DNA from: Squalus acanthias
Lineage: Eukaryota
Direction of reading: 5' to 3'
DNA length: 64,000 nt
Assembly: GCA_030390025.1 (NCBI GenBank)
Contig: CM059431.1
Coordinates: forward strand, 142,602,001-142,666,000
The notes under the pieces are model-generated. The model was given only the letters and a program-made list of their open reading frames with translations. It was not told the DNA's origin and made no database searches. Of this stretch, positions 1-64,000 are shown one piece after another. A program made the position numbers and the translations under genes. Position 1 is the first letter of the stretch; each line of letters opens with the position of its first letter.

Positions 1-49
1 TACTGTCAGCGGCTCTGAGGAACCCGGACTGTAAAATACATCTACTGGG
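1..49 (+). CDS. NLR (NACHT-LRR)/ribonuclease-inhibitor-like LRR exon, 5' end outside window
   Basis: Reads ..LSAALRNPDCKIHLL, followed by a GTAAGT donor at 50; paralogous to the end of the next exon. Confidence 0.8.
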
Positions 50-192
50 GTAAGTACCAGTCTGTGTGAGATTGTATTTATAATAACTGGATGTCTGACA
101 CTGTACATTATTATTAGTATCAGTAATAGTGTTATTAATAAACACTGGGGATTTACTCTGATTCCTGCTAATTTTTCTCTCTCTCCTCTCAG

Positions 193-363
193 GCTGGATA
201 ATAACGGTCTCACAGATTCTTGTACCAAGGACCTCGTCTCCGCTCTCAGTACAAACCGCTCACTGACGGTTCTGAACCTGAGTAATAATAAACTGGGAGA
301 TTCAGGAGTGAAACTACTGTCTGCGGCTCTGAGGGACCTGGACTGTAAAATACAGAAACTGGA
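193..363 (+). CDS. NLR-type LRR exon (171 bp)
   Basis: Polypyrimidine tract plus AG at 191-192 and GTAAGT at 364. The 171-bp length is typical of NLR LRR exons. Translates LDNNGLTDSCTKDLVSALSTNRSLTVLNLSNNKLGDSGVKLLSAALRDLDCKIQKL. Confidence 0.9.
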
Positions 364-444
364 GTAAGTACCAGACTGTGGGAGATTGTGTTTACAGTAA
401 CTGGATGTCTGACATTTTACACTATTATTAGTATCAGTAATAAT

Positions 445-1212
445 GGCCCAAAAATTCGGCCGTTCTCGGGTGAGTACTCAGTGCGTACTCACCCGTATTC
501 ATTTCTGAAGTGCCGGTTTCCTGCATGCACTGCGCATGCGCGGGAAACCGGCACTTCCGGTATGGCGAAGGGGGCGGTTCCTAGGTGAACCGCGTGCGCA
601 CTAGAGGCTGCGCGCACGCAGCACACTTAGGGTTTTTTTCAGGTTTCTACGCGAGGGTAAGTATTGAAGATTCTACGCTAGTAAAAAGGAGGCGTAAGAC
701 CCCTTTTGAACAAGGTAAGTAGTTAATTAAGTATAATTTTACATTTTTTTCAACAGGTTTATCTTTTTTAGAGACTTTAAAGAAAAGTAAGTTTATTTTT
801 ATAACTTTTAAAAAGTATTTTAATTTTTTCAAAATTTTAAATTTTTGTTTAAAGTGGTTAATTTATTTAACTATAGTTATTTTATTAATGTGATGGTTTT
901 TTTAAAAAATTTATTTGAGGTTTAGCTGTTCTTTTGGGGCCGATTTCAATTCACAGATTTGACAGGTCTCCTGTCAAATCGATGAATGAAAGATGGTCTG
1001 CTGCCATTGGCTCTCCATGGCCCACGTGATCCCAGGGGTCGCATCGCACTAACTGCGCCCCTGGGACAGGCAAGCACTGCGCGCCGGCAGTTGGGAGAGG
1101 CCCAGCAGGACCCGAGGTTCCTGTGGGGGCAAACAAGAACGGCAGACGCGGTAAGTGATATCGCGCGCGATCCTTACCCCTGCGGCAAGCCTCAGAATAG
1201 AATTTCTCGGCC
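445..1212. mobile_element. Non-autonomous Harbinger-type MITE in NLR intron
   Basis: TIRs GGCCCAAAAATTC / GAATTTCTCGGCC; AAT duplicated at 442-444 and 1213-1215. Removing the element restores a sequence almost identical to the preceding intron. Internal sequence is homologous to 25143-26060. Confidence 0.85.
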
Positions 1213-1273
1213 AATGTTATTAATAAACACTGGGGATTTACTCTGATTCCTGTTATTTCTCTCTGATCCCCAG

Positions 1274-1441
1274 GCTGGCTGATGTCGGTCTCACAGATTC
1301 TTGTGCCGAGGATCTCGTCTTCGCTCTCAGTACAATCCGTTCACTGATGGTTCTGGACCTGGGATCAAACTCCTTCACAGACCGATCTGTCCCCGCTCTC
1401 CGCCGACTCATATTGACCTGCAGGAGTCTGCAGTGGATCCG
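1274..1441 (+). CDS. NLR-type penultimate LRR exon
   Basis: CAG acceptor at 1271-1273 and GTGAGT donor at 1442; LADVGLTDSCAEDLVFALSTIRSLMVLDLGSNSFTDRSVPALRRLILTCRSLQWI. Confidence 0.88.
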
Positions 1442-1611
1442 GTGAGTGAATGTGTTAATGTTTAATGTAAGAAATAAAATATCAATGGGATTCAGTCACT
1501 AGTATGGGTAATAATTGTCTAATTATTATTGAAATATTAACCCCAGTCTCCCTGTTATTTACACTGTTGTTCAATCTGTTTATTTCCTGTTCAATCTTTA
1601 ATCTGTTTCAG

Positions 1612-1699
1612 ACTGTGGGGGAATCAGTTCAGTTCAACCGGAGAGAATCAGCTGAAGTCACTTCAGGGAACCAGACGCGGACTGAGTGTTGAAGTGTGA
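1612..1699 (+). CDS. NLR-type terminal coding exon
   Basis: TTTCAG acceptor ending at 1611; phase-compatible LWGNQFSSTGENQLKSLQGTRRGLSVEV, then TGA at 1697-1699. Confidence 0.8.
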
Positions 1700-2039
1700 A
1701 CTTTTCAATTGATGACTCACTGGTCTCATCATAGAACCATTTATGGCCGATTTTCTGCCCCTCCCCTTTAAGAGGCCGAGATCCAGGTTTAAATCCTATC
1801 GGCCCCTTTATGGTTTTCCAGCTCGAGCTGCGAGGGTGTCATCTCCCATTGTGAGGTCAGAGGCCCAGCCACAGGGTCCCGAGACTCAGCCGCCCGGCCC
1901 CACAGCGCTGCTTCTGCAGGATATCCGGGGCTGAATGTTCCCCAATGGGGCACTGGGGAAATGCACAGACAGGAAGGGCCCAGGGTGGGGCTCAGTCTGG
2001 GCTGCAGTGGGACACTGACAATTCCACTCAGTATTCCTG

Positions 2040-2985
2040 GGTGTCTCTCCCAATGAGGAGTCGGACTCTGTAACAAGTGTCCCTGTGTACAGTGTGTGTG
2101 TCTCCCAGTGAGGAGTGAGACTCTAACAAGTGTCCCTGTGTACAGTGTGTGTGAGATTGGGAAATGTTGGTGTTCAGAGGGACCTGGGTGTCCTTGTCCA
2201 TGAATCACTGAAAGTTAACATGCAGGTACAGTAAGCAATTAGGAAAGGAAATTATATGTTAACCTTTATTACAAGAGGATTATGGTATAAGAGTAAAGAC
2301 GTCTTACTGCAATTATATAGTGCACTGGTGAGACCACACCTGAAGTATTGAGTACAGTTTTGGTGGTCTTACCTAAGGAAGGATATACTTGCCATTGAGG
2401 GAGTGCAACAAAGGTTCACCAGACTGTTTCCTGGGATGGGGAGATTGTCCTACAAGGAGAGATTGAGTAGACTAGGCCTATATTCTCTAGACTTTAAAAG
2501 AATGAGAGTTGATCTCTTTGACAAAAACACAAAATTCTTAAAGGGATTGACAGGGTAGATGCAGGGAGGATGTTTCCCTTGCAGGGGAATCTAGAACAAG
2601 GGGTCGCAGTCTCAGAATAAGGGTTCCACCATTTGGACTGAGATGATCAGAAATTTCTTCACTGACGCTGGTGAATCTTTGGAATTCTCTACCCCAGAAT
2701 ACTGTGGAGGATCAGTCGTTGAGTATATTCAAGACAGAGATCGATAGAGTTTTGAATATTAAGGGAATCAAGGGATATGTGTATAATTTAGGAAAGTGGA
2801 GATGGGGTAGAAGATCAGCCATGTTCTTATTGAATGGCGGAGCAGGCTCGAAAAGTCAAATGGCCGACTCCTGCACCTATTTCTTATGTTCTTATGTAAC
2901 AAGTGCCCCTGTGTACAGTGTGTGTGTCTCCCAGTAAGGGGTCGGACTCTGCAACGAGTGTCCCTGTGTACAGTGTGTGTCTCTC
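2040..2985. repeat. ~51-bp minisatellite (GTCTCCCAGTGAGGAGTCGGACTCTGTAACAAGTGTCCCTGTGTACAGTGTGT) interrupted by CR1 and the provirus
   Basis: Units at ~2040-2152 and ~2895-2985; the unit resumes at 12417 after the provirus. Confidence 0.75.
2155..2897 (+). mobile_element. CR1-type LINE, 3' fragment
   Basis: Decayed RT C-terminus (QRDLGV.., RPHL.Y..QFW, NLWNSLP) ending in a (TTCTTATG)n tail. Confidence 0.85.
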
Positions 2986-4654
2986 TGTAAGGGTTTTGTG
3001 TGTGTGACACCGCCTGTGGCTCTGCTCAGCCTGGGTGCTAGTGCGAGGTTAGGCCTTGTTGCCTGTTCTAGTCTCCAGCCAGTCTGGGAGCACTAGACAC
3101 CTGTGAGTGCTTCGACCCACTCGCCCTTACGGTTCTGACACTGGACTTAGATGCGAGAGCCATAATGGAGAGAAAACTCAGGTAGACCCGGTTGAATGAT
3201 ACGAAATGGAAAATCTTTATTGCATATTATTCAAGATTACGAAATACATGTCATAAGCACAGATTAATGACAGTACAATCTTACACGCAGTTATGTAACT
3301 AATTTTAGGGAAACGAGGAACGAACGACACATCGTAAATGGGGGCACACATTACAGTTATCCTTAAAACTTAAACCCTCCCCTATCAATACCTGCTCTAA
3401 ACTAGATTTGTAGGATCGAGACTCATGCTCACCACTCGTGATAACTCGGAGAATTCCGAAAACTCTGCTCGGATGTTTTTACCGCAGCACCTGATCACCC
3501 ACGTGGGTGATCAGGGGTCTCTACCCCACTTGTTTACTCGTTTCTGCTCCGGCTAGCAGGCTGGACCGTCTGCTGTCATGAAGATCTGTGTTGTCCTCGG
3601 AGTTCTGACACGACTCGAAAAATAGTCTTCCTGTGCCCTCGCCCCGATGCGATAAAACTCGAAGAATGGTCTTCCGATGCCAGTTCTGTAAAACTCAAAA
3701 GATAGTCTTCCTGGGCAAGGAAAATGTCTATTCGACCTACAGGCGCGGTCGGGCTTACTGACCGTGGCGATACGTATAGTCGTCCTCTTCTCATCTCATC
3801 TCATCTCATCTCGGGCCTTCGGTTCCAACACCGTTTACCGACTTCTCGGGATGGTGTGCCCATTTCAAGGCTTCACAGCCCGGTTCCACACAGATCTTCG
3901 CGGCAAGCCACGAGGCTGATCCTGGCGGATCAGAAAGTTCAATAGTCTTCTAGCAAGTCGAGCAGCAAGAGGCAGATGCAAGAGTCAGAGTCGCAGGCGA
4001 AGAAAGAGTCAAGCGGCAAGAGGATAAGAGAAAGATGGACGGTTGGAGCTTACAGTTATAGTGCTGAAATTCCTCTTTTCCCGCCCAATCTTAATGTCTT
4101 TTCTTTTGTCAGAGTTTTGGCGCCCAAACTTCTTGTATAGGGTGATCTCCGTTTTAATGGGTTTCGGTGATACTCATAACTGCCTGTTAATACTTTTCCC
4201 ATTGTGTAACCGGTCAGTATTCTCCCTGGAGGGGTTTTGGGGCTTCCAAATGTTTCTGTAACTACCCGCAAACGGCTCTCTCATCGTAGAGTCGTGGAGA
4301 TTTTGCATGTTAATGTCTTTGGATGGGTTCTTGATCGCTTGGTACAATAGCCCTTATTCGCACCTGGGAGACCGATTCCAGTATTTATGTGTAAAATGCA
4401 AACCCATTATGTCTTGTGATTTATCTCAAATGTGATGAGTCTTGTCCGATCTCGCACAAATGTTTATTGGAACGCCATCTTGTCTGCTTATCGAAAAGTC
4501 TAGAATGTTCTGCCACGAGGTGTGGCGGCCATTTTACAGGCTGCTTGTGTCCACTTTGAAAACCTGACAGCATTCTGCTGAAATAAAGCTGTTTGAACGA
4601 AACTATGTGTTTTCTCCTTATTTATAAAATCGCGATTATATTGCGAATTCTACA
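2986..4654 (-). repeat. 3' LTR (1669 bp)
   Basis: Near-identical to 10725-12416; TG..CA termini; TATAA on the minus strand at ~4056-4060 and AATAAA at 3216-3221. Confidence 0.95.
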
Positions 4655-4666
4655 GTCCCTCCTGTT
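4655..4666 (-). promoter_or_regulatory. Polypurine tract
   Basis: Minus strand reads AACAGGAGGGAC immediately before the TG of the 3' LTR. Confidence 0.75.
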
Positions 4667-5104
4667 GATGCGAATAACTCCGCTTATCGTATCAAAAAAA
4701 TTGTGGTGAGCAATATTATCTCGATTTCTCCAGAACCAGAAAAATCCCCATAACTTAAACTATCTAGGGTCTTTGCGTCGTCCTTATTTCCCAGGAAAAT
4801 TACATTCTTATAACACCGCAGGCATTATTTGCCTTTAAAACTTACACCACTTGTTTTCCTTCCAGGCGTAACCAGGCCGATGCCTCTCGTATCACCTGTA
4901 TATTCACATTTTTTTATTCAGGGAAAAGTAAAACAAAACAAAACCAAACAATCACATTCAACAACAACACCATCACCAAAATAATCAAAAACCAACTCTT
5001 AAACATGTCGAGTTCCAAACGTAATTACAGTCTCTGAAAAATCACGATCGATTACAACACTTCCGAGGCGCACGTGGCAAACGGGAGTGACGCCATTTTT
5101 CTGA

Positions 5105-7456
5105 TTACACGGTGCTTTCATCGTGCACGCGCACGTAACGTTCTCGCCACTCTCCCGTGTTTTCGTTCTTGGTGAGGCGTTTGCCTCTCTTACAATGCAC
5201 GACCAATAAGTATACCACAATAAACACTTGGCATACAACTAAAATGTGGGAGGCTATTCTAATCCAGGAAGGCACTTCAATGTTGGTGAACAGATTCCAC
5301 CACGGTGGAATTACTATGTCCAGAATTTCTGTCCCTATCTCGACAGTTTTCTGTTCTAGTGTGTAAAAATGTTTTTGTGATACCGCGACGGCTTTCAAAA
5401 GCTTGGTGAGGTGTTCAGGGAGAGGGGGAATGAGGTATCCGAAATGCGCGACGAATCGCTGCAGGTCGGTGAAGTTCTCTTTTACGGTAAGATGAACCGT
5501 GGATGGTTCAGGGATTGGGACAATTCGCTGTTGTGCTACTTGAACTTCCGCCCTGGGTTTGAAACAGAAACTGCTGTCACTCACCGGACACCGGCTACGG
5601 TTTCCATGCTGGTAGTGTTGCGCTGCAGTGGTAACACAATATGTTCCACCCCCGATGTATGCTACCTGCGGAGGCACATGATCTTGTGCCATTGCCTCCA
5701 TGGTGCAATTCATGGGCTTGGCACCAGCCGTTCTGAACCCGCACTGTGGTGTTAAAAAGGCATTCAAGTGCTGGGGACACAGTATTATGTGTGCTCCCCT
5801 GCCACGACAACCAGAGAGATCGGTACCTGCCATCGTTTGCTCCCAGCGGATGACTTAAGGTGGAACCGCTGCATAGCGAATGTGTGCTCCCCCCTGAATG
5901 ACACCAATGTTCTCTACCCGATACACCGGGGCGGGCTTTGCTGTGTTGCCCAAAACCGGCATACGTAATACTATACCCATGATAGTATGGTTTGATCGTC
6001 CGCAGTCCACGGGGACTGGGTATGCTTCTGAAGCTAGCCTGAGCTGGCACGGGCTTAATGCGTTCTGAAAAGGGTGGAGCACCCGCAGGTGTTTGTTACT
6101 TATCCAGGACGGGACCAAACCTTGTTTTAAATCCTCCAAATTACTGCGGCCCTCGCCCAGTAACCACGCCCCGTAAAGCACGCACACCTCATTCTGCGCA
6201 GCCTGATCGGACGCATTCCGATCTTCCCTAATCAGGGCATTTACCGTTCTCGCGTGTTTCTCTAGTTCAGCTATTATTTCTTTTAAATGGAGAGTCATGG
6301 CCTGGTCCTCGTGTAACCCAGACCCAACCACCTTATTTTCATCTGTGAGAATGTCTTTTAATTGCGTTTTTAAGCCATTAATCTGGGTCTGCAGCTCCAC
6401 GCTGTCTAGAGCGTTGACCACAGATGTACCTGTGTTGAAAGCAGTGAACACGTCGTTCAAAACACCCCTTCTTTGCCTCCCCACCTGATCCAAAACTTCA
6501 TGTGGTGCGGTGTACAAACTTGTTTTATCAATTTCCGCGAAATCGAATTCGTAAAATTGTCTGAACATCTTGGTCAACAGGACCTGATATAACTGTTCCG
6601 TCTTTTTGGGGCACCACTCTGGTAACTGTACCTCGGTGAGATTTAAAATCAACGAGGCCACCGCGTAATGTACCCCCTGAAATAGTATCTGGTCTGTGGG
6701 GACCAGTACCAAACCATTCCCGGGTCCCTTACTGGTTTTAGGGCACCCTTCTTCCTTAGCTAGAACCACCGGAATCGTGGGCGGGGCTTTGCGTGGGCGC
6801 GTAATGAGTTCAGTGGCATTTACCGGGATCGGGGAGAATGGGGCTCCGCACCCCCTGGTGCTCGCATCCCACCTCATCCCCTGTCCGTTATCCTGCCATT
6901 GATTAATGAAAAATATGGAGATGCCTTTGGGGCAAACGTACTTTGACCCCCACATACATACATAAATTCCCTCATCCGGTTCCCACCATTTGTCCCAACA
7001 GACTCTCACTTGTCCGTTTGTCCCCGTAATTGTCCGATGGGTATTATTACCCAGTCGTTCCCACTCGACCGAAGAGTTCCTCATATTTTTGCTCAGCTTT
7101 CGTAGCCACCACCATCGGCTCAATGGGACATTCCCATTACAAGTCAAACAAATCCATTTGCCGACGGTGACGCTGATCCTGGGTGCGATGATCCTTACTT
7201 TGGGGCACAGTAAAGAAGTCTCTTGGTAGGCAAAACCCGATGTGCTGGAATACTCCGTTGAGTTCGTTCCCAGCCATCCTGGCCACCTTCCCTTGTGGAA
7301 ATAGGTGGTGGTCTCCTCAGCCTCCCGCCTTCCGGTCCCATCCACCGCGATGGGGGCCGTGTCCCCGGAGCATCCAAACACCACGACATCCTTGGTGTGG
7401 CCTCGATAGGCCAATCCGCATCCGATTGCCGCGAGCAATACTAGAATTCGTTCCAT
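5105..7456 (-). pseudogene. env: env: class-I-fusion-like envelope glycoprotein (~780 codons), one in-frame TAA at 5855-5857
   Basis: Signal peptide MERILVLLAAIGCGLA; Ig-like motif (V.L.C..W..DEGIYVC); furin site RQRR/GVLNDVFTAF; heptad repeat; Cys-rich ectodomain; TM WIRIASHILVVCQVFIVVYLLVV; basic tail. ORFs 5855..7567 and 5105..5833 are in the same frame. Confidence 0.85.
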
Positions 7457-7619
7457 CCTTCCTTGGTTCCTGTGATCAGATAGAATGAGGTAGCCAGCCT
7501 CGCAAGAGTCTCTGGCTTTTGTGAAGGGTGAGCGGGTCCCCTGACCTCGCCTCACGTAAGAAGACATGTGCGCTGGATAAACTTTAACTAATCCTATCTC
7601 AAAAAAACTCCCATCATTT

Positions 7620-7760
7620 TACTTTCTGTTAAACAAAATTAAACTACCGACTTAAACCTATTTTAAAACTATAACCTTATAACCTCATCTAAAACTATAA
7701 ACTTATTCTTAACCTGATTTAAAACTATAAACTTATAAAACTTATCCTAAACTTATTACT
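7620..7760. repeat. AT-rich short tandem repeats (AAACTATAAACTTAT-like) between ORF-X and env
   Basis: Repeated AAAACTATAA(A)C(C/T)TTAT units seen directly. Confidence 0.6.
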
Positions 7761-7792
7761 GTACAGCGCCGCCCGTTCCCAGGGCGGCCCAT

Positions 7793-8485
7793 TTAAATTC
7801 TGAAAAGGCTGCCACGAGCCTTTCCCGACGGTGGGAGGGCATTGACCCCTCCCTTTGATCTGCCGCAGCCTGTTGCTGCCTCGCTGGGACTGGGACCTGC
7901 CTGGGCTGCCTGAGCCTTGTGCCTACGCCTTGGGCCAGTCTGGGGACTTGACCATATCTTCCTGGGTTGGGGTATCCGACTTGACCTACGGAGAGCTACC
8001 GGGGGCAGGAACTCCAGGACCGACGGACCGGGTTCCGAGACTTCCACCGTGGCGACCTGTGGTCCCGCCACAGTCGCTGGCTCCGCCTCCCCTGGCTCCG
8101 CCTCCCTGAACTCGGGAACTGCAGCTTGTGGCACCGCCCTACTCGGCCCAGTAGGCGGCCCTTCACTCGCAGTCCCTACCTCCCTCGAGGGCAAGACGTC
8201 CAAGGCGGGCGGCTCGGGCTCTGAGGCTTCCATCGCCACGCCCTGTGGTCCCACCACAGCGGCTGGCTCCGCCTCCCCTAGCTCCTCCCCCCTGCGTTCG
8301 GGACCTGCAGCTTCGGCCTCCACCCTGTGTGGATCTCTATCTGCAGCCCCTGTCTCCCCTATACCTGAATCGGGGGCGACCCTTTTCGTCCTCCGATTCC
8401 AGCTCCTCCTCGCTTGTGTCACTATCTTCGTCGAGCTCCTCGAACTCTTCCTCATCTGACTCCCAACCCCAATAAAATATCTCAC
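7793..8485 (-). CDS. ORF-X part 2: Pro/Ala/Glu-rich, internally duplicated, basic C-terminus; function unknown
   Basis: 230-codon open frame with a duplicated GEAEPA.V.GPQ...E.SEP.P..L..LP unit and an LRRSSRIPQPRK motif; overlaps ORF-X part 1 in another frame. Confidence 0.55.
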   Translation of the reverse strand: MRYFIGVGSQMRKSSRSSTKIVTQARRSWNRRTKRVAPDSGIGETGAADRDPHRVEAEAAGPERRGEELGEAEPAAVVGPQGVAMEASEPEPPALDVLPSREVGTASEGPPTGPSRAVPQAAVPEFREAEPGEAEPATVAGPQVATVEVSEPGPSVLEFLPPVALRRSSRIPQPRKIWSSPQTGPRRRHKAQAAQAGPSPSEAATGCGRSKGGVNALPPSGKARGSLFRI

Positions 8486-8912
8486 ATTTTTCTAGGATGT
8501 CCTCTCCCCTGATGCAAGCTGCTTTGCCTGCCTGTGTGCCCTGTGGCCCTACCTGGGGCTGCGAGTCCCCACTCGCAGGTTTGGCCCCTGTGGTAGGCCC
8601 TTGTGCGCCCGGCTTATACAGTTTGCACTGATTTACGTCCTCATTCTCCCTGCTTCTGGCTACCCTGTAGGCTGCTTTTATTTCTCTAAGCTGTGCTTCT
8701 AGCATGAGCACGTCTAACTTTCCCATTAAGCGGGCGTTCTCCTCCCGCAGGGCCTGCTCTCTAAGCTGCCCTTCCAGCCCATCTATTTTCCCTATTAAGC
8801 GGGCGTTCTCCTCCCGCAAGGGCTGCTCTTTTAACCTGGCCTCCTCACAGGAGACCCCCTCCTGTGCGTGTCTTTTAAAAGGACACAGGTAGGCAGGCTG
8901 CGTGGGCTCTAG
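8337..8912 (-). CDS. ORF-X part 1: coiled-coil plus acidic tract, in frame with gag beyond the TGA
   Basis: Stop-free from 8912 to the stop at 8337-8339 in the gag frame; LREENARL repeated twice; acidic run ESDEEEFEELDEDSDTSEEELESEDE. Confidence 0.65.
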   Translation of the reverse strand, partial: LEPTQPAYLCPFKRHAQEGVSCEEARLKEQPLREENARLIGKIDGLEGQLREQALREENARLMGKLDVLMLEAQLREIKAAYRVARSRENEDVNQCKLYKPGAQGPTTGAKPASGDSQPQVGPQGTQAGKAACIRGEDILEKCEIFYWGWESDEEEFEELDEDSDTSEEELESEDEKGRPRFRYRGDRGCR

Positions 8913-10720
8913 TCATTGGGTACTATTGGACGGGGCTGTGGCACTTGCGGGGCCGGTAGCAACCGCCACCCTTCCATGCGCACTCATGAGGTTACGCATG
9001 GCTCCCAACACTGATTCGATCGCGTCGGGATGGATGGGTGCACTAGCTCCCCTATCAGAGACAGGCGCCTGGGCTCGGGCTGCGGGATTTTTATCCCTGG
9101 AATCCTTCCAAGGGTTCCTGCAGTTCTTGCGCCAGTGCCCTGTCTTCCCACACCCGTAACAAGCATTGCTGGCCTGCGGGGCGCGGTTACCCTCCTGATG
9201 CCACTCCCTTTGAGCCGGGGCTGCGGGTCGTACCTCATGTACCTTTCCCTTAAGGGGACGTGTTCCCATACCCCTGGTATTATGGTACCCTACCGTGAGT
9301 CGATTTAGGACCGACTCCTCTGTAGTGGCGGGGTCAGTGGGATCAAACCACGCTTTTGCCTGCTCCCTGACGGCTGGCAAACTGTTGGCTACTATACACC
9401 TGAGCCAATGAGTTAAACCGACGCCTTCCACATCGGCGCGCTCTGGCGCACCTGGGCAGCTACGCTGGTATACTGGCCACAGCCTGTCGGCGAAAACCTT
9501 CGGGGGTTCTCCCTCCATCTGCACTGTCTGTCCATGTCTAACAAACGGACCTTCATCGTCCGCTCCCAACACTTCTAGGACCTCATCTCTTAGTGCCCCA
9601 TAGGTATTAGTTCCCCTCTTGCTCTCGTCTGAGAGACACTGAAGGATCGAACTATCTAATGAGAATAACAGCATCTTTGCTGTTTCCCCATCGTCGCAGC
9701 CGTTAATGGCTGCGGTTTGCTCTATTTCCCTAAAATGTACGGAAGGGTCGTCTGACTCGGCCAGTTTCCGTACGTGACTGATCATAATCCTCAGCTGGTG
9801 TGAGCTGTGAGGCAACACAAGCTGGTTGAGGAGATCCCCTTCTTCCCCACCGTCTCTGTTCGGGCCCCTTTTGATACCCGTAACCGGACACAACGGTCCC
9901 GGCTTCACTTCTACCTCAGTGGGCTCTTTCGTTACTTCCACCACTTCCTCCCTTACCCAGGTTGCCGAATAGCTGGGTGGTGCGGAGGGCATAGTGGCTA
10001 ATACTTCCTCTGCTTTGTTCGGTGGGGATTTCTGAAATCCCTCATCCACTAGCGGCTGGTGTGCTGACGGGCTGATAAGGCACACCATGCCGTGCGCTTT
10101 GTTCAAGGCCTGTTTAAGGTTCCCTATCTCTTTTTGGCAGACGCTGTGATCGGCCCCCTGAAATTTATCCTCGAGGGCCATCTTATATGCCGCCCTAACC
10201 CCCGTTAAGCTCTCTTCCTGGGCTTTTATTTGGGCAGCTAGGCGGGCACATCGTTCCTTTAATCTACCCTCACTTAATTTTGCCTCAGTGACCTGGCACT
10301 CGAGGTAATCTATTTTTGCTTTATGGTAGTTGGCGACTTCCTGGCATTCTTGATGCAACGCATTTAAAGTCGTGATGAGCTGCTGCCCCCCCCCGCGACC
10401 TTCTCGTCCATTTCCACCTCTAAACTCCTGATCTGAGCTGCCTGCGCTGAGATGACCTGGTCCGAAATTTGGACTTGTCTTTTATAGCACATCAGCCAGA
10501 CCGCTTTCTCCACTGCCTTTTTATGTTCTTTGCTATCTGTCCATCTCTCGGCTGCCTCTAGTGGACGCTTATCCACCAGCAGGTCACTTATCCATTTCTT
10601 GGTCAAATTCACTTTTCCGAACACATAATCTGCTATTCTCTCTTCCATGACATTTCGCCCATTCATACCAGGGTCTAACACATTATTCTCTCGCTGCCAA
10701 TATCCTGCCGCGGTCGCCAT
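8913..10720 (-). CDS. gag: gag polyprotein (~600 aa), one frameshift at the G9 homopolymer 10386-10394
   Basis: N-terminal coiled coil; PSAPPSY late-domain motif; capsid-like segment (DPSVHFREIEQTAAINGC); zinc knuckle CYGCGKTGHWRKNC (9120-9161). Adding one G to the run joins the two ORFs. Confidence 0.85.
10702..10719 (-). promoter_or_regulatory. Primer-binding site (tRNA-Ser-like)
   Basis: TGGCGACCGCGGCAGGAT, 5 nt inside the 5' LTR; its complement resembles the 3' end of vertebrate tRNA-Ser (ATCCTGCCG....CGCCA). Confidence 0.65.
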
Positions 10721-10724
10721 TTTC

Positions 10725-12416
10725 TGTAAGGGTTTTTGTGTGTGTGACACCGCCTGTGGCTCTGTGCTCAGCCTGGGTGCTAGTGCGAGGTTAGGCCTTG
10801 TTGCCTGTTCTGGTCTCCAGCCAGTCTGGGAGCACTAGACACCTGTGAGTGGTTCGACCCACTCGCCCTTACGGTTCTGACACTGGACTTAGATGCGAGA
10901 GCAATAATGGAGAGAAAACTCAGGTAGACCCGGTTGAATGGTACGAAATGGAAAATCTTTATTGCATATTATTCAAGATTACGAAATACATGTCATAAGC
11001 ACAGATTAATGACAGTACAATCTTACACGCAGTTATGTAACTAATTTTAGGGAAACGAGGAACGAACGACACATCGTAAATGGGGGCACACATTACAGTT
11101 ATCCTTAAAACTTAAACCCTCCCCTATCAATACCTGCTCTAAACTAGATTTGTAGGATCGAGACTCATGCTCACCACTCGTGATAACTCGGAGAATTCCG
11201 AAAACTCTGCTCGGATGTTTTTACCGCAGCACCTGATCACCCACGTGTTGATCAGGGGTCTCTGTACCCCACTTGTTTACTCGTTTCTGCTCCGGCTAGC
11301 AGGCTGGACCGTCTGCTGTCATGAAGATCTGTGTTGTCCTCGGAGTTCCGACACGACTCGAAAAATAGTCTTCCTGTGCCCTCGCCCCGATGCGATAAAA
11401 CTCGAAGAATGGTCTTCCGATGCCAGTTCTGTAAAACTCAAAAGATAGTCTTCCTGGGCAAGGAAAATGTCTATTCGACCTACAGGCGCGGTCGGGGCTT
11501 ACTGACCGTGGCGATACGTATGGTCGTCTTCTTCTCTTCTCATCTCATCTCATCTCATCTCAGCTCGGGCCTTCGGTTTCAACACCGTTTACCGACTTCT
11601 CGGGATGGTGTGCCCGTTTCAAGGCTTCACAGCCCGGTTCCACACAGATCTTCGCGGCAAGCCACGAGGCTGATCCTGGCGGATCAGAAAGTTCAATAGT
11701 CTTCTAGCAAGTCGAGCAGCAAGAGGCAGATGCAAGAGTCAGAGTCGCAGGCGAAGAAAGAGTCAAGCGGCAAGAGGATAAGAGAAAGATGGACGGTTGG
11801 AGCTTACAGTTATAGTGCTGAAATTCCTCTTTTCCCGCCCAATCTTAATGTCTTTTCTTTTGTCAGAGTTTTGGCGCCCAAACTTCTTGTATAGGGTGAT
11901 CTCCGTTTTAATGGGTTTCGGTGATACTCGTAACTGCCTGAGTACCTGTTAATACTTTTCCCATTGTGTAACCGGTCAGTATTCTCCCTGGAGGGGTTTT
12001 GGGGCTTCCAAATGTTTCTGTAACTACCCGCAAGCGGCTCACTCATCGTAGAGTCGTGGGGATTTTGCATGTTAATGTCTTTGGATGGGTTCTTGATCGC
12101 TTGGTACAATAGCCCTTATTCGCACCTGGGAGACCGATTCCAGTATTTATGTGTAAAATGCAAACCCATTATGTCTTGTGATTTATCTCAAATGTGATGA
12201 GTCTTGTCCGATCTCGCACAAATGTTTATTGGAACGCCATCTTGTCTGCTTATCGAAAAGTCTAGAATGTTCTGCCACGAGGTGTGGCGGCCATTTTACA
12301 GGCTGCTTGTGTCCACTTTGAAAACCTGACAGCATTCTGCTGAAATAAAGCTGTTTGAACGAAACGATGTGTTTTCTCCTTATTTATAAAATCGCGATTA
12401 TATTGCGAATTCTACA
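10725..12416 (-). repeat. 5' LTR (1692 bp)
   Basis: Direct repeat of 2986-4654 with scattered substitutions and small indels. Confidence 0.95.
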
Positions 12417-12449
12417 CTCTCCCAGTGAGGAGTCAGACTCTGTAAAAAG

Positions 12450-12695
12450 TGACCCAACAACCCTCCGAGATCTCTCCACTCCTCTGACCTGTTGCACATC
12501 CACGATTTTCCGCTGCCAAGGCCCTAAACTCTGGAATTCCCTCCCTAAACCTCTTCACAGCTCTACCTCTCTCTCCCCCTCCTTTAAACGCTTCTTAAAA
12601 CCTACCAGTGGCTCAGTTTCGAATTTTGTCTGATAATTGCCTTGTGACGTTTCATTACATTAAAGCCGCTATATAAATGCAAGTTATTGTTGTTG
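12450..12695 (+). mobile_element. L2-like LINE/SINE 3' end fragment
   Basis: GPKLWNSLP..FK..LK-coding remnant and tail GCTATATAAATGCAAGTTATTGTTGTTG. Confidence 0.55.
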
Positions 12696-12839
12696 TCCCT
12701 GTGTTGTGTTAATAAAACTCCACCGCTTACTTCAGCTCACGCCTGGTCTCCTCGACATTTTCAATAACTGGCTTCATTGTTTTAATATATTAAATAACGT
12801 TTTCTCTAAAGTACATCCCACCTTCTGCAAACGACACTT

Positions 12840-13282
12840 CTTCTCTTCTTGGGCAATCCCTCGGAACCAAGGATGACTTGCTTGCACACTAAAAATGAGT
12901 TCTCAGGTGACTGATGAGTCCAAGGTGGGACCTACAGTCTCTGTCACAGGTGGGGCAGACGATGGTTGAAGGGGCGGGTGGGTGGGGTGCTTGGGTTGAT
13001 GTGCGCTCCTTGCGCTTGGCTTCCGCTTGCTCCCGGCGAAGAGACTCGAGGTGTTCGGCGCTTTCCCGGATGCTTCTCCCCAACTTTGTGCGGTCTTGGG
13101 CCAGGGATTCCCAGGTGTCAGTGGGGATGTTGCACTTTTTCAAGGAGGCTTTGAGTGTGTCCTTGAGGTGTTCCCTCTGCTCGCTTGCCGTGTCGGAGCT
13201 CCGAGGAGAGCGCTTGTTTTGGGAGTCTCGTATCGGGCATATGAACGATGTGGCCCGTCCATCGGAGCTGGTCGAGCGTGAT
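12840..13282 (-). mobile_element. RTE-clade LINE, 3' fragment
   Basis: LKKCNIPTDTWESLAQDR...CPTCDRDCRSHLGLISHLRTH, an RTE-type C-terminus with a C2H2 finger, plus upstream QLRWTGHIVHMP. Confidence 0.8.
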
Positions 13283-16200
13283 CAGTCTCTGGAGGAGGTC
13301 TCGGTCAGTCTCCTCTGGAGGAGGTCTCGGTCAGTCTCCTCTGGAGGAGGCCTCGGTCAGTCCCCTCTGGAGGAGGTCTCGGTCAGTCCCCTCTGGAGGA
13401 GGTCTCGGTCAGTCTCCTCTGGAGGAGGTCACGGTCAGTCTCCTCTGGAGGAGGTCTCGGTCAGTCTCCTCTGGAGGAGGTCTCGGTCAGTCTCTGGAGG
13501 AGGTCTCGGTCAGTCTCCTCTGGAGGAGGTCTCGGTCAGTCTCCTCTGGAGGAGGCCTCGGTCAGTCCCCTCTGGAGGAGGTCTCGGTCAGTCCCCAATG
13601 GAGGAGGTCTCGGACATTCCCCAATGGAGGAGGTCTCGGACATTCTCCCCTGGAGGAGGTCTCGGTCAGTCCCCTCTGGAGGAGGTCTCGGTCAGTCCCC
13701 TCTGGAGGAGGTCTCGGTCAGTCCCCTCTGGAGGAGGTCTCGGTCAGTCTCCTCTGGAGGTGGTCTCGGTCAGTCTCTGGAGGAGGCCTCGGTCAGTCTC
13801 TCTAGGAGGTCTCAGTCAGTCCCCTCTGGAGGAGGCCTCGGTCAGTCTCCTCTGGAGGAGGTCTCTGTCAGTCTCCTCTGGAGGAGGTCTCGGTCAGTCT
13901 CTGGAGGAGGCCTCGGTCAGTCTCCTCTGGAGGAGGTCTCGGTCAGTCCCCTCTGGAGGAGGCCTCGGTCAGTCTCCTCTGGAGGAGGTCTCGGTCAGTC
14001 TCCACTGGAGGAGATCACGGTCAGTCTCTGGAGGAGGTCTCGGTCAGTCTCTGGAGGAGGTCTCGGTCAGTCTCCTCTGGTGGAGGTCTCGGTCAGTCTC
14101 TGGAGGAGGTCTCGGTCAGTCTCCTCTGGAGGAGGTCTCGGTCAGTCTCCTCTGGAGGAGGTCTCCGTCAGTCTCTGGAGGAGGTCTCGGTCAGTCTCTG
14201 GAGGAGGTCTCGGTCAGTCTCTGGAGGAGGTCTCGGTCAGTCTCTGGAGGAGGTCTCGGTCAGTCTCCTCTGGAGGAGGTCTCGGTCAGTCCCCTCTGGA
14301 GGAGGTCTCCGTCAGTCCCCTCTGCAGGAGGTCTCAGTCAGTCTCCTCTGCAGGAGGTCTCGGTCAGTCCCCTCTGGAGGAGGTCTCGGTCAGTCCCCTC
14401 TGAAGGAGGTCTCGGTCAGTCTCTGGAGGAGGTCTCGGTCAGTCTCCTCTGAAGGAGGTCTCCGTCAGTCCCCTCTGGAGGAGGTCTCGGTCAGTCCCCT
14501 CTGGAGGAGGCCTCGGTCAGTCTCCTCCTGGAGGCGATCACGGTCAGTCCCCTTTGGAGGAGGTCTCGGTCACTCCCCTTTGGAGGAGGTCTCGGTCACT
14601 CCCCTTTGGAGGAGATCTCGGTCACTCCCCTCTGGAGGAGGTCTCGGTCAGTCTCTGGAGGAGGTCTCGGTCAGTCCCCTCTGGAGGAGGTCTCGGTCAG
14701 TCCACTCTGGAGGAGGTCTCGGTCAGTCTCTGGAGGAGGTCTCGGTCAGTCTCCTCTGGAGGAGGTCTCGGCCAGTCTCCTGGAGGAGGTCTCGGTCAGT
14801 CTCTGGAGGAGGCCTCGGTCAGTCCCCTCTGGAGGAGGCCTTGGTCAGTCCCCTCTGGAGGAGGTGTCGGTCAGTCCCCTCTGGAGGAGGTCTCGGTCAG
14901 TCTCTGGAGGAGGTCTCGGTCAGTCCCCTCTGGAGGAGGTCTCGGTCAGTCCCCTCTGGAGGAGGTCTTGGTCAGTCCCCTCTGGAGGAGGTCTCGGTCA
15001 GTCTCCTCTGGAGGAGGTCTCGGTCAGTCCCCTCTGGAGGAGGTCTCGGTCAGTCCCCTCTGGAGGAGGTCTCGGTCAGTCTCTGGAGGAGGTCTCGGTC
15101 AGTCTACTCTGGAGGAGGTCTCGGTCACTCCCCTCTGGAGGAGGTCTCGGTCAGTCTCCACTGGAGGAGATCACGGTCAGTCTCTGGAGGAGGTCTCGGT
15201 CAGTCTCTGGAGGAGGTCTCGGTCAGTCTCCTCTGGTGGAGGTCTCGGTCAGTCTCTGGAGGAATTCTCGGTCAGTCCCCGGAGGAGGTCTCGGTCAGTC
15301 CCCTCTGGAGGAGGTCTCGGTCAGTCCCCTCTGGAGGAGGTCTCGGTCAGTCCCCTCTGGACGAGGTCTCGGTCAGTCCCCTCTGGTGAAGGTCTCGGTC
15401 AGTCTACTCTGGAGCAGGTCTCGGTCAGTCCCCTCTGGAGCAGATCTCGGTCAGTCCCCTCTGGAGGAGGTCTCGGTCAGTCTCTGGAGGAGGTCTCGGT
15501 CAGTCACCTCTGGAGGAGGTTTCGGTCAGTCCCCTCTGGAGCAGATCTCGGTCATTCCCCTCTGGAGGAGGTCTCGGTCAGTCTCTGGAGGAGGTCTCGG
15601 TCAGTCTCCTCTGGAGGAGGTCTCGGTCAGTCACCTCTGGAGGAGGTCTCGGTCACTCCCCTCTGGAGGAGGTCTCGGTCAGTCTCCTCTGGAGCAGGTC
15701 TCGGTCAGTCTACTCTGGAGCAGTTCTCGGTCACTCCCCTCTGGAGGAGGTCTCGGTCACTCCCCTCTGGAGGAGGTCTCGGTCAGTCCCATCTGGATGT
15801 GGTCTCGGTCAGTCCCATCTGGAGGAGGTCTCGGTCAGTCCCCTCTGGAGGAGGTTTCGGTCAGTCTCGTCTGGTGGAGGTCTCGGTCAGTCTCTGGAGG
15901 AGGTCTCGGTCAGTCCCCTCTGGAGGAGGTCTCGGTCAGTCCCCTCTGGCGGAGGTTTCGGTCAGTCTCCTCTGGAGGAGGTCTCGGTCAGTCTCCTCTG
16001 GAGGAGGTCTCGGTCAGTCTCCTCTGGAGGAGTTCTCGGTCAGTCTCTCTAGGAGGCCTCGGTCAGTCACCTCTGGAGGAGGTCTCGGTCAGTCTTTGGA
16101 GGAGGTCTCAGTCAGTCCCCTCTGGAGGAGGTCTCGGTCAGTCCCCTCTGGAGGAGGTCCCGGTCTGTCCCCTCTGGAGTCTTCTTTGGAGGAGGTCTCG

Positions 16201-19200
16201 GTCAGTCTCCTCTGGAGCAGGTCTCGGTCATCCTCTGGAGGAGGTCTCGGTCAGTCCCCTCTGGAGGAGGTCTCGGTCAGTCTCTGGAGGAGGTCTCGGT
16301 CAGTCTCCTCTGGAGGAGGTCTCGGTCAGTCTCTGGAGGAGGTCTCGGTCAGTCACCTCTGGAGGAGGTCTCGGTCAGTCCCCTCTGGATGTGGTCTCGG
16401 TCAGTCCCCTCTGGATGTGGTCTCGGTCAGTCCCCTCTGGAGGAGGTTTCGGTCAGTCTCCTCTGGAGGAGGTCTCGGTCAGTCTCTGGAGGAGGTCTCG
16501 GTCAGTCCCCTCTGGAGGAGGTCTCGGTCAGTCCCCTCTGGAGGAGGTTTTGGTCAGTCTCCTCTGGAGGAGTTCTCGGTCAGTCTCTCTAGGAGGCCTC
16601 GGTCAGTCTCCTCTGGAGGAGGTCTCGGTCAGTCCCCTCTGGAGGAGGTCTCGGTCAGTCCCCTCTGGAGGAGGTCCCGGTCTGTCCCCTCTGGAGGAGG
16701 TCCTGGTCTGTCCCCTCTGGAGGAGGTCTCGGTCAGTCAGTCTCTGGAGGAGGTCACGGTCAGTCTCCTCTTGAGGAGGTCTCGGTCAGTCCTCTTTGGA
16801 GGAGGTCTCGGTCAGTCTCCTTTGGTGGAGGTCTCGGTCAGTCTTTGGAGGAGGTCTCGGTCAGTCCCCTCTGGAGGAGGTCCCGGTCTGTCCCCTCTGG
16901 AGGAGGTCTCGGTCAGTCAGTCTCTGGAGGAGGTCTCGGTCAGTCTCCTCTGGAGGAGGTCTCGGTCAGTCCTCTTTGGAGGAGGTCTCGGTCAGTCTCC
17001 TCTGGAGGTCTCGGTCAGTCCCCTCTGGAAGAGGTCTCGGTCAGTCTCCTCTGGAGGAGGTCTCGGTCAGTCCCCTCTGGGGGTGGTCTCGGTCAGACTC
17101 CTCTGGAGGAGGTCTCGGTCAGTCTCTGGAGGAGGTCTCGGTCAGTCTCCTCTGGAGGAGGTCTCGGTCAGTCTCTGGAGGAGGTCTCTGTCAGTCTCCT
17201 CTGGAGGTGGTCTCGGTCAGTCTCTGGAGGAGGTCTCGGTCAGTCTCTGGAGGAGGTCTCGGTCAGTCTCTGGAGGAGGTCTCGGTCAGTCCCCTCTGGG
17301 GGTGGTCTCGGTCAGTGTCCTCTTGAGGAGGTCTCGGTCAGTCCTCTTTGGAGGAGGTCTCGGTCAGTCTCCTCTGGACGTCTCGGTCAGTCCCCTCTGG
17401 AAGAGGTCTCGGTCAGTCTCCTCTGGAGGAGGTCTCGGTCAGTCTCTGGAGGAGGTCTCGGTCACTCCCCTCTGGGGGTGGTCTCGGTCAGACTCCTCTG
17501 GAGGAGGTCTAGGTCAGTCCCCTCTGGAGGAGGTCTCGGTCAGTCTCCTCTGGAGGTGGTCTCTGTCAGTCACCTCTGGAGGAGGTCTCGGTCAGTCTTT
17601 GGAGGAGGTCTCAGTCAGTCCCCTCTGGAGGAGGTCTCGGTCAGTCCCCTCTGGAGGAGGTCCCGGTCTGTCCCCTCTGGAGTCTTCTTTGGAGGAGGTC
17701 TCGGTCAGTCTCCTCTGGAGCAGGTCTCGGTCATCCTCTGGAGGAGGTCTCGGTCAGTCCCCTCTGGAGGAGGTCTCGGTCAGTCTCTGGAGGAGGTCTC
17801 GGTCAGTCTCCTCTGGAGGAGGTCTCGGTCAGTCTCTGGAGGAGGTCTCGGTCAGTCACCTCTGGAGGAGGTCTCGGTCAGTCCCCTCTGGATGTGGTCT
17901 CGGTCAGTCCCCTCTGGATGTGGTCTCGGTCAGTCCCCTCTGGAGGAGGTTTCGGTCAGTCTCCTCTGGAGGAGGACTCGGTCAGTCTCTGGAGGAGGTC
18001 TCGGTCAGTCCCCTCTGGAGGAGGTCTCGGTCAGTCCCCTCTGGAGGAGGTTTCGGTCAGTCTCCTCTGGAGGAGTTCTCGGTCAGTCTCTCTAGGAGGC
18101 CTCGGTCAGTCTCCTCTGGAGGAGGTCTCGGTTAGTCTTTGGAGGAGGTCTCGGTCAGTCCCCTCTGGAGGAGGTCTCGGTCAGTCCCCTCTGGAGGAGG
18201 TCCCGGTCTGTCCCCTCTGGAGGAGGTCCTGGTCTGTCCCCTCTGGAGGAGGTCTCGGTCAGTCAGTCTCTGGAGGAGGTCTCGGTCAGTCTCCTCTTGA
18301 GGAGGTCTCGGTCAGTCCTCTTTGGAGGAGGTCTCGGTCAGTCTCCTTTGGTGGAGGTCTCGGTCAGTCTCCTCTGGAGGAGGTCTCGGTCAGTCTTTGG
18401 AGGAGGTCTCGGTCAGTCCCCTCTGGAGGAGGTCCCGGTCTGTCCCCTCTGGAGGAGGTCTCGGTCAGTCAGTCTCTGGAGGAGGTCTCGGTCAGTCTCC
18501 TCTGGAGGAGGTCTCGGTCAGTCCTCTTTGGAGGAGGTCTCGGTCAGTCTCCTCTGGAGGTCTCGGTCAGTCCCCTCTGGAAGAGGTCTCGGTCAGTCTC
18601 CTCTGGAGGAGGTCTCGGTCAGTCCCCTCTGGGGGTGGTCTCGGTCAGACTCCTCTGGAGGAGGTCTCGGTCAGTCTCTGGAGGAGGTCTCGGTCAGTCT
18701 CCTCTGGAGGAGGTCTCGGTCAGTCTCTGGAGGAGGTCTCTGTCAGTCTCCTCTGGAGGTGGTCTCGGTCAGTCTCTGGAGGAGGTCTCGGTCAGTCTCT
18801 GGAGGAGGTCTCGGTCAGTCTCTGGAGGAGGTCTCGGTCAGTCTCTGGAGGAGGTCTCGGTCAGTCCCCTCTGGGGGTGGTCTCGGTCAGTGTCCTCTTG
18901 AGGAGGTCTCGGTCAGTCCTCTTTGGAGGAGGTCTCGGTCAGTCTCCTCTGGACGTCTCGGTCAGTCCCCTCTGGAAGAGGTCTCGGTCAGTCTCCTCTG
19001 GAGGAGGTCTCGGTCAGTCTCTGGAGGAGGTCTCGGTCACTCCCCTCTGGGGGTGGTCTCGGTCAGACTCCTCTGGAGGAGGTCTCGGTCAGTCCCCTCT
19101 GGAGGAGGTCTCGGTCAGTCTCCTCTGGAGGTGGTCTCTGTCAGTCTCCTCTGGAGGAGGTCTCGGTCAGTCTCTGGAGGAGGTCTCGGTCAGTCTCTGG

Positions 19201-20045
19201 AGGAGGTCTCGGTCAGACTCCTCTGGAGGAGGTCTCGGTCAGTCTCCTCTGGAGGTGGTCTCTGTCAGTCTCCTCTGGAGGTGGTCTCGGTCAGTCTCTG
19301 GAGGAGGTCTCGGTCAGTCTCCTCTGGAGGTGGTCTCTGTCAGTCTCCTCTGGAGGTGGTCTCTGTCAGTCTCTGGAGGAGGTCTCGGTCAGTCTGCTCT
19401 GGAGGTCTCAGTCAGTCCCCTCTGGAGGAGGTCTCGGTCAGTCTCCTCTGGAGGAGGTCTCGGTCAGTCTCTGGAGGAGGTCTCGGTCAGTCCCCTCTGG
19501 GGCTGGTCTCGGTCAGACTCCTCTGGAGGAGGTCTCGGTCAGTCCCCTCTGGAGGAGGTCTCGGTCAGTCTCTGGAGGAGGTCTCGGTCAGTCTCTGGAG
19601 GAGGTCTCGGTCAATCCCCTCTGGGGGTGGTCTCGGTCGGACTCCTCTGGAGGAGGTCTCGGTCAGTCTCTGGAGGAGGTGTCGGTCAGTCTCCTCTGGA
19701 GAAGGTCTCGGTCAGTCTCCTCTGGAGGAGGTCTCGGTCAGTCTCCTCTGGAGGAGGTCTCGGTCAGTCCCCTCTGGACGAGGTCTCGGTCAGTCTCCTC
19801 TGGAGGAGGTCTCGGTCAGTCCCCTCTGGAGGAGGTCTCTGTCAGTCTCCTCTGGAGGAGGTCTCGGTCAGTCTCCTCTGGAGGAGGTCTCGGTCAGTCT
19901 CCTCTGGAGGAGGTCTCGGTCAGACTCCTCTGGAGGTGGTCTCGGTCAGTCCCCTCTGGAGGAGGTCTCGGTCAGTCTCCTCTGGAGGAGGTCTCGGTCA
20001 GTCTCCTCTGGAGGTGGTCTCGGTCAGTCCCCACTGGAGGAGGTT
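13283..20045. repeat. Satellite array, 26-bp unit GGAGGAGGTCTCGGTCAGTCYCCTCT with a 23-bp variant
   Basis: About 6.8 kb of directly visible tandem units; variant blocks recur at ~1.5-kb spacing. Confidence 0.97.
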
Positions 20046-20204
20046 TGACTTTAAAAGCTGTTCTGCTTACTTTCAATTCGTCTAATTCCACTCCACTCAA
20101 ATTAAGACAAGACAGACAGGCAGTGAGAGAGACACATGAAATCATGACAGCATGCAGAATGGAAATCAAATCAGAAAATGCAGTAAATTCCTTCCCAGAA
20201 TCTC

Positions 20205-20335
20205 ATGAAGGGTCATCGACCTGAAACGTTGACTGTGTTTCACTTCCCACAGATGCTGCCTGACCTGCTGAGTATTTCCAGCATTTTCTGATTTTATTTC
20301 AGATTTCCAGCATCCGCAGTATTTTGCTTTTGATG
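20205..20335 (+). mobile_element. Penelope-like element terminal fragment
   Basis: GAAGGGTCATCGACCTGAAACGTT...CAGATGCTGCCTGACCTGCTGAGTA matches the end of the element at 41290-41380. Confidence 0.7.
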
Positions 20336-20599
20336 CAGAATAGAAAGCCTGTTTCTGTAGGCCGCAAAATGAAAAGATAAGTTACGGAAATGTGTATTTT
20401 TGCTTTTAAACTGCCGAACACAGCAGAGGAATGGTAGAAATCAACTTTCTTTCATTCTGGAGAAGGAGTTGGTTATTGTGCTCGATTCAGATGACGTGTT
20501 TCGGGAATGTGCGCAGCTCCTGCAATGGTGGGCGGATCACCATTTTAAGGCCACAGATGACGGTGCGATTGGATTCGGTCCCAAGTGAGAAGCTACACA

Positions 20600-20864
20600 G
20601 GATTGGGCCCGTCAGTACCCGCGGGTGTCGTTTGTGTAAAAAGAAGGCCCACAGGAACAAAGGTTGATTGTACAGGATTGATTATACGGGCACTTCTCTA
20701 TTACTGCATGGGGTGAGGAGTATCTTGCGGTTGTTCTCGATGTATTCTCACGGTGGGCACAGCCTTTCCCTGCCCGCAATCAGGCGGCAGAAACTACCTC
20801 GACTATACTTGTTTATGCCGTCTTCACTCGGCGGGAGATCCCGCGAATAGTTGATTGTGACAAT
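20600..20864 (+). pseudogene. Retroelement integrase relic (5' part), continued at 26063-26135
   Basis: CRLCKK..IDYTG, a frameshift, then EYLAVVLDVFSRWAQPFPARNQAAETTSTILVYAVFTRREIPRIVDCDN; resumes as NGSSFVGTEGKGILGILEIDQH after the Harbinger. Confidence 0.75.
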
Positions 20865-21335
20865 GGCCCAGAAATTAATCTCTGTCTCTTCATGCGGGGG
20901 GAAGGAGCCGGCGCGGTAATACATACCGCGTCTGCCGTTTCCATATTTCCACGGAGGAACTTCATCTTTTTCGAGCTGGAGTGCAGGGCAGCGTATGACG
21001 TCACACCGCCCTGCAGCGCAGCGTGCGCGTTTCATCGCGTGCGATGTGGAGTGAAGACACGCCCATTAAGGTCACTTTACCATAGTCCACGCCCCCAATT
21101 TTTTTCTCAATTGAATGCAGTATCACAGAAGCTGAAGGCACAATTCTAACAGTGGTAGATGTGGCAGTTAAAGTAAGTTGGATTTAAATGCATGTTTTGA
21201 AAAGTTTTAAAGATTTTTAGTTGAATTGGAGTAATTTTAAACAGTTGCAAAGAGATTTAAAGTAATTGAAATAGTTTTAACAGCCCAGAAATCATTTTTT
21301 TCATTGTTTTTACTGTTTATAATCAGCAAACGGAA

Positions 21336-22928
21336 ATGGCTGCTATCAGCAATATCCAATTTATCAAAAGAACACAGAATTTCAGTGATGATGATCTCCG
21401 CACACCTCTTGACGAGGTAGAAGCGAAGCGATTAAGGATAATTGGAACTGAGAAGTCCAAACCGCCTCGAAAAGGCCAAATGGCAGCGTGGAAAGAGGTT
21501 GCTGAAAGTGTGACCGCAACCTCGACCATTCCTCGTACAGCTGAGCAATGTCGCAAAAAATTCAGTGATTTATTGCGAACGATCAAGGTATGTATAGTTA
21601 TAACAAAAGTCAATGTTAAAATGTCTTTACATTTAAAATGAAAAACTTTGAAACAGTGTTTGTTTGCTAAGCTGAGTTAACTGAAGTCACAAGATGCTGC
21701 CATAATTTTTTATGGCTTTTGTAGCCAGGCAAGTCTCATAAAATGCTAATGTTATCTTGATTGCAATGCTTTGATTTGCTTACTGAGTTAACTGTGTGAG
21801 TGCCAATGCAGTTTTGGTGTAAAAACCCTTACATTTCAGCTTTTCATTTTCAATTTTAGAGTAGAACTGCTCACAACGCCAGAGAACGTTCACTGACAGG
21901 CGGTGGTGTTGTCACGTTAAGGGCTTTAATCGAACATGAGGAAAGGCTCGAGCATATGTTTGGATATCTTCGCGGATGTCCCTTTGAAACTGAACAAATC
22001 GACACAGGTGATGTGTGCTGAATATCAGCTTCTGTGATGTGGCACATCATGCTTTACCTTTGCTAATCTTTACTGTTTCCTTTACATAGGTTTACAGCAG
22101 ACTTCTCAGTCACGGGATGAGCAGTGCGTTGAGTCTGCAGCCGAAGAGGTCGTTGGTGAAGTGCATGTCGAGCCAGTGGAGATGCGAGTGAGGTGGTGGT
22201 GGAGGAGCAGCAAGAGGAAATTGTTGCTGAATTGGATACGGAGGTTGTGGAATCTGGGTTGCTGGAGAGGTCCTCTCCATCTTGCTCTCCAACTCCTGGC
22301 CCCTCTGGCTCTGTGCCAAACATACAGCAGCTTGATACTGCAGTGCATGTGGGAGACACAGATATATATGCAGCAGAACAGGAGATACAGGGTCACATCC
22401 ACCATCTTGAAGGCTTGAGGCAATCGATTTCTTCTCTTACAGAGAAAGAAGTTGATTGTCTTGCCTCGGTCAAGCAGGGAGTGGAATGTCTGTGCATGTC
22501 ATTTAATGAAATGAAAGATCATATCATAGCTCAAAATCTGGGAATGGAGCTTAAGAAAATAAATGAGTCTCTTGTTGGACTGTTGCAGAAACCCGATTTG
22601 GGAATGGATCTTAAGAAAATAAATGTCTCTTGTTGGACTCATGCAAATAATTTCTCCTGCCATTACTGTGACTCCCTCAGAACCAACCTTACCTGCTCCC
22701 AGCACAGAATCAGTGCAGGTCCAAGAGCCACCTGCTCCACCTATGTTGATGCCAGCAAACATTGCCTTGCAGCAGCAGCAGCAACAACCCTGTCAGGAGG
22801 CAATTGCTGAAGGGCAAGAGACGGCAAGCAGGGCCGTTTCAAGTCGCAGCACAGGACACCGGTCACGGGGAGCGGGAAAGCGCAAGAGACAGTCAGGTGT
22901 TGCATGTTCCACAATGCACATCCATTGA
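21336..22928 (+). pseudogene. Harbinger Myb/SANT-like DNA-binding protein (exons 21336-21587, 21860-22007, 22090-~22928), frameshifted
   Basis: NFSDDDL..L..AWKEVAESV...RTAEQCRKKFSDL; exon 2 SRTAHNARERSLTGGG; phase-compatible GT-AG introns; frameshifts near 22190 and 22620. Confidence 0.8.
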
Positions 22929-23329
22929 CCCTCAGGAATAGTTTTGAGTGGGTAAATTTTTCAATTGTTTAATTTTTCGTTTTATTTAAAAGTTATATGT
23001 TTTCATTTTTTTTTATTTAAATATATATTTGACACTGAAACTGAAAGTAAGCTTTTCATTGAAAAAGTACAGCCTCTATTCACTTTTTAAAAATTCAAAT
23101 TGTTTATTTGCTCAAAAAAATTGAACATTAAAACTATTTTACATTTATGAAAGAGTTATTTTCCATCTTGAATGTCTTTATTGCATTAACGAAGCAAAAA
23201 AGTAAGTCAGAACTGTTTACAAATTTTTTTATAACCTATTTCTGTTTACGATTGTTTACAAAGTTGAAAAGTAGCTAGTTAACATTGAAAAGTTATAAAC
23301 TATGTACATCAACAATGAACCTCAGAAGT

Positions 23330-24553
23330 CTATAATGCTGCAATAAAAGAGCACTGTTTCACTTTAAATTGTGTCTGTACCTTTATTTGCCTTGCTGGGG
23401 GAGGGGGAGGTACAAGGCGACAATACCTCGTGAAGGTGTTGGCTACCAGCTGCTCCCGAACAGCCTTACTTTGAGCAGCAGTTGGCTCTTCCCCATCAGG
23501 CCTTCCCACAGGCACATTGGCATTGTCCACGTCCTCCATTTCTGCAGGTAGTTCATCTGCAGCGTTAAGGGTCAGTCCTTCCCACAGGGCAAAGTTATGC
23601 AAAGCACAACAGACCACCACAATCTTTGCCACTTTCAGAGGAGAATACTGCAAGGTCCCCCCTGACCTGTCCAGGCACCGGAAGCGTGATTTCAGAACTC
23701 CGATTGGCCACTCCACCACTTGCCGTGTGGACACGAGTGCCTGGTTGTATCTCTCCTGAGCCTCATTATTGGTCTTGCGGTAGGGAGTCATCAGCCATGG
23801 TCTTAGCGGGTAGCCCTTGTCGCCCAATATCCATGCGGATCCTGGAGGCAATGCGTTGAGGGCGCCATATAAGTTAGAGTTACGGAGGACGAAGGAGTCA
23901 TGATTACTTCCACGGTTACTTGCATTCACATTTAAGATGCTGAGATGTGCATCACAGACAATCTGGGCATTCCTGTTGATAAATGTCACAGGTGCAACCC
24001 CTGGTGCCTTCAATGCTACATGGGTTCCATCGACAGCCCCAATCACTTTGGGGAATCCAGCAATGTTATGAAATGCAAGCGCCATCTCCTTTTGATGGCG
24101 AGCGGACAAGTCATAGTTAATGAACTCAGAAGCCCTATGGAAAATGGCTTCTGTGACCTGGTGAATGCAGGCCCTCGCAGCATTCTTGGATTTGTTGGAA
24201 ATGTCACCGGTGCTTGCCTGAAAAGTCCTACTTGCAAAGAAGTTCAGTGCTGTGGTTACCTTCATATTCACTGACAAGGCAGTGACGGTTTTCGAGCGTG
24301 TTTGAAGGTCCTCCTTTAACATGTCACAGATTCGGCCAATTGACTCTTTACTGAAGCGCAGCCTCCTCACACACAACTCCTCCGACAGCATCTCAAATGA
24401 CAGCCTCTCTCTGTACACTCTATTTGGTGGGTAGTAGTTTCTCCTTCTCAGGAGGAGACGGGCTTGGTTCCTCTGTCTGATTTGTTGTCTGGCATCAAAA
24501 ATTCTCTGATACAAAATCCCACAGAGGAACAGGAATTGATTGTGAAAGGGCAT
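23330..24553 (-). CDS. HARBI1-like DDE transposase, probably defective
   Basis: GFPKVIGAVDGTHV, GSNHDSFV, LGDKGYPLRPWLMTP and TRQVVE..IGVLKSRFRCL motifs; the usual K.GxHSI segment between FINR and NAQIVCD is missing. Confidence 0.9.
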   Translation of the reverse strand: MPFHNQFLFLCGILYQRIFDARQQIRQRNQARLLLRRRNYYPPNRVYRERLSFEMLSEELCVRRLRFSKESIGRICDMLKEDLQTRSKTVTALSVNMKVTTALNFFASRTFQASTGDISNKSKNAARACIHQVTEAIFHRASEFINYDLSARHQKEMALAFHNIAGFPKVIGAVDGTHVALKAPGVAPVTFINRNAQIVCDAHLSILNVNASNRGSNHDSFVLRNSNLYGALNALPPGSAWILGDKGYPLRPWLMTPYRKTNNEAQERYNQALVSTRQVVEWPIGVLKSRFRCLDRSGGTLQYSPLKVAKIVVVCCALHNFALWEGLTLNAADELPAEMEDVDNANVPVGRPDGEEPTAAQSKAVREQLVANTFTRYCRLVPPPPPARQIKVQTQFKVKQCSFIAAL

Positions 24554-25142
24554 CTTTCTCCCTCACAGGCTTCCACTTCATACTGAAAGTTGTAATGAAA
24601 AAATGGAAATAGTTGTTAAAGTAACTTTAGTAAAGTGAGTGGCTATAAAATCAGGTCGGGCTATGGTGGGAAACGTGTGCTATCGGATTGGGAACACATC
24701 TACCCGCCACACGGCCCTAGTTGATTTTCCAGAACTGTAACATTTTCATAAATTAATGCATACATACATACATACATAGATACTTACTTACTCATTTTCA
24801 TCTTTAAAACTTTTGAAATGTAAATAGTTCATTTTTAAACTTTCATTTTCACATTTATGATAGATACCTAAATATGCCTTGTTCACACCTACAGTTGCTA
24901 TACTACTCCAAATGGTCAAAACCCGTTTTTAAACTTTTTTTTAAATTGCAAACTTATCTGAGACTTAATTAAATAAACTTTGGTGGCTTTCAGATTTAAA
25001 AAAACTCACTTCAGTAGCCCCACTGCAAAAGGATTTATTCCTCCTGCTGTCTCTGGATCTTCAAAAATGGCTCTTACTCCTGCTTTTTACATGTGTAACT
25101 GCTAGGAGCTTACACACACTACTTTCATTCAGAAAAAATATT

Positions 25143-26060
25143 GGCCCAAAAATTCGTGAGGAAGCCTTCGTGCGAGGGTAAGGCCTCCCCGCGATCTCTC
25201 ACTGCGCGTTGGCTTTTTCAGTTCCAGCTCGCACGAACTTGATGTTCTGGACAGCTGCTGTGCTGGGCTTGGGTATCCCACCGGCGTAGTTAATTCGTGC
25301 GAGCTGTGGGATCACGTGACTCAGTTAGAGCCAATGGCAGCACACCATCTTCCATTCATAACTTTCACATAAGAGCTGTGAAAGTTATGAATACTATAGC
25401 CCCCCAAAAGAACCGCTAAACCTCAATTAAATTTAAAAAAAAAACCATCACATTAATAAAATAAGTATAGTTAAATAAATTAACCATTTTAAATAAAAAA
25501 TAAAATTTTTGAAAAAATTTAAAATCTTTTAAAAAGTTATAAAAATAAACTTATCTGTCTTTAAAGTCTGTAAAAAAGATATACCTGTTAAAAAAAATTC
25601 AAAATAATACTTAATTCACTACTTACCTTGTTAAAAGTGGGTCTTACTCCTTTTTTTATGTGCAGAATCTTCCGTACTTACCTGCGCGTTGAAACCACTA
25701 AGTGCACAGCGTGTGCGCAGCCTGTAGCGCGCACGCGGTTCACCTAGGACCCGCCCCCTTTTCCATTCACCAAGTGCCGGTTTTCAGCGCATGCGCAGTG
25801 CATGCAGAAAACCGGCAATTGGAGACAGAATACGCGAGTACGCAGTGCGTACTCTCGCGTAGCGGCACTAATTTTTGGAGCATTAAAGTTCAGGACGCAC
25901 GCGCAGAATCTCCGGCCCACGTGATTCCACGGAGATACCTGCAGGTGAACCAACATGAAGTGCCGGTTTTCAGCGCATGCGCAGTGCATGCAGAAAACCG
26001 GCAATTGGAGACAGAATACGCGAGTGCGTACTCTCGCATACTGAGACTAATTTTTGGGCC
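25143..26060. mobile_element. MITE-like module forming the right end of the Harbinger (own TIR pair, internal duplication)
   Basis: GGCCCAAAAATTC at 25143 and AATTTTTGGGCC at 26060; ~70-bp duplication at ~25772 and ~25958; inverted homology to 445-1212. Confidence 0.7.
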
Positions 26061-26514
26061 ATAATGGATCCTCATTTGTGGGGACTGAGGGAAAAGGTAT
26101 CTTGGGCATACTGGAGATTGATCAGCATTACATATGTTTTCTTTGCTTTTTCATATTAACCAGAACCTCACTCAAAAGTCCGTGTCACTAGTTTCCCAGT
26201 GCCATGGAGAGAAGCGGCGGATCCATCATTTATTTAATGTCACAGATACAAACACATATAAACACAGCCAGAGATACAGACGGTGTCGGGAATCACCGGG
26301 AAATAGACAAGCGATATTGATAAGGACAATGCGCTTTGCTCCCAGAAAATGTCCTGAACCCCTGTGGTCAATGAATGGTTTAATGGTTGACTTCCTGATA
26401 CACCTTGGAATTCAGGAGAAATTGGTTCGTGGTTTGTAGAACAAGTTAAATCTCTGGGGCGGAGCAAACAGCAGAATCACTGCAATAAGTGACAATGATG
26501 CAAATTTAAAACAG

Positions 26515-26587
26515 GTCTGGCGAGCCCAGTCGGTAGAGCGTTAGATTCTTCATCTCAGGGTGATCTATCCCAGCCACACTTTGGGCG
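26515..26587 (+). pseudogene. tRNA-Lys(CTT) pseudogene
   Basis: 73 bp alignable to vertebrate Lys-CTT (CAGTCGGTAGAGC..CTT.ATCTCAGGGT..TTGGGCG); T arm destroyed. Confidence 0.75.
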
Positions 26588-26659
26588 AGCGGTCTAATGT
26601 GTTGCGTTCAATTGCGCAGTCTCCTTTGCGCGGCGTGGGTTTGAACCCCCCTTCTGACA
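26586..26659 (+). pseudogene. tRNA-Leu pseudogene, 5'-truncated, fused to the Lys pseudogene
   Basis: CGAGCGGTCTAA..GCGTTC..CGCAGTCTCC..GGCGTGGGTT.GAA.CCC..CTGACA, similar to Leu-CAG. Confidence 0.7.
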
Positions 26660-26754
26660 GACTGATCTTTCCACTTCACCGTCAAGTTGCATTTTATGGA
26701 ATTAGCTGCAACTGCTTCTTCGGCCCAGTTGATTTTTTCCCATCAGAAAACTAA

Positions 26755-27180
26755 CCCAGGGATTGTTCTCTTAGAGCAACGAAGGTTAAGGAGAGACCTA
26801 CAAAAGTTATTCAAAATAATGAGGGGTTATGATAGAGAAGGGAGAAACTGTTTTCTCGGAAGAGTGGATCGAGAACCAGAGGTCATAGAATTAAAATAAT
26901 TGCCAAAAGAACTAGAGGGGACATTAGTGAATTTATTCACACACAGGGTTGTTACGATCCGGACACATTCTCTGAAAGGATGGTGGAATCAGATTCCATA
27001 GAAACTTTCAAAAAGCAATTGGACATTTATTTGAAGAGATCTAATAAGCAGGGTTATGGGGAAAAAGCTGGGGTGTGGGACTGAATAATTCTTTCAAAGA
27101 GCCGGCATAGGCAGGACGGGCCGAATGGCCTCATTCTGGGCTGTAAGATGCTGTGATCCTTAGATTCTATGAATCTATGA
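26755..27180 (+). mobile_element. CR1-type LINE 3' fragment
   Basis: LEQRRLRRDL..FKIMRG remnant and an ATTCTATGA tail. Confidence 0.75.
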
Positions 27181-27585
27181 CTCCGGCCTCTTGTGCATCC
27201 CTCTTTCTCTTCACACTATAAAAAGTCAGTCATAACCGGTGTCTCACTCGCTGGAATTTCCTCCCCTGACACTTCCGTCTCCTTAAATCCGTAGGAGTCC
27301 TTTGGTCAGACGTCTTAATAGCTCCTTCTTTGGATTCCGCTGCAATATTTTTGATCAAACCTCTATGAAGCGCTTTGGGAGATTCCCTAGAAGTGGGGAG
27401 GGGGCCAGGGTTTATTGAGCTGTATGATTGTGTCTGTGTGTTACATTAAATAAATGAGGGCATCTGGCGCTTCTCTCCCTGACACTGGGGAACTAGTGAG
27501 ACAGACTTTATAGGAAGGTTCTGTTTATTGTGGAAAAGCATTCTTCCGGAATTATCCAGACTCCAATCAATGTTAAAATGAGATT

Positions 27586-27657
27586 TGACCCCGACGCGAT
27601 TTGAACACGCGACCTTTTGATTGGGAGTCAGAGGCGCTTCCGTTGCACCACGAGGTT
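27586..27657 (-). pseudogene. tRNA-Trp-derived pseudogene (anticodon mutated to CCC)
   Basis: 72 bp, paralog of the intact Trp at 37196 with several substitutions. Confidence 0.8.
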
Positions 27658-28448
27658 CACGTTTGGACAACCAGCAGGGATGTTTATTTATATCAATGTT
27701 TCTCAAACGCCTTTTTATTCTTCCACGTGAAGGTGTAGAAGGAATTTAAATTCCCGGCCACTCGCACCGGGTGTCAGACAGAGTCAGAAGCAGCGTTCAC
27801 CTGTCAGTCACTGTATCCCGCCCGCTGTCATCACCTGCTGCCCGCAGACTGCAGCCAATCCAATTACACGCACCGATTCCCCAGAATCATCACATCACAG
27901 GAAAATAAACCAGGAAACTGCTCTCAAAATACACAACAGCTCGAGCAGCTTCTGAAAAACAATGAAACTTTCGGCGTGCAGACATTAGTTAGAACTGCAA
28001 ACAAGGCCGTGTGAAAACATAAACTGTGTGTGTGTAAATATAGAATCATAGGAACTCACAGCACAGGAGGAGGCCATTAGGCCCGTCGTGCCTGTACTGG
28101 CTTAGAAAGAGCAGCCGTGCTCAATCCCACACCCCCGATTTTTGTCCGTAACCCTGTAAGGTCCTCATCCTCAAGTAACTGTCCAACTCCCTTTAAAATT
28201 ATTGATGGAATCAGCTTCCACCATCTGTTCAGGTAGAGCGTTCCAGATCCCCACAACACACAAAATACATTTGGAATGAGACAGATGCCCCCCAATAAAT
28301 GAATCAATATTACAGATACCTGTAAATACATTTGTAAGCAGCAGAATCATGAAATGCATTTACATGTAAAACAAGTCACAATAAATTTGCATCCAAAACG
28401 GATAGACCCAATTATATTTAAAATTATCCCAACGATTCGTTGCCACGT

Positions 28449-28521
28449 TCCCTGTTGATCTAATGGCCAGGATTCGGCCCTTTCGCCGCTACAGGCTCGG
28501 GTTCAATCACCGTTGAGCGGA
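28449..28521 (+). pseudogene. tRNA-Glu(TTC) pseudogene
   Basis: TCCCTG.TG.TCTA.TGGC.AGGATTCGGC.CTTTC.CCGC...GGGTTC; stems broken. Confidence 0.7.
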
Positions 28522-28737
28522 TTGACTCTTACAACAGTTGTTAATTCAAGGCCTTATCAAATTCACTACATGCATCCAATGTGAAAACAATGTTGTAATT
28601 GTCATTAATTAACAGATAAGGTTCGTTTGCAGAATGAAAGAAATGCTAACATGGTTACTGAGGTACAGTCGAAGCTTCAATAATTTAGGCTGCACAAATT
28701 AATTTAGTGATGAACATTTAATCACATTTTTCACATT

Positions 28738-29283
28738 GCCCGTAATTTCCGATTTCCGAGGGCTCCCGAGGTCATAACTCTTCAGCTCCTGGGCCTCTCC
28801 TGGTGCGCGCGCGCAGAGGCCCAGGTATCCCAGGGGCGCAGGCAGTTCTCAAGCGTCCCTGGGATCTCGTGGGCCAGGCCAGCCAATGGGAGAAGGGAAT
28901 CCCAGCCTGTCAAAGGTATGAATGGGGATCACTGAAAAAAGACGCATTACATTTTTTTTTTAAATCACGTTTTTAAAAAATGAGTTAAAATTACAAATAA
29001 ATTAAATAAATTAAATATTTTAAACAAAAATTTAATTTTTTGAAAAAATAATTAACGTTTTTTACGGTGTTAAAAATAAACTTAGCTGTTTTAAAAGCGA
29101 CACTCTCCCCCCGCAGAAGTTCTTCTCCAGGGCAGGCGTCCGATCTGTCAAGAGGATTCTTCACAGATCGGAAGTGCCGGTTTTCAGCGCATGCGCTTCT
29201 CATGCCTGAAACCGGAACTTACGAGGTCCCTGCGGGTGTGTACACATCTCCTACACACCCGTAGGCATCGGAAATTATGCGCC
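28738..29283. mobile_element. Harbinger-type MITE
   Basis: Imperfect TIRs GCCCGTAATTTCCGAT / ATCGGAAATTATGCGCC; ATT on both flanks; shares AAGTGCCGGTTTTCAGCGCATGCGC with the other MITEs. Confidence 0.65.
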
Positions 29284-29419
29284 ATTGTGTTTTGCAGCCT
29301 GGTTTGAAATGTTCTGTGCTGATGACTCCAGGAATCTGGTGCAACATTTGTTACATTTAACAGGACCGGCTATTTCAGAGGAAAATTCATTCTCTAACAC
29401 AATGTTTTTAGAAAATACA

Positions 29420-29850
29420 CTGACCTATCTTTCTGATGTCCAAAGTGGATGATCAGGCACTTCCTCACATTGAACTCCATTAATCACAGTTTTGCCCACT
29501 CGCATAATCTATCAATGTCACTTCACAATTCACTGCTCCCATCTACACTGCTTACTGTGCTCCCAACTTAGTGCCATCAGCAAACTTGGATATCAGGTTC
29601 ACTATTCCTTCATCTAAGACATTTATCAATATAGTGAAAAGCTGAGGCCCCAGTCCAGCTCCCAGGGGACACCACTAGTCACATCCTGCCAATTGGAGCA
29701 CATACCCATTATCCATACTCTGTGTCTCCTACCTCCTGACCAATTCCCTACCCGTGTCAATACGTTGCCTCAAATTCCATGCGCTTTGGTTTTTGCTAAC
29801 AGTCTCTAGTGTGGAACCTTATCAAATGCCTGCTGGATGTCGTTATATAA
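29420..29850 (-). mobile_element. CR1-type RT fragment
   Basis: Decayed SGVP..LGPQLF...SKFADGTKLG region on the minus strand. Confidence 0.7.
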
Positions 29851-30809
29851 AATCTAGTAAATCCCTCTGTATGATTTAGGTTTCGTTTTCTCCATGTCTC
29901 TATTAGTTTATGCTCTCCCTCTACTTTGAAGACCGATACAATGTAATTGTTTATCATGTCTGCCATTTCTTCTTTTCAATTCCAATGTCGCCTGCGTCTG
30001 TCTTTAAGGTGCCCGCATTATCCAGAGCCTCTCTGTGAGACCGTGAATAATTAGATTAAATTCCGTGAATAAACCTTTTGTTGCAGACTGAACGAAATGC
30101 TCATATGTTTGCCGACTGACAGTGAAAATGTAATAGCTTTTCTGCTCTGCATGTCCTGAACATTTAACCTTCCCGTTTTGCTGTATATTAAGAGTTTGGT
30201 TAAAAATGTTCAGTGCGTATGACACCAGGAATCTGCTGCAGCCGTTGTTAAATTTAAAATGATTGTAGCCCCTATCACACGAGAAGACACGATCATGAGG
30301 AGCAAGTTCCCACAAATTGTTTCCGCCTGGGGTTTCCCCATTGAGGCCCAAAGAAAGTTTCCCTCACTCCGGTATCTGTGAATGCTGCGAGAAGGCTGAG
30401 TGACCCGGATATAATCGCCCCGCCTTTTCGGAAGCCTGTGCTGGGTGTACGGGGAGATTTGGCCCGGGCCGTGGCAGCTTGCATTCCAGGGATGGGCAGT
30501 AACCCGCTGATTGAGGCTGCATCCGCCGCTCTCCACAGGCAGCGGGTGACTGGAGAGTGCGGGACTGGAATTTTGCTGCTTGTCCCGGCCTCAGTCACTC
30601 TGGAGCTGGGGAAGAGCGAATCATTGATGAACTTGTGCACGGGTTTGAAATGCGGCTTAGAACGGCTGCTGTTGACCGAGGCAGCGCTGCAGGATCCTTC
30701 AATCATCTCTCACAATTCAACTGATATCAGCCGGAATGTGAAGCTTTGAGAGGGGCTTTCTGCACCGTCAGGGCTGGTGACGGGAGAGCGTGAGAGAGAG
30801 CACAGTGAC

Positions 30810-31372
30810 ATAGAAACAGGAGCAGGCCATTCAGCCCCTCGGGCCTGTTCCGCCATTCAATAGATCATGGCTGATCTGCGACCTAACTCCATATATCCGC
30901 CTTTCAGATCGCTTCCTACCTTTAGTTAACAAAAACTATCAATCTCAGATTTAAACTTTACAATTGATCTAGCATCAATTGCCATTTGCTGAAGTGGGTT
31001 CCAAAATTCTACCAACCTTTGTGTGTAGAAGTGTTTCCTAATTTCACTCCTGAAATGTCTGTCTCTAATTTTTAGACTATGCCCCTACTCCTAGAATCCC
31101 CAAATAGCAGAAATAGTTTCTCGCTATCTACCCTATCTGTTCCCCTTAATATCTGAGAAATTCGATCAGGTCACCCCTTAACCTTCTAAACTCTATTGAA
31201 TACAATCCTAATTTGTGTAATCTCTCCTCTTAACTTAACCCTTGATGTCCAGGTATAATTCTGGACACGCTGCACTGACTCCAAGGTCAATATATCCTTC
31301 CTAAGGTGTGGTGCCCAGAACTGCTCACAGTACTCCAGGTGTGGTCTAACCAGGGTTTTCTATAGTTGCAGC
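30810..31372 (-). mobile_element. CR1-type LINE 3' fragment
   Basis: [20 protein letters not shown] remnant and CR1 3' UTR. Confidence 0.8.
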
Positions 31373-31540
31373 GACACTACATACAGAGATACAGAGACAC
31401 TGTAGAGATTGAATGTGTACAGAACCGAACTGAGAAACAGCAAATGTAACACAGCTGTGAGATATTGTATTTTATTAATATCTAAACACAAATGCGAATT
31501 ATTCTATTTTCCTAATATTTAATTGAACAAATTCTCAAAA

Positions 31541-31613
31541 TACTTCTGTCCAGGTCCGAATCAGAGACATTTTCTGTGTTAAGCAAGCATGATAACCACT
31601 GCACTACGGAAAT
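31541..31613 (-). pseudogene. tRNA-Val(AAC) pseudogene
   Basis: TTTCCGTAGTGCAGTGGTTATCA..CTTAACAC..; 3' half diverged. Confidence 0.7.
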
Positions 31614-33657
31614 ACGGCAGCAAGAATGATTTTAGTAACATAACCAGCCGTGCTGCACTTCAGGAATGATTTTTACAGAAATAGAATTTCGGTGCTCTAT
31701 TGAGGAAGGCTGTAGAAAATGGCAGAAATTGATCTGTTAGTAGAATCATAGAATGACACAGCACAGAAGGAGGCAATTCACCCATCATGCCTGTGCCGGC
31801 TCTTTGAAAGAGCCCCAATTAATCGCACTCCCCTGTTCATTCCCCATAGACCTGCACATGTTTCCCTTTCAATTAATTATACAATTCTATTTTGAAAACG
31901 GAGAGTTTGGAAAAACTATATTGTCAGAGGTGTTGGAGCCTCTGCAGTGTCGATGCACAGTGAGTGGTAACTGACGAAGTTCCCTGATCCAATGACACTA
32001 AAACTGGATACCGGGATTCTTATACAGTTTCTTAAAAAAAAAAATTGTGGAATTGATTTCAAATCGAAATATTTAAACCGTTTATTCCGGTCAAACAAGT
32101 CCTTGTTTTGCCGAGTTGGTATATACAATCCAATCACAAGAACTGTATAATCTGTAACAGAGGCAGTTATACAAAGGGGAGAAAGTTTTGCTACAGCTGT
32201 ACAAAGTCCTGGTTAGACCACCTCTGGAGGACTCTGTACAGTTCTGGGCCCGGCACCTCAGAAAGGCTTGACATTGGCCTCGGAAGCAGTGCAGCACTGA
32301 TCCACCAGAATGTTTCCAGGGTCCAATGGTGAGATTCTGAGGCGAGATTACATAAACTAGGCTTGTATTCCTTGGAATATAGAAGGTTAATCGCTGATTT
32401 CATTGAGGTTTTTAGAATTATGAAAGGAATTAATAGGGTTAAAATAGAGAAACTTTTTTTCACTTGATCATTGTGCACAGGACCCTTACTTAGAAAAATG
32501 ATCGATAACTTTCAATGACGTTGGAGTATTTTTGTTGTCCTATTCTGCAAATTCTGTTATCAATCCACCCGCTGAAAGGCTCTGGTAGCACAGGTGTTGG
32601 ACAAACTCCATGTGTCATTATACAAGTCGGTTGCTTTACACGTAGTGCGTTGTGACCTCATCTTGAAATGCGAGTCTCTTCAATATCCAATACAAAGTGA
32701 ATTGCAAACTTGAAGGACAAGCACAGGAATACAAGTCACTCGTGAACACTAACTACATGGTGCTCATTTTCAAAGTCATAGCAGTCAGTTTTTACATAAC
32801 GTGAAATAAATGTGCTTTGATAAGATTTGGAAATAGATGTTACTTGTATTTGTGTCTTTTGTTGTTCTATTTATTAAACTTTCTGGCGTCTGACTCCCGT
32901 TGAGTCTCTTCTTCCTCTATTGAATGAGAAAGGAGGGGTTTGACGTTGACCAGACCCGCACTGCGCCTGATATTTGTGAGCTCATCCTTTATATTTAGTG
33001 TGTTATGCCCCTTTGATCGGCAGCAGCTATAGCTCATTACATTGTACAATTATGGAACTGTTAATAGGGTTGACCCAAACTGTTCAAAGCCTTCGGTTTT
33101 AAGGAGGGTCTGAAAGGAGGTGAGGGAGGGGTAAAGGTGGAGGGGTTTAGGCGGGGTGTTCCAGAGCATGACGTCATCACAGATATTGCATCATGTTCGC
33201 ATGTGCCTGCTGTCAGACTGCAGTGTTTTACAACATTTACATTGAAAAAATGCAGCTTTTAGATGCAACTAAATTATCACTAAAATGGCCCAGCGTGTTT
33301 TAAATTGTTTTCCCTAATACCAGCTGCACAATAGCCACACATTCAATGTAGCCTCACACGGTGCGATGGCGAGTTCCAGTTCTATATATGGAGATACAGA
33401 ATCAATTTCCATCAGTTTATTTGAACCCAATAACTTAATATATTTCTAACGGGTTGGTTGGAGGAACATAATCCATCTGTATGTTTTTATCATTTGGTTT
33501 GAATTGAGTGCTCATTAAAGTATTTGGGGCGGAATTTATTGGATAACAGCACAGCTGGCAATGTGTGCGGAATATTTTCCTGCAGCCAAAGCTCACATTG
33601 TCAACCTGGAACTGTGCGGCAATGAATCATAAAGGGGAAAAAAACTATCAAAACCTT

Positions 33658-33682
33658 CGTCCCTGGGTGGGATCGAATCACC

Positions 33683-33714
<32 letters not shown>

Positions 33715-33726
33715 GGTCACAGAGAC
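33658..33726 (-). pseudogene. tRNA-Asn(GTT) pseudogene
   Basis: GTCTCTGTG..CAATCGGTTAGCGCGTTCGGCTGTTAACCGAA...CCCACCCAGGGACG with a ~5-nt deletion in the variable/T region. Confidence 0.8.
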
Positions 33727-46430: not shown

Positions 46431-47619
46431 AACCCGATGATTAAGCCACGTGATACTACTGATGATCCCCCCACATGTTGTCTCTGATGCTGCTTATTGT
46501 AAAAGCGAGTAGACTACTTTAAGAACACAGAGGTGGTTGTAATATCACTGCCTCATTTCAGCAATATTACCTCAAACTGCCTCTCACTGCCAAATCATAA
46601 GGGAGACAAGCTGCCTGATATAGAGAAGGGGGACTTTAACTTTAAAATGTATAAACAAGTGGTGGACATGGGATCCATTAAATAGTGGGACCTCGCATTT
46701 GGATGATGGAAGGGCGAATGCGTAAGGGGTAATTCTAGAGCTGTGCTCCCTTCCTCCTGTCACAGTAAATGGGGGCGGGGTCGGATACAGGACTGATAGC
46801 TCAACATGTGTTCCTGCCCAGTGAGACTGCGCACCAGGAGCAGAGCATGGTCATGTGACCCTGGAACACATCGAGGGGGAGGGGCTCCGGCTGCTTTGTG
46901 CCATCGTTACTGGCTGATGTGTGACTGTCTCCTGTATCCTTTGTGATGTCACCTGGAGACAGCTTACCGCCCCTGGTTACGCCCCATCAGTGATGTGTTA
47001 CTGTGGGCGGAGCTGGAGTTGGCAGCAGATATTGTGAGTGAGTACAGCCTCTATAAATAGGGTCGATCAAAAGAGCTATTTATTATTAAAGTAAGTAACT
47101 CAAACAATTTGTAAATATTTTCAATCTAAATATATTTACACTAACAAAATTGGTCCCATTGTTTTCCTGCAACAGATTCTCTAATTAAGGTGAATCATGT
47201 TTATATTAAAAGTTTCTTTGATTGAGCAGTATCGCAGGAAGGTGGAGAGAGAGAGAATTCGAATAATCACTGCATTAACTGGGACTGGAGAAAGGTCGCT
47301 ATGTTCAGAGAGGAGATCTGGTGGGATCAAAACCCGGGATTGAAGACCGGCATCGGGAAGTTTCCATTGTAATTGATCTGATTGCAAATATGAGGATGTT
47401 TACTGAGAATCTCTTCTGTCGATGCTTTTGCCGAGTTGAGAGCCGAACAAGCTATCGGGAGAAGTTAAGCTTCGGGAATAAAACTCAGTCTTTGATGCGA
47501 CAAATTGCCTTCGCATTCACTGGTATGTAAAGATCGCCAATATCGTTAGTTCTTTACCCATTCGCCAGAGGGAATCGTTTTTCTCTATCAAACCTCACAT
47601 CATCTTGTAAAACTCTATT

Positions 47620-48600
47620 CGGTTTTTTTCTTCGTTCACGGGATCTGGGCGTCGCTGGCAAATCCAGCATTTATTGCCCAACCCTAATTGCCCTTGAGAA
47701 AGTGATGGTGAGCCACATTCTTGAACAGCTGCGATCCGTGTGGTGAAGGTGCTGTTAGGTAGGGAGTTCCAGGATTTTGACCCAGCGACGATGAAGGAAC
47801 GGCGATAAACTTCCACGTCATGGTGTGTGACTTGGAGGGGAACTTGGAGGTGGTGGTGTTCCCACGCGACTGCTGCCCTTGTCCTTCTAGGTCGTAGAGG
47901 TCGCGGGTTTGTGTGTTGCTGTCGAAGAAGCCTTGGCGCGTTCTTGCAGTGCATCATGTAGATGATACGATGGTGGTGTAGGGAATTAATGTTTAAGGTG
48001 TTCGATGGGATGCCAATCAAGCGGACTGCTTTGTCCTGGATGGCGTCGAGCTTCTTGAGAGTGTTGTTGGAGCTGCACTCATTCAGGCAAGTGGAGAGTA
48101 TTCCATCATGCTCCTTACTTATGCCTTGTAGATGCCGGAAAGGTTTGGGGAGTCAGGAGCTGAGGCACTTGCCGCAGAATACCTAGCATTTGACCTGCTC
48201 TTGTTGCCACAGTATTTATGTGGATGGTCCAGTTAAGTTTCTGGTCAATGGTGACCCCCAGGATGTTGATGGTGGGGGATTCGGCGTTGGTAATGCCATT
48301 GAACGTCAAGAGGCGGTGGTTAGACTCTCGCTTGTTGGAGACAGTCATTGTCTGGCACTTGTGTGGTGCAAATGTTACCTGCCATTCATTAGCCCAAGCC
48401 TGAATATCGTCCTGTTCTTGTTGCATGTGGCTATGGAATGCGTCATTTGTCTTCCTTTTTGTGGACAGGACATACCTGGGCAATTTTCCACATTGCCTGA
48501 TAGATGCCAGTGTTCGAACAGCTTGGTTGGAGGCGCGGCTCGTTCTGTAGCACAAGCCATCAGCACAACAGCCAGAATGTTGTCGGGGCCCATAGCCTTT
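47620..48600 (-). mobile_element. LINE (CR1/L2 group) fragment, internally deleted
   Basis: WQVTFAPHKCQ..NILGVTIDQKLNW..HIN, SFIVAGSKSWNSLP and KAMGPDNI motifs. Confidence 0.8.
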
Positions 48601-49245
48601 GCTCCTCTTAACATTCTCTGTTCCAAGAAGAACAGTCCTAACTTTTCCAACCTCTCCTCATAACTGAAGTTCCTCATCCCTTGTAACATCCTGGTAAACT
48701 TCCTCGGTTCACTTTATAAGTCCTTTACATCTTTCCTGAAGGGAGGTGCACAGAATTGTCAACAATACTCCAGCTGAGGATATACCAGTGATTTATAAAA
48801 TTCTCGCATGATCGCTTTCCTTTTATATTCTATTCCATTATTTATAAACCCAATTAAAACATGTAATTTTTAACCAACTTTTCAACTTGCCGTTCCACAT
48901 TTAAGGATTTGTGTGTATGGACACCAAGGTTCCTCTGCACATTTAAACTTTTCAATATTGTGCCATTTATAGTACACTGTCTTTCCATTTTAGTCCTCCC
49001 AAAGTGCATCACTTCAAACTTCTCCGCATTGAGCTCCATCTGCTCTTCTTCCCATTTCCCCATCCTTGCTCTGTCAGCCTGAAGCCTGTAAGTACCCTCA
49101 TCACTATCTACTTCTTTTCTAAGATTCGTATCTTCTGCTAAGTGTGTAATGTTGCTGCCTATGTTGCTTATAAATAATGGACCCAAAATGACCCTTGGGG
49201 AACACCACGCAAACTACCTCCCTGTCTGAAAAAACATACATCCAC
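48600..49245 (-). mobile_element. Older CR1 fragment interrupted by the full-length CR1
   Basis: GPLFI..AEDTNL..QMELNAEKFEVMHFG; homologous sequence resumes at ~53490. Confidence 0.7.
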
Positions 49246-49602
49246 GACAGAGGCGGCGGACCTGGGTGGAGCGGCTGCGGTGAGGCGGAGGACTCAAGAG
49301 GCGGCGGCGACCAGGTAGGCCCACAGAGGTGGCGGACCTGGGTGGAGCGGCTGCGGCGAGGCGGAGGACTCAAGAGGTGGCGGTGACCAGGTAGGCCCAC
49401 AGAGGCTTTTAAAGTGCGGGACGCAGTGGTTGCTGGGTAGGTGATTAATTTTTACCTGTATATAAGTTGGGCGGTTCCTAAACCCGAGACACTACTCTTG
49501 TAGTGTCCCCCACCCTTCCTCCTCCTCTAACCTAAAGGAGGTGAGTGACTATCAGGTAAGCTCTTTTTTGTCCTAGTTTAATCTGCAAGTTAGCTGGAGG
49601 GG

Positions 49603-50523
49603 ATGGCAGGGGAGGCAGTGAAATGTTCCTCCTGCAGAATGTTTGAGGTGAGGGACGCCGTAGGTGTCCCTGCTGATTACACCTGTGGGAAGTGCACCCA
49701 TCTCCAGCTCCTCGAAAACCGTGTTAGGGAACTGGAGCTGGATGAACTTCGGATCATTCGGGAGGCAGAGGAGGTCATAGACAGAAGCTTCAGGGATGTA
49801 ATTACTCCAAAGCATGAAGATAGATGGGTGACGGTGAGAGGGGCTAGGAGGAAGCAGTCAGTGCAGGGATCCTCTGTGGTCGTTCCCCTCAGTAACAGGT
49901 ATACCGCTTTGAATACTGTTGAGGGGGACGACTTACCAGTGGTAAGCCATGGTGACCGGATCTCCGGCGCTGGGTCCGTCCCTGTGGCTCAGAAGGGAAG
50001 GGGGGAGAGCAGGAGAGCAATAGTTATTGGGGACTCAATAGACAGAGGGACAGATAGGAGGTTCTGTGGCAGCAAAGGAGACTCACGGATGGTATGTTGC
50101 CTCCTGGGTGCCAGGGTCCGTGACGTCTAGGACCGTGTTTTCAGAATCCTCAAAGGGGAGGGGGAACAATCACAAGTCGTGGTACACATTGGTACCAACG
50201 ACATAGGTAGGAGAAGGGACGGGGATTTAAAACAGGAATTTAGGGAGCTAGGTTGGAAGCTGAGAGCCAGTACAAACCATGTTGTCATTTCTGGTTTGTT
50301 GCCGGTGCCACGTGCTAGCGAGTTGAGGAACAGGGAGAGAGTGCAGATAAACACGTGGCTGCAGGGATGGTGTAGCGGGGAGGGTTTCAGTTATGTGGAT
50401 AATTAGAGCACATTCTGGGGAAACTGGGACCTGTACAAACAGGACGGTTTGCACCTGAACCAGAGGGGCACCAATATCCTGGGAGGGAAATTTGCTACTG
50501 CTCTTCGGGGGGGTTTAAACTAA
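49603..50523 (+). pseudogene. CR1 ORF1 (zinc finger, leucine zipper, SGNH esterase) with two in-frame TAG stops (50128-50130, 50404-50406)
   Basis: CSSC..CGKC, IVIGDS, VHIGTND and DGLH motifs, all in one frame. Confidence 0.88.
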
Positions 50524-50543
50524 TTTGTCAGGGGGATGGGAAA

Positions 50544-53402
50544 ATGGGCTGTAGTCCAGGAGCCAGTGGTGAGTGTAGGGAGGTACTGAGGAGGGTATCA
50601 AGGTCGCAGGAATGTACCGGCAGACAGGAAGATGGCTTGAAGTGTGTCTACTTCAATGCAAGGAGCATCCGGAATAAGGTAGGAGAACTTGGAGCGTGGA
50701 TTGGTACTTGGGACTACGATGTGGTGGCCATTACGGAGACATGGTTAGAACAGGGACAGGAATGGTTGTTGGAAGTTCCGGGGTATAGATGTTTCAGTAA
50801 GAGTAGGGAAGTTGATAAGAAAGGTGGAGGAGTAGCATTGTTAATCAAGGATAGTTTAACAGCGGCAAAAAGGCAGTTCGAGGGGGATCTGCCGTCTGAG
50901 GTAATATGGGCTGAAGTTAGAAATAGGATAGGAGTTTTCTACAGGCCCCCAAATAGTAATAGAGATGTGGAGGAAGAAATTGCAAAGCAGATTATGAATA
51001 GGTGTGGAGGTCACAGAGTAGTTGTCATGGGTGACTTCAACTTTCCAAATATGGATTGGAACCTTTATAGGTCAAACAGTTCGGATGGGATAGTTTTTGC
51101 ACAGTGTGTGCAGGAGGGTTTCCTGACACAATATGTGGATAGGCCGACAAGAGGTGGGGCCACGTTGGATTTGGTACTGGGTAATGAACCGGGCCAAGTG
51201 TTTGATTTGTATGTGGGAGAGCACTTTGGAGATAGTGACCACAATTCGGTAACTTTCACTATTGCAATGGAGAGGGATAGGGCCATACGGCAGGGCAGGG
51301 TTTATAATTGGGGGAGGGGTAATTATGATGCGATTAGGCAAGAATTAGGGAGTATAAGATGGGAACAGAAACTATCAGGGAAAGGCACAAACGAAAAGTG
51401 GAGCTTTTTCATGGAGCAATTACTGCGTGTCCTTGATAGGTATGTCCCTGTCAGGCAGGGAGGAAATGGCCGAGTGAGAGAACCATGGTTCACAAAAGAG
51501 GTTGAATGTCTAGTCAAGAGGAAAAAGGAAGCGTATGTAAGGATGAGAAAACAAGGTTCAGTTGGGTCGATTGAGGGGTACAAGGTAGCAAGGAATGAGC
51601 TAAAAAAAGAGCTTAGGAGAGCTAGGAGGGGGCATGAGAAGTCCTTGGCGGGTCGGATCAAGGAAAACCCCAAGGCTTTTTACTCTTATGTGAGAAATAA
51701 AAGAATGACCAGGGTGAGGGTAGGGCCGGTCAAGGACAGTAGTGGGAACTTGTGCATGGAGTCAGAAGAGATAGGAGAGGTGATGAATGAATACTTTTCG
51801 TCAGTGTTCACCGAGGAGAGGGGCCATGTTCTTGAGGATGAGAGTGTGATAAAGGTGGATAGGCTGGAGGTGGTAGATGTTCTGAGGGAAGATATTTTAG
51901 CAATTTTGAAGAACCTGAGGGTCGATAAGTCCCCTGGGCCAGATGGGATATATCCTAGGATTCTTTGGGAGGCAAGGGAGGAGATTGCAGAGCCTCTGGC
52001 TTTGATCTTTGGGTCCTCACTGTCCACGGGAATGGTGCCAGAGGACTGGAGAGTGGCGAATGTTGTTCCTCTCTTCAAGAAAGGAAATAGGAATGACCCT
52101 GGTAATTATAGGCCGGTTAGTCTTACTTCGGTGGTTGGTAAGATAATGGAAAAGGTCCTGAGGGATAGGATTTATGACCATTTGGAAAGGGGCAACTTAA
52201 TCAGGGATAGTCAACACGGATTCGTGAAGGGTAAGTCTTGCCTAACAAATTTGATTGAATTCTTTGAGGAGGTAACTAATTGTGTAGATGAAGGTAGAGC
52301 AGTTGATGTCGTGTACATGGATTTTAGTAAGGCGTTTGATAAGGTTCCCCATGGTCGGCTCATGAAGAAAGTAAGGAGTTGTGGGATAGAGGGAAATTTG
52401 GCCGATTGGATAAGTAACTGGCTATCTCATAGAAGGCAGAGGGTGGTGGTGGATGGAACATTTTCGGACTGGAGACCAGTTATCAGCGGTGTACCACAGG
52501 GGTCGGTGCTGGGTCCTCTGCTGTTTGTGATTTTTATCAATGACTTGGAGGAGGGGACTGAAGGGTGGATCAGTAAATTTGCTGATGACACCAAGATTGG
52601 TGGAGCAGTGGATGAGGTGGAGGGCTGTTGTAGGCTGCAAAGAGACATTGATAGGATGCAGAGCTGGGCTGAAAAATGGCAGATGGAATTTAACCCTGAT
52701 AAGTGCGAGGTGATTCATTTTGGTAGGGCAAATTTGAATAAGGTTTACAGGGTCAACGGCAGGGTTCTGAGGAACGTGGAGGAGCAGAGGGATCTGAGGG
52801 TTCATATCCACCGATCTCTGAAGGTTGCCACTCAAGTGGATAGAGCAGTAAAGAAGGCCTATGGTGTGTTGGCGTTTATTAACAGACGTTTTGAGTTTAA
52901 GAACCGTGAGGTTATGCTGCAACTGTACAGGACCTTGGTGAGACCATATTTGGAATATTGTGTGCAGTTCTGGTCACCTCACTATAGGAAGGACGTGGAA
53001 GCATTGGAAAGAGTGCAAAGGAGATTTACCAGGATGCTGCCTGGTTTGGGGGGGAGGTCTTATGAGGAAAGATTGAGGGAGTTAGGGCTTTTCTCTTTAG
53101 AGCGGAGGAGGATGAGAGGCGACTTAATAGAGGTTTATAAGATGATGAGGGGGATAGATAGAGTGGATGTTCAGAGACTATTTCCTCGGGTAGAGGCAGC
53201 TGTTACAAGGGGGCATAACTATAAGGTGCATGGGGGGAGATACAGAAGGGATGTCCGAGGTAGATTCTTTACTCAGAGAGTGGTTGGGGTGTGGAATGGA
53301 CTGCCTGCTGTGATAGTGGAGTCGGACACTTTAGGAACTTTCAAGCAGTTATTGGATAAGCACATGGAGCACACCAGAGTGATAGGGAGTGTGATAGCTT
53401 GA
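50544..53402 (+). CDS. CR1 ORF2: APE endonuclease + reverse transcriptase (952 aa, open)
   Basis: YFNARSI, ITETW, GDFN, SDH, YRPVSLTS, DFSKAFD, GVPQGSVLGP and FADD motifs. Confidence 0.96.
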   Translation: MGCSPGASGECREVLRRVSRSQECTGRQEDGLKCVYFNARSIRNKVGELGAWIGTWDYDVVAITETWLEQGQEWLLEVPGYRCFSKSREVDKKGGGVALLIKDSLTAAKRQFEGDLPSEVIWAEVRNRIGVFYRPPNSNRDVEEEIAKQIMNRCGGHRVVVMGDFNFPNMDWNLYRSNSSDGIVFAQCVQEGFLTQYVDRPTRGGATLDLVLGNEPGQVFDLYVGEHFGDSDHNSVTFTIAMERDRAIRQGRVYNWGRGNYDAIRQELGSIRWEQKLSGKGTNEKWSFFMEQLLRVLDRYVPVRQGGNGRVREPWFTKEVECLVKRKKEAYVRMRKQGSVGSIEGYKVARNELKKELRRARRGHEKSLAGRIKENPKAFYSYVRNKRMTRVRVGPVKDSSGNLCMESEEIGEVMNEYFSSVFTEERGHVLEDESVIKVDRLEVVDVLREDILAILKNLRVDKSPGPDGIYPRILWEAREEIAEPLALIFGSSLSTGMVPEDWRVANVVPLFKKGNRNDPGNYRPVSLTSVVGKIMEKVLRDRIYDHLERGNLIRDSQHGFVKGKSCLTNLIEFFEEVTNCVDEGRAVDVVYMDFSKAFDKVPHGRLMKKVRSCGIEGNLADWISNWLSHRRQRVVVDGTFSDWRPVISGVPQGSVLGPLLFVIFINDLEEGTEGWISKFADDTKIGGAVDEVEGCCRLQRDIDRMQSWAEKWQMEFNPDKCEVIHFGRANLNKVYRVNGRVLRNVEEQRDLRVHIHRSLKVATQVDRAVKKAYGVLAFINRRFEFKNREVMLQLYRTLVRPYLEYCVQFWSPHYRKDVEALERVQRRFTRMLPGLGGRSYEERLRELGLFSLERRRMRGDLIEVYKMMRGIDRVDVQRLFPRVEAAVTRGHNYKVHGGRYRRDVRGRFFTQRVVGVWNGLPAVIVESDTLGTFKQLLDKHMEHTRVIGSVIA

Positions 53403-55108
53403 TCTTGGTCTCGGACAATGCTCGGCACAACATCGAGGGCCGAAGGGCCTGTACTGTGCTGTACTGTTCTATGTTCTATGTTCTACCACCATTGGCTTCC
53501 TATCACTGAGCATATTTTGTAGCCATCCGCCACTTTCCACTTCATGCCATGGGTTTCCATCTTCTTAACAAGCCGCATATCCAAACCAGATATCCAAGTT
53601 TGCCGATATAGATGTATATGTAGATGTAGATGGAAGCATGAAATTATAAAGAGATATTAATAGATTAACTGACTGGACAAAACTTTGGCAAATGATTTTT
53701 AACCTGGGCAAATATGAGATTATCGACTTTGGACCCAAATAAGATAGATCAGAGTGATAAATAGTGAGAGGCTGGAAACAGTAGAGGTCCAAAGAGGCTT
53801 AAGATTCCATGTACATATATCATTAAATAGCATGGACAGGTACAGAAAATAATCAAAAACGGTTCATGCAATGCTGATATTTATATCTATAAACTACAGT
53901 ATCAGGGGAAAAGTTATGCAACAGCAATACAAAGTGCTGGTTAGACTGTATTCAGTTCCGGGCACCACACATTAGGAAGAAGTATTAGCCTTAAAGAGTG
54001 AAGCGTAGATAAAGAGAGATCAGAATACATTCTAAAAGAAGTAAACCTGGAACCAGTGGATGTCCAAAGGTACTTAAGGGTCCATGTACATTTATCATTA
54101 AATTGTCATGGACATGCACAGAAAAAATTCAAAAAGGCTAATTGAATGCTGGTCTTCATATCTGTAGGATTACAATAAAAGGGGGATAAATTATGCTATG
54201 CCAGAGCCATAACAGCTCAGAAGGAGGCTATTCGGCCCATCGAGTCCGTGCCGGCTCTTTGTAGAGCGATCCAGTCAGTCCCATTTCCCGGCTCTATCCC
54301 CGTAGCCCTGCAAGTTTATTTCCCTCAAGTGCCTATCCAGTATCCCATTGAAAACATTGAGTGTCTCCGCTTCCACCACATCCATCGGCAGCGAATTCCA
54401 GGTCTTCACCACTCGTTGCGTACATTATTTTTCCTCAGGTCCCCCCCTGTATCCCTTGCCCAAAACCTTAAATCTGTGTCCCTAGCCCTTGTACCATCAA
54501 CTAGTGAGAACAGACGTTTCCCGTCTAGCCTATCCAAACCCGTCATAACCTTGTACACCTCTATCAAATCACCCTTCAGCCTCCTTTGCTCTAATGAAAA
54601 CAAAACCAGCTTCTCCAACCTGTCCTTGTAGCTAAGACCCCCCATCCCTGGACACATTCCAATAAATTTCATCTGCGCCCTCTCAATGGCCTTCACATCC
54701 TTCCTAAAGTGTGGTGACCAGAACTGGACGCAATAATCCAGTTGTGGCCTCACCAGCATTTTATAAAGGTTCAGCACAACTTCTCTACTTTTGTGCTCAA
54801 TACCTCTATTTATGAAGCCCAAGATCCCATATGCTTTTCTAACCACTCTCTCTATGTCCTGCCACCTTCAGGGACCTATGCACATTAACTCGCAGGTCAC
54901 TCTGTCCCTGCACACTCTTTAGAACTGTGACATTAAGTGTATATTGCCTGTCCCTGTTCCTTCTGCTAAAATGCATCACCTCACACTTCTCTGTATTAAA
55001 TTCCATCAGCCATTTGTCTGTTTGCCTTCCATGTCCTGCATAAATGTAACGGCTGGACAAGGGATGTGTCGTTTGGAAAGCATCGCCTGAATTATTCAAA
55101 AATAGCCG

Positions 55109-55180
55109 AGGCACAGACGGGGATCGAACCTGCGCTCTTCGGTTTACAAGACTTATGCCTAACCGCTTGGCCACCGCGCC
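55109..55180 (-). pseudogene. tRNA-Thr pseudogene (CGT-type body, anticodon reads TGT)
   Basis: GGCGCGGTGGCCAAG.GGT.AGGC...GTCTTGTAAACCGAAGA...GGTTCGA.CCCCGTC.GTGCCT; anticodon stem mismatched. Confidence 0.75.
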
Positions 55181-56188
55181 CCCTTACGTGGCACTCTACA
55201 TTTATCATTCAATTATCATGGACAGGTACAGAAAATAATCAAAAATCTAATTACATGGTGGTATTTATATCAATAGGATTACAATATAAGGGGGAGAAAT
55301 TATGCAGCAGCTATACAGAGCACTGGTTAGACCACACCTGGAATACTGTGTTCACTTCTGGGCATCACACCTTAGGAAGTTAGTATTAGGATTAAAGAGT
55401 GAAGCGTAGATTTACCAGAATGATACATAGAGTCCAAGGGTTCAATTACAATGGGAGATTACAAAAAGCTAGGGTTATCTTCACTGGAATTTAGAAGCTT
55501 AAGGGATGATATGATTGAATTATTCACGATATTAAGGGGAACTGATAGGGTAGAGAGAGAGAAGCTATTTCCGATAATTGGCGAGTCTAGGAATAGGGGC
55601 CACAGCCTAAATATTAGACCCAAGCCTTTACAGGAGTGAATTTAGGAAACACTTCTACATGGAATGGATGGTAGAAATTTGTAACTCACTTCCACTAACA
55701 GCAGTTAATGTTGGGTCAATTGTCAATTTTAAACCTGAGATTGATGCATTATTGTTAACCAAAGGTATTAAGGAATCTAGGGTTGTAATCACCGGAATTT
55801 AGAAGCTTAAGAAATTATATGATTGAAGTATTCACGATATTAAGGGGAACTGATAGGTTCGATAGAGAGAAGTTATTTCCGATAATTGGCGAGTCTAGGA
55901 CTAGGGGACACAGCCGAAAGATTAGGTCCAAGCCTTTGCAGGAATGAAATTAGGAAAGACTTCTCCATGGAATGGGTGGTAGAAATTTGTTTCTCACTTC
56001 CAGAAACAGCAGCTAATGTTGGGTCAATTGTTAAACTTTGATTGATGTTAACCACAGGTATTAAGGAATCTGGTGCAAAGGGAGTTGGGTCACAGATCTC
56101 ATTGAATGGCAGAACAGAATCGAAGGCCTAAATGGTGCACTCCTGTTGCCATTATTAAATAAGCTGAGTTTTACGATTCTGCTTGAAT

Positions 56189-56261
56189 GTGGGGGATGAG
56201 GATTTGTATCCTGGACTCTCCGATTAAAGGTCTGATACTCTACCAATTGAGCTATCCGGGC
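56189..56261 (-). pseudogene. tRNA-Lys(TTT) pseudogene
   Basis: GCCCGGATAGCTCAATTGGTAGAGTATCAGACCTTTAATC..; 3' end disrupted. Confidence 0.7.
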
Positions 56262-56789
56262 TCTTGTCGAACCAGCGTCACTAAAGGACCTTCACTGCTT
56301 GCCCTGCATCATTACAATCTCAGATAGATCATTTAAATACCATGCACATGTAAAGAAAATAATCAAAAAAGCCAATAGCATACTGCCATTTATATCTAGA
56401 GGTCTAGAATACAAGGGGGTAGAAGTTGTCATGCAGCTATACGAAGCCCTGTTTAGATCACACCTGGAATACTGTGAGCAGTTCTGGACACCACACCTTA
56501 AGAAGGATATGATGGCCTTGCAGGGAGTGCAGCGTAGGTTTACCAAAATGATACCCAGATACCAAGGATGAAATATTACACAAATTAGGAATGTATTGCC
56601 TAGAATTTAGAAGGTTGTGGAGAGATTTGATTGACGTTTTCAAGATATGAATAGGAACAGATAAGGTAGATAGAGAGAAGCTATTTCCGCAGGTTGGGGA
56701 TTCTAGGACTAGGGAGCATAATCTAAAAATTAGAGCCAGGCTTTTCAGGAGTGCAATTAGGAAACGCTTCTAAACACAAAACAGTCATT

Positions 56790-57435
56790 ATCAATGGCAT
56801 TCAGCGTTTGATCCATACAAGGCCACCACATCGGCTGCAGTAGCCTTTGAACTAGCTGTCAACCTGTGGTGCCCAATACAGTTGTGGGCCCAATGGATGA
56901 GCTCATTACGGGGTGACTGCGGGACTACCCGTTTTCCCTGATTAAATTACAAGTTATCCTGTGCTCTAAAATTGTCCTTTCTGTTCAAGTCATCTTTGGG
57001 CCATGAACCCTAATCTTTAATGATTGCCTGGACTGAGTTAACCCAAGGGTCCTCACCCTGCACCCTTGAAAGGGCTAAAGGAAAATGTTTCACTTCAAAC
57101 TTTATTTACCTGTCCCTGGAAGGCTTACGTGGCGGATCCCACAGTTTTGCGGCACTCTCAAACTCCTGGGCTAGCTGCTCTGCCTCATCATTACCACTGG
57201 CCATGGGGGGGATTTTAACAGGGAATCGGATTTGACCTATGGCCTTAATTTTATCTTCACTGAAATTATGTACATCACGTTCTGCAATCACTCCTAGATA
57301 CTGCACTGTGGGCTGTACTAACCCAGCATTCTTTGGGTTTATTTTATCCTGTTATCCCATAATAGAACCAAGCATTCTCTGAGCAAGGTGTAATGCTCTT
57401 CAGTAGTTTCCGTATAGAGCAATATATCCTCTACC
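56790..57435 (-). pseudogene. LTR-retroelement pol relic (RT end, RNase H end, integrase N-terminus), internally deleted
   Basis: VEDILLYTETTEEH..; KINPKN..VQYLGV; GNDEAEQLA; GKRVVPQSPRNELIHWAHNCIGH. Confidence 0.7.
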
Positions 57436-57842
57436 AACTCGACCAGGGCCTCCGGTCGGCATGACCTTTGTAACACCTTGCTCAGTAACTGATGGAATAG
57501 AGCAGGTGAGCAGTGGAAACCCTGAGGTCAACAGTTCGAAGTATAAGTGTTGCTCACGGAATGTAAATGCAAATGTCTATTGGCATTCAGGGGTTAGGTG
57601 CATTGACCAAAAATCATTCGATATTTCAAAAACTAAACATACAGCTCGCCGAGGGACACATGAGGTTATCAGGTGAGGGCTACCGAGGGTTTGTAATTAT
57701 TCACGTCTTGATAATCAATAGTAAGTAATTGGCATATGGACCAGAGAGGAGTTCGTGTGTTTTTTAATTAAATAGCGAATTGTTCTGATCTGGAATGCAT
57801 TGTCCGAAAGTGTCATGGAAGCTGATTCAATAATAACAATAT

Positions 57843-58278
57843 AAAGACTTGCCTGTATGCAGCACGGTTCACCACCTCAGGACGTCACAAAGCGCTTTAC
57901 AGCAAAATAAGTATTTTTGAGGTGGGGACACTGTTGGAAGCGGGACAGCCAATTTGTGCACAACAACATCTCAGAAGAGCAATGAGATAATGACCAGATA
58001 ATCTGTTTTAGTGTTGGTTGAGGGATGAATATTTTCCGGGACGCTATGGAGACCTCCGCTGCTCCTCTTCGTAATAGTGCTGTGGGCTCTTGTATGTCTT
58101 GCTGAGAGCTTGGCTTAATGTCCCATCCGAAAGACGGCAGCTCGACAATGCAGCACACACTCAGCACTGCACTGAAGTGTCAGCATAGATTTTGTGTTCA
58201 AGTCCCTGGAGCGGGACTTTAACCCACTGCCATCTGATTCAGAGGCGAGAATGCCAACACAGAGCCACTGCTGACACC
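57843..58278 (-). mobile_element. tRNA-headed SINE with Deu-domain-like core
   Basis: tRNA-like head at the right end; core ATGAGATAATGACCAGATAATCTGTTTT..GGTTGAGGGAT..CATCCGAAAGACGGCA resembles the DeuSINE domain (from memory). Confidence 0.7.
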
Positions 58279-61167
58279 CTTATAAAAATAGCAACTTTCA
58301 GAAGGGAACTGGATATTTAGTTGAAAAGGAATGTGTTGCTGGGCTGTGGGGGAAGAGCAGCGGAGTTGGACAAATTTCAGAGAGCCGCGTGAGACACTAT
58401 AGGCCGCATGGCCTTCTTATGTGCTTTCTGATTCTATGATTCTAGGCCGCTTATGTTGTCCGCCCATTAATGTAAATGGAATGAAAGCTGAGGAAACGCT
58501 TCAATAATTTTCTGATAATTCGCCCGCAGTGCGTGTGAGATTGCGGCCGTGGGGCAGGTCTGGGAGATCCCAGCGCTGGAGTAGACAAGCGGAAAGTAGT
58601 TGAGGAAGAGCTAGTGGGGGTGGAATAAAAATGTATTCATCCAAAAGATAATAGGAGGCACAGTGGGCTCCAAGTCATTATGTCGGGAGCAGTGGTAAGG
58701 ATTAAGAAAAAGCTTTTTAATTATCCATCGAATCTAGTAGGTAGATAGCAAGGACTTGCAAAGGCCGTTTGGTAAATATTCGAGTAGAACACAAGGGAAT
58801 CATTGAAGGAGTGCTTGCAACAGCGGTTTCTAAATGTAGTTACAGTGTTCAGTCACATAACATGGGAATCTGAAATCCAGGGACCCAGACACCGCGAGAT
58901 AATGGGATGGGGACTGACAGGAGTGACGGTTTACTGACACTGCAGCAAGTTTCTACAATTAGAGAAGATTCCTGAGGATTCGACAGCGGCTGAAATAATC
59001 CCAGTGTTTAAAGTAAGGCCAGGGGAGAACAAATGGGTGAGCACCTGGGAGAGGAGCAATGTAAAAGAGAATTATATTGGTTTGAGGGGCGATGTGTCAT
59101 CTTTAACTAACCTGCTGGAGTTTCTGAAAAACATCACTGGCCTGTAGGGCAGGGGAAATGCAGTGGGAATGACCCAGTCTGATTTTAACGAAGCAACGGA
59201 CAAGGTTCCACATCTACAAACGGTAAGGAATTATGGGATGGGTGGGAGATATGGCACTGCACAGACAGCTCATTACAAAATGAGAGTAGGTTATCGACAA
59301 ATGGGAACCTGTAAGGGAAGGGTGACTATTGAACCTCTGGGATCTTCCTTGCTACCAGTTTATTTTTAATGTTTTGTTTAATCGAATCTCAACGGAGATG
59401 ATGGTATCTTAGAAACAAAATAAATGATAATGAGGCCAACATAGGTAACTCTATAAAACCATAGATACTGGGTGGGAGTGGGTCATATCACCCATTCTAT
59501 CTGTACCGGGTTCTTTGAAACAGCAATCTAATCTATCCGCACTCTCTTCAACTTTCTCCACAGACATTTGATTTCTCTGCTTCAAATATTCATCTAATTT
59601 TCCCTTAACTATTCCCTGAGGCAAAACATTCCATGCTCCAGCAACCCTTTGAATAAAGACGTTTCTGCTAACCTCTCTGCGCATTTCCTTTGTGACCATT
59701 TTAAGTCGATCGCCCTTTATCGCTGATTAGCTGACTAGATGGAATGATCCATACCTCTTCACTCTGCCGAAACTGTTCATACTTTTTCAAAGCTCTATTA
59801 AATATACTCTTAGCTTCTGCTGCTCCAGCGTAAGTTGACCCAATATCTTGTCGCTTATCATCAGTATATCTATGATCCATGGCACCATCCTGGTGCATCT
59901 ACACTGCCCGCTCTCAGTGGATTTAATGGCCTTTCCACAATGAGGGCCCGAAGCTGTACCCGGTGTTCGAAAGGTGGCCTCACCAGCATTTTGTAAAGAT
60001 TCATCATCACTTGATTATTCTTGTGATCTATGTCCCTGTCCCTATAACACACATTTATGTTGGGTTTCTCATGGATTTATCCACCTGAAAACGCAGTTTC
60101 TATGAATTCAGTATTTGGATCCCTATCGCTCGCAGTCCATCCACACCCTTTAGCTCCTTCCCACACCCTTCAGCTCCCGTTCCTTGGCGTTCCTCGCTCA
60201 ATCAGGCGAGATCACCGATGAACAATTTGTAACTGATTCAAATTTGTTGGTATTTTTCAATTACTTTTTGGAACAACGTGGAACCGAATAATAAGACGTT
60301 AATGACCAGAGATTGTTCTGACCGTCTGCAATGTTCAGCCAAACACAGAATACTGAATATCAGTTTGATTTTATCTAAATTTCTGGCAGTGTTTTATGTT
60401 AACGAAAATTTACATCAATTGTAATAGTTAATAACTACATGAATGATCATTAATTTTTACATTCCTTTACCATTTTGTTTGGGAGACTGATTGAGACAGA
60501 ATAACAATAATATTACTCATGATAATTTTATCGACAGCACAAACAAGAGCAGACTGACGTGCTTTGTGCTGAGTGAGAGACACCAGTCAGCGTGCAATCG
60601 AGATTTTAAGTCAGTATCTGGGAAAACAGAGGAGAAAGGTCACATTGATGAGCCGACTTCCGACAGCTTCCTCCATTCGAGCATTGATCACGTGACTCTA
60701 TTTGTCAATGAGGAATGGAGTCCGGTAGAGAGACCCGCGCCTGCAATATTCACACCAAACTTCCAGGAAAGTTACCAATATCGCAATCGCAAGACCTTTA
60801 ATTGTTTCGGCACCACATCAAATTGATGATTTTAAAGTGGCGCGCCCGATCCCAGTACCTGCAGTGTAAGGCGGATTCCTCTGTTACCCATATGTCCAAC
60901 CCCACTGCTGCACCTCATCATTGTTATCTTTGATCCCTGAACTTGAAATGTGCTAACTTTGCAGGAATAGATTATGCTTACTCAACGAAAGAAGAAAATC
61001 AATGTAAAGCAGACATCAAACGCATGCTACAAAATGGAAGAAAGATTCACAGAAGAACTCTCCCATTATTCACATTACCAGAAAGAAGGACACTATACGG
61101 TGGAAAAGGTGCTGAAAATGAGCTTTAGTTACGAAGAAGCTTTCGTTTGACTTGATTATTTTTCCTC

Positions 61168-62577
61168 TCATTTTCCAGCTAATCTCAGAATCAGTGTCCA
61201 GGGAGATTTCACCACATTCTTCAGCTCTTCTCTGAATTTCCGCTGGTTCGCTGCATAAATACACGTGTTTAGACAGGAACTCAAATACTTCAACATTGCT
61301 CCGGTTTCAGTGGCGATATATCCAGGGTCTGTGCGGTCCCCTCGGTAATAAGTGGTGTTTGACAGTCTGGTAGTTACCAAACTCACGGCATTTGTCATCC
61401 ACAACAGTATAAAACTACCTGATACAGTGAAGAGTAAAATGATGGATTTCCTTCGGTTCTCCGTCTCTGGATCACACTGATTCTCCCTGTTGTGACCACG
61501 GAATCCCTTTCGGGCTTTATTGGCCATTAAAATACGTCTGACTGTCAAATAATTAAACAAGACAATCAAAGTAAAAGGAAGCCAAACAACCCAGGCGCTG
61601 TGAAACCAGATGTAGGCTATACCTGGAGGTGAGGAAAAAAAAGCCACACTGGATCGGCAGCCCCACTGCACCTTGTCAATTATTTGCTGAGGTTCAAATG
61701 CAAACAGTACGGGGATATCCTTTAATAAGATCAGGACTGAGAACGTTGTTATAACCGCGACCGCAGTTCTCTCGGTGCAATGCTTTGGTTTAAACTTCTG
61801 GCAGCAGAGAACTACAAATCGGTCAAATGTGAAGGAGACGGTGAACCAAACAGACCAATCGAGGTTGACAGTAGTCATGTATAGAATGAACTTACACACG
61901 GGAGTCTGGGATAGGAATGAAAGTGGAAAGTGATAACTGAAAATATAATACACTACTACATTGAACATCATGATCAGTAGATCTGCTGTTGCCATGGCCA
62001 ACATGTAGACAGAGATACACTTGGAAAGGCCGCATTTTCCTCGGGCGAGAATCACAATTGTCATCAAGTTCGCTGTAAGAAAGAGAGAGGAGAGAAATAA
62101 TGTTCCAGTGTCTGATTGAAATATATATGGAGCTACTTGTGGAGAGAATTTTACTCCATTCAGTGTGATTATCCACACGGAGCAGTTTGAGAACAGGATT
62201 AGTTTTGGAGCCATTACCTGGGAAACCCACCCACACATTTTAATGAGCTGCTGCAGCGCTCACTCTGCACGGAGTGACAAGACGGTCCGGAAATCCGCTA
62301 AAATCCTTATGTTGGAGCTTCAAAGAACATTGTGACATGAGTAAGGATTGAGGGGAATGGGGAAAGTGTGGACTGGCGATTCACGAGTTTGTTCGGGTAA
62401 CTACCGACTGTGCTGACATCAGGGAAACACGTTACCTTATACAACAGGCTGTAAGAACAGGGAGAGAGTAAACACCGATTAACAACAAACAGGTTACAAT
62501 GGCTCACCGGGGACACCGACGGCTGCGAGAATCGGGTAGTAAATCTCTTTGATCAGCAGAATAGCTGGTCGCCCCAT
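61168..62577 (-). CDS. GPR139/GPR142-like class A GPCR, two coding exons (62508-62577, 61168-62072), 324 aa
   Basis: Exon 1 MGRPAILLIKEIYYPILAAVGVP with a GTGAG donor; TTACAG acceptor; ANLMTIVIL, MATADL, SVWFTVSFTFDRF, LLW, NTCIY..RKFREEL; seven hydrophobic segments. Confidence 0.9.
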
Positions 62578-63129
62578 TTTCTGTGAGAATGGATGAATTC
62601 TGTCGTAGCTGAAAGACTCTGACTGGCGCACGGCTGAGGCAATGGAAGGGAACCTATATTTATCCTCACATCAATCCTCCAGGGAATCAATCAGGCTACA
62701 TCATTATAGCATTAGTTACAGTCATTTAACAAATAGACTCAGGTTAGTGTTTTGTTTGTATCAGATACATCGACTTCAGGCAAATAGTTGAAATGGTTAT
62801 CGGACAGTTTAAAAACAGATAATTGAACCATTATTTACAAATGTAGAGTAGAATCTCCCAGTACTGATGCTGAGCCTATTCCTACAGGACGGGTGAAGGC
62901 AGCTCCCCCTGCAGTAATCGCCCTGACACGGGCCTCACTCCCAGTGCCCAACTCCTCGCGAACAGGCGGTCAGCCTAATCCTGTCAGCAATCGGGCAGCG
63001 TCATAGAGCTTAACCATTTCCTTATATTTCTTTCCAATAAAAAGTATTCCTTGATGTATTTTTTGCAGTGGTAATCTGCAGCGATTTTATTAATACAGTC
63101 AACAGGTTTACCAGCTGGAATAAGCCTTT

Positions 63130-63883
63130 TTAATGAGGGTGTCCAGTCCTCCACTTCTGGGTAACCTGATTGAGAATCACTGAAAATGACATCAGAAACT
63201 ACACTGAACCTTTTAATGTTACTTTGGTCCACACGGTGGTGACCGATTTGTGGCGATCTGCTGCGGGAAGTTCAAGGCACAGTATTCCACCGAGCACTGC
63301 GACCGCCGTTGTTCTATCTGTCTCTGTCTGGACCTATTTAAAGAGGGGCCCCATTTAGTTTTCACATGAACCTGAGTGACCAATGAACAATGTGCAGTGG
63401 GTTTGCCGGATATCTGCGGACTTTCTTACATTACTCACATGGGCAGCGTACAACTTGGCCCGTATTACCTCAGTCCCATAGCTTCCCTTCATTCTGACGG
63501 CACTATTTAATTATTTGACAGTCAGACGTATTTTAGTGGTCTGTGAACCCCGCAGTGAGAATCAGACTGATTCGGAGATTGAGAACCGAAGGAAATCCAT
63601 CATCATACTCTTCACTATATCCGGCAGTTTTATACGAACATATACTCTTGTGGATCACAGCGGACGTGAGATTTTAACTACCCGAATGATAACCACCATG
63701 TATTCCCAGGGCGATTACACCAGTCCTGTATCGATCGCCACTCAAGCCGGATTTAAGCTGTTGTATTTGAGTTCCTGCAAAATCACCTGTATTTAGGCAG
63801 CGAACCAGAGGAAATTCAGCGAAAAGCTGCAGAATGTAGTGAAATCTGCCTGGACACTGATTCTGAGATTGATTAAAGAATGA
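63130..63883 (+). pseudogene. GPR139-like pseudogene fragment
   Basis: DRFVAICC.KFK, LTVRRILV, ENRRKSIIILFTISGSFI and IATQAG..L.YLSSC match the adjacent gene; deletions, frameshifts and stops present. Confidence 0.85.
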
Positions 63884-64000
63884 AAAGGAATGAAGTCAAA
63901 CTAAAGCTTCCTTTTTTAATCTGAGTTCAATTTCAGCCCGTGCTCCAGCGGAGAGGGGCTTTCTTTCGGGTTGTGAGAGAATGGATTGCTCTTGTGAAAC

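Follow-up and report, generated by a model that had tools for sequence, protein, structure and literature searches.

Defective endogenous retroviruses (ERVs) that spread successfully usually lose env or all coding capacity, and in one of them, mouse IAP 1-delta-1, a fusion frame acts in cis and helps retrotransposition (available text of PMC6466679). ERVs resembling snakehead retrovirus (SnRV) are already known in the elephant shark, and the available excerpts on SnRV and clade-Huo ERVs make no mention of a pol-less form (PMC12193657, PMC6001957, PMC4422223). Screening for lokiretroviruses was positive in 0 of the 6 chondrichthyan genomes covered by the accessible part of PMC7947760. A literature search that took in few subscription papers and excluded Repbase and Dfam found no shark family described as SnRV-like with gag and env but no pol.

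Here, we analysed a window (the whole stretch of 64,000 nucleotides from Squalus acanthias, contig CM059431.1) that contains a provirus with gag, env and, in the place of pol, a frame termed ORF-X. We consider it probable that this provirus belongs to a helper-dependent, pol-replacement form of an SnRV-like ERV of a cartilaginous fish, which would make Gag, Env and Gag-X and use the enzymes of helper copies.

Organization of the provirus

The provirus lies on the minus strand of the window and comprises the following features.

12417..12421, no strand: 5'-side target-site duplication (TSD), CTCTC on the plus strand, 5 bp where the family norm is 4 bp
10725..12416, minus: 5' LTR, type A, 1,692 bp, 2.6% from the 5' LTR of the pol-bearing copy L054
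10702..10719, minus: primer-binding site (PBS), complementary to host tRNA-Arg(TCG), overlapping an ATG in frame with gag
8913..10720, minus: gag, comprising a coiled coil at the N terminus, a capsid-like central part and one CCHC knuckle (~9120-9161)
8909..8915, minus: UGA-CUAG stop of gag, which shares its frame with ORF-X here and with pol in the helpers; predicted readthrough
8881..8912, minus: pol start stub of ~11 codons (protease N-terminal), from comparison with helper pol
8639..8880, minus: filler, 242 bp with an internal 69-bp repeat, encoding a coiled coil, in the place of 3,614 bp of pol
7793..8638, minus: Pol C-terminal tail, which follows the integrase SH3-like domain in Pol; Pro-rich and acidic, with a 186-bp internal repeat and an RRS-R motif
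5105..7456, minus: env, with signal-peptide-like start, putative F-type fusion subunit and C-terminal hydrophobic anchor
~6955-7195, minus: Ig-like segment within env
6468-6479, minus: RQRR site within env
4655..4663, minus: polypurine tract (PPT), identical in pol-less and pol-bearing copies
2986..4654, minus: 3' LTR, 1,669 bp
2981..2985, no strand: 3'-side TSD, 5 bp, CTCTC

The LTRs, TSD, PBS, PPT, gag and env that an earlier note on this DNA had listed were thus all located. The LTR termini are TGTAG...TTACA, the PBS begins 5 nt past the 5' LTR and the PPT precedes the 3' LTR. The TSD is 4 bp in six other two-LTR copies (one with a mismatch), in three of three further copies and in solo LTRs, and the 5 bp of the window copy are atypical. 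Interior ORFs of this copy gave no motif and no Pfam match for protease, RT, RNase H or integrase, in agreement with the note, and the ORF listing of the window shows nothing long in the interval that separates env from the 3' LTR.

The two LTRs differ by 14 substitutions in 1,668 aligned columns (0.84%) and by 8 gaps, slightly below the 1-2% judged by eye in the note. The insertion is recent, as claimed, but not among the youngest, since LTR distances are 0-0.3% in several relatives (L030, whose LTR boundary was mis-called, was left out). Structural completeness holds for the cis signals and fails for the genes: gag occupies two frames that meet at a homopolymer run near 10390, the Pol-tail part of ORF-X shifts frame near 8380, and env has an internal stop at 5855-5857 that is found in 0 of the 19 sister copies covering it. 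The provirus in the window is a dead family member, with gag, ORF-X and env all broken and no full-length Gag or Env possible.

Origin of ORF-X

The frame in the pol slot had been described as unrelated to pol. Comparison with pol-bearing helpers overturns this description: ORF-X consists of 11 pol codons including the pol start, the 242-bp filler and the C-terminal tail of helper Pol, all in frame. Between residues 81-372 of ORF-X in an open sister copy and residues 1205-1509 of helper Pol, identity is 84.6%; the tail makes up about three quarters of ORF-X. The exchange of pol for filler amounts to a net 1,124 codons and keeps the frame. Judged from these alignments, ORF-X is mostly a pol remnant, frame-conserved rather than degraded; the degraded pol that the note had named as the counter-case is right as to origin and wrong as to decay.

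A third, diverged family resident in the genome has a Gag coiled coil that is homologous to the one encoded by the filler and matches it better than the element's own Gag does; the Gag proteins of the families exchanging sequence are only ~40% identical to each other. The element's own gag was rejected as the source, with a DNA score of 28 against a shuffle maximum of 44 and a protein score equalled by 19 of 2,000 heptad shuffles, and a donor from the related family is preferred. Searches in the host genome did not find the exact donor locus of the filler.

The UGA-CUAG class of stop context was taken from the available text of PMC13517186. Three contexts examined for RNA structure 3' of the gag stop gave nothing significant (z -1.3, -0.4 and +0.4), and longer Gag-Pol fusions numbered 0 among 8,000 candidates, which is weak evidence.

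Copy number of the pol-less form

Genome-wide, exact matches to the junctions numbered 974 for the pol-less and 1,402 for the pol-bearing form, a pol-less share of ~41% (974/2,376), and control patterns gave none. The patterns recovered 21 of 24 pol-less and 15 of 17 pol-bearing known copies, and none of the opposite class. An identical pol-less junction was present in all 20 type-A copies fetched (20 of the 33 other full-length matches) and in 3 of 3 type-B copies. When copies were sampled in order of position (n=13), every one lacked the pol core; ORF-X was open in 12, gag was open over >600 aa in 11 and env over >800 aa in 9.

A simple post-insertion deletion, with any multiplication due to segmental or tandem duplication, would fit that part of the junction matches which lies in tandem arrays with ~7.7 kb spacing. 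However, the pol segment was replaced and not just deleted, pol-less copies occur on many contigs with differing TSDs and their own LTR pairs, and the junction was also found in independent public sequencing runs. These observations refute such a deletion, to which we assign next to no probability, and they support the view, already taken in the note, that the pol-less form is not a one-off event after insertion; its junction is anything but unique. Taken together, our data demonstrate that one event replaced 3.6 kb of pol, from protease to integrase, by a 242-bp Gag coiled-coil piece of a related family in frame, and that this replacement allele spread to ~1,000 sites and entered both LTR types.

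No RNA dataset was listed as containing the stretch; two runs guessed to be RNA do contain it, but consist of contigs of uncertain kind and were not counted. Further deletion forms, namely env-less and gag-less copies, also occur in the family.

Pol-bearing helpers and recombination

The helpers encode protease (PR), RT, tether, RNase H and integrase (IN), and have the PBS, PPT, LTR ends and UGA-CUAG gag stop in common with the pol-less form; a partner of this kind had been anticipated in the note. For each helper type, 40 of 40 scored RT matches were 99-100% identical. Outside the filler, the window element is 96-98% identical to the pol-bearing copy L051 (compared without its LTR edge), with 97.7% DNA identity in the gag region. 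Pol-less and pol-bearing copies are intermixed in the gag, tail and env trees, and the pol-less form is not monophyletic. Type-B pol-less copies, in which switch points were mapped on the 5' side only, are B-like until ~30 nt ahead of the filler and show two distinct 5' switch patterns.

Because the two forms intermingle in the gag, tail and env trees, the pol-less form is a pol-replacement allele within one recombining population and not a separate satellite lineage. The mixing of forms could also stem from gene conversion between genomic copies. The satellite status proposed in the note makes the element too independent: apart from the filler, it and its helper are one virus. Highly improbable, and in our view refuted, is the strong form of that proposal, a satellite that stands alone and whose novel gene has no relation to pol: the lack of enzyme motifs and of a convincing match to ORF-X in Pfam or ESM Atlas (best ESM Atlas 0.79) would suit it, but helper Pol tail, at 85% identity, accounts for three quarters of ORF-X, the filler is Gag-derived, and both the identity to L051 and the lack of monophyly speak against it.

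Three hallmarks of a helper-dependent ERV were found: no PR, RT, RNase H or IN, many independent insertions, and a partner with common cis signals. The pol-less copies have no enzymes and would therefore have to borrow them from pol-bearing relatives.

Selection on the reading frames

Shared variants gave an omega of 0.59 for gag (p 0.007) and 0.26 for env (p 2e-5), against 1.98 in a non-coding control, which supports purifying selection on gag and env variation among pol-less copies. Given the recombination of gag and env with helper copies, this signal may come from the helpers and is not proof that pol-less copies use their own proteins. For the filler, an omega of 0.71 did not reach significance (p 0.17), and the last 140 codons of the tail are neutral, with omega values of 1.3 and 1.0. 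Of the 5 length variants in the filler on which the indel test rests, 4 were in frame and 1 was a frameshift; the corresponding control counts were 6 and 28 (p 0.011). ORF-X therefore keeps its frame, whereas its residues are not clearly kept.

These results bear on a reading that we find possible but doubtful, in which helper proteins mobilize the pol-less form like a defective-interfering genome, its own products are irrelevant, and its gag, env and ORF-X frames are open because the copies are young and constantly refreshed through recombination with helpers. Such a passenger would be consistent with the mixed trees, the near-neutral ORF-X residues, the many broken copies (the window copy included) and the env-less and gag-less forms. 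The filler, however, has no helper source for refreshment, and yet 23 copies hold no shared stop and no shared frameshift in it; its length changes are mostly in frame, although its mean diversity is ~5.8% (approximate) compared with 1.0% in type-A pol. In addition, env of 17 pol-less copies contains 0 shared breaking indels, with 1 shared stop.

Affinity of the family

Helper Pol and SnRV Pol are collinear and share 32% identity across 800 aa (E 2e-109), and SnRV RT gave the best score of any named reference, 271 bits against 232 for the best gammaretrovirus; the SnRV reference (L071) was recognized from its RT row and its length of 10,688 nt. The nearest Pol relatives of the helper carry the name NYNRIN-like. 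In the best RT tree the helper and SnRV fall on one side of a branch (support 62/86), and a second tree, which left out five proteins with no parsed RT motif, did not settle the position of the helper relative to SnRV; neither took in loki sequences or fish foamy-like ERVs. Gag resembles SnRV Gag in the coiled coil (E 3e-4), and Env is collinear with SnRV Env at a similarity that is not significant. Helper Pol thus appears closest to snakehead retrovirus, and not to lokiretroviruses, with weak tree support.

Spumaviruses are defined by a spuma-type Gag and protease and have no CCHC. The shark Gag does contain CCHC, and no spuma Pfam matches were obtained. Mammalian-type foamy RT rows close at 100/100 without the helper, and helper RT as a foamy sister was not rejected (AU p 0.18).

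Lokiretrovirus identity was the first lead and is disfavoured by the RT motifs: compared by eye, the loki rows in the accessible part of PMC7947760 read CPFGY(A/S)NSPA(E/D)FNIFL, whereas the shark family has the SnRV-like LPQGFHNSPSIFHQ. From the same partial source, the likenesses to lokiretroviruses are the tether and RNase H of helper Pol, which are common to other retroviruses and not diagnostic, and a putatively F-like env with an RXKR-type site. ESM features of Env reach 0.90 to the Baculo_F and Fusion_gly clusters; Env had no Pfam match, PF00523 included, its profile gave nothing relevant against PDB, and AlphaFold models (mean pLDDT 33 and 32) were too poor to show an F fold. The fusion subunit is therefore putatively F-type, with F-like features.

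Discussion

On sequence grounds, we infer readthrough, translation, particle formation and trans-mobilization of the pol-less form. In the helper-dependent model that we favour, coding-open copies would yield Gag, Env and, by UGA-CUAG readthrough, low levels of Gag-X instead of Gag-Pol. In cells co-expressing pol-bearing copies, mixed particles would receive Gag-Pol from the helper; reverse transcription would be primed on tRNA-Arg(TCG) and the product inserted by helper integrase. Co-packaging of pol-less and helper RNA would allow template switches that keep both forms mixed. The ORF-X frame is probably retained because readthrough ribosomes need to arrive at the usual terminus of the former pol frame; alternatively, Gag-X may favour its own RNA in cis, as in mouse IAP 1-delta-1. 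The exact residues of ORF-X would be of little importance.

A rather unlikely extension is a division of labour, in which enzyme-carrying and Gag-X genomes co-circulate, the pol slot is a swappable cassette that stays stable at a frequency of ~40%, and both forms give Env. If so, the foreign coiled coil in Gag-X would aid particle competition or favour its own RNA, the cassette would re-invade new LTR lineages through recombination, and Env would serve reinfection.

Both forms are present as thousands of young copies in a single assembly, so that it can be tested computationally whether the pol-less form contributes structural proteins or cheats, and whether cis-acting fusions like that of IAP 1-delta-1 arise repeatedly. 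The family is also the record of a large and recent burst, in a cartilaginous fish, of an SnRV-like lineage for which sampling is poor, and of sequence exchange between families with so little Gag identity.

Copies of chicken EAV-HP / ART-CH mostly lack pol, and we know of no in-frame replacement ORF in them. They resemble the shark family as defective ERVs that are thought to be helper-spread and to recombine with relatives, and differ in being alpharetrovirus-like (available text of PMC4607243). Zebrafish Bhikhari Bik-1/Bik-2 are likewise young, without pol, with a coiled-coil Gag and in need of a partner, but they have Gag only and no env and are lokiretrovirus-related; the accessible part of PMC12067270 identifies no partner for them, whereas partners are abundant in the shark genome itself.

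With SnRV and clade-Huo ERVs, the family shares a gag with an N-terminal coiled coil and one CCHC, and with SnRV also a frame common to gag and pol across the stop (excerpts of PMC12193657, PMC6001957 and PMC4422223). It differs in stop context (UGA-CUAG against UAG-GGC in SnRV) and LTR length (~1.67 kb against 518 bp), as far as those excerpts go, and in its Pol tail (~290 against ~70 aa).

Mouse IAP 1-delta-1, as covered by the available text of PMC6466679, is also internally deleted, non-autonomous and highly successful, with a fused frame ending in pol sequence. It has lost part of gag and has no env, whereas the shark family has gag and env whole, retains the readthrough stop and carries a foreign Gag insert. 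In contrast to the usual defective ERVs, the pol-less form thus keeps gag, env and an in-frame readthrough ORF.

The window copy

The provirus at window 2986-12416 lies on the minus strand, bounded by its long terminal repeats (LTRs):

10725-12416, minus strand, 5' LTR
2986-4654, minus strand, 3' LTR

A PBS, a PPT and a 5-bp CTCTC duplication were found on this copy, and its interior holds env and a gag with a single CCHC knuckle. Motif and Pfam searches of the interior revealed no enzyme motifs or enzyme domains, in agreement with an earlier note, made from the sequence alone, that described gag and env without pol motifs. That note also called the copy structurally complete, but it is not coding-complete: gag and the open frame in the pol slot (ORF-X) are frame-shifted, and env carries an internal stop that is missing from all 19 sister copies covering the site. 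Alignment of the LTRs, as the note had proposed for dating, gave 14 differences over 1,668 aligned positions (0.84%) and 8 gaps. By t = d/2u, this corresponds to ~19 Myr at 2.2e-10, which PMC4422223 assumes for elephant shark, or ~2 Myr at a mammalian rate; relatives with LTR distances of 0-0.3% are younger.

The insertion landed in a short, GT-rich repeat unit that is also present upstream (window 2016-2153, 2895-2985 and 12417-12440), and the duplication is 5 bp, versus 4 bp in the family. A 166-codon stop-to-stop frame (window 5595-6095, minus strand) overlaps env in another frame, with the same length in most copies of both LTR classes (types A and B); it is possibly an overlapping ORF or a by-product of env conservation.

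A multi-copy pol-less family

Of 40 scored matches in the pol-slot search, 34 were full-length, including the window copy. Twenty of the other 33 were fetched, and all were pol-less and collinear, several being truncated or interrupted; the six with two measurable LTRs have TSDs of 4 bp that differ from one another, and their LTRs are 0.36-1.0% apart. Exact patterns located 2,919 PBS sites, 974 pol-less 5' junctions and 1,402 pol-bearing junctions genome-wide (reversed controls, 0), junction counts that are lower bounds because the patterns miss some known copies (21/24 pol-less and 15/17 pol-bearing matched, the opposite class never) and that are inflated, as numbers of independent insertions, by tandem arrays and unplaced contigs. 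The junction is thus not unique to the window copy, and the earlier view that this is not a simple post-insertion deletion holds. Thirteen junction sites on contig C1, taken in listed order from the start, were inspected: none has a pol core, 12 have an open ORF-X, 11 an open gag and 9 an open env, with all three open in 7. Contigs of public runs X9, X13 and X17, carrying other organism labels, bridge the 5' junction, which is thus not an assembly artefact. All 14 fetched single nearest-LTR matches lacked internal sequence and are solo LTRs.

Pol-less proviruses also occur in tandem ~7.7 kb apart (G000:C1 143.66-143.67 Mb; C11 61.70-61.71 Mb), consistent with shared LTRs, and some insertions are nested in the family's own LTRs (copies L025/L046 and L060).

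Helper elements and recombination

A diverged LTR beside one pol-less copy led to pol-bearing elements with 11.1-kb LTR spacing. In all five fetched, gag spans 620-632 codons between stops and closes with TGA-CTAG, and the elements carry an in-frame pol of 1,499-1,507 and an env of 815-819. Their Pol runs protease, RT, tether, RNase H, integrase, an SH3-like domain to ~residue 1224 and a ~290-residue tail. These helpers have type-B LTRs, 16% from that of the window copy, which is type A. Type-A helpers were also found: L051 and the window copy share 97.7% identity across the LTR-gag part and 95.9% across the tail and env, and L054 has an LTR 2.6% from that of the window copy, with identical ends. 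RT searches with each helper type gave 40/40 scored matches at 99-100%. The pol-bearing partner that the note had sought, with matching LTR ends and PBS, therefore exists, and the note's view of a multi-copy form that depends on a helper is supported.

Some copies have complementary defects: L049, L134 and L136 bear pol but lack most of env, the latter two with an internal env gap in common, and in L050 it is gag that is mostly missing.

The window copy PBS matches host tRNA-Arg(TCG), the complement pattern occurring at 424 genomic places; ARAGORN identified this tRNA in both scanned loci. At G000:C26 ~39.0-42.2 Mb (L132, L133), such genes, with a neighbouring tRNA-Ser(GCT), form long tandem arrays of ~1.62-kb period. 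Some copies, such as L015 and L024, carry a second PBS variant at ~1963 in element sense.

Phylogenies built from natural copies (41 rows for gag, 41 for tail and 35 for env) show pol-less and pol-bearing elements interleaved within both LTR types. Three type-B pol-less copies stay B-like up to ~30 nt short of the filler and show two different patterns; the filler thus passes from one background to another like an allele. Co-packaging with template switching is the textbook cause of such mixing; gene conversion is a possible alternative.

Composition and origin of ORF-X

ORF-X begins with 32 nt of pol. A 242-bp filler (8639-8880) then takes the place of 3,614 bp, which shortens the frame by a net 1,124 codons, and pol resumes in frame shortly before the SH3-like domain ends. 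Its residues 81-372 share 84.6% identity with helper Pol 1205-1509; together with the 32 nt of pol start, this contradicts its earlier description as unrelated. In 18 of 23 sister copies, ORF-X is open for 368-393 codons past the gag stop, and the TGA-CTAG context is kept in 22 of 23. According to PMC13517186, alphaviruses use UGA-CUA as their type II readthrough context, and SnRV and gamma- and epsilonretroviruses express pol by readthrough. Since the helpers need readthrough for Pol, we infer that pol-less copies would yield a Gag-X readthrough product.

The filler product is a coiled coil containing a repeat of 23 residues, and resembles Gag coiled coils of whale shark predictions and Gag of a third family in the same genome (~75% Pol and ~40% Gag identity; unrelated LTRs; common PBS and stop context). 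Against third-family Gag, the DNA score was 54-56 (shuffle maxima 41-47), and none of 2,000 heptad shuffles reached the protein score; against the family's own gag, the DNA score of 28 fell below the shuffle maximum of 44. The donor was therefore a related family rather than the element's own gag. With a DNA match of only ~60%, the immediate donor is either old or absent from the sequences sampled. Third-family copies (L123-L130, L134-L138) look older.

Selection

Among open type-A pol-less copies, pairwise pN/pS was 0.38 for gag (n=10), 0.24 for env (n=9) and 0.71 for ORF-X (n=15). Distinct shared variants gave omega values of 0.59 for gag (p 0.007), 0.26 for env (p 2e-5), 0.71 for the filler (p 0.17), 0.42 (p 0.11) and 1.29 for the tail, and 1.98 for the control. 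The purifying signal in gag and env may derive from helpers. The filler keeps its frame better than its residues: among sister copies compared, it has no shared stops or frameshifts, and 4/5 of its length variants are in frame, versus 6/34 in the control (p 0.011).

Placement and Env

The nearest Pol relatives are one 89% match and, at 41-45%, NYNRIN-like proteins of frog and coelacanth. Env relatives occur in a skate and a sawshark (55-75%) and, together with the Gag matches, suggest a cartilaginous-fish host. SnRV was the only IMG/VR relative found, and is collinear with helper Pol. RT trees place the family within retroviruses (100/100), in neither the foamy nor the gamma/epsilon clade as sampled; grouping with SnRV received 62/86 support, and alternatives were not rejected. 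By eye, the RT signature rows of lokiretrovirus, absent from the trees, differ from this family's. Env has F-type features, and its surface part probably includes an Ig-like domain (window ~6955-7195, minus strand), as suggested by an Ig_3 match below the Pfam cut-off (E 0.017) and by Foldseek on a poor model, in which all listed rows were apparently antibody-type domains, with E values from 2e-3 to 9e-3.

Other window features

LRR_6 exons above the Pfam cut-off (window 176-360 and 1258-1361, plus strand) presumably belong to an NLR-like gene; the provirus is antisense to it, just downstream or in an intron. A large 23/26-bp tandem repeat array (~13200-20200) creates long spurious ORFs. Three open frames are probably other transposons:

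50403-53399, plus strand, 999 codons
23333-24562, minus strand, 410 codons
61171-62259, minus strand, 363 codons

Comparison with known elements

In the literature searched, we found no ERV that combines intact gag and env regions and a readthrough frame with Gag sequence of foreign origin. Known non-autonomous ERVs include mouse IAP 1-delta-1, with a fused frame (PMC6466679), and zebrafish Bhikhari (PMC12067270). In contrast to these known forms, the dogfish elements retain gag, env and the readthrough frame, carry a foreign Gag insert, and make up ~41% of their family.

Follow-up and report, generated by a model that had tools for sequence, protein, structure and literature searches.

Ig-type binding domains on gamma-type retroviral envelope proteins (Env) and the capture of Ig-superfamily sequences by endogenous retroviruses are already known, as described in the available parts of bioRxiv 10.1101/2024.03.17.585361 and PMC4299795. 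According to the former (Hotzel), IgV-like domains have been exchanged between Envs, and the IgV domain of SIRP was captured from the host. RBD-C of gamma-type Envs (MLV, FeLV, HERV-P(b)) and the SIRP-derived RBD resemble the Env considered here in having an N-terminal IgV-like domain that is an actual or proposed receptor binder, and an extra non-canonical disulfide is common to RBD-C/SIRP-type domains and, putatively, to the head of our Env. Those domains are carried by Envs of the gamma or alpha SU/TM type, whereas the one described here is placed on a core of the paramyxovirus-F type (F-type); moreover, the SIRP donor was found by BLAST, while no donor is detectable here (bioRxiv 10.1101/2024.03.17.585361, available part). 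CrocERV31 is another endogenous retrovirus that gained an Ig-superfamily adhesion sequence (Chong et al., PMC4299795, available part), but there a whole recent nectin3 (about 76% identical) replaces env, whereas here one highly diverged Ig domain is fused to the fusogen.

The fusion core fold of our Env is shared with F of paramyxoviruses and pneumoviruses and with foamy virus Env; in the available part of PMC11468914, F has no N-terminal head, unlike our Env, and the receptor-binding domain of foamy Env is an internal insertion with a fold different from that of our head. The lokiretrovirus Env (Wang and Han, PMC7947760, available part) is encoded by an LTR element and is F-like, with a signal peptide, a basic cleavage site of the RxKR type, a fusion peptide, a coiled coil and a transmembrane segment; all these features are found here, the cleavage site being RQRR. 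When compared by eye, residues 244-252 of our Env match (P)GPxxG[IV]xL, the motif at the mature N-terminus of lokiretrovirus Envs. In 22 of the 23 Env entries compared by eye (the paper refers to 24 species, and the 23rd entry is a C-terminal fragment) the signal peptide leads directly into this motif, whereas here about 220 residues with the Ig domain stand between them. Since the head is missing in the published lokiretrovirus Envs and in an eel relative, the first 220 residues are an addition. The available part of the same paper reports Loki in none of three chondrichthyan genomes. Lokiretrovirus membership is not claimable for our element, as it is known from gag and env, without the pol of the lokiretrovirus gag-pol-env layout between LTRs. 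Zebrafish BHIKHARI elements (PMC12067270, available part) resemble it as young LTR elements that lack pol, encode a Gag with a coiled coil and depend on a partner, but Bik-2 has no env, while our element retains it.

For an Env of the F-type or of a lokiretrovirus, no Ig domain was found described in the literature searched (coverage incomplete; Repbase and Dfam outside its scope), including the available parts of PMC7947760, PMC9040795, PMC13524379, PMC13709493, PMC11521997, PMC10699275 and PMC12067270. The question concerned is how F-type retroviral Envs attach to cells, given that a separate head is missing from the published lokiretrovirus Envs, while in paramyxoviruses another protein serves this purpose. 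With the Ig head described here, the principle known for gamma-type Env would extend to the F-type.

Organization of the element and its env gene

The window, that is, the whole 64-kb stretch of Squalus acanthias DNA that was analyzed, contains a complete, young, pol-less LTR insertion. Its features, with positions in the window, are as follows.

2981-2985 and 12417-12421: target-site duplication CTCTC, 5 bp
10725..12416, minus: 5' LTR, TG...CA ends
2986..4654, minus: 3' LTR, TG...CA ends
8913..10720, minus: gag, interrupted by a frame shift near 10400; coiled coil at the N-terminus and CCHC zinc knuckle
7457..8912, minus: gag-env interval; two ORFs and an AT-rich stretch
8337-8912, minus: ORF with coiled coil and acidic end
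7793-8491, minus: Pro/Glu-rich repeat ORF
7409..7456, minus: beginning of env, residues 1-16, probably a signal peptide (hydrophobic N-terminus, by eye)
7205..7408, minus: head, N-terminal to the Ig domain, residues 17-84; three predicted strands and a conserved C29
6905..7204, minus: predicted Ig V/I-type domain, residues 85-184; C106, W117, D161-C167
within or at the edge of 6905..7204, minus: other Cys of the Ig-domain region, residues 84, 103, 153, 175
6812..6904, minus: head, C-terminal to the Ig domain, residues 185-215; QxxGxG[LMI]xW motif and a conserved C203
6746..6811, minus: Pro/Thr-rich linker, residues 216-237
5855..6745, minus: first part of the F-like core, up to the premature stop; contains the fusion peptide and long helices
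residues 238-252, minus: CP..GP.xG[LI]VL motif, beginning of the F-like core
6467-6478, minus: furin site RQRR, residues 327-330
5855-5857, minus: in-frame premature stop before the membrane anchor
5105..5854, minus: F-like core, second part, same frame past the stop; Cys-rich beta region, C-terminal helix, tail
about 5186-5269, minus: transmembrane segment, residues about 730-757

The two LTRs differ by 14 mismatches over 1,668 aligned positions. No pol was detected between gag and env in this copy, and no second envelope gene was recognized in the element. The two ORFs of the gag-env interval are possibly accessory genes in place of pol; the coiled coil at 8337-8912 resembles the one in gag (E 0.005; 38% along a stretch of 50 residues). 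In two whale-shark gene models (P0015, P0018) pol-like sequence precedes a related env. The gag ATG lies five bases past the 5' LTR and overlaps a primer-binding-site-like sequence (10700-10724, minus strand). A long array of 26/23-nt minisatellite repeats (about 13150-20050) adjoins the element.

This is an abundant family, with 3,934 contigs from a single sequencing run aligning to 6100-7500; in each of the four runs aligned to this region all 30 bins are covered, the Ig part included. Among the between-copy env differences listed, 30 of 40 are synonymous (122 further differences exist), and this fits a family with an env recently under selection. Public runs labelled with seven organisms contain 0.37-0.80 of the words sampled from 6500-7500 (20 of 24 rows); these may be close relatives, differences in labelling or a recent spread between species.

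The env frame starts from the ATG at 7456 on the minus strand and comprises 533 residues up to the stop. This copy is truncated before the membrane anchor, and so its product would be at most soluble and truncated.

The predicted Ig domain

The first-pass annotation had proposed a V/I-set Ig domain at 6950..7190, based on three strings, and all of them are present in the env frame in the register of an Ig domain: PRISVTVGKWICLTC (env residues 92-106, window 7183-7139, minus strand) with the B-strand Cys, WWWLRK (residues 115-120, window 7114-7097, minus strand) with the C-strand Trp, and DEGIYVC (residues 161-167, window 6976-6956, minus strand) with the F-strand DxGxYxC. The location was correct, while the actual span, about 6905-7204, is slightly wider. 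Judging by the spacing, it is C106 rather than C103 that represents the canonical Cys of strand B, and W117 represents the Trp of strand C; with this assignment the signature of the V/I-set of the Ig superfamily is present with canonical spacing.

All six frames of the window together contain a single DxGxYxC; when the env frame (533 residues) was shuffled 20,000 times, this motif appeared by chance in 20 cases. The full pattern C-x(9-16)-W-x(40-56)-DxGxYxC, which was built from the motifs of the first-pass annotation and the general Ig consensus, appeared in none of the 20,000. Among nine aligned relatives, five span the whole Ig domain, with 53-72% identity; C106, W117, G163, Y165 and C167 are kept in all five, and D161 in four, the remaining one having Glu. 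The motif is thus conserved in related env genes, a check that the annotation had suggested. C103 and C153, which we take to be neighbouring cross-strand positions on strands B and E of the V-domain layout, may form an extra disulfide.

Several tests, each of them weak when taken alone, agree with one another and support an Ig V/I-type fold for env residues 85-184, which we consider very probable. In particular, the Pfam family Ig_3 matches six of the eight aligned members (best E 0.00041; E 0.42 for this env copy), all scores being below the curated cut-off of 30 bits (11.6-18.6 bits in two of the Pfam analyses, other than the one with the best E). The ESM Atlas search finds Ig clusters at 0.92-0.94, and the ten best family-bearing matches all belong to the Ig clan, shuffled proteins reaching 0.9 in 4-10 of 100 control cases. 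When a profile of eight sequences was compared with 177,635 PDB sequences, the best match was the V domain of CRTAM (E 0.0093); the alignment covers profile positions 18-107, nearly the whole domain, and is ungapped over strands D-F. Single sequences give antibody light chains (this env, E 0.2) or basigin and CRTAM (one relative, E 0.59 and 1.3, respectively). The CRTAM match is a lead only, pointing to the V domains of the nectin/Necl/CRTAM family. A profile from alignment A3 was dropped because it was contaminated by the zinc fingers of a fused gene model.

The AlphaFold model of the head, based on an input alignment of 10 rows, has mean pLDDT 47.5 (52-73 across the Ig part). Two separate models, both of low confidence, place strands at the B, C, C', D, E and F positions; the G strand is absent from the head model, which is itself of low confidence. 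Foldseek with the head model yields a best E of 0.019, and nothing at E 0.001. In a wide structure search (48,161 chains) the best 50 matches are Ig-superfamily domains according to their titles or chain labels, with Z 5.4-6.4 and rmsd 2.2-3.6 over 71-89 residues (the title of one row, 8zd5_F, gives no assignment), and a second structure comparison gives Z up to 6.9. No match reaches Z 8, below which, according to the tool, a similarity may reflect merely a common arrangement; the identity to structural matches of the Ig model is 10-23%. As to the two outcomes named in the annotation as counting against its proposal, failure to predict an Ig fold and lack of the motif in sibling copies, neither was observed.

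The fusion core and the heads of related Envs

The structure predicted for env read through the stop (X at this position) shows that the core is F-like. With Foldseek, 230 PDB entries match at an E of 0.001 or lower, hPIV3 F being the best one (E 4.5e-10) and F of RSV, henipavirus and NDV also at the top; among predicted viral structures, the core matches lispivirus glycoproteins, walleye epsilonretrovirus Env and baculovirus F. The sequence profile of the core weakly matches foamy Env gp130 (E 0.071), and Pfam assigns no family, PF00523 included, to the read-through protein. The domain I/II/III fold, the cleavage before the fusion peptide, the heptad helices and the C-terminal anchor, characteristic of F-type class I proteins, are all present, and the core is not that of a gamma-type SU/TM Env. 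The domain had been assigned to the Env surface subunit; it indeed precedes the furin site, in an Env that is not a classical SU/TM one but belongs to the paramyxovirus-F type. Domain II of F has an Ig fold and lies within the core (PMC11468914, available part); identification of our Ig domain with F domain II is excluded, since the F-like core starts near residue 238 and the Ig domain lies ahead of it.

In total, 33 representatives of env relatives were found, one of which (P0032, 5,014 residues, repetitive) was left out of the comparison. The named close relatives come from skate, sawshark, whale shark, catshark, bamboo shark, horn shark and smooth-hound. Relatives with an N-terminus show four other head states. 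A sister Env clade (P0014, P0017, P0025 from Mustelus, Pristiophorus and Chiloscyllium) has a Cys-rich head of about 120 residues, in which Pfam finds no match. P0024 has a different Ig-like head (Atlas 0.90; UniRef name 'Ig-like domain-containing'), while P0036 has a V-set-like head without the disulfide (Pfam E 0.045), weakly matching CEACAM, SLAM and TIGIT (E 0.2-1.4). P0037/P0040 have no head. The eel relative, found by sequence, is headless. Every head closes with a Pro/Thr-rich linker, followed by the common CP motif. Homology among the three Ig-like heads was not detected by hhalign (probability 0.9% and 0.2%) or phmmer (at most 7.3 bits). The core tree, built for 15 proteins (11 of the 26 rows of alignment A4 were omitted as too short or internally deleted), separates P0024, P0036 and the headless eel Env from a group of our Env and the clade with Cys-rich heads (94/94; long branches meet). 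Such a topology is compatible both with a single gain of the head and with several gains.

In two Pristiophorus gene models, P0011 and P0008, the annotation joins env pieces, as exons, to a zinc-finger gene and to a Niban-like one; these are probably artefacts of gene modelling, the alternative being exonization. No relatives were confirmed among 56 pattern matches in metagenome contigs, none were found in phages, and none of 24 candidates among shorter proteins was retained at E 10.

A cellular origin of the Ig domain is quite likely in our opinion. The annotation's suggestion of a captured host-like domain is plausible, although the search for a donor gene with the Ig-domain profile among longer proteins returned env relatives only (six among 7,999 candidates scored; this search depends on shared 5-residue words and is weak evidence of absence), and the best cellular match, CRTAM, is weak.

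Possible role of the head

On balance, we consider the Ig domain to be the core of a swappable, Cys-rich, putative receptor-binding head of about 220 residues on an F-type Env. The head diverges slightly faster than the core (70-72% vs 81-84% identity to skate relatives; 57% vs 69% to P0005), and the linker is the least conserved segment of env, with 30-59% identity to four relatives. Receptor binding by the head is moderately probable, and of the roles considered it is the most likely one, because the head is modular, N-terminal and faster-diverging and is placed on a flexible linker, where gamma-type Envs carry their receptor-binding domain.

Paramyxovirus F relies on a separate attachment protein. 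An ancestral F-type class I fusion Env, similar to those of paramyxoviruses, pneumoviruses and foamy viruses, would have gained a head in front in a young family of cartilaginous-fish endogenous retroviruses. Upon removal of the signal peptide and furin cleavage at RQRR the head would remain on the N-terminal subunit, three heads per trimer being held on Pro/Thr-rich linkers. It would then bind a cell-surface protein, by Ig precedent probably another adhesion protein of the Ig superfamily, taking over attachment, for which paramyxoviruses have a distinct protein, after which the F core would fuse the membranes. Headless F-type Envs exist (the eel relative and the published lokiretrovirus Envs), and the core alone may be able to bind cells. 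A compact Ig head that could be expressed separately would bring the receptor of such a young shark/skate retrovirus within direct reach; relatives with different heads or none would represent a natural series for studying how fusogens gain binding domains.

The annotation had mentioned both receptor binding and an immune decoy. A real Ig domain might act on immune cells as a decoy, a ligand of inhibitory or adhesion receptors, or a shield over the fusion core. Its best cellular look-alikes are indeed immune and adhesion Ig proteins (CRTAM; CEACAM, SLAM and TIGIT for P0036), headless relatives indicate that the core can exist alone, and three N-glycan sites (residues 65, 127 and 137) flank the domain or fall inside it. 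Still, we regard such a role as unlikely, since the domain is fused in frame to a fusogen at the site where gamma-type Envs carry the receptor-binding domain, and the swapping of unrelated heads at one position seems to fit receptor choice better; besides, binding of an immune receptor and entry are not exclusive. Receptor binding is thus favoured over the decoy because of the position and interchangeability of the head.

It is quite unlikely that the head is a structural cap without a ligand, required for folding or stability and clamping the metastable prefusion trimer. Conservation of cysteines (seven of the eight in the head are kept in all five full-length relatives) and the overall conservation of the head (48-77% by segment), above the expectation for a strongly diversifying surface, would agree with a cap, but a poorly conserved linker separates it from the core, and relatives have unrelated heads or none at the same place. 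Even less credible is a viral beta-sandwich without a cellular Ig ancestor, resembling the Ig fold by convergence or a chance motif. All scores are sub-threshold and the donor profile search found no host homologue, as one would expect in this case; on the other hand, the motif is in exact register, unmatched in the shuffles, the sequence-only, language-model and structure searches agree on one superfamily, and the CRTAM alignment has no gaps across D-F.

A wider generalization can be proposed, although it is doubtful. F-type fish retroviral Envs could have an exchangeable N-terminal head, with cellular Ig adhesion domains captured several times independently (CRTAM/nectin-like here, CEACAM/SLAM-like in P0036 and a third one in P0024), so that the paramyxovirus-style entry by two proteins would be converted to entry by one chain, with the usual binding partner of the captured domain as its receptor. 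In addition, the head might be a nested double Ig, a whole domain inside a circularly permuted second V domain.

The latter detail concerns the flanks. The N-terminal flank of the relative P0013 (cf. window 7277-7408) resembles the F-G strands of antibody heavy-chain V domains (best E 0.012-0.023, antibody chains being nine of 12 matches). The C-terminal flank (6812-6904, minus strand) has a framework-2-like QxxGxG[LMI]xW, in its strict form in four of the seven proteins spanning the flank; it appeared by chance in 17 of 50,000 shuffles, a count to be read with the motifs having been picked after seeing the data. Pfam finds no match in either flank alone or in the whole head, and co-folding of the two flanks without an alignment scores 0.02. 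Considered post hoc, the flanks look like parts of a possible second V domain, their order being permuted.

Outside the element, the window contains a perfect 987-nt inverted repeat (42216-44252, copies 63 nt apart), the unit of which we take to be a GIY-YIG/Penelope-like fragment. Other ORFs are presumably a Harbinger-like transposase (23330-24562, minus strand), a long CR1-type LINE ORF2 (50403-53402, plus strand) and a single-exon GPCR-like ORF (61168-62259, minus strand).

Follow-up and report, generated by a model that had tools for sequence, protein, structure and literature searches.

Readthrough of the stop codon between gag and pol has been verified, among retroviruses, in gammaretroviruses only, where a UAG stop is combined with a pseudoknot, according to the part of a 2026 review available to us (PMC13517186). 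The retroviral contexts given in that part are UAG-G and UGA-AGA, UGA-CGA or UGA-AGU, and a UGA gag stop is given for SSSV, ZFERV and a frog ERV. The UGACUA context is there assigned to the alphaviruses CHIKV and SINV and to PSIV; no retrovirus is named with it in the same part, from which the word lokiretrovirus is also absent. In the excerpts available of Loughran et al. (2014, PMC4132726), UGA-CUA by itself gave 1.5% readthrough in human cells and UGA-CUAG is the heptamer of vertebrate readthrough genes. Lokiretroviruses (Wang and Han, PMC7947760) form a further point of reference. In the available portion of the supplement to that paper, TGA followed by CTA ends six of the seven separately annotated gag or smc-gag genes of the consensus sequences, the seventh has TGN-CTA at an apparently matching place, and one more element, Loki-Cne, has TGA-CTAG; pol is in the same frame as gag, as judged by eye, and nine other entries are continuous polyproteins. 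None of the terms readthrough, stop codon and frameshift occurs in the main text. Mouse IAP 1-delta-1 is, in the sections available of PMC6466679, a highly successful non-autonomous element with an internal deletion, which needs enzymes in trans and encodes an in-frame fusion derived from Gag and Pol; this fusion protein acts in cis.

The window (the whole stretch of 64,000 nucleotides analysed, GCA_030390025.1 CM059431.1:142602001-142666000) is from Squalus acanthias, whose genome is 3.7 Gb in size. The site of interest lies inside a 9.4 kb LTR element on the minus strand (12416-2986), flanked on both sides by a 5-bp target duplication, GAGAG. The order is LTR, tRNA-Arg primer site, gag, TGA-CTAG, an open reading frame that we term X, env and LTR, and there is no pol (Table 1). 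The two LTRs differ at 14 positions and agree at 1,651 (1,665 aligned bases). This copy has been damaged three times: a G run near 10390 carries a frameshift that disrupts gag, another frameshift near 8385 disrupts X (the remainder of its tail lying in an ORF at 7793-8491) and env is interrupted by an in-frame stop at 5857-5855. The gag frames of other family copies have 600-650 codons. The CCHC knuckle of Gag matches Pfam zf-CCHC with E 0.003, which falls short of the curated cut-off. Four contig-only runs, whose RNA status is a guess, match the element at 85% likeness and are uninformative on transcription or splicing.

Table 1 Features of the element in the Squalus acanthias window
Feature	Position	Strand	Basis
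5′ LTR (TG...CA, ~1.69 kb)	10725..12416	-	direct repeat of 3′ LTR
Primer-binding site, tRNA-Arg(UCG), overlapping the gag ATG	10703..10719	-	complement matches host tRNA-Arg(TCG) genes at their 3′ end
gag, with N-terminal coiled coil and one CCHC knuckle	8916..10720	-	ATG at 10720
TGA-CTAG, gag stop and candidate readthrough context	8909..8915	-	sequence; conservation among copies
Pol residues 1-11, start of protease region, left after deletion	8881..8912	-	DNA and protein match to pol-bearing form
80-codon coiled-coil insert with internal 69-nt duplication	8639..8880	-	not in pol-bearing copies
Pol C-terminal tail	7793..8638	-	matches Pol from ~residue 1217 to end
Putative splice acceptor: pyrimidine tract and CAG before likely env ATG (7456)	7454..7495	-	sequence reading
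env, putatively F-glycoprotein-like, with furin site	5105..7456	-	ORF; protein-feature matches from another copy's env frame
3′ LTR, preceded by purine tract	2986..4654	-	LTR repeat

The gag stop reads CAATGACTAG on the minus strand (8918-8909, the TGA itself at 8915-8913). The original observation of TGA-CTAG at this place, followed by 191 open codons, was confirmed; the frame ends at a TAG at 8339-8337. The length proved peculiar to this copy. The early TAG at 8337 results from the frameshift near 8385, which the window copy alone carries among the fetched pol-less copies screened; X is 358-423 codons long among the first 60 pol-less copies. It had further been proposed that a minor Gag-X fusion is made here, and this did not hold for the window copy. 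A ribosome starting at its gag ATG (10720) would terminate at 10364 and never reach the TGA-CTAG, so that no Gag-X would arise from it.

TGACTAG is an infrequent sequence: of the 2,465 TGA triplets in the window, both strands counted, four begin it, and of the 123 on the sense strand of the element, one does. Within the family it is present in 53 of 56 pol-bearing copies, the remaining three being single variants, and in 74 of 80 pol-less copies. The 80 come from the first 100 listed X-type places, with four tandem neighbours, two copies already in the sample and the last 14 omitted. The suggestion that the Gag-Pol signal had been retained from relatives is thus borne out. The open frame is likewise widespread, X being open for at least 340 codons in 69 of the same 80 copies, taken in genome order, and open in 20 of the first 30 copies chosen by similarity to the window. 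The codons on either side of TGACTAG vary among pol-bearing copies. In a second pol-less subfamily, 27 of 30 copies read TGA-CTGG, hence CUAG is not invariant in elements that have no need of Pol; X is open in 20 of 30 copies of this subfamily (three of them tandem).

Among 20 copies chosen by gag similarity, the same junction is followed by pol in 17 and by X in three. Counts of exact junction patterns, which are lower bounds, gave at least 1,931 of pol type, at least 978 of X type and at least 194 of another type; the copies are related and their counts are not independent events. In pol-bearing copies gag and pol occupy one frame with a lone TGA between them. Downstream of the TGA, the frame encodes protease, RT, tether, RNase H and integrase and finishes with a tail of about 290 residues that has no Pfam match; of 20 copies sampled in genome order, 12 keep this frame open for at least 1,490 codons. 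The junction is located 3′ of the NC knuckle and 5′ of the protease DTG (DTG at residue 36). In this respect the family resembles gamma- and epsilon-like retroviruses, in which the zinc knuckle of Gag and the DTG motif of protease are likewise separated by a single in-frame stop, but differs from them in context: UAG-G or UGA-AGA/CGA/AGU in the cases available to us, UGA-CUA here. The heptamer is shared with the vertebrate readthrough genes cited above, with the difference that in the family it lies at the gag-pol junction of a retroelement and is known from sequence.

The case for readthrough is made by the first codons of pol. The first ATG in pol is codon 24, though the Pfam RVP (protease) match covers residues 17-114 of the post-stop frame and therefore begins upstream of it. 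Codons 1-23 show 13 synonymous against four non-synonymous shared changes (55 of 56 copies having the ATG in place), with omega 0.13-0.16 and p from 8e-5 to 4e-4; changes confined to single copies look neutral (5:11, with two stops). The other two frames over these codons give no selection signal in 55 pol-bearing copies. It is very likely, judging by this pattern, that codons 1-23 are translated even though they lack their own start codon. Since 23 codons that lack a start evolve as protein, readthrough is the likely mechanism of Gag-Pol synthesis, and we infer with high confidence that the Gag-Pol of the pol-bearing family is made by reading through TGA-CTAG. Pseudoknot-free folding of three pol-type sequences gave z from +0.6 to +1.6 after the stop, with no stable structure; for three pol-less sequences z was -1.5 to -2.2, which is marginal. 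Given the lack of stable downstream structure in pol-bearing copies, readthrough probably does not exceed a few per cent.

The arrangement might instead reflect a spliced message. Pol is made from spliced RNA in foamy viruses, and on this reading both Pol and X would be expressed in the same style, with CTAG serving as the splice acceptor. CTAG does conform to YAG, the RT lineage is deep-branching, and the top matches among solved structures include the Pol and integrase of foamy viruses. There is, however, no pyrimidine tract before CTAG, in contrast to the env acceptor, and gag and pol are in the same frame, with only one TGA separating them. Moreover, lokiretrovirus junctions in the available supplement have either CTAG or CTAA, such that the readthrough hexamer is conserved but the position of the AG is not. 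We regard splicing as very improbable. A spliced pol mRNA would likewise place codons 1-23 under selection.

The make-up of X differs from what was first proposed. DNA identity with the pol-bearing form stops at 8881 and restarts at 8638; X therefore opens with residues 1-11 of Pol, continues with an 80-codon insert and closes with the part of Pol that starts near residue 1217. Both joints are in frame. The Pol tail comprises the last strand of the integrase SH3-like domain and about 280 acidic and proline-rich residues, and accounts for about three quarters of X at family length. X had been described as a coiled-coil and acidic frame unrelated to Pol. The coiled coil is indeed present, as the insert, but the acidic part is the Pol tail and the label non-Pol cannot stand. 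Comparison of the residues after the stop with those of pol-bearing relatives showed the first 11 to be the start of Pol, with the insert following. In addition, three different joints between insert and pol were found, each in frame.

The insert can be aligned as protein with the N-terminal coiled coil of Gag over 43 residues without a gap. Only one and none of 1,000 shuffles scored equally, and the Env control scored 49 as against 61-70. We note that coiled-coil periodicity inflates the score of this alignment. No match between insert and Gag coiled coil exists at the DNA level. On these sequence comparisons the source of the insert may be a diverged relative's gag and not the gag of this family. 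Searches for a donor gave none: no DNA match was found in pol-bearing loci, all 150 scored matches of a protein search appeared, by identity, to be pol-less copies, and every one of ten stretches with the extended insert motif and of 30 loci from an insert-only DNA search was pol-less. Matches to the insert in a protein atlas were weak, all below 0.9.

Indels in X tend to respect the frame. Across 59 pol-less copies, 13 shared indels in X are in frame, to which are added two adjacent events present in the same 16 copies with a net effect of +33. In the non-coding stretch past X, three shared indels are in frame and 29 shifting, four of the latter at the alignment edge. Within the insert (138 copies) there are no shared stops, against 2.9-3.9 expected (P 0.02-0.054), and length differences are multiples of three in 135 of 138 copies. 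The dN/dS comparison gave a divided result. The omega of the insert is 0.65-0.81 (p 0.04-0.21), indicating weak constraint and not clearly below 1, and that of the tail is about 1 (0.95-1.11 in pol-less and 1.19 in pol-bearing copies, open copies only); for comparison, gag gives about 0.4, and RT and integrase 0.10, again in open copies only. In these counts each shared variant was taken as one event and recombination was ignored, thus the p values are rough. Of the parts of X, only the 80-codon insert offers evidence of selection, and that evidence is weak.

On the tail tree, pol-less and pol-type labels interleave, and for 32 of the 53 pol-less tails a partner of at least 97% identity occurs among just 18 pol-type tails sampled. 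The two forms most likely hold their tails in common through recombination, as the tree suggests. Interleaving and such close partners imply that the tail is refreshed from elements that need it intact, and the gag end and stop context are probably refreshed from pol-bearing elements too. The tail of the CTGG subfamily is distinct, with a best pol-type match of about 83-88% (mean 0.845). The Pol-tail motifs RRS..PQPR and WxW are kept in 82-85 of 89 copies.

The explanation that we favour, and consider probable as a whole though well short of secure, is a leaky gag stop in a young family together with a pol-less form whose signal is largely inherited and refreshed. TGA-CTAG is the stop of gag, and a small share of ribosomes would read through it to give Gag-Pol in pol-bearing copies. 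In the pol-less form, the coiled-coil insert stands in frame in place of the region from protease to integrase, and unbroken copies would yield small amounts of Gag-X, a fusion consisting mainly of Pol tail. The pol-less form would have to be mobilised by the enzymes of pol-bearing copies. Where RNAs of both forms are packaged together they would likely recombine, and the gag end, stop context and tail would be refreshed. With such refreshing, both the signal and the greater part of the open frame read as inherited and renewed, and selection to keep the insert in frame would be weak at most. The in-frame joints, the absence of shared stops and the triplet lengths of the insert count against X being merely inherited. 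Pol-bearing copies cannot supply the insert. The CTGG subfamily also counts against mere inheritance, in that its tail is distinct and yet 20 of its 30 copies have kept X open.

It may be asked whether Gag-X is itself a selected protein, acting in cis like the Gag-Pol fusion of IAP 1-delta-1. The pol-less form shares with that element an internal pol deletion, an in-frame fusion ORF and autonomous relatives in the same genome; it differs, as far as the available sections of PMC6466679 go, in that the fusion lies behind a leaky stop, env is retained and a coiled coil has been captured. The captured coiled coil could tie the Pol tail into the particle or aid competition for helper enzymes. The IAP precedent, an insert free of shared stops with all its shared length changes in frame, three independent in-frame 3′ joints, the gapless resemblance to the Gag coiled coil that at most one shuffle in 1,000 equals, the persistence of the tail motifs and a copy number of about 1,000 or more all speak for selection. 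The omega values do not, being about 1 in the tail and not clearly below it in the insert; pol-bearing copies can supply both the tail motifs and the frame; the Gag alignment owes part of its score to periodicity and has no DNA counterpart; and one pol-less subfamily carries CTGG instead of CTAG. Furthermore, a fusion placed behind a stop, unlike that of IAP 1-delta-1, would be scarce. We judge a selected cis-acting Gag-X to be rather unlikely on this analysis, while the broader proposition that Gag-X has some selected function comes, on the sequence evidence, somewhat nearer to an even chance without attaining it. A useful Gag-X is possible but not favoured, and since X is mostly Pol tail the idea is less exotic than first proposed. 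A different role could be ascribed to the open frame itself, in which ribosomes that read on through the initial 1.1 kb of a long 3′ UTR would lessen NMD of the pol-less RNA. This would fit a frame that is kept though omega is near 1, and readthrough elements inhibit NMD in reporters (PMC5360307, in the passages available). Some 4 kb or more of untranslated RNA nevertheless remains past the stop of X, and in the same passages the readthrough level required depends on the distance to the mRNA end. As omega for the Pol tail is no different in pol-bearing copies, the pattern requires no new cause, and we find protection from NMD quite improbable.

The more interesting lead is UGA-CUA as a gag-pol signal common to two deep retroviral lineages. 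Its presence in a large young family and in the lokiretrovirus consensus sequences suggests that another class of readthrough signal exists close to the root of the retroviruses. In its boldest form the proposal is that UGA-CUA readthrough has been overlooked, is deeply conserved in lokiretroviruses and in a separate lineage, and is reused by a pol-less parasite for a cis-acting Gag-X; taken together we hold this to be unlikely. If true, UGA-CUA readthrough, being common to two deep lineages, is possibly ancestral for retroviruses, and in a pol-less parasite of a thousand copies the signal would be a switch for a new, minor Gag fusion composed of a captured Gag-type coiled coil and a Pol tail. 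The pol-less form is a natural test of whether a recoding signal is kept for a useful product or restored by recombination. What is new here is the evidence for readthrough and the lokiretrovirus link of the UGA-CUA signal. No joint mention of UGA CUAG, readthrough and retrovirus was found in the literature searched, which lay mostly outside subscription papers and Repbase. The word readthrough is absent from the main texts of PMC9040795, PMC8922424, PMC5210030, PMC5512871 and two preprints, and the single read-through in PMC12440569 is unrelated.

The placement of the family was approached through its proteins. The nearest named relatives of Pol are unclassified frog and coelacanth proteins (41-45%). 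In a quick RT-tether tree of 47 rows the query forms a clade with these relatives (SH-aLRT 96), and seven rows with the Loki motif form a separate group (SH-aLRT 99); the AU test rejects the union of the Loki-motif rows and the query clade (p-AU 0.0014). The Loki rows were labelled by an RT motif from the available part of the PMC7947760 supplement and not by reference sequence. Lokiretroviruses, in the available part of PMC7947760, share with the family the tether and second RNase H, an N-terminal coiled coil in Gag and, putatively, an F-like Env with an RXKR-type site, and several also have UGA-CUA between gag and pol. Matches of Pol to both RT_RNaseH_2 and RNase_H agree with this, though the tether and second RNase H are common to all retroviruses. 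The family differs from lokiretroviruses, as described there, in its Gag CCHC knuckle, its long acidic Pol tail and an RT that does not group with Loki-motif proteins. Env gave no Pfam or PDB sequence match, and a single-sequence model (pLDDT 34) was unusable; the env frame of another copy has feature matches to Baculo_F and Fusion_gly clusters (0.92-0.94). No longer Gag homologue was found at E 0.001 among 8,000 scored candidates in the protein collection. From these comparisons the family would be filed as an unclassified deep-branching retrovirus, lokiretrovirus-like in its gag-pol signal and apparently in Env, and not by RT.

Foamy-like ERVs of fish, shark and frog, in the available parts of PMC5210030 and PMC5512871, share a deep-branching RT and long LTRs with the family. 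The shark members group there with those from frogs, and in the present analysis the closest named matches are frog proteins. A motif search for FLERV sequence in the supplements of PMC5512871 gave no match. Teleost FLERV Gag is without Cys-His boxes in the available part of PMC5210030, as opposed to the one CCHC knuckle in the family Gag, and the predicted knuckle argues against foamy-like membership.

In the available portion of the supplement to PMC7947760, the junction between gag and pol could be read in several consensus sequences of the lokiretroviruses. Gag is closed by TGA-CTAG in Ofa, Pyo, Sau and Cne and by TGA-CTAA in Bsp, Dcl and Lro; reading by eye, pol lies in frame with gag in all seven. 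The Tfu consensus has TGN-CTAA at what seems to be the corresponding position, and nine other entries in the same material are annotated as continuous Gag-Pol polyproteins. A term search of the main text of PMC7947760 returned no occurrence of ‘readthrough’.

A second pol-less subfamily (copies L181-L210) was identified, with 194 pattern matches. Its gag ends differently, in TGA-CTGG. The coiled-coil unit is single and the insert longer, and this longer insert ends in a stretch that resembles the beginning of the Pol tail. Among the pol-bearing copies sampled, none was a close partner of the subfamily. In copy L079 the joint between insert and integrase sits around 46 residues further upstream, in frame. 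In copy L151 most of gag and its stop codon are deleted, so that the N-terminus of Gag runs straight into X, again in frame. We note that a related LTR (around 79% identity) is nested in pol of one copy (L033:6696-8274). The pol-less element also occurs in tandem arrays in the host genome (G000), at C1:143657934-143673398 with a spacing of around 7.7 kb and at C3:64285890-64318007 with a spacing of around 6.4 kb.

The primer-binding site of the element and other features of the window are collected in the table. The minisatellite gives rise to many long spurious ORFs.

Features located in the window
Feature	Position	Strand
tRNA-Arg(UCG) primer-binding site overlapping gag start codon	10703-10720	-
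Minisatellite, 6.8 kb (26-bp unit, 266 copies)	13287-20044	
DDE_Tnp_4 transposase	23330-24562	-
Perfect inverted repeat, 987 bp, 63-bp spacer	42216-44252	
LINE endonuclease-RT frame, 999 codons	50403-53402	+
Rhodopsin-family receptor frame, intronless	61168-62259	-

Genes for tRNAs, including tRNA-Arg(TCG), sit in long tandem arrays with a 1,623-bp repeat (G000 C26:38.9-42.2 Mb); 424 pattern matches were counted across the genome. An Ig-like cysteine/tryptophan pattern was seen by eye in the N-terminal part of Env (window ~6900-7200, minus strand), and the gene model of a frog relative (P0002) ends with an Ig-like stretch of a similar kind.
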